Below, piece after piece: positions 1 to 64,000 of a DNA stretch of 64,000 nt (the first letter of the stretch is position 1; each line of letters starts with the position of its first letter). Source of the stretch: Octopus sinensis (Eukaryota); contig NC_042998.1 in the NCBI RefSeq assembly GCF_006345805.1, forward strand, positions 171,678,001-171,742,000. Direction: 5' to 3'. The translations under genes were made by a program, and so were the position numbers. The notes under the pieces are model-generated. The model was not told where the DNA came from, did not search any database, and saw only the letters and a program-made list of their open reading frames with translations.

Positions 1-329
1 CTCTGTCGAAAGACGCCTGTTGTTATTTCTTTTTGTTTGTATTCGTAATTGTGTACTATGTTCTCCGTTTTGTTTTTGTTGTTGTTGTTGTTTATTTGCT
101 TTGTTGCCGTACATATTAGCTAGCTTTCTTACAAAGGGGTCTAATGCTCTTAGCTTAGACTTTTTGAGGGCCAACCAGATCGAACCATCTCAAGTGTAAC
201 TGCCCGAAATGGTCATGACTTCTGGGACTTGACTGATGAAAGAAAGCCAAGAATGACTCGTCTTTTTTTGCCGGTCCTTCTAATTGTTGTTTCTCCTGTC
301 CGCCTTTTTATATATATTCATATGATGAC

Positions 330-680
330 CGAGGAAGACCATTGCTGACCTTCAGGAACATTGTGTGCTCTAGGACTAACTTATATTTTGCATTTGCAGC
401 TCCGTTAATGGCAAATGACCCTGTTCTTGACAAGCATACACGACAGGAAAAAAGTGTAGATCAAACGTTCCCCATTCACTACACCAGCATTGCGCTTTCG
501 AACAGCATGCTTAATTTCTTCATGCAGAATACGTGCTTTCTCAAAAGTGTCGTCTTCCATTGTTCTCCCTGTCAGTCTCCTGCATATCACAGGCCTTTAA
601 TGAGGACTTGACACAGTCCTTAAATAGCAGCCTTGGTTTCTGCCGGGGTCTCTTTCCATTCACAATTTCCCCATATAGTA
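330..680 (-). mobile_element. Degenerate 3' end of an RTE-type LINE ORF
   Basis: The minus strand reads ...KRPRQKPRLLFKDCVKSSLKAC..., which resembles the RTE C-terminal GRP(R/K)xxWxDxxKxDL segment. The reading frame is disrupted. Confidence 0.5.
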
Positions 681-688
681 TCTGCTTA

Positions 689-1371
689 GAAAAAGAACAG
701 GAGTAAGAATAAGAACAAACATGAGGATGTGAATGAAGTACATCTTAGTATAATGATTCGGGTATAGCAAGGGGAAATAAGATACAGACTTCCCGTGATT
801 TATTATAAGATCCATGTCATTTTGTCCAATCGTGGATAGGTGAATATAGTCATTCTCAGGAGGTGTTTTTCCAGAAGGGTAAATTTAGGCAGTAGTTCAA
901 CATTATGTTTACATAGAAGTTCAGTGGTGGGTTTGAAGATATGGTCTTTGTTACGGAGGTGAAAGTTTATATGTAATGTGCCAGTTAGTAAGTGCAACGT
1001 TGCGGATGGCATGGTATTAGCAGCTTATGCCATAAGTTTATGCCATACCATCCGCAACGTGGCACCTACTAACTGGCACTCCGTAACACGGACCATATCT
1101 TCAAACCCACCACTGAACTTCTATGTAAACATAAAGTGAACTACTGCCTATATTTACCCTTCTTGAAAAAAACCCTCCTGAGAACGACGACTATATTCAC
1201 GACTGTGATGTATTATAAGATCCATGTTATTTGGACAAAATAACATGGATCTTATAATGCATCACAGGAAGTCTGTATCTTATTTCCTCTTCCTATACCC
1301 AAATCATCATACTAAGATGTACTTCACTCACATCCTCATGTTTGTTCTTATACTTACTCCTATTCTTTTTC
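689..1371. repeat. ~680-bp imperfect fold-back (inverted repeat), probably PLE-derived
   Basis: 689-1015 is the reverse complement of ~1040-1371 (e.g. gaagttcagtggtgggtttgaagatatggtc vs gaccatatcttcaaacccaccactgaacttc). There is an extra hairpin at ~1212-1258. Confidence 0.85.
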
Positions 1372-1944
1372 CGCTCTTTTATATAAAAGACAAATACACT
1401 GTACCTGTTATTAACTGTTTCTTATATGTATTTGCCTTCCCAACCACTTAGACCCTCTGAAAAAGCCTAGAGACACATTCATCATCCGAGCCTTATCTAC
1501 CCATCCCAACAGAACACTGAAGAGATGGTGATTAGCTGGAGGATTTCGTTGCTTCTTGGCAGAAACGGCCGTAAGGAACTAGCACCGACTGACAATTTGC
1601 TCAGTTCTGTACTACTAATACATGTGTATGCATTCATATAATACATTGGAATAAATAGACATACCAGAATGTTTACCGGCTGATGTCTGTCGATTTTGTA
1701 TCCTCTCCACTGTTTTATTTGCCGTATACATCAAGGGTAAACCACTTTTTACCCCCGCCCATATATAACACTCAATTACGAGCTTGCCACGAAATAACTA
1801 ACCCTTGGGTTAGAATAATTGGGTACACTACCAGCAATATATTGGATGGGTACTATCCCTTAGTTGGTTTCTCAACCTCTAAATCACACAGATATATATA
1901 TCTGGGGTGGCTTCATTCGAAGGCTAAAGCAATGCGATCACGTG

Positions 1945-1961
1945 ATATATATATATATATA

Positions 1962-2011
<50 letters not shown>

Positions 2012-2012
2012 C

Positions 2013-2072
<60 letters not shown>

Positions 2073-2138
2073 CATATATATATATTCATATACATGCATA
2101 CATACATACATAGACACACACACACACACATACACACA

Positions 2139-2169
<31 letters not shown>

Positions 2170-2172
2170 CAC

Positions 2173-2214
<42 letters not shown>
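1945..2214. repeat. (TA)n/(CA)n compound microsatellite, representative of dozens in the window
   Basis: Seen directly. It explains the many YI/IY-rich spurious ORFs. Confidence 0.98.
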
Positions 2215-2215
<1 letters not shown>

Positions 2216-4080
2216 AATGAAAGACAGAAGATGGAATATACGAGAATTTATTATTAATCATGACAATTGTTTTTACACATCTAGCATCAACAACTGGTTC
2301 AGGAGCATCCAGTGGTGCAGATAACTGTCCCGCAATGTAACCTTCCGTTTTGTAGAGAGAAATGCAGCCAGACGGAGGAAATATCTTCATTTATATAGAA
2401 GATTAAAAAAAAGAAACGAACGCGCAATCTAGTGAGTATTAAAAATAACCGTTAACAGATATGGATGTATAAACGCCCTCGGGCAATCTGCATGGCCCGA
2501 GTACACTCTCTCATAGAAGCATCCACAAAATTGTGAGCATACGTACACGTGAGGTTTGGTGCACTCATGATCATAAAGGGAGTTAGTTATCTACTTGGTG
2601 TTTATAAGAATGGAGAGATTAAAAGTAAACTTATATCTTCCGTACTTTAAAATAAATTAAGTTAACGGTTACTACTTAAAATTCATTCTCACTGCATTGT
2701 GCGAAAGTACATTTATATGCGTGTAGGCATCTCGAGAGTCATTCAGAAATTCTATTAATTATCTTCTCAATTATCCACAGAATAGACAGGGATTCCTCGG
2801 AGCAGAGACGGCATCTCCTGGAAATTATATTGTATGGTTTTGCATACCTTACTATGGACCAGTTAATGCTGTACTTCGTTTTGTCCTCCTTCAGTCGCCA
2901 TACAAAATTTGCCAAAAATGTTAAATATCTCTTATTTATTGTCTTAAAGCTGGCAACATGGTTACGATAGCGATTCGTAAATGAATCAGCCGTCTGCCCA
3001 ATGTAAACATAGAGCCCTCCCCATGTGTGCACGGTACATTTATATTCAAGTTTTGTACTCATACAGAGATTCATCAAAGGACATTTTGATTTTTCTCTGC
3101 ATGAGCATTTATCGTATTTATTTGTATATAAGGCATTCCCGACTCCATTTACCGGCGTTGTTACCGTGCTAGCTGTATTTCTACTACTACAAATTGGTCG
3201 TAGTTAGTGTTTATCAATGCAGTTTACATCTCCTTGGTTGGTATTTAGATGTAAATGTTCGCTAGTCCCAGTAGGTGGGTTATTGAACATTTGCTGCATT
3301 TTGCTATTGTTTATGCTATGCATAATTTGCTCTAAATCAACCGAGTTGGCGTAGGATACCTTCATGGTGTGTCGATTAAAAATAGCATGACAACCGATTA
3401 GGTTTAGGAAAATACTTGTCCAAAGCAGTAAAACATTTTCCAGCGATTTTGGTTGAACCATGCAAACCGAAAATCGGGTTTGAACTAGAGGACATCCTTT
3501 TTCCTATATCTGTTGTTAGGTTTATTTGATCGAGTGTGTTGTAAAAGGATTGGAAGAAGCAGTTGGATTATATGTCACGTGTGTATATGAATTTTCGTTG
3601 GTAGTTCATTGATATGACCAATTCTTTCTGGCCAGTATTTTTTTATCTGAATGAATTCTCAAACGGTAACAATGTGCATCACAGTTGGAGGAATAATCAG
3701 TGTTGTGTATGCCTGCTTGTTGTATATATTGAATTTTTTCACAGTACCCAGCCCGAGCTAGAGCAGCATTATAACAAGTTGCATGAGATTCGGAAATTTT
3801 ATTGTTAGAATTAATCTAGAGATTCGTGTAGAAATATTCTTAATTAGTCCCCGTATAATCGAAGGTGGGTGGTTGGATGCTACGTTAATGTACTTAATAT
3901 GATCATTTGGCTTATGAAATGGTTCGAATAATCCAGTATCAAGACAGAAGGTAGCGTAAAGAACATTCACTCTACGATAATCTTTACCTATAGTAATGTT
4001 TAGCGCTAATTTTTTGAAAAATCTAAAGAACTTTTTCCTATGCCTTTCTAACTGTACTTTAATACTTATATCTAGAAAAA
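2215..4080 (-). mobile_element. Degenerate Naiad-like Penelope element (RT thumb, linker, GIY-YIG)
   Basis: ORF pieces FEPFHKPNDHIKYINVASNHPPSII (thumb), IFNRHTMKVSY (linker) and VYIGQTADSFTNRYRNH...WRLKE...CRLCSEE (GIY-YIG). It has stops and frameshifts and is flanked by (TA)n. Confidence 0.85.
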
Positions 4081-4174
4081 TTAAGGTGTCATCCCAATAT
4101 AGATCCCGTTACTTCCGGAAAGGAAGACTGGATTAATGAAAGGACATATATTCTGACTATATATATATATATAG

Positions 4175-4224
<50 letters not shown>

Positions 4225-4437
4225 TATATGAATATATATATTAACAATTAAGGATAACTTCTTAATAAGGAATCTTAACAAGAAATTATCCGGTAGTTAG
4301 CGTGAAAAACCTCATAAGAGAAAAAATTCGAAAAAACTTTTTTCTTTTGAACATATTAATTTATATTATATAGAGGGCATTATTACACATAAATGCCTCA
4401 CACTAAGAGGGACATAAGTATTTACTACCAAAAAATT

Positions 4438-4486
<49 letters not shown>

Positions 4487-4544
4487 ATATTATATGATTG
4501 AACGCCACGCATCAATTTCCAAGAAAGTACATATATATATATAT

Positions 4545-4910
4545 CACCGTGATATAATATCTCTCAGATGTTGCGACACACCGCTGGTCACAATGCGCTT
4601 CGCGTTGTTTTAAATGACGCCACCCCGCTGGCTAAGCGAGCAAATTTTCAACCCGGTAAAGTGGAAGCGGATTTGTAATTTAAACGCAGAAATCTAACCC
4701 TGCTGGCTAAGCGAACAGGCCAACAGAAGAAAGAGTGAAAGAAAGTTGTGGCGAAAGAGTACAGCAGGGATCGCCACCACCTCCTGCCGGAGCCTCGTGG
4801 AGCTTTAGGTGTTTTCGCTCAATAAACACTCACAATGCCCGGTCTGGGAATCGAAACCGCAATCCCCCGACGACGAGTCCGCTGCCCTAACCACTGGGCC
4901 ATTGCGCCTC

Positions 4911-4911
<1 letters not shown>
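4545..4911 (-). mobile_element. tRNA-derived SINE (resembles octopus OR-type families)
   Basis: Minus-strand head ggaggcgcaatggcccagtggttagggcagcgg with an A box and a B box (ggtttcgattccc). The same family recurs at ~32188-32485, ~42185-42365 and ~45835-45935. Confidence 0.8.
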
Positions 4912-4951
<40 letters not shown>

Positions 4952-4961
4952 TTTATATATA

Positions 4962-5053
<92 letters not shown>

Positions 5054-6382
5054 TAGCTTAAGGTGACCCGCTCTACGCGCGGGTGAGGTTGTGGTTGTTA
5101 CTTTCTGTTGCTTCCTTTCTTTTTTATCGCCACATTCTCCCTCTTTGTTTCTCTATCCTTTCTAATTTTCCCACTCTCTTACTCTTCCTTTCTCTCGGAC
5201 TTTCCCTCGCTTTCTCTTACTCGCAATCTTTCTCTATCTATCTCTCTGCCATTTATAAAAAAATTAGATTTCTGCGTTTAAATTACAAATCCGCTTCCAC
5301 TTTACCGTGTTGAAAATTTGACTGAAATCGGGCAAAAGGTGTCCGATCTAGCCAACCAAGTGTCCCCCCAAATCAATAAAATCCCTGTTTTCACAGCAAA
5401 GCAACCACTATAGCGTCACAAAACGTCTCCCAATCAATTTACCCCATCAAATTACACCCTCCTGTAAATTTGAATCCCCTTCCAACCCCATTTAGACCCC
5501 TTTTGACATAAAAATCCAATTTGTATCTACGTTCGTCTTCTTCATTTTATAGATAAAATTAGTTGCCAATCGTGCCAATCTGGAGGGGCTTAGAGCCCCC
5601 TTGAATCTTCACCATAGCAACTGCATCTTTTCAGATTGTGAGTTTTAATCTACTCAACTCTCTGCCTCATCACGCCTTCTTAGCCTGTGTCAATTTCCAG
5701 CTCGATCTGACCACTGGTCTGGCCGCCAACCTCTGACGTAGCAAAATATGTATATATACACACAATTTTGACCCAAAGCCTCTTTTATGTATAGAGATAG
5801 CAGAAAAACCCGGTCTTGCTCGGGATTAAAATAGTTTATCATTGTTTTATTTGTTTCGGTATTATAACCCGATTTCATTCGGGTCTACGCGGGCCACACA
5901 TTAAAAGATGAGGAATTTTGCCCTAGAGGCCACACCTTTCAATTGAGCAAACTCAAAGTTACCATGCAAACTCACCAGGACTTTTAACATAGGTGTGCAA
6001 ATTTTCAGCTCAATCCAACCATATTTACTAACACTTTTGCCTGTATAACTGTTGGGAGACAACGTCTGCTCTTTTCACAAATATGTAGTAGACCTACAGA
6101 AATACCTGACCTTACTTGGGATTAAAATAGCATAGTTCTTCATTGTTTTACTTGTTTGGTTAATATAACCCGATCTCATTCGCGTGTAATCGGGCCACAT
6201 TTTAAAAGATGAGGAATTTTGTCTTAGAGGTCACGCCTTTCATTTGAGGAAAAAATAGTTGTCATACAAACTCGCCATCACTTTTAACATCGGTGTGCAA
6301 ATTTTCAGCTCAACCGACCTCATAATGCACACATAATATATATATATACGCATTAAATATATATATGTACATATATATGCAT

Positions 6383-6413
<31 letters not shown>

Positions 6414-6448
6414 ACAAATTAGATATATATGTATGTGTGTGTGTACAA

Positions 6449-6481
<33 letters not shown>

Positions 6482-6694
6482 ATAATGAAATAGAAAGATG
6501 AATAATCTTGTAGTAGATTAATCAAAAGTTTAACCGATACCTTAGTAGCAAAAATCACAGCAGTAAACAGCACGGTTGGAGGTACAACCATCTGGCGTTG
6601 GCAACCGTGCGTTGGTGCGGATAATTGAAATTAAAACGTTATTGGTGAATTGAAGAAATGGAGCTGAACGCAGATTGAACAGAAATCGTTTTAT

Positions 6695-6780
6695 TTCATT
6701 CTACACGTGTTTCGAAAGGCACAAATTACCAAAATCCGATTGAATAATGGACCATATTGTGTCTTTCTCTTCAGGAAGAA
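6695..6780 (-). ncRNA. Type I hammerhead ribozyme with extended stem II (sense to the PLE ORF)
   Basis: ttc-ttc CTGAAGA gaaagacacaa...ttgtgcctttc GAAA cacgtg TA gaa-t-gaa. Stem III is palindromic. Confidence 0.75.
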
Positions 6781-7961
6781 AAAAGGAAATCCGCTGGAAA
6801 AACAAAAACAGAACAGAGGCGGAGCAAAAGCAAATCGAACTATGCTCCTAAGAGCCCATGGCGAAACTGTTTATCAGTGTATTTGAGAACCGGTGGCTGA
6901 AGAATTCAACGGGTCAGGCATCGGTCAATCATGTGGGTGAGGGTGTATAGATGTTCTTTGTGACCGAGCATAAAGTTCTGACTATTTAAGGAATATTGGA
7001 TGTTTTATAAGGGGCGAGAAAAAATCTACTTAGAGACGTGGTGTGTGTATACTGTTCTATATATGTGTGTGTTGGCGTAGGGGTAGAAAACATTTTTGTG
7101 TACGTGTGTGCGTTTGATCGTTCGGCTGTCAGTGGCTACTGCCGTGATAACCGTTGGGTGGCAGAAAGAAAAAAAATATATATATATTATGTTTTATGTG
7201 TGTGTGTGTTCATCTAAGCCTGCCTTGTCAAGGAAACCCCCGCTGTGAAAAAACCAAGCCCCGTTTGTCTTACAGGAGTAATTCCCCTTGCAGTGGTTTA
7301 ATCGAGATATCTTAAAGGCTATTTCAGAATTTGTTACCAAGGGCTATGGGTGCCGGTATATTTTAAACGCTATTTAAAAGCCAGATAAGTGTAACGCCGC
7401 CAATGGGGGCATCGAAAAGCCGACTGTAAGAGCCCGTTTACCATCCGGCCTCTGGCAAACAAAATATGGAAGAGTTCGGAGACACAAAGGTTGCACTGTC
7501 TTCTGCCCCTATCAAATGGGAGGGCCACCGACAAAATTGACCATTCCAGCCTATAGCTTAAGTTCGTATCCTTCAGTCGCCATATTAGCTTACTGAGTCC
7601 CGTGGTCTGGCGCTTGTTCACGTCCCGAAAAGTTGCGTAATGGTTGGAGACACGCAAAAACAATCTTGAGGATGATGCCCCTACATAAGTGAAGACATCT
7701 GAGTCCGTGTAAACCTTGCATTGGTAGACGGCGTTTTTGATCTTGGAGTTCGCCGACGTGAATCTTAATCTGCTCGGTCACAAAGAACATCTATACACCC
7801 TCACCCACATGATTGACCGATGCCTGACCCGTTGAATTCTTCAGCCACCGGTTCTCAACATACACTGATAAACAGTTTCGCCATGGGCTCTTAGGAGCAT
7901 AGTTCGATTTGCTTTTGCTCCGCCTCTGTTCTGTTTTTGTTTTTCCAGCGGATTTCCTTTT

Positions 7962-8048
7962 TTCTTCCTGAAGAGAAAGACACAATATGGTCCCATTATT
8001 CAATCGGATTTTGGTAATTTGTGCCTTTCGAAACACGTGTAGAATGAA
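7962..8048 (+). ncRNA. Inverted copy of the extended-stem-II hammerhead ribozyme
   Basis: Same motif on the plus strand: CTGAAGA at 7968, GAAA at 8030, cacgtg-TA at 8034-8041. Confidence 0.75.
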
Positions 8049-8756
8049 ATAAAACGATTTCTGTTCAATCTGCGTTCAGCTCCATTTCTTCAATTCACCA
8101 ATAACGTTTTATATATATATATATATATATAAATACAGATATATACACTTTGTATATATACATATTTATATATAGATACAGACATACACACAAACACATA
8201 TAAATTAACCCAATAAATATCTGATTTATAATATTTGTTCTCATGATTGTGTAGTGGTGGTGGCGATAATAAAACTCCCTATGAATCCTGCAGACGTACA
8301 GAGAGAGAGAGAGGGGGGGGCAGTGGATGAAAGAGTGACAGCACTGGCGAAGGCGGCGGGGGAAAGATAGTAGTAACTGTCAAACGTCGTTATAGAGAGA
8401 AAGTGATGGGAAGGAAGGAAACAGAGAGAGACGGAGGAAGACAGGCAGATAAGAGAAGACTTATCAAAGTGTGCGTTTTTTGCTCTTTTTAAGATACGGA
8501 TTTCTAACCTAGCCCACTCACATCCCCACCTCATTTTACATGTCGCTGTAAATTTTGGAGTCAATCCAACGGGATCTAGTGCCCTTTAACCCGTTCCAAT
8601 ACTAAAACCAGACAAACTTTCTCATTTCAGATTTATAGATATTGATATGTATATGAATGTATATATATATATATGTATGTATGTATGTATATCTATATAC
8701 TATATATATATGTGTCTGTGTGTGTGTGTATGTATGTATGTATGTATGTATGTATC

Positions 8757-8950
8757 AATCTAAAAAGATGAAATGCGAAAAGTTTGTCTCATTTTGCGAT
8801 TGGAACGGGTTAAGGAGCACTAGATGGGATCGGATTGGCTCCAAAATTTACAGGGACATGTAAAAAGAGGCGAGGAAGTGAGTGGACTAGGTTAGAAATC
8901 CCTATCTCAAAAGCTGTGGTTATTAGGGCAACAAAACACACAGTTTGACA
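8757..8950 (+). mobile_element. 5' fragment of the same Helitron-like family, head-to-head with the 5053-8639 copy
   Basis: tctaaaaagatgaaatgcgaaaagtttg...ttggaacgggttaagg matches 33837 onwards. Confidence 0.65.
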
Positions 8951-9215
8951 AGCCAGCATGGAAAGTGGACGTTAAACGATGATGATGATGATATGTATAT
9001 ATGTACACGTATGAATATAAATATATACATATATGGAAAATATATATATATATACACATATATACATATATATATACATATGTATAAATATATATATGAT
9101 TATGATATACATATACCGTTTATATATATGTGTGTGTATATATATATATGTATATATACTTAATATATATATATATACGTATATATATATATGCTTGTGA
9201 ATATATATACATAAC

Positions 9216-9256
<41 letters not shown>

Positions 9257-9272
9257 TATATACATATACATG

Positions 9273-9315
<43 letters not shown>

Positions 9316-9376
9316 TATATACATATACATGTATATATATATATATATAGGTATATATATACATATATATATACAT

Positions 9377-9423
<47 letters not shown>

Positions 9424-9479
9424 ATATGTGTGTGTACGTGTACGTATGTATCTATATACATATGAAAATATATAGTAGA

Positions 9480-10425
9480 TATAAAATAGTGTACATGTAA
9501 ACACCAGTGAAAACTACTTTTAACAGGAAATGTTTACCCGTTAGAAGAAGCAGTCAAAACGAGTACTGATTATACACTGGTATATAGAATTTATAATTTT
9601 AGAGTTACTTGACATAAACTTAATTCTGTTGGAATTGACTTCAGATACAATAACCTTGTTATCCACATTTCTAGAGGGATGGATGGTATAAGCTAAATTA
9701 ATGTTAGTATTAGTAAATGTATTAATATTTAACAGCTTGTTATTACGTGAGGAGATAATTTGTAAGAGTACTCTTAATAAAGTACGATTTTACATTGGAA
9801 GCACGTCGTTACAGCTATCCAAAAGAATTTCTATCCATTACTCAACATTTAGGGATAGGAATAAACGTAACAGTACAGGGCTCAGTAAATTAATTTGCGA
9901 TCTAAAAGACCACAATGAACAATTTAATTTAGAATGGTTGACTCTCTCAATCTCGATACCTTCTGACAAAGGAATTCTGTCTTCTCTGTAATTCTGAACT
10001 ATTTTTCATCATTTTTTCTAAAAATCCCCTAGTAAATACGGTTATAGAGCGTGTACCGATGTAAACACTGGCAAAAACACATCTTTAGTTCATATAAGTA
10101 ATCTCTATCATTATATATAATTTAAACATTAATTTTCTTTTTATATTTAACATTCACTAAAAAGAATATCCCTCCCCTTTCTTTAGGCTTCTTCTAACGT
10201 TATATCATATAACGTTTTTCAAACAATATTAATAGCGTTCAGTAAATCACTATACATATCCATCACTTTCTGTTAAAATGTCTTATTGACGAGTTTTATT
10301 TCTTCACTTCCATGAAGAGAAAATTACATTGCTTTATACCATTTATTCCTTTGGAATAATATCAGTGAAATCTTCGAAACATGTGTCGGAAGTAAAAGTA
10401 TTTGAATTATACCTGCGTTAAACTC
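9480..10425 (+). mobile_element. PLE 3' fragment: GIY-YIG remnant plus degenerate hammerhead
   Basis: ORF 9701-9991 reads ICKSTLNKVRFYIGSTS...NSTGLSKLICDLKD...EW. A hammerhead-like motif lies at 10307-10392 (cttcc atgaaga...ttc GAAA catgtg TC ggaag). Confidence 0.75.
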
Positions 10426-10484
10426 CATTTATATATATATATATATATATATATTAACATATATTAATATATATATATACATAA

Positions 10485-10529
<45 letters not shown>

Positions 10530-10570
10530 TATAAATATGTATATATATATATATATATGAATATGAATAT

Positions 10571-10928
10571 CTCTTATATAAAATCCATTCGGTGTGTGTG
10601 TGGCTTCTATGATCTCGGGCATCCTCCATCCGATTGCGCTCAAATTTGATATGTAGATACCGACGGTATCAGGGCGTGTATAAATCTTGAAAAAATTACA
10701 AAAATCGATTCCAGGAGAGAATGAGATCGATAAAGCCGTGGGAAATCGTTTTTCTTTGGAATAGAAAAATAAGTCTATCGTTATTTCTTCTTTTGCTGGT
10801 GTCTCAAATTTAGGTTAAATCGGTGTTTCTCAAAGGGACGGTCGGACAAGTTATTTTGAGAAAGTTTGGTTTGAATGTTTGATAACTCAGCACCGTCCAT
10901 TGGACGGGGGAAGAGGCATTTTGCTCGT
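10571..10928 (+). mobile_element. Short non-autonomous Helitron-like element
   Basis: Starts tctcttatataaaa. It has a subterminal hairpin (ccgtcc-attg-gacgg) and a CTCG end, and lies in (TA)n. Confidence 0.5.
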
Positions 10929-10966
<38 letters not shown>

Positions 10967-10970
10967 TATA

Positions 10971-11016
<46 letters not shown>

Positions 11017-11599
11017 AAGAGTGAAAAAACTAACGAAAGCTTGTGTTATATGGTTATAGAATATATTTAAATCGTTATGTTAGAAAAATGTTATAAAATT
11101 TTGCGTATAGTAACATAGTTTTTGGAGAAATAACCGGTTTCGTATTGTCATTTCAAATTTCTCAATTTTCTTTACCTATATCGTGTCATGTCTTCTCTAT
11201 GTTGTGAAATATAGAGTTCCAAGCAGGGGAAGGTAATCAGGGATTTTTTTTCCGTTATGAGGGAGATAATCTAAAATTTTGGGAATGACTAGGCTTGAGT
11301 AATTTAACATGATTTGGTTTAGAAGGAACAGAGTGTTACGAGTGGTTAGGTTTTGCTTTATATTTTTTTCAATGAGGTAAGTTTCCTTATTTAAAAATGT
11401 TAGAATGGTTAAGTTTTAGCTAATATTTTTCAACGAAGAAGGTTTCTTATATATATCTATATCTTATATATATATATATATATAATATATATATATATAT
11501 TATATATGAATCATCAGCCCTCAGTCAAATCCGTCCTACACATAGTAGCATGTCAAGCAGACATGAAATGACGATGATGATGATGACAATATTATGAAG

Positions 11600-11632
<33 letters not shown>

Positions 11633-11824
11633 TATATATATATATATAATAATAAATATTACGGAATAAATCCAAATTACAGGGAAAAAATCAGATTTAG
11701 GATTAAATCCAATTTTATAGTAAAATATTATAAAAATTATTAGAGACAAAACCACTATTTTGCAAAAAAAACAAGGAAAGACTTAATCAATACATAAAAT
11801 TTTAATAAATAGTCAAAAAAACCG

Positions 11825-11867
11825 CCACTACAATTGTTTCTTGTCTTGATCGGCAATCTTCAGGTGG
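11825..11867 (-). ncRNA. Minimal type I hammerhead ribozyme, copy 1
   Basis: Minus strand: ccac CTGAAGA ttgccgatcaagacaa GAAA caattg TA gtgg. Stem I is ccac/gtgg and stem III is the palindrome caattg. Confidence 0.85.
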
Positions 11868-12326
11868 ACTTCCAATCTAAAATATCAATATTTTAAAATA
11901 TAAAAATAATAATTTTAAAATAATTAAAGTATGAATGAAAAAATATAAATATATAATCCATATATAACCTATATATAATCCATATATAATCAATATATCA
12001 ATATATAAACTAAAATAAACCTATCAACAATTAAATAACAAAATAAATATAAAATATAAAATATAAAACAACAAAAAAATAATAATAATATAATAATAAA
12101 CTATATATACACCCATACACATATACCTAATTATATATAACCATATCTAACTACATACACTAAATCACACACCTATATATATATCCCTATACATACACAT
12201 AAAAACGTCTAGGCAACTATAAATAAATAAAATAGCTAAATACTTCAACACAATACTTATTCATACTCCCACACACACACACACACAACCCACATTCACG
12301 CTCTAGAAAACGGACATCACTTAAAA

Positions 12327-13925
12327 TTATGAACGGAGAAATGGAATAAATGGAATTAAAAATTATATTCACTTGGTAAAACGAACACTACTTAAAAATT
12401 ATGAATGAAACAATGCAATAAAACAACAGACATCGCAAATAGACACAAATACTACTACGAATTCCTTAACAAACCTACCATGATAAACCAAAACTCATAA
12501 AAACATATAATGATAAAATCTCCCTTTACTAAACTCTATAACATACCTATATAGCAATCCCCCTAACCTAAACATTCACACACATACACACACGTAAACC
12601 ACACACCCACGACATATACAAATACCCACACCACTTACACATACCTATACATACATATAAACCTCAACATATACTCCAAAAACCCACTCAACCCCACACA
12701 GACAAATAAACACAAAAATTATGAATGGATTCTTTTATAAAACTACCATGATAAGCTAAAACTCACAAAACATAAATGATAAAACCTCCCTTTACTAAAC
12801 ACTATAACATACTTATATAGCAATCCCTTTAACCTATACATTCACACACAACACAACACGTAAACCACACACCCATAACAAATACAAACACCCACCCCAC
12901 TCACACACACCCACAAGTACATATACGCCTCAACATATACACCAAACAAAATTACTTTACCAAGGAACTTAACATATGTATAAAAAGTATAACCGCTCTG
13001 GAAACGAACATCTTTTAAAATAATGAATGGAGAAATGGAATAAATGGAATTAAAAATAATATTCACGTGGCAAAACGAACACCACTCAAAAATTATGAAT
13101 GAAACAATGTAATAAAACAACCAACATCGAAAATAGACAAATACCACGAATTCCCTAAAAAAAACCATGATAAACCAAAACTCTTAAAAACATATAACGA
13201 TAAAATTCCCTTTGCTAAACTCTATAACAAACCTATATAGCAATCCCCCTAACCTAAACATTCACACACAAAAAACACACACGTAAACCACAGACCCACG
13301 ACTTATACACATACCTATACTAACTTATAAACCTCATATACACCAAAAACCCACTCCCTCCCCACACACAAATTAACACATACATCCCAAAACCTAAATA
13401 ACAAACCCATATACACATTCACACACAAACACACACACACAACAGATACATATACTCCCTCACATATACGCATATACATACTCACTAAACTCGATATATA
13501 CAACAATATTTACACACCCACACTCATATAGATAAATAAATTATACAACTAAAAACTCACACACAATCTCATATACATAAACACTCCAATAAAAAACAAC
13601 ATTAAATACATCGTAATTAACCAGAATATCAAAAATAACAATATGACATAAGGAGAAATAAAATACATACTTACAAGTCAGCTTCAAATTATGAAGTGAA
13701 ATTAAATTCTTAGCCGTTAAAAAAATCAAACCAAAATTACGTTACCATAGAAATATAACTTATGTAAAAAAAGAATACGCGCCATGGAAAGTAAACGTCA
13801 TTTAAAATTATGAATGGAGAATAAATAATAATGGAACTAAAAACTATATCCACGTGGCAAACCAACACTACTTAAAAAAAATTTATTATGAATGGATTCT
13901 TTAATAAAACTACCATAATAATTAT
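12327..13925. repeat. Array of degenerate ~300-400-bp modules inside the pLTR (present in all four pLTR copies)
   Basis: Recurrent words ttatgaatgg/ttatgaatgaa, cacgtggc, accatgataa, tatagcaatccc, cacgtaaaccac and cctcaacatatacacc. Units lie at ~12327, ~12718, ~13021 and a partial one at ~13806. Confidence 0.85.
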
Positions 13926-15332
13926 TATATACAATTATGAGCTTTAGCTCATCTTAGCAGCTCTAACAAACAACTTGCAGTAACCCAAATCTATTCTCGA
14001 TGCCTGCCTTACTACTACACTATTCCATTCCCAATTCCAAGCAACGCTAGCCCACCACCCGGTTACAATTCCCAACTCCACCATTCATTCACAATTTCAA
14101 CGACGTTCACCTCCACAGCGCTACATATAAGCCTCAACATATACACCGGAGATTCGCTTTCAATCCGTGCGGATGGGTGAGATTATACATTGAGTGTAGT
14201 GATGGGGCTCCCATTACTATACACATTTGTACCTGTGTGGTAGTCTCCATGTGTATATTCACGCACGGGTATAAATGCAAGGGGTACACGCGCACGGCAT
14301 GTACGTGTACCCCCTCACATGTACATATGCATGCTAGTTGGGCTCGATATGTGCAACAATGTAATCGCGCCCGCATACATGCATATGGGCGAGTTGCACA
14401 ATCAAAATACGCACACGTGTGTGTGTGCGTTCCCTGGTTGTGCAATTCACCCATCTGGGTGTGAGTGGTGTAAGCGTATTGCTGTGGATGTCGAGCTTGA
14501 TACGTATGTATATGAGTGTGTATTGGGGGTTGTACGTATTTATTGTGTGCATGTGCTTCACGCACGTGCGTCCATGTATGGATGAATATATTGGGATTGC
14601 TATGTGGGTGTAAATTGGGTATGGAGGGGGGAGTTTTGTCATTGTATGGGTGTAGGTTTCATTTGTGATGGTGGTTTGTTGGTGATTTTTAATATGTTCT
14701 GTATATTTGGGTTAGTTATGTATTATTCTAGTGTGTATAATTGTATACATATGATTGGTGTGAGTGGGATTACGCCCATTTTTGGGGATGTATGTGTTTA
14801 TTCGTCCGTATGGGGCGGGAGTGGCCGTTTGGTGTATATGTTGAGGCTCACATGCAATTCCAGGTACGCGCGAATGAAGTGGGCACTTATATTTGTTATG
14901 GGTGTATACTTTATTATAACAGACAATACCCAAATAAAATCTGTCAATTCAACATACCAAATAAAAACAAAAAACAAAGGGATCGTAAACCTTCACACAT
15001 ACATACAAAACTCAATAAAACACCACTAAATAACACCCATCAACATATAAATATATCCTCCAAAATACATATAACAAATGCATAATAAAAATACATAATA
15101 AAATAAAATAAAAAAATATATAAATAAAGAAAATAAAAAAATCTAATATAAATTATTAAAGTTTTAACATACCATAAACTGTTATATTAATATACATTAA
15201 AAATGAACTAATTAAAACAAAGAAATATCAATAAAGACTAACTATAATTAAAGCCTAGACTACATACCAAAAAATATATTATCTAAACTAATTTAAACTA
15301 AACTAAAGTAACCTAATAGGGAACTATTATTG

Positions 15333-17847
15333 CTATTTATCATGAAACTTATTATATAGGTAAAGTAACTTATGTCTGCATTTTATTTTGCGCTCTTCAC
15401 CAGTATTAAGTAAATTATCATACTTATAAAATAAAATTTCTTTAAACTCATTAGAGCATAAATAACAACAATTAGCTCCTATAGTATATGATTTAGTTTT
15501 ACAAATTATTTCCCAAATTAAACTATAATTAATATTTAGTGATTTAAGACTCCAAATGTACTTACTAAGTCCAGTTGAGTTGATTAAGTTTTTATTTTTA
15601 AAAGAATTCATATGTTGTGCGATTCTTAGTTTTATTTTTGAGGAAGTAGAACCTATATAAACCGCTTTTGGGTAATTATTATTCTTAAAGTTATTATCAT
15701 GTAATGTAACTATACATTTATACACTACATCGTTAATATCACAATTATTATTTAATATACAATTAGATTTATCTCTACATGTACAATTAATATAAGTCTT
15801 ATCATTATTAATATTATTATCAAATAATTTCTTTTTATAAAAATTATTCAGTTTATATTTATTAAATGAAGAAATAATGTTACCAACATTATTAGTGGTA
15901 GAATAACCAACTCCAAAATTATTAAAAGAGAAAATGTTTCTATATTTACGATTAACTCTAATAAATAGTTCTATAACATCTAAAATCTCTTTAATAATAT
16001 TCGTTTTTACTTGATCTCCATAAGGAACTATTAACCAAATTTATTCTTAATAACCTTATTATTATTATCATTATTATAAAATATTTATAATTCTTTATTT
16101 TATTAAAATTATTATCAAAATTATATCTATGTACAGCATTTAAGGAATTATTAATATTATTAATTTTATCAATATAATTATTATAATAATTATTAAATTT
16201 ATTTTTATTTTTATTATTCTTATTTATATTATTATTATTATTATATTTATTATTATTATTATTATTCTTATTTATATTTTTATCATTTTTATTATTTTTT
16301 TTATAATATCTATTATTTTTACCACTAAACCTAACAAAATTATAATTATTATTAGAAGTATCTCGAAAATTATCAATTAAATCTTTATCACTAATATTAT
16401 AAAATTTAATATTCCTATTATAACCTGCCCCTCTAAGGGCCTCATTATAATAATTAGCATGTTTATTAAAAATATCTATATCATAAGAGAGTAATGAAAT
16501 ACGTTTACTTATATTATTAATCAACGATTTTTTAATAGAAAATGGGTGATTACTATTAACATTTATATATCTAAGGTTCTCATTAAGTTTATGATATGGT
16601 TGTGTTTTACCTGTAATAAGATTAAAATTAACATCTAAATAATTAACATTATAATTCTCCTTATATATAGTAATACTTAAACCATATCTTTTAAAGAAAC
16701 TATATAGTTTTTTCTTATATACTTCTAGATTCCTATTAGTACAATTCTTTGTAACTAGTAGAAGATCGTCTCTATATAAACCACCCTCTATCTTATGATT
16801 TTCTAATTGGAGTTCAGATAAAAGAAAAATACCTACTAAATCAGTAGCCTGTGCAGAATCTGGTGCTCCCATAGGTATATCAAAACAATCTCTAGTATCA
16901 TTCCTAGCCCATAATTTATTTTTATATTAATTAGCGATTTCCTAGCCATTTTAATTACATTAACTTCTTCCCGTGACATACCCACTTTATTCATTGCGAA
17001 AATAAGCGCTTTATTAAACACAATTTCATTAATAGAAGAATAATAATTATCTATATCTATTTGAATAAATTTATAACGATTTTTATCTTTAATATTATTA
17101 AACCATTTCAATGTATTATTATTACTAAACCATAATTTTAAATAATTAAGTTTATTTAACTTATCAATATATTTATCTAAAATAAATTTACTTAATTTAC
17201 CTAGGTCCGATTTACATGGGCAAATTAATCTAACTTTAGGGTCTGAATAAAAATTATCTTTATGGTCTTTAAGAGTAATTCTGGGGTGCAAAGGTACATA
17301 AGGTTCAGTTTTATTATCCAACTCATATTTTAACATTACTACTTTAGAGGCCTTATTAATATTATAAAGAATATCATCTGGAACAATTTTATATTTTTTA
17401 TTATTTCTTTTCCTAATAGTTTATCATATAATTTAACATCTAATTTATATAGGTTCCTTGTTTTATCAGATTGTACTATAATACCATCCATATTTCTCAT
17501 ATCTTTAATTTTAATTGCTAAATTCCTTAAATATTCATTATTTCTATTTGGGTATTTATGGAATTCAATATTTTTTACCACCTTCCATATACTATCTTCA
17601 AGTAATTGTAATTCTTTATTAAATGGAGGTTCCTTTCTAGATTTAAATTTAGAGGTAAAATTATCATTCCTACTATCAATATCATTAAATAAAAAAAATT
17701 ATAGTAAAAAGCTTTCCATTTAATTCTAGAAATAAAATCTTTAACATTATTAACAAGTTTCAAGATAAATTCCTTTCTAGAAGGAATAGGAATATCTTTC
17801 AAAGATGAATCCCAAAACAGCGGTTCTATCTTACCTGTAAAATCCAT
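15333..17847 (-). CDS. Penelope-like (Naiad-type) reverse transcriptase + GIY-YIG endonuclease, left copy, frameshifted in this assembly
   Basis: SDKTRNLY; RITLKDHK; IQIDIDNYYSSI (RT catalytic D); PMGAPDSAQATDLVG; GLYRDD; YLDV; YINVNSNHP; CTC-x5-C-x5-C knuckle; VYKC...VYIGST...CYLC...E...CRH. Confidence 0.9.
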
Positions 17848-18080
17848 AATTTACGAAATTGAGGTATTACACACAATATACAAAATTATCAATATTATAT
17901 AAATAATAAATATTAGGGAGTAAATCCAAATTTACAGGGAAAAAATCAGATTTAGGATTAAATCCAATTTTATAGTAAAATATTATAAAATATTATTAGA
18001 GACAAAACCACTATTTTGCAAAACAAACAAGGAAAGACTTAATCAATACATAAGATTTTAATAAATAGTCAAAAAAACCG

Positions 18081-18123
18081 CCACTACAATTGTTTCTTAT
18101 CTTGATCGACAATCTTCAGGTGG
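18081..18123 (-). ncRNA. Minimal type I hammerhead ribozyme, copy 2 (upstream of left ORF)
   Basis: ccac CTGAAGA ttgtcgatcaagataa GAAA caattg TA gtgg, about 230 nt before the ATG at 17847. Confidence 0.85.
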
Positions 18124-20437
18124 ACTTCCAATCTAAAATATCAATATTTTAAAATATAAAAATAATAATTTTAAAATAATTAAAGTATGAATGAAAAAAT
18201 AAATATATAATCCATATATAACCTATATATAATCCATATATAATCAATATATAAACAATATATAAACTAAAATAAACCTATCAACAATTAAATATAAAAT
18301 ATAAAATATAAAATATAAAAACAAACAAAAAAATAATAATAATATAATAATAAACTATATATACACCCATACACATATACCTAATTATATATAACCATAT
18401 CTAACTACATACACTAAATCACACACCTATATATATATCCCTATACATACACATAAAAACGTCTAGGCAACTATAAATAAATAAAATAGCTAAATACTTC
18501 AACACAATACTTATTCATACTCCCACACACACACACATACAACCCACATTCACGCTCTAGAAAACGGACATCACTTAAAATTATGAACGGAGAAATGGAA
18601 TAAATGGAATTAAAAATTATATTCACTTGGTAAAACGAACACTACTTAAAAATTATGAATGAAACAATGCAATAAAACAACAGACATCGCAAATAGACAC
18701 AAATTACTACGAATTCCTTAACAAACCTACCATGATAAACCAAAACTCATAAAAACATATAATGATAAAATCTCCCTTTACTAAACTCTATAACATACCT
18801 ATATAGCAATCCCCCTAACCTAAACATTCACACACAATACACACACGTAAACCACACACCCACGACATATACAAATACCCACACCACTTACACATACCTA
18901 TACATACATATAAACCTCAACATATACCCCAAAACCCACTCAACCCCACACAGACAAATAAACACAAAAATTATGAATGGATTCTTTTATAAAACTACCA
19001 TGATAAGCTAAAACTCACAAAACATAAATGATAAAACCTCCCTTTACTAAACACTATAACATACTTATATAGCAATCCCTTTAACCTATACATTCACACA
19101 CAAATACACACACGTAAACCACACACCCATAACAAATACAAACACACCCACCCCACTCACACACACCCACAAGTACATATACGCCTCAACATATACACCA
19201 AACAAAATTACTTTACCAAGGAACTTAACATATGTATAAAAAGTATAACCGCTCTGGAAACAACATCTTTTAAAATAATGAATGGAGAAATGGAATAAAT
19301 GGAATTAAAAATAATATTCACGTGGCAAAACGAACACCACTCAAAAATTATGAATGAAACAATGTAATAAAACAACCAACATCGAAATATAGACAAATTA
19401 CCACGAATTCCCTAAAAAAAACCATGATAAACAAAACTCTTAAAAACATATAACGATAAAATTTCCCTTTGCTAAACTCTATAACAAACCTATATAGCAA
19501 TCCCCCTAACCTAAACATTCACACACAAAAAACACACACGTAAACCACAGACCCACGACTTATACACATACCTATACTAACTTATAAACCTCAATATACA
19601 CCAAAAACCCACTCCCTCCCCACACAGACAAATTAACACATACATCCCAAAACCTAAATAACAAACCCATATACACATTCACACACAAACACCACACACG
19701 CAAAACACACACACACACAGATACATATACTCCCTCACATATACGCATATACATACTCACTAAACTCGATATATACAACAATATTTACACACCCACACTC
19801 ATACAGATAAATAAATTATACAACTAAAAACTCACACACAATCTCATATACATAAACACTCCAATAAAAAACAACATTAAATACATCGTAATTAACCAGA
19901 ATATCAAAAATAACAATATGACATAAGGAGAAATAAAATACATACTTACAAGTCAGTTTCAAATTATGAAGTGAAATTAAATTCTTAGCCGTTAAAAAAA
20001 TCAAACCAAAATTACGTTACCATAGAAATATAACTTATGTAAAAAAAAAATACGCGCCATGGAAAGTAACGTCATTTAAAATTATGAATGGAGAAATAGA
20101 ATAAATGGAACTAAAAACTATATCCACGTGGCAAACCAACACTACTTAAAAAAATTTATTATGAATGGATTCTTTAATAAAACTACCATAATAAATTATT
20201 ATATACAATTATGAGCTTTAGCTCAACTTAGCAGCTCTAACAAACAACTTGCAGTAACCCAAATCTATTCTCGATGCTTGCCTTACTACTACACTATTCC
20301 ATTCACAATTCCAAGCAACGCTAGCCCACCACCCGGTTACAATTCCCAACTCCACCCATTCATTCACAATTTCAACGACGTTCACCTCCACAGCGCTACA
20401 TATAAGCCTCAACATATACACCGGAGATTCGCTTTCA

Positions 20438-20817
20438 CTAAGTACGTACAACCCCCCAATACACACTCATATACATACGTATCAAGCTCGACATCCACAG
20501 CAATACGCTTACACCCACCCCTCACACCCAGATGGGTGATTGCACAACCAGGGACGCACACACACACGTGTGCGTATTTTGATTGTGCAACTCGCCCATA
20601 TGCATGTATGCGGGCGCGATTACTTGTTGCACATATCGAGCCCAACTAGCATGCATATGTACATGTGAGGGGGTACACGTACATGCCGTGCGCGTGTACC
20701 CCTTGCATTTATAACCCGTGCGTGAATATACACATGGAGACTACCACACAGGTACAAATGTGTATAGTTGGGAGCCCCATCACTACACTCAATGTATATC
20801 TCACCCATCCGCAGGAT
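20438..20817 (+). other. 380-bp spacer of the palindrome, a 5'-truncated piece of the element's hairpin-rich region
   Basis: Matches ~26712-27090 directly and ~14160-14545 in reverse complement. Confidence 0.85.
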
Positions 20818-23131
20818 TGAAAGCGAATCTCCGGTGTATATGTTGAGGCTTATATGTAGCGCTGTGGAGGTGAACGTCGTTGAAATTGTGAATGAATGGG
20901 TGGAGTTGGGAATTGTAACCGGGTGGTGGGCTAGCGTTGCTTGGAATTGGAATGGAATAGTGTAGTAGTAAGGCAGGCATCGAGAATAGATTTGGGTTAC
21001 TGCAAGTTGTTTGTTAGAGCTGCTAAGATGAGCTAAAGCTCATAATTGTATATAATAATTTATTATGGTAGTTTTATTAAAGAATCCATTCATAATAAAT
21101 TTTTTTTAAGTAGTGTTGGTTTGCCACGTGGATATAGTTTTTAGTTCCATTTATTCTATTTCTCCATTCATAATTTTAAATGACGTTTACTTTCCATGGC
21201 GCGTATTCTTTTTTTACATAAGTTATATTTCTATGGTAACGTAATTTTGGTTTGATTTTTTTAACGGCTAAGAATTTAATTTCACTTCATAATTTGAAGC
21301 TGACTTGTAAGTATGTATTTTATTTCTCCTTATGTCATATTGTTATTTTTGATATTCTGGTTAATTACGATGTATTTAATGTTGTTTTTTATTGGAGTGT
21401 TTATGTATATGAGATTGTGTGTGAGTTTTTAGTTGTATAATTTATTTATCTGTATGAGTGTGGGTGTGTAAATATTGTTGTATATATCGAGTTTAGTGAG
21501 TATGTATATGCGTATATGTGAGGGAGTATATGTATCTGTTGTGTGTGTGTGTTTTGCGTGTGTGTGTGTTTGTGTGTGAATGTGTATATGGGTTTGTTAT
21601 TTAGGTTTTGGGATGTATGTGTTAATTTGTCTGTGTGGGGAGGGAGTGGGTTTTTGGTGTATATTGAGGTTTATAAGTTAGTATAGGTATGTGTATAAGT
21701 CGTGGGTCTGTGGTTTACGTGTGTGTTTTTGTGTGTGAATGTTTAGGTTAGGGGGATTGCTATATAGGTTTGTTATAGAGTTTAGCAAAGGGAGATTTTA
21801 TCGTTATATGTTTTTAAGAGTTTTGGTTTATCATGGTTTTTTTTAGGGAATTCGTGGTAATTTGTCTATTTTCGATGTTGGTTGTTTTATTACATTGTTT
21901 CATTCATAATTTTTGAGTGGTGTTCGTTTTGCCACGTGAATATTATTTTTAATTCCATTATTCCATTCTCCATTCATTATTTTAAAAGATGTTCGTTTCC
22001 AGATCGGTTATACTTTTTATACATATGTTAAGTTCCTTGGTAAAGTAATTTTGTTTGGTGTATATGTTGAGGCGTTATGTACTTGTGGGTTGTGTGTGAG
22101 TGGGGTGGGTGTTTGTATTTGTTATGGGTGTGTGGTTTACGTGTGTGTATTTGTGTGTGAATGTATAGGTTAAAGGGATTGCTATATAAGTATGTTATAG
22201 TGTTTAGTAAAGGGAGGTTTTATCATTTATGTTTTGTGAGTTTTAGCTTATCATGGTAGTTTTATAAAAGAATCCATTCATAATTTTTGTGTTTATTTGT
22301 CTGTGTGGGGTTGAGTGGGTTTTGGAGTATATGTTGAGGTTTATATGTATGTATAGGTATGTGTAAGTGGTGTGGGTATTTGTATATGTCGTGGGTGTGT
22401 GGTTTACGTGTGTGTATTTGTGTGTGAATGTTTAGGTTAGGGGGATTGCTATATAGGTATGTTATAGAGTTTAGTAAAGGAGATTTTATCATTATATGTT
22501 TTTATGAGTTTTGGTTTATCATGGTAGGTTTGTTAAGGAATTCGTAGTAATTTGTGTGTATTTGCGATGTCTGTTGTTTTTATTGCATTGTTTTATTCAT
22601 AATTTTTAAGTAGTGTTCGTTTTACCAAGTGAATATAATTTTTAATTCCATTTATTCCATTTCTCCGTTCATAATTTTAAGTGATGTCCGTTTTCTAGAG
22701 CGTGAATGTGGGTTGTATGTGTGGTGTGTGGGAGTATGAATAAGTATTGTGTTGAAGTATTTAGCTATTTTATTTATTTATAGTTGCCTAGACGTTTTTA
22801 TGTGTATGTATAGGGATATATATATAGGTGTGTGATTTAGTGTATGTAGTTAGATATGGTTATATATAATTAGGTATATGTGTATGGGTGTATATAAGTT
22901 TATTATTATATTATTATTATTTTTTTGTTTTGTTTTATATTTTATATTTTATATTTTATATTTAATTGTTGATAGGTTTATTTTAGTTTATATATTGTTT
23001 ATATATTGATTATATATGGATTATATGTAGGTTATATATGGATTATATATTTATATTTTTTCATTCATACTTTAATTATTTTAAAATATTATTTTTATAT
23101 TTTTTAAATATTGATATTTTAGATTGGAATT

Positions 23132-23174
23132 CCACCTGAAGATTGTCGATCAAGATAAGAAACAATTGTAGTGG
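23132..23174 (+). ncRNA. Minimal type I hammerhead ribozyme, copy 3 (upstream of right ORF)
   Basis: ccac CTGAAGA ttgtcgatcaagataa GAAA caattg TA gtgg. Confidence 0.85.
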
Positions 23175-23407
23175 CGGTTTTTTTGACTATTTATTAAAAT
23201 CTTATGTATTGATTAAGTCTTTCCTTGTTTGTTTTGCAAAATAGTGGTTTTGTCTCTAATAATATTTTATAATATTTTACTATAAAATTGGATTTAATCC
23301 TAAATCTGATTTTTTCCCTGTAAATTTGGATTTACTCCCTAATATTTATTATTTATATAATATTGATAATTTTGTATATTGAGTGTAATACCTCAATTTC
23401 GTAAATT

Positions 23408-25910
23408 ATGGATTTTACAGGTAAGATAGAACCGCTGTTTTGGGATTCATCTTTGAAAGATATTCCTATTCCTTCTAGAAAGGAATTTATCTTGAGACTT
23501 GTTAATAATGTTAAAGATTTTATTTCTAGAATTAAATGGAAAGCTTTTTACTATAATTTTTATTTATTTAATGATATTGATAGTAGGAATGATAATTTTA
23601 CCTCTAAATTTAAATCTAGAAAGGAACCTCCATTTAATAAAGATTACAATTACTTGAAGATAGTATATGGAAGGTGGTAAAATATTGAATTCCATAAACC
23701 CAAATAGAAATAATGAATATTTAAGGAATTTAGCAATTAAAATTAAAGATATGAGAAATATGGATGGTATTATAGTACAATCTGATAAAACAAGGAACCT
23801 ATATAAATTAGATGTTAAATTATATGATAAACTATTAGGAAAAGAAATAATTAAAAAATATAAAATTTTTCCAGATGATATTCTTTATAATATTAATAAG
23901 GCCTCTAAAGTAGTAATGTTAAAATATGAGTTGGATAATAAAACTGAACCTTATGTACCTTTGCACCCCAGAATTACTCTTAAAGACCATAAAGATAATT
24001 TTTATTCAGACCCTAAAGTTAGATTAATTTGCCCATGTAAATCGGACCTAGGTAAATTAAGTAAATTTATTTTAGATAAATATATTGATAAGTTAAATAA
24101 ACTTAATTATTTAAAATTATGGTTTAGTAATAATAATACATTGAAATGGTTTAATAATATTAAAGATAAAAATCGTTATAAATTTATTCAAATAGATATA
24201 TATAATTATATTCTTCTATTAATGAAATTGTGTTTAATAAAGCGCTTATTTTCGCAATGAATAAAGTGGGTATGTCACGGGAAGAAGTTAATGTAATTAA
24301 AATGGCTAGGAAATCGCTAATTAAATATAAAAATAAATTATGGGCTAGGAATGATACTAGAGATTGTTTTGATATACCTATGGGAGCACCAGATTCTGCA
24401 CAGGCTACTGATTTAGTAGGTATTTTTCTTTTATCTGAACTCCAATTAGAAAATCATAAGATAGAGGGTGGTTTATATAGAGACGGTCTTCTACTAGTTA
24501 CAAAGAATTGTACTAATAGGAATCTAGAAGTATATAAGAAAAAACTATATAGTTTCTTTAAAAGATATGGTTTAAGTATTACTATATATAAGGAGAATTA
24601 TAATGTTAATTATTTAGATGTTAATTTTAATCTTATTACAGGTAAAACACAACCATATCATAAACTTAATGAGAACCTTAGATATATAAATGTTAATAGT
24701 AATCACCCATTTTCTATTAAAAAATCGTTGATTAATAATATAAGTAAACGTATTTCATTACTCTCTTATGATATAGATATTTTTAATAAACATGCTAATT
24801 ATTATAATGAGGCCCTTAGAGGGGCAGGTTATAATAGGAATATTAAATTTTATAATATTAGTGATAAAGATTTAATTGATAATTTTCGAGATACTTCTAA
24901 TAATAATTATAATTTTGTTAGGTTTAGTGGTAAAAATAATAGATATTATAAAAAAAATAATAAAAATGATAAAAATATAAATAAGAATAATAATAATAAT
25001 AAATATAATAATAATAATAATATAAATAAGAATAATAAAAATAAAAATAAATTTAATAATTATTATAATAATTATATTGATAAAATTAATAATATTAATA
25101 ATTCCTTAAATGCTGTACATAGATATAATTTTGATAATAATTTTAATAAAATAAAGAATTATAATATATTTATAATAATGATAATAATAATAAGGTTATT
25201 AAGAATAAAATTTGGTTAATAGTTCCTTATGGAGATCAAGTAAAAACGAATATTATTAAAGAGATTTTAGATGTTATAGAACTATTTATTAGAGTTAATC
25301 GTAAATATAGAAACATTTTCTCTTTTAATAATTTTGGAGTTGGTTATTCTACCACTAATAATGTTGGTAACATTATTTCTTCATTTAATAAATATAAACT
25401 GAATAATTTTTATAAAAAATTATTTGATAATATATTAATAATGATAAGACTTATATTAATTGTACATGTAGAGATAAATCTAATTGTATATTAAATAATA
25501 ATTGTGATATTAACGATGTAGTGTATAAATGTATAGTTACATTACATGATAATAACTTAAGAATAATAATTATCCAAAAGCGGTTATATAGTTTCTACTT
25601 CCTCAAAAATAAAACTAAGAATCGCACAACATATGAATTCTTTTAAAAATAAAAACTTAATCAACTCAACTGGACTTAGTAAGTACATTTGGAGTCTTAA
25701 ATCACTAAATATTAATTATAGTTTAATTTGGGAAATAATTTGTAAAACTAAATCATATACTATAGGAGCTAATTGTTGTTATTATGCTCTAATGAGTTTA
25801 AAGAAATTTTATTTTATAAGTATGATAATTTACTTAATACTGGTGAAGAGCGCAAAATAAAATGCAGACATAAGTTACTTTACCTATATAATAAGTTTCA
25901 TGATAAATAG
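23408..25910 (+). CDS. Penelope-like (Naiad-type) RT + GIY-YIG, right copy, frameshifted; YRDD reads YRDG here
   Basis: ORF pieces 23408-23680, 23667-24260, 24230-25219 and 25633-25860. The region between them translates IWLIVPYGDQVKTNII...CTCRDKSNC...VVYKC. Stop TAG at ~25908. Confidence 0.9.
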
Positions 25911-28900
25911 CAATAATAGTTCCCTATTAGGTTACTTTAGTTTAGTTTAAATTAGTTTAGATAATATATTTTTTGGTATGTAGTCTAGGCTTTAATTATA
26001 GTTAGTCTTTATTGATATTTCTTTGTTTTAATTAGTTCATTTTTAATGTATTAATATAACAGTTTATGGTATGTTAAAACTTTAATAATTTATATTAGAT
26101 TTTTTTTTTCTTTATTTATTTTTTTATTTTTATTTTTATTTTATTTTATTATATTGTTTTTTTATTATGCATTTGTTATATGTATTTTGGAGGATATATT
26201 TATATGTTGATGGGTGTTATTTAGTGGTGTTTTTATTGAGTTTTGTATGTATGTGTGAAGGTTTACGATCCCTTTGTTTTTTGTTTTTTATTTGGTATGT
26301 TGAATTGACAGATTTTATTTGGGTATTGTCTGTTATAATAAAGTATACACACCCATAACAAATATAAGTGCCCACTTCATTCGCGCGTACCTGGAATTGC
26401 ATGTGAGCCTCAACATATACACCAAACGGCCACTCCCGCCCCATACGGACGAATAAACACATACATCCCCAAAAATGGGCGTAATCCCACTCACACCAAT
26501 CATATGTATACAATTATACACACTAGAATAATACATAACTAACCCAAATATACAGAACATATTAAAAATCACCAACAAACCACCATCACAAATGAAACCT
26601 ACACCCATACAATGACAAAACTCCCCCCTCCATACCCAATTTACACCCACATAGCAATCCCAATATATTCATCCATACATGGACGCACGTGCGTGAAGCA
26701 CATGCACACAATAAATACGTACAACCCCCATACACACTCATATACATACGTATCAAGCTCGACATCCACAGCAATACGCTTACACCCACTCACACCCAGA
26801 TGGGTGAATTGCACAACCAGGGAACGCACACACACACGTGTGCGTATTTTGATTGTGCAACTCGCCCATATGCATGTATGCGGGCGCGATTACATTGTTG
26901 CACATATCGAGCCCAACTAGCATGCATATGTACATGTGAGGGGGTACACGTACATGCCGTGCGCGTGTACCCCTTGCATTTATACCCGTGCGTGAATATA
27001 CACATGGAGACTACCACAGGTACAAATGTGTATAGTAATGGGAGCCCCATCACTACACTCAATGTATAATCTCACCCATCCGCACGGATGTGAAAGCGAA
27101 TCTCCGGTGTATATGTTGAGGCTTATATGTAGCGCTGTGGAGGTGAACGTCGTTGAAATTGTGAATGAATGGGTGGAGTTGGGAATTGTAACCGGGTGGT
27201 GGGCTAGCGTTGCTTGGAATTGGGAATGGAATAGTGTAGTAGTAAGGCAGGCATCGAGAATAGATTTGGGTTACTGCAAGTTGTTTGTTAGAGCTGCTAA
27301 GATGAGCTAAAGCTCATAATTGTATATAATAATTTATTATGGTAGTTTTATTAAAGAATCCATTCATAATAATTTTTTTTAAGTAGTGTTGGTTTGCCAC
27401 GTGGATATAGTTTTTAGTTCCATTTATTCTATTTCTCCATTCATAATTTTAAATGACGTTTACTTTCCATGGCGCGTATTCTTTTTTTACATAAGTTATA
27501 TTTCTATGGTAACGTAATTTTGGTTTGATTTTTTTAACGGCTAAGAATTTAATTTCACTTCATAATTGAAGCTGACTTGTAAGTATGTATTTTATTTCTC
27601 CTTATGTCATATTGTTATTTTTGATATTCTGGTTAATTACGATGTATTTAATGTTGTTTTTTATTGGAGTGTTTATGTATATGAGATTGTGTGTGAGTTT
27701 TTAGTTGTATAATTTATTTATCTATATGAGTGTGGGTGTGTAAATATTGTTGTATATATCGAGTTTAGTGAGTATGTATATGCGTATATGTGAGGGAGTA
27801 TATGTATCTGTTGTGTGTGTGTGTTTTGCGTGTGTGTGTGTGTTTGTGTGTGAATGTGTATATGGGTTTGTTATTTAGGTTTTGGGATGTATGTGTTAAT
27901 TTGTCTGTGTGGGGGGAGGGAGTGGGTTTTTGGTGTATATTGAGGTTATAAGTTAGTATAGGTATGTGTATAAGTCGTGGGTCTGTGGTTTACGTGTGTG
28001 TTTTTTGTGTGTGAATGTTTAGGTTAGGGGGATTGCTATATAGGTTTGTTATAGAGTTTAGCAAAGGGAAATTTTATCGTTATATGTTTTTAAGAGTTTG
28101 GTTTATCATGGTTTTTTTTAGGGAATTCGTGGTAATTGTCTATTTTCGAGATGTGGTTGTTTTATTACATTGTTTCATTCATAATTTTGAGTGGTGTTCG
28201 TTTTGCCACGTGAATATTATTTTTAATTCATTTATTCCATTTCTCCATTCATTATTTTAAAAGATGTTGTTTCCAGAGCGGTTATACTTTTTATACATAT
28301 GTTAAGTTCCTTGGTAAAGTAATTTGTTTGGTGTATATGTTGAGGCGTATATGTACTTGTGGGGTGTGTGTGAGTGGGGTGGGTGTTTGTATTTGTTATG
28401 GGTGTGTGGTTTACGTGTGTGTATTTGTGTGTGAATGTATAGGTTAAAGGGATTGCTATATAAGTATGTTATAGTGTTTAGTAAAGGGAGGTTTTATCAT
28501 TTATGTTTTGTGAGTTTTAGCTTATCATGGTAGTTTTATAAAAGAATCCATTCATATTTTTGTGTTTATTGTCTGTGTGGGGTTGAGTGGGTTTTTGGAG
28601 TATATGTTGAGGTTTATATGTATGTATAGGTATGTGTAAGTGGTGTGGGTATTTGTATATGTCGTGGGTGTGTGGTTTACGTGTGTGTATTTGTGTGTGA
28701 ATGTTTAGGTTAGGGGGATTGCTATATAGGTATGTTATAGAGTTTAGTAAAGGGAGATTTTATCATTATATGTTTTATGAGTTTTGGTTTATCATGGTAG
28801 GTTTGTTAAGGAATTCGTAGTAATTTGTGTCTATTTGCGATGTCTGTTGTTTTTGCATTGTTTCATTCATAATTTTTAAGTAGTGTTCGTTTTACCAAGT

Positions 28901-29400
28901 GAATATAATTTTTAATTCCATTTATTCCATTTCTCCGTTCATAATTTTAAGTGATGTCCGTTTTCTAGAGCGTGAATGTGGGTTGTATGTGTGTGTGTGT
29001 GGGAGTATGAATAAGTATTGTGTTGAAGTATTTAGCTATTTTATTTATTTATAGTTGCCTAGACGTTTTTATGTGTATGTATAGGGATATATATATAGGT
29101 GTGTGATTTAGTGTATGTAGTTAGATATGGTTATATATAATTAGGTATATGTGTATGGGTGTATATATAGTTTATTATTATATTATTATTATTTTTTGTT
29201 TTGTTTTATATTTTATATTTTATATTTTATATTTAATTGTTGATAGGTTTATTTTAGTTTATATTGTTTATATATTGATTATATATGGATTATATATAGG
29301 TTATATATGGATTATATATTTATATTTTTTCATTCATACTTTAAATATTTTAAAATTATTATTTTTATATTTTAAAATATTGATATTTTAGATTGGAAGT

Positions 29401-29443
29401 CCACCTGAAGATTGTCGATCAAGACAAGAAACAATTGTAGTGG
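29401..29443 (+). ncRNA. Minimal type I hammerhead ribozyme, copy 4
   Basis: ccac CTGAAGA ttgtc-gatcaa-gacaa GAAA caattg TA gtgg, with a perfect 5-bp stem II. Confidence 0.87.
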
Positions 29444-29563
29444 CGGTCTTTTTGACTATTTATTAAAATTTTATGTATTGATTAAGTCTTTCCTTGTTTG
29501 TTTTGCAAAATAGTGGTTTTGTCTCTAATAATATTATATATATATATATATAATATATATATA

Positions 29564-29958
29564 TACTCTTTTACTTGTTTCAATCATTTGATGCGGCCAT
29601 GCTGGAGCACCGCTTTAATCGAGCAATCGACCCCGGGACTTATTCTTTTGTAAGCCCAGTACTTTTCTATCGATTTCTTTTGCCGAACCGCTAAGTAACG
29701 GGCACATAAACACACCAGCATCGGTTGTCAAGCAATGCTAGGGGACAAACACAGACACACAAACACACACACGCATATATATATATACATATATACCACG
29801 GGCTTCTTTCAGTTTCCGTTTACCAAATCCACTCACAAGGCTTTGATCGGCCCGAGGCTATAGTAGAAGACACTTTCCCAAGGTGCCACGCAGTGGGACT
29901 GAACCTGGAACCATGTGGTTGGTAGGCAAGCTACTTACCACACAACCACTCCTGCGCC
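29564..29958 (-). mobile_element. tRNA-derived SINE, second family (other copies ~44705-45088, ~57178-57558, ~58925-59255)
   Basis: Minus-strand head ggcgcaggagtggttgtgtggtaag...ggttcagtccc (A/B-box-like). The body is shared among four copies. Confidence 0.75.
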
Positions 29959-30094
29959 TATATATATATAACAAAGTGGAGTTGTAGGGTTCCGCATGAG
30001 TGTCCCTTAAAATAGATAATAGTATTTTACGTTAACATGGTGGACAGGTCAGTTTAAGCTTCCCTACTATTATAATGTAAACCTTTTTGAACTC

Positions 30095-30530
30095 ATAATA
30101 TTCTGTGCGTGTATACCAATATTCCACTGAACTTAATAATTCCTTCTGGAAACTATCTTTTACATTTTCTTGAGAATGTATATATTTGTTGTAATCTTTT
30201 GTGCCCAATATTTCAATGAACTTGTTAAACTTTTTTATGTTCTTAACATGTTCTTGTCACCAAAGAATGTATATATATGTATTGTAGTACTCTGTGACAA
30301 TCAATATTCTGTGCGTGTTTGAATATACAGATACAATACCAATATCCCACTGAACTTTTTTATAATTCCTTCTGGAAACTATCTTTAGCATTTTCTTGAG
30401 AATGTATATTTATGTTGAAATCTGTTGTGCCTAATATTTTAAGGAACTTGTTAAACTTTCTTATGTCCTTAACATGTTCTTGTTACCAAAGACTGTATAT
30501 ATGTAATGTAGCATTTTGTAACAACCAATA
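30095..30530. repeat. Tandem duplication of ~210-230 bp
   Basis: aatattctgtgcgtg...ataattccttctggaaactatc...catgttcttgt occurs twice in succession. Confidence 0.8.
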
Positions 30531-30641
30531 ATTAACACAACAAAACTTTTACATGTTACTTTTGCTAATCTTTTTTCCAAAGAGTGAAACCGGTAAAGTA
30601 AATAAACATCTTTTAAAATTGCATTTTCAAACCTTCTTTCG

Positions 30642-30674
<33 letters not shown>

Positions 30675-30917
30675 TATATATATAATATATATATATTATA
30701 TATAATTATATAACGGGAAGCTTTATGAAAATAAACAAAAGACGAAGGCAGGTGGAAAACAAACGAACAATTGTATTAGTATGGCGCTCAGGAAATATAA
30801 ATAAAACAAGTCTTTAACGTTTCGAGCCTACGCTCTTCAACAGAAAGATACACAGAGAGAGAAAAACACAGAAAGAAGGAGAGAAAAAAAATGCGTGCAG
30901 TATATATAATATATATC

Positions 30918-30952
<35 letters not shown>

Positions 30953-30963
30953 ATATACATATA

Positions 30964-30998
<35 letters not shown>

Positions 30999-31058
30999 AT
31001 ATATATACAATATATATACACATATATATATAAAAATATATATAATATATATATTAAC

Positions 31059-31150
<92 letters not shown>

Positions 31151-31155
31151 TATAC

Positions 31156-31196
<41 letters not shown>

Positions 31197-31202
31197 TCTC
31201 TC

Positions 31203-31569
31203 TCTATATAAACGGCAGCAGTTTGTCTGTGCGTTGTGTTTTCTGTGTGTCTGTTTTCTCGTACCCTCACCCTGACCACGGCTTTCAACCGATTCTGATG
31301 AAACTTGACACACACATAGGCCCAATGTCATAATTCAAAACTAACGCAGCGAAAATTTGAAAGTTCCCCCAGTTCTGAAAAAAATCGATAAATTCGAATG
31401 GGGTCGAGAATAAAAAAAACACCACAGACTGTCTAGGGGACGCAACTCACCTTTTATTACTCTCAAAAAAAAAATTTACCATCATTTTTTTCCATTTTTG
31501 GCTATAACTCTCTAAAAATGCTTATAGTTATTTCCTTACAAACCTGAGCAACGCCGGCGATACTGCTAG
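31203..31569 (+). mobile_element. Non-autonomous Helitron-like element (second copy at ~40979-41346)
   Basis: 5' TCTATATAAA. It has a 3' hairpin (cccgagcaacgccggg in copy 2) followed by CTAG-T, and lies in (TA)n. Confidence 0.75.
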
Positions 31570-31601
<32 letters not shown>

Positions 31602-31699
31602 TGAATATATATGCATATACATATATGAATATATATATATGTGTGTGTGTGTGTATGTATATATATATGAATATATATATGTATAAATCTTAGATAAAA

Positions 31700-31962
31700 C
31701 TTAGATATGTTTCGACCAAAGATTGGTCTAGGCTATGTCTAACTTAATAGCATTACCTGATAGGATTATTTAAATCCTTTATAAGTCAAGTTTGTGGTTC
31801 CATGGTCCATTCATGTAAGGAGTTCTTGTTGAGTGAGTTGTAGCCAGGTAAAGGTGGCTTATCTGTTCTTCCTAGAAGAAATTTGTCCAGACTCCGTTTA
31901 AAGATGATGGGATCCTTTTCCTCTTTCATCAGTTATGGGACAATGTTGAACAGGGCAGGGCC
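31700..31962 (-). mobile_element. CR1/L2-type LINE 3' end
   Basis: The minus strand reads GPALFNIVP...FKRSLDKFL...PPLPGY, the same C-terminus as 37500-38055. Confidence 0.7.
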
Positions 31963-31966
31963 ATTG

Positions 31967-32026
<60 letters not shown>

Positions 32027-32759
32027 ATATATATATTCATATATATGATATATATATATGAATATATATATGAATGTATATATATATTCATATATATATA
32101 TATATATCAACAAGCCCTGCTCTGTTTAACATTGTCCCAAAACTGATCAAAGAGGAAAAGGATCCCATCATCTTTAAACGAATGTGTGCAGGCGCAATGC
32201 TCCAGTGGTTAGGGCAGCGGACTCGCGGTTTCGATTCCCATACCGGGTGTTGTGAGAGTTTATTTAAGCGAAATCACCTAAAGCTCCACGAGGCTCCGGC
32301 AGGGGGTGGTGGCGATCCCTGCTGTACTCTTTCGCCACAACTTTCTCTCACTCTTTCTTCTGTTGACCTGCTCGCTTAGCCCGCGGGGTGGCGCCATTTG
32401 AAGGCTAAAACAATGTGAAGCGCATTGTGACCAGCGATATGTAGCAACATCTGATAGCCTGGTCAGTCACAGTGATCATGGTGATATGAATGTATACATA
32501 CATGAATATATGTATATATAAATGAATATATATATATATATATTATATATATATATATATATACATACATATATATATATACATCTATATATATACATAT
32601 ATATATATGAATATATATATGTATATATTTATGTAAATATATTTCTATATATATATCTTCGTATATATATAAATATCTTCATATATATATATATATATAT
32701 GAAGATATTTATATATATAGGAAGATATATATATATGTGTGTGTGTATATATGAATATA

Positions 32760-33736
32760 TATACACGTTTTGAGTATTGCCTAAATCGGTTTTCAGTATT
32801 GTTTTGAGTATTTTTTAACATTTTTTTTAACATAAGAGAACATTTTTTCGTTTGATACCACTTTTTGATTACTGTGTTTTGATCAGCCAGTTTTTCTCCT
32901 GTTTTTAATTACCCTTTGTTTGCCAGTCGGTTCTCACTTTTGCCATTTTCGTTTTGTTGTTGTGATTCAGTAAACCTAAAAAATGTGGTAACGTTTGTTG
33001 GAAATTAGTTACCTCAGTCCACATAACCAAACCCATTTCCGGTTCACCTACATTTTGTTGATTATCCAAAATTCTCCCTAAAAAAGAGACCTCACATTGG
33101 GAGAAGGACGGCTGATTCAGAGGCTAAGAGGGCCAGAAGGGTCAATGAAGAGCCCCAAGATAGATCTATTCGATTAGCTCGGAATGAGCTGCCACGGTCA
33201 CCGCAAGGGCTGCTGAAACTCCAGAACAAACACAGGCTCGTCATTCTCGAAATGCTGCTACCACGGCCACCGCAAGGGCTGACGAAACTCCAGAACAAAC
33301 ACAGGCCCGCCGTTCTCAAGATGCTGCTGCCACGGCCATCGCGCGATCAACAGAAAGCCCCGAGCGGAGGCACACAAGGTTGCAGGCTACAGCTGCACGA
33401 CGGGAGGAAAACATTAAAATTTCAAGCCCAAAGCCTAAATTCTGGGGCATGAAGGCCTTCAACTACGTTCCGACGACGAATTACTCCTCTCGCACCGACA
33501 TTCGCATTGGAAATATGCACTCAATCTGCGAACACTGCAACGCTATGAAGTGGCCCGGTGAAACGTCCGGCATGTGCTGTTCCAATGGCAAAGTCCAGCT
33601 CAAAAGCAACAAAACTGGCCTGGGATGAAATCTGATAAGAAACTTAGCTCTTGATTTATGGAACGATTTTCACTGCGGCCTGGCACCGAAAAATAAGCCC
33701 TAGCACTAGACCCGGCAACGCCGAGTCATAGTGCTA

Positions 33737-33737
<1 letters not shown>
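32760..33737 (+). mobile_element. Internally deleted Helitron retaining the RepHel N-terminus
   Basis: PKKRPHIGRRT; RAxETPEQTQAR repeats; IGNMHSICEHCNAMKWPGETSGMCCSNGKV (typical Helitron N-terminal Cys motif). The 3' hairpin acccggcaacgccgagt is followed by CTAG at 33734-33737. The 5' boundary is uncertain. Confidence 0.8.
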
Positions 33738-33776
<39 letters not shown>

Positions 33777-33836
33777 TATAACAAACTTTTCGCATTTCAG
33801 CTTTATAGATATTGAATATATATATATATTTGAATA

Positions 33837-34439
33837 TCTATAAACCTGAAATGCGAAAAGTTTGTTTGTCTCATTTTGCGATTGGAACAGGTTAATGGGC
33901 ACTAGATGGGGTCGGATTGGCTCCAAATTTTACAGGGACATGTAAAAAGAGGCAAGGATGTGAGTGGACTAGGTTATAAATCCCTATCACAAAAGCTGTG
34001 GTTATTAGGGCAACAAGACCCAAACTTTGACAAGTGTTTGTCGTTTCTGTTTTTCGGATATCACCCTCTCTTCCTCGGTCTCTCTATTTCCCCCTTCCCT
34101 CCAATTTCTCTCTATAACGACGTTTGACAGCTTCCACTCTCTTTCCCCCGCCACCTTCGCTGGCTCTGTCACTCTTTCTCCCACCGCTTCTCTCTCTCTC
34201 TCTCTGTACGTTTGTCTGCATTCATATAGTGAAAGCGTTAACAGCCGCAAAAGTTTGAATATTCCCTCCACAGGTCTTTTACAACGGTGAATTGTTATCG
34301 CCCACCACCACCACCACACAATTATGAAAACAAATATTATGAAACAGATATTTATTGGGTTAATTTATATATGTGTGTGTCTGTATCCATATATAAATAT
34401 GTAAATATAATGTATATATATACAAAGTGTATATATCTG

Positions 34440-34516
<77 letters not shown>

Positions 34517-35861
34517 GTATATATATATATATATATAATTATATATATATTTAATGCGTACATATATTATGTGTGCATTATGTGGTCGGATTGAGCAGAA
34601 AATTGCACACCTATGTTAAAAGTGCTGGCGAGTTTGCATGACAACTATTTTCCCCTCTCAAACGAAAAAATTCGTCATCTTTTAAAATGTGGCCCGAGTA
34701 GACCCGAATGAAATCGGGTTATATTAACCAAACAAGTAAGACAATGAAAAACTATGCCATTTTAACCCAAGCAAGGCCGGGTATCGCTGTAAGTCTACTA
34801 CATATTTGTGAAAAGGGCAGACGTTGTCTCACAAACAGTTATACAGGCAAAAGTATTAGTAAATATGGTTGGATTGAGCTGAAAATTTGCACACCTATGT
34901 TAAAAGTCCTGGTGAGTTTGCATGGTAACTTTGAGTTTGCTCAGTTGAAAGGTGTGGCCTCTAGGGCAAACTTCCTAATCTTTTAATGTGTGGCCCGCGT
35001 AGACCCGAATGAAATCGGGTTATAATACCGAAACAAATAAAACAATGATAAACTATTTTAATCCCGAACAAGACCGGGTTTTTCTGCTATCTATATATAT
35101 ATAAAAGAGGCTTTGGGTCAAAATCGTGTGTATATATACATTATATATACATATTTTGCAACGCCAGAGGTTGGCGGCCAGACCAGTGGTCGGATCGAGC
35201 TGAAAATTGACACAGGTATAGAAGGCGTGATGCGACAGTGAGTTGAGTAGGTTAAAACTCGTTAACTGGAAAGATGCGATTGTTATGGTGAGAGGAGTGA
35301 TTTTTTATCGATTCAAGGGGTCTCTAAGCCCCTCCAGATTGGCATCTAATCTGATCTATATAATGAGGAAAGTGAACGTTGATACAAATTGGATTTTTAT
35401 GTCAAAAGGGTTCTAAAATGGGGCTGGAAGGGGATTCAAATTTACAGGAGGGTGTAATTTGAGGGGTGAAATTGATTGGGAGACGTTTTAGGGCGCTACA
35501 ATGGTTGCTTTGCTGTGAAAACGGGGATTTTATTGATTTGGGGGGACACTTGGGGGTCTAGATTGGACACCTTTTGCCCGATTTCAATCAAATTTTCAAC
35601 ATGGTAAAGTGGAAGAGGATTTGTAATTTAAGCGCGGAAATCTAATTTTTTATAAATGGGAGAGAAATAGATAGAGAAAGATAGAGAGTAAGAGAAAACG
35701 AGAGATAGTCCGAGAGAAAGGAAGAGAAAGAGAGTGGGAAAGTGAATGAGAAAGGAGAGAGAAACAAAGAGGGAGAATGTGGCGATAAGAAACTGAAAGG
35801 AAGCAACAGAAAGTAACAACCACACCCTCACCCACGTGTAGAACGAGTCACCTTAAACTAG
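33837..35861 (+). mobile_element. Non-autonomous Helitron-like element (same family as 5053-8639)
   Basis: Starts TCTATAAA, ends with a degenerate hairpin plus CTAG-T, and contains internal ~250-bp repeats. Confidence 0.75.
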
Positions 35862-35879
35862 TATATATATATATATATT

Positions 35880-36560
35880 GATTAGAAATGGTAAGACAAC
35901 AAAAGAATGAAAGAGACCTCGATAGTATATGAATAGAGGAATTTATCTGTAAATATAATATGGGACAATTATTCGGTAGCCATGATAAAACTCCGAGTTT
36001 CGGATGTTGGGACGGAAACCCACGCGGCCATCTCTTCAGTTATTCGGCCTTCGAAAAAATGCTATGAAAATGACCGTTAAACAAAGGAAAATTACAAAAG
36101 AGCTATTAGAATGATCACTAAGTGAGAGGAGAGAGTAAAGGTAAGGAAGTAAAAATGTTCATAGTATTCGCGTAAGCGTGCATGTCCATATCTACACATG
36201 TGCCCCTGAGCACTCACGTACATGCGCCAAAAAGTATATACTCATCCACCCTCACTTGAAACAAACACATGCTCACCCACACATTCGCCAATAAATATAT
36301 ACATACTCGCTCGCACAAAACAGGTTCGTGCTCACGTCTATATACGCACATGCACAAGAAAAAACAGGGCTAAAGGCAAAATACAGAAAAATGTGTAAAA
36401 AGGTATAAAAAAAAGCAATAAGGGTATACGGGTATGTGCCTATATAGACGAGCCCTAAAAGTGACTTGTGGATGGTAGTAGTCATTGACATTTGCGCAAA
36501 TAACATAAATCCAAGCTTCAGAATTTTCCCCCCTCTATCAATTCGGGGGTGATACAACCT
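35880..36560 (-). mobile_element. Degenerate PLE 3' fragment with hammerhead-like motif at 35979-36048
   Basis: LVYIG-containing ORF remnant (36273-36557). The minus strand has aataa CTGAAGA gatg...catcc GAAA ctcggag TT ttat. Confidence 0.5.
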
Positions 36561-36639
36561 GTAGCCAACGAATTAATAAAGAGTCATTCTTTATCCAAAA
36601 ATACAGACCCCTTTTGAATGCATTTACAACAAATGACAT

Positions 36640-37140
36640 ATCCACCACGACGTTAGAATAACACACACGCAAATATTAAAAATGATACATTCAAAAGAGA
36701 TACCCCAAAATTCATTAAGAACAGTCCCAATCACTACTACAATCCACAACGATACACATTTAGATCACTCGACCATTTAACATCCTACTATAATCACGCC
36801 ACTCCTGCATTCTTTTATTATTCTTTCTCTTCTTCTCCTACTCATTCTTCTTCTACGTCTTTTTCTTCCTCTCCGCCACCTCCTTCCTTACTTTACTAAT
36901 GCTGCTTAGAATAACACCCACACAAATATTAATAACAATACATTCAAAACAGATACCTCAAGAATTCAATCTCTACTACCATCCACAACAAACCACTTTC
37001 AGGGCACTTGACCATTTAACATCCTACAACTACCATACCACTCCTGCATTCTTTTATTATTCTTTCTCTTCTTCTCCTAATCATTCTTCTTCTACGTTTT
37101 CTTCTTCCTCTCCACCACCTCTTTCTTGCTTAGAATAACA
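36640..37140. repeat. Tandem duplication of ~250 bp with CT-rich tract
   Basis: ttagaataacac...gaccatttaacatcctac...ccactcctgcattcttttattattctttctcttcttctcct occurs twice. Confidence 0.75.
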
Positions 37141-37159
37141 CCCACATTCTGATCACATT

Positions 37160-37495
37160 CATTCTATGTTTGCAGAACTGTTTCCAGAAGAAAACACAAT
37201 GTTTCAGGATGATAATGCACCAGTTCACACAGCTAAAGTTGTTACTGAATGGCATGAGGAACATTCTAGTGAAGTTGAACATCTTATCTGGCCACCGCAG
37301 TCCCCAGACCTCAATATTATTGAATGTCTATGATGCATTTTAGAAAAACAAGTAAGGAGATGATATTCTCCACCATCATCACTACAAGAACTGGAGAATA
37401 TTTTAGCTGAATAATGGACAAAAATTCCTTTGGATACAATTCAAACTTTGTACGAATCCATATTTCATAGAATTTTAGCTGTAATTACTGCTAAA
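37160..37495 (+). mobile_element. Tc1/mariner transposase C-terminal fragment (pseudogenised)
   Basis: FQDDNAPVHTAK...WPPQSPDLNIIE (DD34E-type motifs) with in-frame stops. Confidence 0.85.
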
Positions 37496-37499
37496 GTTA

Positions 37500-38055
37500 T
37501 TGTTTGTGGACACATATCTGGGTGTGGGTGGTTTGTCTGGGACTGTTTGAAGGAATTTGTCCAAAGACTTCTTAAATTTTGTGTGGTCAGTTTCTGTTTT
37601 GATGTGTCCTGGTGTAATGTTGAAGAGAGCGGGGCCAATTGAGGTGAAATAATTGTGCCGTATTGTTGTTATGAGAAGCGATTTAGATTTTTGTTGTGAA
37701 CGGATGGCACGGGGTCCAAGTCTTGGATGTGTTTTGAAGGTGATGCCAACATCATTTGGACAGTGGTGATGGAAAATTTTCCACATCATACAGATAATGT
37801 AGCGTTCACGGCGTCGTTGGAGCGAATACAGTTTCAGCTTTTCCAGTCTACCCCAGTAGTCAAGGACTGACATGCCATCTATCTTTTTCGTGATTGACCT
37901 TTGGGGAGCTTCAATTTTCATAATATTCTGTTTTGTGTAGGGAGACCACAGTGGACAGCAGTATTCAAGGTGAGGTCGGCAAAAGTCGAGAAAAGAAGGA
38001 TAATGGTGTGGGAATCTCTTGACTGGAAGGTTCTGAGAATCCAGGAACACATTCT
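37500..38055 (-). mobile_element. CR1/L2-type LINE ORF2 3' fragment
   Basis: RPHLEYCCPLWSP...KIEAPQR...LYSLQRRRER...GPALFN...FKKSLDKFL. Confidence 0.85.
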
Positions 38056-38143
38056 GAACACACACATATATATATATGTATATGTAGACATATTAATATG
38101 CATATGAATATATGTATATATGTATATATATGTATATATGACT

Positions 38144-38187
<44 letters not shown>

Positions 38188-38269
38188 ATAATATATATAT
38201 ATATATTATATATATATTCATATACATAAATATATTCATATCTATAGTAGCATAGGCTACTCATTAGTG

Positions 38270-40535
38270 ACTTTAAACTCGAGGCCAAAAGGACATCAAG
38301 AAGCAGACCAAAAAAGAAGGATTTGGAAGCTAAAGAACCTTTCACGTGGTCAGAGATTTAGGGACATCCTCATCAAATTTGAGGAGAGGGAGGAGGAACT
38401 ACAGACATCAGACATAGAAGGTAGCTGGAAATTCCTACGGGACAGCTTGCTGAGTGCCACAGACCAAGTCTGTGGTTGGCGCAAAGTCCCTTCCAGACCT
38501 AGAGTTACGTGGTGGTGGATAAGTATGGTAGACAAAGCCATTAGAGCAAAGAAACAGGCATGGAAAGCCTGGAAGGGTGGGGGTAGCAGGGAACTGTACC
38601 AGGTAGCCAAAAGGGAGGGTGGGCAGCAGATGTACATAGCCAAGAGCGAAGCAGAAAAGAAGTTTGCCAATGTCCAGCGATGTGAGGACCAAAGAACTGA
38701 GGTATTGTGAATTGCAAGACAGTGTGTGAGAGAAAATTGTGATATCACAGGGGAGAAATGCGTCCACATGGATGATGGTGCACTTACTTTTAATGATTTG
38801 GAAAAGAAGGAGGTTTGGAGAAGCCATTATGAAAGAGTTGAATGTGGAGAATGAATGGGAAGAGGAGAGCCTGCCAAATGTTGACCCAGTAGAGGGACCA
38901 GCTATCTGAATAGACAGCTCCCTAGTAGATAAAGCAATTAAGGGTATGAAACCAAGAAAAGCTCCCGGCCCATCAGGAATCATTGCTGAGATGCTTAAAA
39001 CATCTGGTGATGTGATGGCCTAGTCATCCGCATTGTAAACCAGGTAGTTCATGATGGAGCCATACCCATCAACTGGCGTAGTAGCACCATAGTCAACTGC
39101 TACAGGGTAAAGGTGATGCTCTAGATAGAAATAACTACAGGGGTATCAAACTGCTGCATCAGGTGATGAAGGACACGGTGAGGATCATAGCCCATCTCAT
39201 GAGGGAGAGAGCCTGCTTAGATGAGATGAAGTTTGGTTTTGTGCTGGGTAGAAGCACCACTGATGCCATATTCCTGGTTCAACAACTGCAGAAGAAATAA
39301 CTAGCTAAAGATAAACACCTATACTTAGCTTTTGTGAACTTGTAGAAAGCCTTTGACAGGGTCCCCCTATTCCTTATCTGGTAGGCGATGTGGAAACTGG
39401 AGATTGATGAATGGTTAATTAGGGCTGTACAGGCCCTTTACAGAAAGGCTGTATAGTAAGGTTAGGATTGACAATGAGTATAGTGAAGAATTCTGGGTAG
39501 AAGTAGGGGTCCACCAAGGTTCAGCCCTCAGTCCCCTTTTATTCATCATAGTCCTCCAGGCAATAACAGAGGAATTCAAGATGGGTTGCCCCTGGGAGCT
39601 CCTCTATGCTGATGACCTGGCCCTCATAGCAGAATCATTACCGGAACTAGAAAAGAAATTTCGTGTGTGGAAGCTAGGTTTAGAATCAAAAGGCCTTAGA
39701 GCCAGTGTAGCAAAGACCAAAGTTCTAATAAGTAGGAAGGCAAACTCATCACACACCCGCTGCTCGATCTGTAGAAAAGGTGTTGGTAGAAACTCCATAA
39801 GATGTACCCAGTGTAAGTTATGGACATATAAGAGGTGCAGCAACATCAAAGGAAAATTAACCGAGAAGATAACTTTCGTGTGCAGAAGATGCACAGGGGC
39901 AATAGACACCACAGATACTTAGAAAACAGATTCCATCACACTCCAGGGGGAGAATCTAGAAGTAGTTGATAGTTTCTGCTACCTAGGTGACCAAGTTAGT
40001 AGTGGCGGGTGGATGCTCAGAGAGTGTTACCACTAGAATAAGAATAGCCTGGGCAAAGTTTAGAAAGCTTCTTCCCCTACTGGCGACAAAGGGTCTCTCA
40101 CTCAGAGTGAAAGGTAGATTGTATGATGCATATGTGCAAACCGGCATGCTTCACAGTAGTGAAACATGAGCCATGAGTGCAGAGGGCATGTGTAGGTTCA
40201 AAAGAAACGAAGCTAGCATGCTCCGATGGATGTGTAATGTCAGTGTGCATGCACGACAGAGTGTAAGCACCCTGAGAAAAATGTTAGACATAAGAAACAT
40301 CGGATGTGGTGTGCAGGAGAGATGTTTGCATTGGTATGATCGTGTACTACAGATGGATGAGGAGAGATGTGTGCCACTTCCAAACTGTTGAAGGAATCCA
40401 GGGTAGAGGTAGACTCAGGAAGACATGGGATGAGGTGGTGAAGCATGACCTTTGAACGTTTGGCCTCACAGAGGCTATGATGAAAGACTGAGACCTGTGG
40501 AGATATGCTGTGACTGCGAAGACCTGACAAATGAA
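38270..40535 (+). mobile_element. RTE-clade LINE, 5'-truncated and degenerate
   Basis: KAPGPSGI; KAFDRV; QGSALSPL; ELLYADDLALI; RIRIAWAKFR; GRLRKTWDEVVKHDL. Confidence 0.9.
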
Positions 40536-40639
40536 GTGAGTTCATGACTCACAGGACGGCCTGCTGTGCTAACCTTGGATTCTACGGTGACCTGCTATGC
40601 TTGAGGAGACCTATTGAGTCAAGTACATCAACATCAAAA

Positions 40640-40860
40640 TAAAAATCAAATGGAAATTGTAGTTGTGATACCAGTGCTGGTAGCACATAAAAAGCACCCA
40701 CTACACTCATGGAGTGGTTGGCGTTAGGAAGGGCATCCAGTTGTAGAAACACTGCCAGATTAGACTGGAGTCTGGTGCAGCCTCCTGGCTTCCCAGACCC
40801 CGGTTGAACCGTCCAACCCATGCTAGCATGGAAAACTGATGTTAAACTATAATCATGATG
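40640..40860 (+). mobile_element. RTE-related SINE-like repeat with (GAT)n tail (also ~41730-41910, 44025-44215(-), 44482-44690, 45215-45710(-), 52900-53130, 58400-58721)
   Basis: Shared core gagtggttggcgttaggaagggcatccag...caacccatgctagcatgga...gatgatgat. Confidence 0.8.
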
Positions 40861-40870
40861 TATATATATA

Positions 40871-40908
<38 letters not shown>

Positions 40909-41989
40909 GTATATATATATATATATATTTTTTCATATATATTTATATTCATATATATGTATATATATATATATATCTCTCTATATATAAACGGCAGTTT
41001 GTCTGTGTGTGTTTCTGTGTGTCTGTTAGCTTGTACCCTCACCCTGACCACGGCTTTCAACCGATTCTGATGAAACTTGACACACACATAGCCCAATGTC
41101 ATAATTCAAAACTAACGCAGCGGAAATTTTGAAAAGTTCCCCCAGTTCTGAAAAAAATCGATAAATTCGACATGGGGTAGAGAATCAGAAACACAAACCA
41201 CAGACTGTCTTGGGGACGCAACTCGACCTTTTTAACTAAAAAAAAATTTACCATAATTTTTTTTCCATTTTTTGGCTATAACTCTCTAAAAATGCTTTAT
41301 AGTTATTTCCCTTACAAACCCGAGCAACGCCGGGCGATACTGCTAGTGTATATATATATATATATTTTCATATATATATAAATATATATACATATATATA
41401 CATATATATACACAAGGAACACGCGAGTTGATATATATGGAAAAAAATGTCAAGGTAGAAAATGCTAAAATAATTTTATAAAAGACATTTCAGTACCAGT
41501 TTCAGCCATTGATACTTTTTCAACTGTAAGTATGGAAAACAATTAAATTTTGGGAAAATTAAATGTAAAGGATTTTTAAAAGAATATTTACATTGTGTTC
41601 AAATACAAGTGGCATTTTCCTTGCTTCTGCCTGTTTTTGCCTCTTGTTTACTTTTGTGTTTTCAAGGTTATTGTGAATTCTTGGTAGGGAAGAAGAAGAA
41701 GAAGAAGAAGAAGAAGCATGTATTGAATGGTTTGGCCAGGTCTGGGAAGCCAAGAGGCTGCACCAGGCTCCAGTTTGATCTGGCAGTGTTTCTACAGCTG
41801 GATGCCCTTCCTAATGCCAACCACTCTGTAAGTGTAGTGGGTGCTTTTTATGTGCCACCGGCACAGGGGCAAGAGGAGGCTGGCAATGGTCACGATCGGT
41901 TGGTGCTTTTATGTACCACCAGCATGAACCATATATTTAAATATATATTCATATATATGTATATATATATATATATATATAAATATATT

Positions 41990-42020
<31 letters not shown>

Positions 42021-42037
42021 TCATGTATGCATATATA

Positions 42038-42071
<34 letters not shown>

Positions 42072-42563
42072 TATATATATATATTGATATATAAATATAT
42101 GTTTGTTTGTTCCTTCTCGAGCCATGCCTGGCTTATAAGGGCCAGTATCCTAGTTTCCTTGCTGTATAGGTTCCCCATCTGGACGCAGGAGGAAAGAGTG
42201 AAAGTTGTGGTGAAAGACTCTGCACAAGTTCGCCATTACCTTCTGCCAGAGCTGCGTGGAGCTTAGGTGTTTCGCCCATAAACACACACATCGCCCGGTC
42301 TGAGATTCAAACCCGTGATCCTTTGACCACGAGTTCACTGCTCTAACCAGTGGGCCATGTGCCTCTACTATATAAATATATAATGATATATACACAGCCA
42401 CTACACACATTTTTTTTCTCTCCTTGTTTTTTTCTGCGTCCCTTTCTGTAGAAGAGCGTAGGCTCGAAATGTAAAAGACTTTTTCTATTCCTGAGCGTTA
42501 GACTAATACATCTGTTTGTTTTGTACACCACCTGTCTTCATCTTTTGTATTTTTCGTAAACTC

Positions 42564-42602
<39 letters not shown>

Positions 42603-42887
42603 TCATATATAATCAAATATATATATATTCATACATAATCATATATATATAATATATATATTCATATATAATCATATATATTATTAATATATACATATAT
42701 AAATATATTCATCAGAAGGTAATGGCGAACTTGTGCAGAGTCTTTCACCACAACTTTCACTCTTTCCTCCTGCGTCCAGATGGGGAACCTATACAGCAAG
42801 GAAACTGGGATACTGGCCCTTATAAGCCAGGCATGGCTCGAGAAGGAACAAACAAACATATATTTATATATCAATATATATATATAT

Positions 42888-43343
42888 GCTGTCTGGCAAC
42901 CGTGTCGGTGGCACGTAAAAGCACCATCCGTTCACGTCCGTTGCCAGCCTCGGCTGGCCCCCGTGCCGGTGACACGTAAAAGCACCGTCCGTTCGTGGCC
43001 GGTTGCCAGCTCTGTCTGGCCCCGTGTCGGTGGCACGTAAAAGCACCATCCGTTCGTGTCCGTTGCCAGCATCGCCTGGCCCTGTGCTGGTGACACGTAA
43101 AAGCACCATCCGTTCGTGGCCGTTCGCCAGCTCTGTCTGGCACCTGTGCAGGTGGCACGTAAAAAACACCCACTACACTCGCGGAGTGGTTGGCGTTAGG
43201 AAGGGCATCCAGCCGTAGAAACACTGCCAGATCTGACTGGGCCTGACGAAGCCTTCCAGCTTCACAGACCCCAGTTGACCCGTCCAACCCATGCTAGCAT
43301 GGAAAATGGACGCTAAACGATGATGATGATGATGATGATGATG
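42888..43343 (+). mobile_element. Same SINE-like repeat carrying an internal ~45-55-bp minisatellite
   Basis: About 5 units of gtg(g/a)cacgtaaaagcacc(a/g)tccgttcgt(g/c)...gttgccagc before the core. Confidence 0.75.
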
Positions 43344-43970
43344 TGTATGTTTGTGTGAAAAGGTTGAATTATATATTATTATATTCTTCCCTCTCACTTT
43401 ATGCCAACCTAACTTCTTAAGTCACATTTTTATTTATGCATAAATTAGCCATATTATCTCCCCTACATTGTTAATTATAGTTTTTACTATATCTATTATG
43501 CCTTAGAATGTTATTTTTAATTGTTATAGCCACTGTAATTATTTACTGCGTTCTGTAATATTAACAACTAATTTCCTATTTTGTATTTTTTTACCATATA
43601 TTTAATTCACACTAATGAACATAAGCTCTTACACAACTCCATTATATGTAGCTCTGTAAGCATCTTCTACACCTAACTGTTGTTCTCGTTGCATTCTAGC
43701 AGCCTCCTGTTTACTACATTCTCTAGTTTAATATCATTCTCACACAAAAGAAAAGAAAATTGTTTTAAATACACACCATACCTGATATTACTTATAACTG
43801 TCAAGTCATATCCTAAGTCAACTATAAAACTTCTAAAATTTCTTGCAACCTTTTCAATAGTTTTGAGAGTCAAAACTATTGAAAAGGTTGCAAGAAGCAA
43901 TGAAAATTTTAGAAGAATAAAAATTGTAAGGTACAAAAAGAAAATGACTCTCTCCAGACACAACAGAATA

Positions 43971-44025
<55 letters not shown>

Positions 44026-44391
44026 TCATCATCATCATCATCGTTAACGTCCGCTTTCCATGCTAGCATGGGTTGGACGGTTCAACTGGGGTCTGGCAAG
44101 CCCGAAGGCTACACCAGGCCAGTCAGATCTGGCAGTGTTTCTACAGCTGGATGCCCTTCCTAATGCCAACCACTCCGAGAGTGTAGTGGGTGATTTTATG
44201 TGCCACCGACACTGGTAAATGATTTTGATTTTCACTCTCGATGAATTTATCCCTTTTTTGTGTCCCTAGCACTTGGCATCCTTATTTAGGAGCCCTTAAT
44301 TATATTTCTATATGAATAATATTTTGTCTAATGACTAATTCGTCTTTTGTGCTGGGCCACTGGTAGTAATCTATGTTATTTCCCTTTTTTG

Positions 44392-44424
<33 letters not shown>

Positions 44425-45094
44425 AAAGTATGACAATAAATGTTTGGAGAGTATGACAATAAATATAAATATATATATATTTGCCAGCCTCGCCTGGCTC
44501 CTGTGCAGGTGGCACGTAAAAAGCACCCACTACACTCACGGAGTGGTTGGCGTTAGGAAGGGCATCCAGCTGTAGAAACATTGCCAGATAAGACTGGAGC
44601 CTGGTGCAGCCTTCTGGCTTCCCAGATCCCCGGTCGAACCGTCCAACCCATGCTAGCATGGAGAACGGACGTTAAACGATGATGATGATGATATATATAT
44701 TCATGTACTTTTTTTACTTGTTTCAGTCATTTGACTGTTGCAATGCAGGAGCACCACCTTTAGTCGAGCAAATCAACCCTGGGATTTATTCTTTGTAAGC
44801 TTTGTACTTAATCTGTCAGTCTCTTTTGCTGAACCATTAAATTAGAGGGACAATAAACACACCACCATCAGTTGTCAAGTGATGTTGGTGGGATCAAACA
44901 TGGAAACACAAACATACATATATATGACGGACTTCTTTCAGTTTCTGTCTTCCAAATCTACTCACAAGGCTTTGGTCGACTCTAGACTATTGTAGAAGAT
45001 ACTTGCCCAAGATGCCACACAGTGAGACTGAACCTGGAATCATGTGGTTGGTGTGCAAGCTAGTTACCACACAGTCACTCCTGCACCTATACAT

Positions 45095-45149
<55 letters not shown>

Positions 45150-45178
45150 TACATATATATGTAGATGATCATATATAC

Positions 45179-45217
<39 letters not shown>

Positions 45218-45749
45218 CATCATCATTGTTTGATGTCCGCTTTCCATGCTGGCATGGGTTGGATGGTTTGACTGAGGACTGGCAAGCCAGAAGGATGCAC
45301 CAGGCTCCAATCTGATTTGACAAAGTTTCTACAGCTAGATGCCTTTCCTAATGCCAACCACTCCGAGAGTGTAGTTGGTGGTTTTATGTGCCACTGGCAT
45401 AAGGCCCAGTCAGGCGGTACTGGCAACGACCATGCTCAAAAGGTGTTTTTGATGTGCCACCTGCATTGGAGCCAGTCCCGCGTGACTGGCAACAACCACG
45501 CTTGAATGTTGTTTTTCACGTGCCAGTAAATCCACACTTGCAACGATCATGCTTGAATGGTAATTTTCACATGTCACTGCTATGGGAGCCAGTTAGCAGC
45601 CCTGGCAACGATCTCGCTCAGATGGTGTTTCTAACGTTCCACTGGCACGAGTGCCAATCAGGTGGTACTGCTATTGGCCATGTCTGTGATTTTGATTTCT
45701 CTTGCCTCAACAGGTCTTCGTAAGCAATATATATATGCATATATATCTA

Positions 45750-45799
<50 letters not shown>

Positions 45800-45949
45800 T
45801 ACATATACATATATATAATCATACATGATGATGACAGCGGACTCGCGGTCGTAGGATCGCGGTTTCGATTCCCAGACCAGGCGTTGTGAGTGTTTATTGA
45901 GCGAAAACACCTAAAAGCTCCACGAGGCTCCAGCAGGGGGGGGGGGGGA

Positions 45950-47622
45950 TAAGATAATTGTGGTCGTCAGAGTATGCGACAGAATACTTAAGATTAGATT
46001 AGTGCTTCATCATGGGTTAGCAACCATTATCTCGACCTATACCCCTAAGCCGGGGCTACCCAATAGACAGAAAGACCGATTCTATGACACCCTCTTGCAG
46101 ACTACCTCATTGACGAATGACAGGGACTTTCTCTTTGTGGCTGGTGACTTCAATGGACATGTTGGACAACATACAGGGGGCTTCCATGGTGTACATGGAG
46201 GCTACAGTTTTGGTTCCGCAATGAGGAGGGAACCAGGCTGCTGGAGTTCTGCGATGCAAATGATCTTATGGCTTGCAATACTTACTTCAGAAAACCTGCG
46301 AGTCACCTAGTCACCTACCGTTCTGGCAGACACACTAGCCAAATTGACTACATCCTCACCAGAAAAAGGGAAAGATGGCTGCTTAAGATCCTGCAAATGG
46401 ACAAATATTTAGAGATGTATTACTCGAAGCGTTTGACGAAATAGAAGGGGATATAGCTTCACACAGTGTAGAAGACAACTGGAGGTTTCTACACGACAAC
46501 TAGCTGAGGGCCACTGACCAGATCTGTGGATGGTGCAAAGTCCTCTCTCGACCTAAAATAATGTGGTGGTGGAACAATGTTGTTGACAGTGCTATTAGAG
46601 AAAAGAAATGGGCTTGGAAGGACTGGAAGAACGGTGGTAGCAGGGAATTGTATTAGACTGCCAGAAGGGAAGCTAGGAGACAGGTTTATTTGGCCAGAGG
46701 GGAAGCAGATAAGAAAAAATTTGCCAATGTTTTGTGCCATGAGTACCAAAGACTTGAGGTATTTCGTGTTGCAAGACAGTGTGTGAGAGTGAACCGTGAT
46801 GTTGTTGGAGAGAAATGTGTCCGCATGGATGATGGTTCACTCGCACTTAAATGAGGCTGCAAAGAGAGAGGTTTGGAGACACCACAATGAAAGGTTGCTC
46901 AATAAAGAAAAGGAATGGGAAAAAGAGAGTCTGCCGAATATCAACAGAGGGACCAGCTATCCAAGTTGAAAGTACCTTGTAGATAAAGCAATTAAGAGTA
47001 TGAAGACAGGGAAAGACCCTGGCCCATCAGGAATCACTGCAGAGATGCTCAAAATATTTGGCAGTGTCGGCTATAGCCTAGTCACCCATATAATAAACCA
47101 GGTGATACATGACTGAGTCATACCCAATGACTGGTGTAGCAGCACTATAGTCAACTGCTACAAAGGTAAATGTGACGCTTTAGATAAAAATAATTGCAGA
47201 GGTATCAAGTTGTTGGATCAGGTAATGAAGGTCACGGAGAGGGTCATAGCCCAACTAATTAGGGAGAGAGTCAGTTTAGATGAGATGCAGTTTGGATTCA
47301 TGCCGGGGAAAAGCACCAGTGATGCTATATTTCTGGTAAGACAGCTGCAAGAAAAATACTTAGCCAAAGATAAACCTCTGTACCTGGCTTTCACTGACAT
47401 GGAGAAAGCCTTTGACAGAGTCCTCCGATCCCTTATCTGGTGGTCAATGAGGAAACTAGGGATAGATGAATGGTTAGTGAGAACTGTGCAAGCCATGTAC
47501 ATGGACGCTGTCGGTAAGGTGAGGGTTGTCAACAAGTACAGTGAAAAATTCCGGATAGAGGTAGGGGTCCACCAAGGTTCAGTCCTCAGCCCCCTCCTAT
47601 TTATCATAGTCTTCCAAGCAAT
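45950..47622 (+). mobile_element. RTE-clade LINE remnant (APE endonuclease + RT)
   Basis: LFVAGDFNGHVG; IDYILT; QFGFMPGKSTSDAIF; DMEKAFDRV; QGSVLSPLLF. Confidence 0.9.
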
Positions 47623-50390
47623 ATGATGCCATTGATTGAATGCAAAGTACATAAACTAAAAAATGATTACCAAAGCAGTGAAAGTGAATTCACTACTAGC
47701 TTGAAATATTCTACATTAACAGGTGAAGTAAATGTAGTGTTTAGGTGTAAACAAAATAAAGTCAAGTTGACTGAAGCAATGGAATGTGTGTGTGAGGGTT
47801 GTTATACTAAAATCATAATGCTATTTAGTTTTTGATATTTGTAGATTTTTCTGTTCAAATTCTACACAAGTCAGCTTTCCTATTCATTCCTCTGGCATTG
47901 ATAAAATAAAGAGCCAGTAATATATTGGGTTGATTCAACTGGCAACACTATTCATGTACAAAAATTGGTCTTGTGTTTATGTAAGAAATAATAGTAGATA
48001 GTAATGAACACTATAGAGAAAAAGGTAATCAAGCCAGTTTTTATTCTTGTTTGAAGCCAATTCATTTCACTTATGCTGTTAAAGACCTTGAGAAAAGCAT
48101 AAAAACCCTCTAATCTGACTTTATTTCTCTATAAATATGTATCCTACAGCTCAAGTATAAATCAATGAAAATGATAAAGAGACTTTTGGCAGAATCCATA
48201 ATATCTAGAATACAACAGCTGAAGAGTCAATTGTTTTTAATTCCATTGCCAACAGTCACTGTATTGGCAAAGCTAAGTAAATATTAGTCCACCTAGCTGA
48301 AAAATAGAAATCATAGAGATGTACTGATCATTGTTTAATTAGCACATGATGTTGAGCTGAAATTCTAAAACAGGCAACAGGAAATCAGTCCAATTTCTGG
48401 TATAAAGATATTTAAGTTTAAGCAGTGCCCCGATAACCTAACATTTTATTCAAAGTGCATCTAATGTGTATTTCCTACTATTTTCCTTTGCATTTATTAT
48501 TAGTTACATGTCATTTATGAACAAAAGACAGAAGCATTTTTAAGGGAAATAATGTAGATATTAATTGAACTTCTATCAATGATTTAAGACTTCTCTAAGA
48601 TACATAGGTAAATACTCCTGCATTCATGCCCAAAATGTTTAACCATCTCTCCAAATAATATTTGATTTTTCAATTATAATATTTCATGATATCCTGTACT
48701 GAAGGAAAGTGATTCCACCTTCATCTTTATCATTTTATCATTTTATTTTGATGTTAAATGAAACTTAGTTATTTATCAAAAATGAAACACATTTATCAAA
48801 TTTAGAGGGTACTATATTAAGTGTGATGTACACCAAAGTTGATTTATATTTCTTACTCTTACTTCTGTACATTAATGATCTACTTGTTGTCATTTCTTAT
48901 CACACACATGCAGCAATTTTGCAGATGATGTCAACTTTCAATCCTCTTTGATTTTCCACACTCAGGTATCATCCACATTTCATGTTAGATATATGTTGCT
49001 TCCATGAACAGAGAACTCAAAAACATTCTGTAATGAAGTCATGGTAACTTTGTCTCCTTCAAAAACTCAAAAACATGATCACTACACATGTCAAAGTGTC
49101 TTGCAGTATATTCTCCCAATGCATGAATAATATGCAACTAAGTCTCACAAATCACTGCAAATGCTTGATAGACAATTTCTGACAATGTTTTTTAGTAACA
49201 TCACATATATAACACAGCAATAACTGTATTGTAAAAATTAAACTTCTTCAGAGCCAGATACTACATCACCATTACCAGTTTCTGAATTTCACCTTAAATG
49301 AATTTTAGAATACTGTTCACATATTTAGGAAGGTATAACTACAACATACGGATGACTACAAGCATTGGCTCCAGACATGCTGTTTATTTGTACATATTCC
49401 CTATCACAATTACAACAACTCACTCCTTTGGACTAGAGAGATGAATAGACCACCTCACTAGCCTACTCAATCCATCTGTTTCTCTTCATTTTGTCATCCT
49501 TACTGTGTTTCACTGAGCAAAATCCCACACTAAATATTTTGTCCAATCATTCCTTCTCAAAGCAGAAAATTGTGAATATACTTTTCTACTTGCAGATGTT
49601 AAAAGTACAAAAGAACAAACTGAACTTTTGTATTCAAACTGAACTGCATCACAGTCATCAGTCTTGGAAAGGCTTATAAAGGTCATGATCACAATTCTTC
49701 CCATCTGACAAATTAATACAAATTAAGACATCTAATATAAATTATGTACATTTTTTATTCATTATTGTTTACTTTTTAAATTTTGATTATCAAAATGTTG
49801 CTATTAATTTATCAAAATATTATGTAAATTTACATCATATGGAAGTTGCAATGTGGGACAGGTGTTCCAAGCGAGATCCAGACACTGAACATCAATTTGA
49901 CCAGCCAAATATGTTAGATAGTGTTGTTCTTGCCTCCCCTGAATTGCACCAGCAGGGTCTAAGAGAAGATTCTGATAATGGGACAAAGCAAGAGCTCATT
50001 GGCAACATGTGAAGCTTGTACTGTAAAAGTACTTGTTATTGATAGCTAGACAGATGAGAACTGATCACTCAACAAAAGCGCAAATATTAAAATTAGCAAT
50101 GATATTCATAAATCAGAATGCTATCCATGAAAGATTGATTAAGTATTTGATTTGCTGGATCAGTTTGAAGCTTTATATTTTGAGGCTCAAATGAAGAAAT
50201 ATTGAGGTATTAAGAATAAATGAATCGTATTCACTGACATGGCTTGCATAATACTTGGTCCAATTTTGACTACTGCTCAGCAACAGTATTATAGTTTATA
50301 GCTACATAAGAGGTAACATTAGCTGTCAATACGATTTCAAGAATAGAACCTCTAGAAAGAAATTATAATTTGATTGCATCATTTCACAAC

Positions 50391-50436
<46 letters not shown>

Positions 50437-50779
50437 GTAATAAATAATAATGATAATAATAATAACAATAATACTCATTTGTAAATTGGTGGGTTTTCTT
50501 TAACGATAAAAATAAAATAAAAAGTAAAATGTCTGGAAAAAGGTTATAGAGACCCTAATTCAGTCACCACCCGTTTATCAATAAGTGAGTGAAAAAAAAA
50601 ATTATTATATGTACACAAATGCTAATACAATCCCACATTCAGATCAACGTAATACAAAACCACTTTTTTCCCTGCCTTTCTCTCCCTTTCATTCGCTCCA
50701 ATTTACCCGAGCAAACATGAACATGTATCATAATTTTGTATGTCTGCATATGTACATGGCAATATTTATAATTCTTAGG

Positions 50780-52169
50780 TTAGCAATACGATTTGGTTGT
50801 CACAAACACAGATTGATAAGCAAACATTTCTCGTTCCCGAAGACCTACATAGACAGAAACCATATAACTTGTCCCTGGAGTTAATTTGTCAATAGTTTCT
50901 GTGAACACTTTTTGTTTATTTGCTACTTTACAAAACAATTTTGCCAATTTTTTTCTTGATGCAACTGCAATGCACTGTGGTTGTACCTTTCTATTGGCTC
51001 TGATTTCGGGAATTATTTTAGGAATTTTACTTTTGTATACACAATAGCGTTGAGTCTTTTCTGTAGCATTCCAAGAAATTGTCACTTGGTTGCAGAGGGT
51101 AGAGTTGCTTAAAACTGTTATTTTTGCATTATGTGGAAGTCTAGGAACATCAATATGTGAAGAACTGTCTTGCAATAATAATGTAAGGGATTGCTGCAGT
51201 CCATGATTTTTTTTGTCTCGAGATACACGAATCTGGTAATTTCCAGCTTCAAGATCTTTCAAGACAAGTTTTCTAAAAAATGTTATGCTACTGCGTATAA
51301 CTTTTGTTTTTTGCTTACTTTTAGTAACACGTATTTTCATGACATCACCACAGGCTTGCAAAAATAGATTCAATGCCTTAACATTTCGTGAAAGACTAAA
51401 ATATAATTTTGGTATTTTTCTCCGTTTGATTACTAGTGTTTGCACTTTATTTTCTTTCACTACAAAACGTTTTTTCTTGTTTCGTTTAAGCTTAACTTGT
51501 ACACCGGCGTAACTGATTGACATATTAGAAGTGGAGTTAATAGCAAACACATTGATAAAGTACTTTCGACCTGGTTTGCCTTTTTTAAATGTATAAGAAA
51601 GTTTACTTCCAACGCAATCATAAAAAATATGCCCTTTTGGAGCTGAACGAATAGGCTTTGCTGATTTTCTTAAAAGCCTTTTTTTCTTTTCTTCTTTAAA
51701 TCCAAACCCAGTGTGAGGTGGAAGAGTGGGTTTTGCATCACCATGGAAATGTGCTAAAACTCCACAGTTGGTATAAAATTGTCTTTTCCGACTAAAAGAT
51801 ACACAGTACTTGATTTTATTGGTAGATGATAAACTTGGTTTCCATGTGACACTGACATCTTTTGCTGCTTTCATGGTTATGTTAAGATGGTTGTCTGCTG
51901 GTGGCAAGGGGAAAATGCTGTCAATATCAGGAGTAGTTGTGACATAGACTCTTGCATAAGTTTCAGAAGTTATTGCTTCTAATTCAACTATATAAAGACC
52001 CTTGCGTCCTTCCTTCTCTTGGTAGGTATTACTAGCATCTCCCGAAAAGTTTTGAAGAGCAAGAGACTGTGATACTGGTGTGCCTGCAGATTCAAACTGT
52101 GCTGCAATTGGCAGGGTAAAAAGAACAGAAAAAAATTACTTTGATTATCAGCATACACAAAAAATTCTT
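50780..52169 (-). CDS. NDNF: NDNF/Nord-like protein, large terminal coding exon (FN3 domains); 5' part out of frame in this assembly
   Basis: The frame is open from ~52133 to 50780: GLYIVEL...VYVTTTPD...VTWKPS...KYCV...YFINVFAIN...SYAG...PRLP...CNQVTISW...YCVYK...LTPGTSYMVSVY...YQSVFVTTKSYC*. This is colinear with vertebrate NDNF as I recall it. Confidence 0.88.
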
Positions 52170-52251
52170 CTACATACACAAAATTATTCAATTTGATTAA
52201 CCATAATTATAAGTATTACGAATAATAATAATAACAATAATAATAATAATG

Positions 52252-52345
<94 letters not shown>

Positions 52346-53384
52346 TATTATTATTAAAGGCTATAACAAAGGATATACAAATAGAAATTAGAGAAATAAA
52401 TAAATAGTAAATAAATAGAATCCCCAATAGCAGGGCAATCCTTTTAGGTTAATGCAGAGTAAACCTCATAAAAAGATACGGGTTACTCTGCCATTCCCAA
52501 GGCATGGGTAATGCCATCTTCCAGTTTCTTTTCTCCTACTTAGAAAGGCATACTCAGAGTAGATCCATTCAGTCTCACCACTCTTATCTACCTTTTGATA
52601 AACACAATAAAAGCAGCACTTCCCTCTCTACCCTCACCTTCCTCTTCAGATGATATTTGAAGAAATTGATGAGTGCTCGACCAGGTAGGAAAGTGTCTGC
52701 TTTCAAACCTTTCAGATGGATTCACCACACAACCTCTTTTGCCACAGTCACTAAGCAGAGGAAAATCTGCCTCTCTTTTCTGCCAAAGCAAGGTGGTGCT
52801 TTGGTCTTCATTACATACTCAGTGGGCAGCTGGATTTGTCTTACATAAGACAGCAACTGCTCAACACAAACCCACAAGTCTCTAATGCACAGACACTGAA
52901 TAATTGCATGCATCTCAGGCAGGTTTGGCTGTTGGCACTTCCATGCCTGAAGAGCTTATCTCAAACAGACAATGCCCCCAGTAAAGTGGTTGGCATTAGG
53001 AAGGGTATCCAGTCATAAAAAAACATGTCAAAGCAGACACTGGAGTGTCTTGCAGTCCTTGGATACATTAGATCCTGTCAAATCATCCAACCCATGCCAG
53101 TATGGAACATGAGTGTTAAATGATGATGATCTGTCTTTTAAATTAAATTATAATTTATTGTTATTTTACTCCATGTCTGCCATGATGCCGAAGACCTGTG
53201 ATTGGAGATGCTCAAACCATGATCATGTCCATGTTTTCAGGCACAATGTACTTCGGACTACATTATCAATGTACTATTCCTTTTCAAAGATGGTAGGGAT
53301 TGATTTCTTGTAGGTTGTGAGATTACACAAAGGTTTTCATATTAGCTTTTTTTTCTTTTGTTTTTCCAGTGGCAGGAATATTAA

Positions 53385-53605
53385 CCCTTTCGTTACTGTA
53401 TTTCTGTTGAGATGCTCCGTGTTTCTTTCAATTACTTTAAATATAACAAAGAATTTAGTAAAATAACTTAGTTATGATTAAGCTAGTTTTAGGAGCATAA
53501 ATTGTGACTAAGGTTTGGTGGAAGATTTCAATTCAGAACTTATGAAAACAAGACATTTGTACTACAGAGCCAGAGCCGGTTTCAGCCGGGTTGGTAATGA
53601 AAGGG
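53385..53605. mobile_element. piggyBac-like MITE
   Basis: TTAA|CCCTTTCGTTAC ... GTAATGAAAGGG|TTAA terminal inverted repeats. Confidence 0.7.
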
Positions 53606-56600
53606 TTAAGAGCATAGATTAAGAAATAATAACATTCCTTAAAACTTATATTTCAAATTTTTCAATTAAATTTATCAGAAAGTGTAGCTTGCATGTTGGA
53701 AAGAGTGTAATAATTTAGCAGAAAGCATTACCATGCATACACCCTCTCCCACACATGCACACAAATTCATGGGTTTTAATGTTAAATTAATATTGACCAT
53801 TTAGCATTCAGATTATCCTGCAAAATGTAATGCTTATTTATTCATATTGTTTTTAATTAAGCATGCATTATCTTGTAACTTTGAGAGTTTATTTTTAGAA
53901 TGACAATACAGCGCAGATAGCAAAGGCTAGATCTGAACATAAAACAGGTAGAATATTTTGGACAGATATGGTTGCTTTGAATGCTAAGCAACAAGGGCAG
54001 TTATGTTTTTCTATACATAATATCAAATAAAAACTTACAATTAGAATGTAATCTTTTAAATATAACCCTCCAGTTTATGTCTGATGCACACGGTGTTACA
54101 GTTATGGATAATCTTGAATCAGCTGTTTCTTTCAAGAATGCAAATCTGCAATGTAACAAAACAAAAATAATGTAAAAACAACAATTTACTTTTAAAATGT
54201 GATACTTAGAAGCTATTGCACACCTGTTTGTAAGGAATGGTAGAATTTTCAGAAAGAGTAGTGTTCAGGAAAGGAATTTTTTTTTCTGCATAATTAATTA
54301 AAGTACCTTACAAAAAGATGATAGCATTATATAATAAATGTTTGGGATATTTAGTTTCTTTACCTCAATGTTCAAATCTTTCATTTTTATGCTTTATCCA
54401 TTTGGAGTTTATAAGGCAAGTATTCAGATCAAATCAACTGATAACTTCTCTTCCCAGCATATTCAAAACTCTTTTGTCAATGTAAAGAAATCAGCTGAAA
54501 GCTAATTGAATCATTAACAACCTTTTCCTACACTTTGAATTCTATCCTCTCCTTACTAGCCAACAGTAAAGCCCAATCTATTGGGCTTTCTAAAATACTC
54601 AATCTACTGGACATTTACAAGATATCTGGTGAAAGCAGATTTGTTGTCCTTGACATCAAGAAGGCATTTGGCTATGCCTAACATGTGACTTTGTTGGCAG
54701 ATCACACCATTGTGATGATAAAGTACTATTTGAGAACTCAATCAACACACAAATCTGATGTGCTCCAAAGTTAGGTTTTGTTCCCCAGTTTTTTCTTCCC
54801 AAATATCAAAAACCTGTTTGCCATCATGTTGAACTATGCTCATTCCTATACATCCAAGAACCATATACAAGTAACCCAAACACCTCACACCAAGCTTGCT
54901 CAGAATTCATGAAAAGACACCTGAAAAACATCTTCAGTGAGGACTAGCTAATCTTGTCTTCTCCAACAGCACAAGGTCATACTCACTATACATATCATAT
55001 CTCAACTCACCCTGAGCTGAGATATAATGTTGATATATATATATATATATATGTCATCAAATCACATACCCTGACAATAATACTTAAATGGTCTTCCAAA
55101 CACCATCATTTGCTCTGTTTTCAAATGGTACAAATAATACAAGTGGTAACGTAACTTCATTTCCATTCTAAACAAAAAAAAATCAATGTACCTACATTGG
55201 ACGAACCAAAAGCACTTGCATCAAGCTTCAAATCATCCGACAATGAAAATATTTCAAAGCCAAACAAGGTTGATCTTCTTCAGAGCATGTATAGAGAACA
55301 TTCTTCTTTAAAGAGCTGAATTCTGGACTATGAAGAGAGAGCTTCAAGATTGTCTTGATGGTATGAACATCAAATTTCCCCTGAAGGCTCAAAACATCTC
55401 ATGGTATGAGTACAAGACCAAAGTGGAGATTATGGATTCATTCCACACTATACTGTTGTTGTTGAATGCAGAGTAAGTTTTACTAGTTACTACTATAGTT
55501 CTGGAAAGAAGACTATATCAGATGTTATATTTTGGTAATTATATTTTGGTAATATACCCTAATAGAGGATGAAGACCCCTCATCTACACTGATATTATTG
55601 GCAGAGACACAGAAAATGAAACCAAGTTCCACTAATGGCAGAGATTCCTGTTATGGTTTGTGAAACATATCTCAGTTGTGGCTGCATAAATAACAGCACA
55701 TAACTAAGCAAACTAAAACATCTCTTCTCTGGGCATTATCTTCTGTTCCTCAGACACAGTAACCACAATCACTTTGGGAAACAATCATTGTAGCAGAACT
55801 GCAACTGTTATTTTCTGATGGATTTCATCTTGTCCATATTTGCTGTAGCTGTTACCAGAATCTGTTGGCATACATGACTGGACTGGATAAAGGTAAAATT
55901 CTAATTTATTCAGACTGTCAGCTGCACAATATATGGGTGAATACATGGTATAGCCTGGATGATAGATCTGTGGCTTCCAGCCTGTTATATTATAGGACTG
56001 CACAGTATCAGAATTGACTTGAGGCTACACTACCACCACCATCACTACCACCGCCACCGCCACAGTCACCACCGTTACCGCCACTGTCACTGCTGCTATC
56101 GCCACCACCACCACTACTGCCACAACAACAACATGAACAAAAAGGAAAACAGAAAAATCTGTTGAATTGGAAGTTGACACTGTCTACAGCAACCATCAGA
56201 ATATGTGTGAATGCTTGCATATGTGTGTGTGTTTTCAAATGCTTTTATGCACCTGTATCTTCATCTGTGTGTGTAAGTGTGTTTCGTTTATTTAAAATCT
56301 GTCTGTAAAATTTTAGAAGGAAAAAATGCTTCTGTGATACAAACTTTGTCTTTCATTTTCAGTATGATATTAAATGATATCAAAAACCAAAAAACTAAAG
56401 TAAAAGAAAAATAATAAAAGAATAAAAAAACTGAAGAGGATTTAATTCCTCTACATGTAATTTAAAAAAAAAAAGAGAATGAAGTGTGTGAGAAAATATT
56501 TGCCATTTACTAGAATATATTTTCTCAGCTAACAAATCCTACTTTAGGAATTCAGGACACTTAATTCAGTTTATATTACTAACCTGTTCTTATAGCTAGC

Positions 56601-57379
56601 TACCTCCTGTTCTCAATTTTCAAAGGATTTGAAAGCATAACAAAAGATAAATGAACATCTATTTCATCACTTACTTTGAACTGTTTCAAGCTGACCTGGC
56701 TTGGCTCTCTAAAATGTAATTTGAAAAATATCTCCTTTAAGGAAACCTATTCAAGTGACTTTAGAACACACCTACTTCATTTTCGTTTTCCTGATTTTGT
56801 CTGGTTAGAGAGGAAGAAATTTGATGCTAAGCTCAGATGTTTATGTGTCTGAACTCCATACCATTCAGCTTTATGGTGAGCTTTTTGTAGCAGACTAACC
56901 CATGCACAAATACATACATGAAAAACCATGGAAATGATAAATAATTAAATAGATAAATACATGTTTAATTTCAATAGCAAATTTAAAAAATAACAAAAGA
57001 AAAACCCCACAAAACAGGGAAAAGCTTGTAGCCAACAGTGAGAATATGACAAATGAACAATCAAAAATATTTGCTGTAGGTATATCCTCTTCTTTCAATT
57101 ATAATTTTATGTTAACTAAAACTGCAATATTCATTTACTATTTCAATTAATTCCTAGAATACATTTTGTTTTCCATTACTCTTTTACTTGTTTCAGTCAT
57201 TTGACTGTGACCATGCTGGAGCACTGCCTTCAGTTGAGCAAATCGACCCCAGGACTTATTCTTTGTAAGCCTAGCACTTATTCTATTGGTCTCTTTTGGC
57301 GAACTGCTAAGTTACTGGGATGTAAACACACAAGCATCAGTTGTCAAGCGATGTTGGGAGGACAAACACAGACACACAA

Positions 57380-57410
<31 letters not shown>

Positions 57411-57559
57411 CATATATACGACGAGCTTCTTTCAGTTTCTACACACAAGGCTTTGGTCGGCCCGAGGCTATAGTAGAAGACACTTGCCCAAGGTGCTACG
57501 TGGTGGGACTGAACCTGGAAGCATGTGGTTGGTAAGCAAGCTACTTACCACACAGCCAT

Positions 57560-57935
57560 GACTATGATTCCACTTGGTTCAACAGGTCTTCACAAGCACA
57601 GCATATTGCCCAATGATTGAAGGATGCTTTTAAATGGGCCAGTTATGCAACACTGACATTGGCTACACCTATGATCTCACTTGGCTTGCCAGGTCTTCTC
57701 AAGCACAACATATCTCCAAAGGTCTCGGTTGCTTGTCATTGCCTCTGTGAGGCCTAACGCTTGAAGGTTGTCCTTCATCACCTCATCCCATGTTTTCCTG
57801 GGTCTATCTCTTCCACAGGTTCCCTCCACTGTTAGGGTGTGACACTTCTTCACACAGCTGTCCTCACCCATATGCAACATATGACCATAACAGAGTAGTC
57901 ATCTCTCTTGCACACCACATTTGAAGCATTTTACA
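57560..57935 (-). mobile_element. RTE LINE 3' end
   Basis: GRDRPRKTWDEVMKDNLQALGL...DRDLWR. Confidence 0.8.
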
Positions 57936-58856
57936 AATGCATTTCTGGTGCTTGTTTTATGAGCCCTAGATTAGTGGATCTCAACTGCAGTCCACATGAC
58001 CTTTGGGGGGGGGGTCCATATAAGATTTTGGTGTTAAAATTTATGTACAATAAATTGGCTTTATTTCTACAATAGACAAAATGTTTTAACAATTTTTTAA
58101 TACAATTCCTAATAATATTTAATTATAAAAATATAATATGATTTTTGAAAATATTGAATGGGTATGAAGGTCCAGTAGAGTAAAATAGGAATGAAAGGGG
58201 TCCATAGGCAAAAAATGTTTGAGAACTACTGCCCTAGATGAAAAGCTAAGTCATATCTAGTTTGATGTAAGGTCAAAATGTAAAAGCATAAATCTAAATA
58301 ATATGAGGCATTTAGTACAGTGACTTACTATTTCTGAGAACTACTGAGGATTTGTCACCCTTACTGAAATAAATTTCTTTCGGTACCTGCATTACCTACT
58401 AGCACTTATGCTGGTGGCATGTGAAAAACATTCGAGCGAGGTTGTTGCCAGTGCCGCTGGACTGGCTCCTGTGTAGGTGGCACATAAAAACACCATTTGA
58501 GTGTGGCCGTTGCCAGTACTGCCTGACTGGCTCTCATGCCAGTGGCACATAAAAGCACCCACTACACTCTCAGAGTGGTTGGCGTTAGGAAGGGCATTCA
58601 GCTGTAGAAACTCTGCCAGATCAGATTGGGGTCTGGTACAGCCATCTGGTTCACCAGTCCTCAGTCAAATCGTCTAACCCATGATAGCATGGAAAGCGGA
58701 CATTAAATGATGATGATGATGAGGGGGACAGAATGCTGAAAGATCAAGTCTATTTCAATAGGATGCAACATGTATCTACCAATTAATATAGTATATTTCT
58801 GAAAATTTATTACCCTTGTTCAAAACAAATAGCTAGGAAACATCACTGATGATATG

Positions 58857-58887
<31 letters not shown>

Positions 58888-59751
58888 CCATCATTTAACA
58901 TCCAGCTTTCCATGCTTGCATTGACCAAGTGGAGTTTCTATGGCCAGATACCCTTCCTTTACTCCTAACTCTCACCTATTTTCAAGTAAGGTAATATTTC
59001 CCATGGTCAGACATGTTTTTTGCAGAAGACTGGAAACAAACAACATTGCTTTTATGACTGTGATGCTCATTTATAACAATCATATGATGTCAAGACAAGG
59101 ATATACAAGCACACACACACATGGTGGGCTTCTTTCAGATTCTGTCAACTGCTTTAGTTAGCCTGGGATTACAGTAGAAGTTTCTTACCCAAGGTGCCAC
59201 AAAGTGGAACTGTACCCTAGACCACAAGGTTGTGAAGCAAGCATTTCAACAACTCAAGTACACCTGTGCTTCATTAATGAAGATAGGATAGCTTGTTGCT
59301 AAAATGCTGGTTGTGAACTGCTTGCAGGGAATAGCAACAACAGTGTATCCATTTCTGAAACAGCTGTAAGGAACAAGCTGTACAACTTCTTCCTTCTCTT
59401 TCAGTTTGGATTTTATCAATGATGACCTGCCTTTACTCATTATGTAATATAATGCTATGGACTTACCTGATACTTACTCTGGGGATATACCAGCATATAC
59501 TACAACCATTATGAACATTCCTGAATCAATTTCTTGTAATATAAATTCTTTAAAGCGTTCTTTATTTTATGTAAGTTTTATAAATATATAAATGTCATAA
59601 CCTGACCAGACACAAATTACTTGACCATCTATTTTTTATTTTACACACACACACAACACACACACACACACACACACACACACGAAGTGAATCATAAATA
59701 AGTTATGTGTAAAACAAATTTAGGTAATAAACTTGATATTGCAGTACTCAC

Positions 59752-59966
59752 AAATTCTTTGTACTTTTGTAAATATATATATTTTTTACAACTCGTTCTG
59801 GAATCATGCGAGTGTCAAAAAATATTTCTGGTCGATCTTTGCTCAGCCTTTTTCCATCGTTATTTGGAGTTTTGTGAGAATAACCATGTTCAAGAAGAGT
59901 CAATAAAGTGAAAAAGCCAACTATTGAGTAAGTGTAATCAATTTTGTTTCGTATTTCCATCATCAT
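59752..59966 (-). CDS. NDNF: NDNF first coding exon (signal peptide + N-terminus)
   Basis: Acceptor ttttatattttag|g-ATG. It encodes MMMEIRNKIDYTYSIVGFFTLLTLLEHGYS (hydrophobic) and FFDTRMIPER..., similar to NDNF FFHDSSVIPDG. Donor |gtgagt. Confidence 0.72.
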
Positions 59967-60083
59967 CCTAAAATATAAAAAGAAAGAATTTATGAGAGAA
60001 ACCACATTATCTCTTTCTGTAGTAAGAAAAGCTGCTTATTAATTAGTTGTATGTAACTTTTTCTATAAGTAAGCAATTATTGA

Positions 60084-60284
60084 CCCTTTAGCATTTAAAC
60101 TGGCCTTATCTGACCAAAATATTCTCTCTGTTGTATGTACAAACAAACCAGATCCAGGTGCTGCCGCCTACCCTCAAATGTCATTCAAAGAATAAAACAG
60201 TCATATGGAATAATGCATGATTAATTCAAAACAATGCATATGAATAAGCATTACATTTGACAGAGTAATCTGAATGCTAAAGGG
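60084..60284. mobile_element. piggyBac-like MITE (related partial copy ~53795-53980)
   Basis: ttga|CCCTTTAGCATT ... AATGCTAAAGGG|ttaa. Confidence 0.6.
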
Positions 60285-62999
60285 TTAAAGTCTACACTGT
60301 CTAGATAATTCTTAAAGATTATAATTTTAATATACTTTTTTTTAATCAAAATGTGGTTTTCAAATTTCTGTTATCACTGAAAATTTCAACTAGAGAAAAC
60401 TAATTCACTGTATGATAGTGTTTTTTGAACACTACTAGATTCTGTCTTTGTCTTTTTCTTTCTCTTATACACATCATGATGCTACTTTCTATTGACATAT
60501 CACGAAAAAACATTTTTCCAAATTATAAGTTTAATCCAGCATCATCCAAAATAAGTTGACTTCAGTATCCTTTCATATTAATTGGGTGCTTTTAAAGAAA
60601 TAGAAAGCTGAAGTAAAGAAGTGGTTTTAATTATACCAAATATAAACTTACATATATATAATGACATTGATATTGCTTTATCTTTTTTAATACTTCAACA
60701 GGTAGTGAGCCATTAGTATAACAGAGTATTACAAAGGAGTTTGCCATCACATAGAATCAAGAAAATATATGACAGAATGAATTACTGTTGTTATCTTCTT
60801 TACATCTACTAGAAGATTTATGCTTGATACTCTAAACTACAGAAATACTAATCTACTTATGCAATTTACAATTGCAAACCATACCTAACCAAAGTACCTA
60901 TTTACAGCTAGTTGTAATACTTTACTTACAAGACAAGTCTGCTTCATCATACCTATGATCACAGGTGTTTAGGCCATAACCATTCTGTCTTTTTATACAG
61001 CCACAGCTATATTATCCATTGTGTCTTTGCTATATTTAATATGGATGTGATTTCCATGAACACATAATAGTTCCCACTTAGTCCTGCTTATAGCTGTTTT
61101 GGATGACTGAAAATGAAGATTCCCTGTCAGAAACAGTGCAGAACAAGAAACAGTTTTTCATGAGAAAGGGGAGGAAATCATGACTTATGAATTATTATAA
61201 ACCACCACCTTGATCTCTGTAAGCAACCAGCTAGAAGTCAGTGGCTTGGTGTGGCTCTTTCATAAGCATAAGTTAGCTGGGACACTTTTCATTAATTGGT
61301 AGGGAAGAAAATACAGAATGATGTGCTAAATGACAGAGTAGCTTTGCAAAGAGTAACCTACAGGGCTGGAATCCTGTCTCATCTGATAGTGAGCCTAGTC
61401 TTTGTTATGAAACCTTTTTTACCTATACTCTTTGGCTTGCAGTGGCTCTATGAAGGATAGAATGCTGTTGGAAGCAGTACATTGAGATACTAGGTTATTC
61501 CTAAATCAAAATCTGGTCTGAATGCCTCCTAAAGATACTCTACAAGTGGGAGAGGGTGTTAAGCCAACCACTTATGTTAGGTCTCTGCCACCCATCATCA
61601 TCATCATCAGTGTAAAACAGAATATTCTTTATAATAATACTGTATGAATTCTAGTTTTAGTATAAGTACTCAATATTCCTGTATGTTGTGAGAAGCAGTT
61701 AAAAGAGTTGGTGACAGGAAGGGCATCCAACTGTAAACTCTGTTTTAGAAAACCTATGCAACCCATGTCAATATGGAAGAGAGAACACAAAAGGACAATG
61801 ATGATGATGATTAATGACTTAAAGCAGGAAGCACAGTACTTACCTAGGCCCTTTTTGGGGGCTTCTTAGACTTGTGGGAAGAAGTACACATACATACACA
61901 CATACACACCATCATCATCATCATCACTGTTCTTTTATGTTCCCTTTCTATTCTGAAAGGGTTGGACAGACATTCCTGCTTTTCTAAATAGGCTGAGGAG
62001 TGATATCACACTCACAAGTTTCATTTTGATGTGATTTTCCTTGACTGGATGTCCTTCCAAACATCAACTATTTTACAGAATGTACTAGGTGCACTTTTCT
62101 TTAATTTGGAGGGAGGGCACCAACGCTAAGGAAGTTGTTATGTTTTCAACAAGATCAACCCCTGGATTTAACAGAGTGTACTGAATTACTTTATTATGGT
62201 ATCAGCACCAAAGAAAACAGGGGTAAAAGAATGATGGATAGAAAGATGAAAAATGGATGTCAATACCAAATGCACAGTGGGTAGTATTGGTAAAGTGTTT
62301 GAAGTACATCTAGCCCTTAAGGATATGCTTCAAGATGGTGAGAGTGTGAGGAATGACAAGGATGAGAAAGGGAGGAGCAGAGTATTGGAGAGGCTAGTGG
62401 ACTGATAGAAGAAGAGGTCAGATCGGTCCTGTGACATTCCTAGATACAGAAAGCAGCAGAGCCAGCAACAAAGGTAGATTTTGGAGTCTCCTGTTGCAAT
62501 AGTATCAGTATTCATGCCACCAGCTACAGCTGTGGGGATAGCTAAAAGGATCTCCTCATCTTCAATCCTAAAAACCAACAATCAAGAAGTCATCAACCAG
62601 AATGCCAAGGAATTCCTTATCAGTAGAGTCATTCTCATTGTCTTGCATGAAAAGATGAAATCAAATGAAAACAGGTAATAAACAGGGGATAAACTACAGA
62701 GGACAGTGGAAAAAGAAAAGAAAATAGGCCCCAGAAAAGTGGGGGAAAAATCTATGAAGAAAGTGAAAAATACATTCCCTAACAATGAATATAAAACTTT
62801 TTCATATATTCATTTTACTATTTTCATTGCATAAATCCTGTTATACAGATTCTCCAGCACCTGTGTGTCCATATCAGTATATTTGTTTCATCAGTATTTT
62901 CATTACACTAATAACTTTAATTTTTATCATACTTTTTCCAACCCATGCCAACTTGAAAAATGGACATTAAATGACGATGATGATGATGATTTTTATTCT

Positions 63000-64000
63000 A
63001 CTGTCAAAAATTTAGAGAAATGTTAGCTGAAACATTTGACAAAAGGGAGGAGATAGAGATGTACTGGACAGAGGACAACTAGAAGTCCTTATGGGAAAAC
63101 TCACTAAGGAATGCCATGAAAATCTGTGTGATATGGTAGCGGAACAGTGAGGTAGAAGAAATAAAAGCTAAGAGACAGGCTTGAAACACTGAAATAATGC
63201 TTCTAGTCTTTTCATGTCAGTTTCTTTGTATCATGCTTCCTGTACAAGAGGAGAAACTGAAAGTAAGATATTTGTCAATGTTCCAGAGCAAGAGAAGTAG
63301 AAGGGTGAGGTGATCATGTTTGCAAGATGTGGAGTATTCAGACAGTTAGAGTTAGAAGTGTGTATGGATGGGTACTGGCACACATGTACTTAGGGATTTT
63401 GAAACAAAAATTTATGGAAGTGAAACTGTGAAAGATTACTAAAGGAGTAGAATGCATGGAAGAAAGAAGGTTTTGCCAATATTGATCCAACAGAGGGAGC
63501 AGCTATTATAATAGAAAGTAACATGACAGATAAGCAATTGAGGATATAAAAGCAAAGAAAACCCCTAGTCTGTTAGGAATAACTATAGAGATGATGTTTG
63601 AAATACCATGTCTAGTAGTATGTGGCATGGTCACTGTGTAGTCACTCTCATTGTAAAGTAAGGTATCATACCCAATAACTGGTGTGACAGTATCATAGTT
63701 ACAAAGGCCTTAGGGAGAAGTAATTCCAAAAATATCAAATAGCTAGACAAGGTCATGAAAGTTAGAACACTTAATAACAGAAAGAGTCAACAAAAGTGAT
63801 ATGCTGTTCAATTTTGTGGAAGGAACACAAAACTACTGTTGCTCTCTTAGTAAGGCAACTGTAACAGAAGTATCTAGATAAAAGTGAATTAATGTATTCA
63901 GCATTCATTGACCTAGAGAAAACCTTTGATTGGGTCCCTTGCTCTGTGAGCTGAGGTGTTGCTGAAATAGCTAGGAGTGGACAAATGACATGAGAGAGCC
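63000..64000 (+). mobile_element. Highly degenerate RTE LINE remnant
   Basis: Residual motifs such as DLEKTFDWVP, plus similarity to 38800-39400. Confidence 0.55.

What the first reader, a model, noticed from the sequence alone, without database searches (positions are those of the whole stretch)
11648..29535. 17.9-kb palindromic head-to-head dimer of a hammerhead-bearing Naiad-like retroelement
Two ~8.8-kb arms (pLTR-ORF-pLTR) are near-identical reverse complements separated by only 380 bp. The ORFs point outward and both 3' ends lie in (TA)n. Partial tandems and short inverted pLTRs are established for Penelope elements, but inversion of a complete ORF-bearing 1.4-mer is far larger than typical. 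It suggests two full-length cDNAs primed on opposite strands of one (TA)n target and joined at their 5' ends, or a fold-back duplication. Read-through transcription from either side could form a multi-kb dsRNA hairpin (siRNA/piRNA or ADAR substrate). Hammerheads spaced 6256 and 6269 nt apart could release ~6.3-kb monomers from both arms.
Basis: partly seen in the sequence, partly recalled or inferred. Interest (0 to 1): 0.9.

Follow-up and report, generated by a model that had tools for sequence, protein, structure and literature searches.

The report
Head-to-head Penelope-like retrotransposon insertion
A 17.9-kb mirror-image pair of one retrotransposon (a Hydra-clade Penelope-like element, not Naiad) sits in a (TA)n microsatellite; it is a large but otherwise typical example of the head-to-head insertions this class of elements is known to make.

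Summary
Window 11725-20437 and 20818-29545 are reverse complements (98.1% over 8785 nt). Each arm is a partial tandem (1.41 and 1.47 units of about 6.26 kb). The ORFs point outward and both outer ends lie in (TA)n. Four hammerhead motifs sit 6256 and 6269 nt apart.

Two corrections. First, the "380-bp spacer" is element sequence: the right arm runs 380 nt further 5' than the left, so the arms join directly with at most 5 nt of filler. Second, the element is not Naiad-like. Its RT is followed by a C-terminal GIY-YIG nuclease, and it carries every diagnostic motif of the Hydra clade of Penelope-like elements (Craig et al. 2021).

Head-to-head inverted copies with 3' ends outward are a published hallmark of these elements. 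I found the same layout in relatives from Argonauta hians and from another eukaryote. A Penelope-like protein has been shown in vitro to cut and extend both target strands.

The best explanation is therefore one insertion event primed on both strands of a (TA)n break. Much of the 1.9% arm difference looks like consensus error. Assembly artefact and later fold-back duplication cannot be excluded without reads.

Verdict: real, a new member of a known kind, of modest interest.

The parts
11600..11650 (.). Left target remnant: a (TA)n tract abutting the 3' end of the left arm
11651..20437 (-). Left arm: 1.41 units of the element, sense on the minus strand. Its 3' end is at about 11650 (+/-10, ambiguous within TA) and its 5'-truncated end is at 20437.
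11651..14162 (-). Left arm, downstream pLTR (the 3' part of the complete unit)
   Evidence: direct repeat with 17876-20437, 97.1%
11825..11867 (-). Hammerhead motif (CCAC-CUGAAGA-stem II-GAAA-C(AAUU)G-UA/GUGG). This copy has one C-A mismatch in stem II.
15333..17847 (-). Left-arm ORF (about 838 codons: RT, N-rich linker, CxCX5C linker, GIY-YIG nuclease), broken by 4 frameshifts
17876..20437 (-). Left arm, upstream pLTR (5'-truncated partial copy)
18081..18123 (-). Hammerhead motif, 270 nt upstream of the left-arm ATG
20438..20442 (.). Centre junction: at most 5 nt (CTAAG) assignable to neither arm, with no microhomology
20438..29533 (+). Right arm: 1.47 units, sense on the plus strand. Its 5' end is at the centre. 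Its 3' end at 29533 is 85 nt short of the 3' end used by the left arm.
20438..20817 (+). The apparent '380-bp spacer'. It is element sequence (reverse complement of 14163-14545) present only in the right arm, because the right arm is less 5'-truncated.
23132..23174 (+). Hammerhead motif upstream of the right-arm ATG
23408..25910 (+). Right-arm ORF: the same protein, broken by at least 4 frameshifts at positions different from those in the left arm
26709..29533 (+). Right arm, downstream pLTR
   Evidence: direct repeat with 20436-23275, 97.6%
29401..29443 (+). Hammerhead motif
29534..29565 (.). Right target remnant: (TA)n, followed by a SINE-like repeat

Best explanation
This is one complex insertion of a Hydra-clade Penelope-like retrotransposon (RT plus a C-terminal GIY-YIG nuclease) into a (TA)n microsatellite.

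Proposed mechanism; every step below is inferred, with its support given in brackets:
1. The element's protein, probably acting as a dimer, cut both strands of the (TA)n target.
2. Each exposed 3'-OH annealed to a TA-rich stretch near the 3' end of an element RNA and primed reverse transcription. The two start points lie 85 nt apart (the 85-nt offset itself is read directly from the sequence).
3. Each cDNA ran through more than one unit of a longer-than-unit template: a transcript of a tandem master copy starting in the upstream pLTR, or less likely a circular RNA. The two cDNAs stopped 380 nt apart (offset read directly from the sequence).
4. The two free cDNA ends were joined, or each was used as template for the other, with at most 5 nt of filler.

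The product is two 5'-truncated partial tandems lying head to head, with their 3' ends outward in (TA)n.

Shown directly by the sequence: the geometry, the clade, the motifs and the junctions.

It is a transposon insertion. Nothing suggests a host function.
For: Geometry and junctions:
- Arms, tandems and orientation.
- Both outer ends lie in (TA)n.
- The centre is a direct element-to-element join with no target DNA and at most 5 nt of filler.
- The arms have different 3' start points (85 nt apart) and different 5' end points (380 nt apart). Two separate cDNAs would give this; a mirror copy would not.

Timing:
- The four pLTR copies form a star: 46 private substitutions, 3 that group upstream copies against downstream copies, and 0 that group by arm. 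Tandem and inversion are therefore of the same age.

Flanks:
- The joined flanks align collinearly across the junction with a paralogous repeat boundary at 44676-44918 (77%, E 9e-36).

Relatives with the same layout (3' ends out in (TA)n, one side longer):
- Argonauta hians L001: arms 99.96% over 2741 nt.
- L005: arms 100% over 1189 nt.

Clade identity:
- Alignment with 25 homologues shows DKT, CxCX5C, no CCHH, CxxC..E and N..CxH, matching the published definition.
- The AF2 model (pLDDT 82) has telomerase RTs as its top structural matches.

Literature:
- An inverted 5'-truncated copy at the 5' end is common in PLEs (PMC8557442).
- Head-to-head is the most frequent inverted form (PMC3846280).
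- The PAc protein cleaves and extends both strands, initiates internally on the RNA, is predicted to be a dimer, and uses unprocessed multimeric RNA (PMC11167929).
Against: - No reads are available, so the junctions are only as good as the assembly.
- The near-equal arm lengths (8.79 and 9.10 kb) would come automatically from a fold-back duplication. Under dual priming they need an added assumption: a defined 5' end on the template RNA.
- No second copy of this family from the same genome was available, so I could not show that the two arms derive from separate templates.
- The biochemistry cited is for a Poseidon-clade element from a lizard, not for a Hydra-clade element.
- No target-site duplication can be read inside (TA)n.
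Confidence: 0.68

Rival explanations
1. Post-insertion fold-back duplication. A single 1.4-mer inserted normally and was later copied in inverted orientation by a replication template switch or hairpin-mediated repair.
For: - The arms are equal in length apart from a 380-nt loop-like centre, the classic shape of a fold-back product.
- The pLTR star phylogeny is also compatible if the duplication followed the insertion quickly.
Against: - The right arm ends 85 nt short of the left arm's 3' end, at a TA-rich element site, and is followed directly by (TA)n and unique flank. A mirror copy would instead continue into an inverted copy of the left flank.
- The two flanks are different sequences, and when joined they match a paralogous repeat boundary.
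- The same layout recurs in unrelated loci and species, and in the literature it is a property of PLE insertion, not of the locus.
Confidence: 0.12
2. Assembly artefact. Either a chimeric or fold-back long read, or two separate copies (or haplotypes) in opposite orientation, were merged into one contig.
For: - Differences between the arms are dominated by 1-nt indels (54 events, 41 of them homopolymer length changes), and transitions:transversions is 25:41. This is the profile of an unpolished long-read consensus.
- PLE tandem/inverted structures are known to trouble assemblers (PMC8557442, PMC3846280).
Against: - The palindrome stops at defined element ends. About 11.6 kb of non-palindromic sequence lies on the left and about 34 kb on the right.
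- The centre is asymmetric by 380 nt of genuine element sequence, not adapter-like or perfectly symmetric.
- The outer ends differ by 85 nt.
- The structure is what the biology of the family predicts.
Confidence: 0.12
3. Two independent insertions. A second copy later landed exactly at the 5' end of the first, in the opposite orientation.
For: The neighbourhood is a (TA)n-rich hot spot holding several other Hydra-clade fragments.
Against: - No (TA)n or any other target DNA lies between the two 5' ends. This family's 3' ends always sit in (TA)n.
- The four pLTRs are equidistant.
- It would require two separate 1.4-mers truncated within 380 nt of each other.
Confidence: 0.05

Closest known systems
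Hydra clade of Penelope-like elements (Craig, Yushenova, Rodriguez, Arkhipova 2021, PMC8557442)
   Same: Single ORF with RT followed by a C-terminal GIY-YIG nuclease. DKT in place of DKG. Divergent RT motif B. CxCX5C linker. No CCHH. CxxC before the catalytic E and CxH after the N. Insertion into (TA)n. Hammerhead present. Mollusca are among the reported hosts.
   Different: The unit is 6.26 kb, whereas the clade is 'generally <3 kb'. A relative, L007, has a 2513-bp unit. The extra length has two sources. One is a 3.3-kb strand-asymmetric, internally repetitive stretch between the stop codon and the hammerhead region. The other is an N-rich insert of about 105 aa between RT and nuclease, absent from all 25 homologues. 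The coding region has 20% GC. The first residue of the RWK motif is K in this copy.
Canonical PLE insertion architecture (pLTR partial tandem plus adjacent inverted 5'-truncated copy and one-sided 'tail'; Evgen'ev & Arkhipova 2005, Arkhipova 2006, as cited in PMC8557442; Arkhipova et al. 2013, PMC3846280)
   Same: Partial tandem forming pLTRs. An inverted copy abutting the 5' end, head to head. An extension present at one outer end only. Hammerheads inside the pLTRs.
   Different: Here the inverted copy is not a short pLTR fragment. It is itself a longer-than-unit partial tandem with an ORF, so the structure is nearly symmetric. The one-sided extension is 85 nt rather than 30-40 nt.
PAc (Poseidon clade, Anolis) in vitro system (Frangieh et al. 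2024, PMC11167929)
   Same: It supplies the mechanism assumed here: cleavage and extension of both target strands at AT-rich DNA, internal initiation on the RNA, a multimeric unprocessed RNA template, and a predicted protein dimer.
   Different: It belongs to a different PLE clade. PAc initiates 111-118 nt inside the ORF at a site not homologous to the target. Here both 3' ends lie upstream of the next ATG, in TA-rich sequence that could pair with the (TA)n primer.
Naiad clade of PLEs
   Same: (TA)n target preference, pLTRs, and tandem/inverted insertions.
   Different: Naiads have an N-terminal nuclease, a CxC domain between nuclease and RT, DKG and CCHH motifs, and no canonical hammerhead. 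This element differs on each of these points.
LINE-1 twin priming (Ostertag & Kazazian 2001; from my own knowledge, not checked here)
   Same: A second priming event on the other strand of the target produces an inverted segment within one insertion.
   Different: In L1 the second primer anneals internally on the same RNA. The result is a single unit with an inverted 5' part. It does not give two complete copies with both 3' ends outward.

Membership tests
Penelope-like elements (EN+) | Reverse transcriptase whose closest relatives are telomerase RTs | tested here: met
   The AF2 model of the conceptual ORF has pLDDT 82 and pTM 0.79. The top Foldseek PDB hits are TERTs from Candida and Tribolium, E 9e-10 to 2e-8. 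RT motifs A (FIQIDIDNYYSSI), B (PMGAPDSAQ) and C (YRDD) are present. Pfam RVT_1 is not hit.
Penelope-like elements (EN+) | GIY-YIG endonuclease fused to the RT | tested here: inconclusive
   Motifs: the invariant residues Y711, Y732-x-G734, R743, H747, E802 and N816 are present in all 26 sequences. The predicted topology is beta-beta-alpha-alpha-beta-alpha. Fold search: only a weak hit to the T4 EndoII GIY-YIG nuclease (E 0.9, TM 0.45). Pfam gives no hit. So the motif test is met and the fold test is not significant.
Penelope-like elements (EN+) | Partial tandem organisation giving pseudo-LTRs | tested here: met
   Direct repeats of 2.5-2.8 kb flank the ORF in each arm, at 97.1% and 97.6% identity.
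Penelope-like elements (EN+) | Hammerhead ribozyme motif in the pLTR | tested here: met
   A descriptor scan finds 4 motifs, one per pLTR, all on the sense strand, with 0 hits in 200 shuffles. The centroid fold shows stems I and II. Helix III is 1 bp with a palindromic AAUU loop, as described for metazoan type I hammerheads (PMC4209133). Relatives carry a hammerhead at the same position: 194 nt (L004) and 217 nt (L007) upstream of the ATG, against 270 nt here, with different stem sequences. Rfam models do not detect it. Catalytic activity was not tested.
Hydra clade | C-terminal position of the nuclease | tested here: met
   In both arms the order on the sense strand is ATG, RT motifs, linker, GIY-YIG, stop.
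Hydra clade | DKG motif modified to DKT; N-terminal RWK motif | tested here: met
   D128-K129-T130 is invariant in 26 sequences. W44 and K45 are present. The R of RWK is K43 in this copy and R in at least 90% of homologues.
Hydra clade | [quoted passage not shown] | tested here: met
   C690-x-C692-X5-C698 (plus C704) is present. There is no conserved Cys pair between the GIY and YIG strands. C796-xx-C799 precedes E802, and N816 is followed by C825-x-H827. All are invariant and match the definition.
Hydra clade | Insertion into (TA)n | tested here: met
   The relatives L001 and L005 show the same.
Hydra clade | Short element (generally <3 kb) | tested here: not met
   The unit is 6256-6270 bp. 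The paper words this as a tendency, not a definition.
Hydra clade | Phylogenetic placement with the Repbase Hydra families | not testable with these tools
   No reference Hydra-clade sequences were available, and the paper's supplements are not held.
Naiad clade | N-terminal GIY-YIG nuclease linked to a C-terminal RT through a CxC domain | tested here: not met
   The nuclease is C-terminal.
Naiad clade | No canonical hammerhead; CCHH present in the nuclease; DKG motif | tested here: not met
   A hammerhead is present, CCHH is absent, and the motif is DKT.

The most novel reading that the evidence does not exclude
Each arm is longer than one unit, contains two uncleaved hammerhead sites, and stops within 380 nt of the other. 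The two arms might therefore be the frozen product of a protein dimer copying a circular, hammerhead-processed 6.26-kb RNA by rolling-circle reverse transcription from both strands of one break. That would make this locus a genomic footprint linking PLE transposition to the retrozyme-type circular-RNA pathway. It would also explain pLTRs as rolling-circle overshoot, with no need for tandem master copies.
Probability: 0.1. Interest if true: 0.6.

Novelty: new member of a known kind. Interest (0 to 1): 0.3.

Why it matters
If the assembly is right, the locus is an unusually clean and complete natural example of the product expected from dual-strand target-primed reverse transcription by a Penelope-like element. 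That step has been seen in vitro (2024), but its genomic outcomes are mostly known from short or decayed inverted pLTRs.

It also documents a long-unit, very AT-rich Hydra-clade family in an octopod-like genome; the clade has been described mostly from cnidarians.

An 8.7-kb perfect-stem inverted repeat is a potential source of hairpin RNA and of local instability. No effect on the host is shown. None of this changes the current understanding of these elements.

Tried and rejected
- Rfam at gathering thresholds over the whole window, and at E<=10 over 11000-30500, found no hammerhead. The only hits were chance-level miRNA-like and sRNA matches in CA/GT-rich sequence. The hammerhead claim therefore rests on a descriptor scan and on positional conservation.
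- Pfam on ORF fragments, on seven homologues and on the nuclease domain gave nothing meaningful. The RVT_1 and GIY-YIG models do not reach this clade.
- PDB sequence searches with one homologue and with the family profile gave only an insignificant match (E 1.5) to a group II/retron-type RT over motifs B-D.
- Foldseek on the nuclease-domain model was not significant.
- An exact-protein look-up of a window ORF found nothing on record, so neither the source assembly nor other copies of this family could be retrieved.
- The apparent divergent gene pair in L004 is a 1.8-kb 8-mer microsatellite read as an ORF, not an inverted copy.
- Weak inverted similarity inside the 3' region (64-75%; 12410-13565 against 14420-14913) is most simply CA-rich against GT-rich low complexity. 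I did not treat it as an older inverted junction.
- An A-to-G hyper-editing signature between the arms is absent.
- A TATA-like ATATATT lies about 40 nt upstream of the right arm's 5' end. It is noted only as a lead, because it is too common in AT-rich DNA to count as evidence.
- The ORF used for searches and modelling was a conceptual protein pieced together from the open stretches of both arms. No repaired DNA was built.


Full report
**1. The observation**

A self-comparison of the window shows that 11725-20437 is the reverse complement of 29545-20818, at 98.1% identity over 8785 columns.

Each arm is itself a partial tandem:
- Left arm: 11620-14162 repeats at 17876-20437 (97.1%, period 6256).
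- Right arm: 20436-23275 repeats at 26709-29545 (97.6%, period about 6270).

The arms are therefore 1.41 and 1.47 copies of a 6.26-kb unit.

The 380 bp between the arms is not a spacer. One search also pairs 11620-14545 with 23379-20436, so 20438-20817 is the reverse complement of 14163-14545, the next piece of the same unit. The right arm is simply 380 nt less 5'-truncated than the left.

At the centre, left-arm homology ends at 20437 and right-arm homology begins by 20443. At most 5 nt (CTAAG) are unassigned, and there is no microhomology.

The outer ends abut (TA)n at 11600-11650 and 29534-29565. The right arm stops 85 nt short of the 3' end used by the left arm, at a TA-rich element site.

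**2. Quality of the sequence**

The arms differ by 66 substitutions and 74 indel events. Fifty-four of the indels are 1 nt long, and 41 of those are homopolymer length changes. Transitions:transversions is 25:41. There is no A-to-G excess.

This is the profile of long-read consensus error, not of neutral divergence, so the true arm divergence is probably well below 1.9%. The frameshifts (4 in the left ORF, at least 4 in the right, at different positions) may be partly or wholly artefactual.

**3. What the element is**

On the sense strand (minus in the left arm, plus in the right) there is one ORF of about 838 codons: 17847 to 15333, and 23408 to 25910.

Pfam does not recognise it. A search of 5.8 billion proteins finds 43 homologues at 26-42% identity over the region aligned. 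Named examples come from the octopod Argonauta hians, plus a fragment from Octopus bimaculoides.

The 26-sequence alignment shows these features:
- RT motifs A, B and C.
- An invariant DKT.
- A (R/K)WK motif near the N-terminus.
- A CxCX5C linker.
- A GIY-YIG core (Y711, Y732-x-G734, R743, H747, E802, N816) with no CCHH.
- CxxC before the E, and CxH after the N.

These are, item by item, the features by which Craig et al. defined the Hydra clade of Penelope-like elements. That clade also has (TA)n targeting and canonical hammerheads.

An AlphaFold model of the conceptual protein is confident (pLDDT 82), and its best structural matches are telomerase RTs, as expected for a PLE. The nuclease domain on its own gave only a weak fold match to T4 EndoII.

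That assignment fails.

**4. The hammerheads**

Rfam finds none. A descriptor scan required CUGANGA, a stem II hairpin, GAAA, a short helix III, UH and a stem I of at least 4 bp. It finds exactly four motifs in 64 kb, one per pLTR, all on the sense strand. Two hundred shuffles gave none.

The motif is CCAC-CUGAAGA-UUGUC(GAUCAA)GACAA-GAAA-C(AAUU)G-UA/GUGG. The 1-bp helix III with a palindromic tetraloop is the architecture reported for metazoan type I and PLE hammerheads, which are thought to act as dimers.

In two related families a hammerhead with different stem sequences lies at the same place:
- 194 nt upstream of the ATG in L004.
- 217 nt upstream of each ATG in the 2513-bp tandem array L007.
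- 270 nt upstream here.

Activity is untested. In the one PLE studied in vitro, ribozyme cleavage was not needed for insertion.

**5. How the structure arose**

The geometry is what results if both 3'-OH ends of a double-strand cut in (TA)n prime reverse transcription. Each flank is then continuous with the 3' end of an antisense cDNA, and the two cDNA ends meet in the middle.

Five observations favour two separate cDNAs made in one event:
- The arms start at different TA-rich sites, 85 nt apart.
- They stop at different points, 380 nt apart.
- There is no target DNA at the centre.
- The four pLTR copies are equidistant: 46 private substitutions, 3 shared by position, and none shared by arm. 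Tandem and inversion are therefore the same age.
- The joined flanks align collinearly with a paralogous repeat boundary elsewhere in the window.

The literature supports this reading. An inverted 5'-truncated copy at the 5' end is described as frequent in PLEs. Head-to-head is the commonest inverted form. A purified PLE protein cleaves and extends both strands, initiates internally on the RNA, is predicted to dimerise, and uses multimeric unprocessed RNA.

I also found the same layout in relatives, with 3' ends out, (TA)n at both ends and one side longer:
- Argonauta L001: arms 99.96% over 2741 nt, with ORFs in both arms.
- L005: arms 100% over 1189 nt.

That both arms exceed one unit and end close together is most simply explained by a template RNA that starts in the upstream pLTR of a tandem master copy. 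A circular template is the less likely alternative.

**6. Rivals**

- A later fold-back duplication would explain the equal arms. It predicts a mirror-image outer end and an inverted copy of the flank, neither of which is seen.
- An assembly artefact cannot be excluded without reads. It is made less likely by the asymmetric centre, the different outer ends, and long non-palindromic flanks on both sides.
- Two independent insertions are unlikely, because no (TA)n separates the 5' ends.

**7. Comparison and verdict**

The locus is a new member of a known kind: a Hydra-clade PLE in the standard PLE head-to-head, partial-tandem form.

Three things are unusual:
- Its size. The unit is 6.26 kb, against less than 3 kb for the clade. 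The excess comes from a 3.3-kb strand-asymmetric repetitive stretch between the stop codon and the hammerhead region, and from a 105-aa asparagine-rich insert between RT and nuclease.
- Its near symmetry.
- Its very low GC content (20%) in the coding region.

The proposed downstream effects (hairpin RNA, small RNAs, editing, ribozyme-released monomers) follow from the sequence but were not testable here.

Noticed in passing
window 16050-16330 (-) and 24930-25210 (+); residues about 506-610 of the ORF: An asparagine-rich insert of about 105 aa (41% N) lies between the RT and the nuclease linker. It is absent from all 25 aligned homologues and is predicted to be disordered. Similar N-rich inserts between RT and EN were reported in rotifer Penelope elements (PMC3846280).
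   Followed up: partly
window 15000-18000 and 23400-26000: The coding region has only 19-22% GC. The window flanks have 33-45%, and related loci from other species have 37-43%. This AT bias is extreme for a coding sequence in this genome.
   Followed up: no
window 12100-15330 (and the equivalent region in the right arm): About 3.3 kb of non-coding sequence lies between the stop codon and the hammerhead region, which relatives lack. It comprises a T-rich segment, a CA-rich segment (14160-14920, sense strand), then GT-rich repeats with two copies of about 330 bp at 88% identity (12299-12626 and 12994-13315). Its origin is unknown. The left arm's 5' end falls exactly at the CA/GT switch.
   Followed up: partly
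window 2721-4102 (-), 7376-7750 (-), 9713-9937 (+): There are three further, diverged fragments of Hydra-clade PLE coding sequence (33-47% aa identity to the palindrome's ORF). The (TA)n-rich neighbourhood has therefore been hit repeatedly.
   Followed up: no
window 6632-6970 and 7771-8111: A short inverted repeat (99.4%, 341 nt) brackets the nuclease fragment at 7376-7750. Its right outer end abuts (TA)n at 8112. It looks like a small head-to-head PLE insertion of another family.
   Followed up: partly
window 29564-29948, 44702-45074, 57177-57558; also 11510-11600 against 44600-44690: Copies of a SINE-like repeat occur at these sites. The palindrome sits in the (GAT)n(AT)n tract between what look like the 3' end of one copy and the 5' end of the next. 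The same two parts abut without an insert at 44676-44710.
   Followed up: partly
window 9015-11659 and 29531-32107: There are ten separate (TA)n arrays, up to 413 bp long, within 3 kb on either side of the insertion.
   Followed up: no
window 50780-51907 (-): A 375-aa open frame of ordinary composition may be a host exon. It was not searched.
   Followed up: no
window 37475-38065 (-); 5036-6481 against 35878-34430: The first is the C-terminal part of a LINE-type RT ORF. The second is a 1.45-kb repeat pair at 86.6% identity in inverted orientation, unrelated to the palindrome.
   Followed up: no
L007 1-7621; L004 780-2558: L007 is a perfect tandem array of a 2513-bp Hydra-clade element (at least 3 units, 99.98%) with a hammerhead 217 nt before each ATG. 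In L004 two tandem copies are separated by a 1.8-kb 8-mer microsatellite that a gene caller read as a 594-aa protein.
   Followed up: partly
window 14385-14454, 20554-20613, 26800-26883: A GC-rich hairpin (CACACACACGUGUGCG core) in each copy gives chance-level miRNA-family hits in Rfam (E 1-5, far below gathering scores).
   Followed up: no
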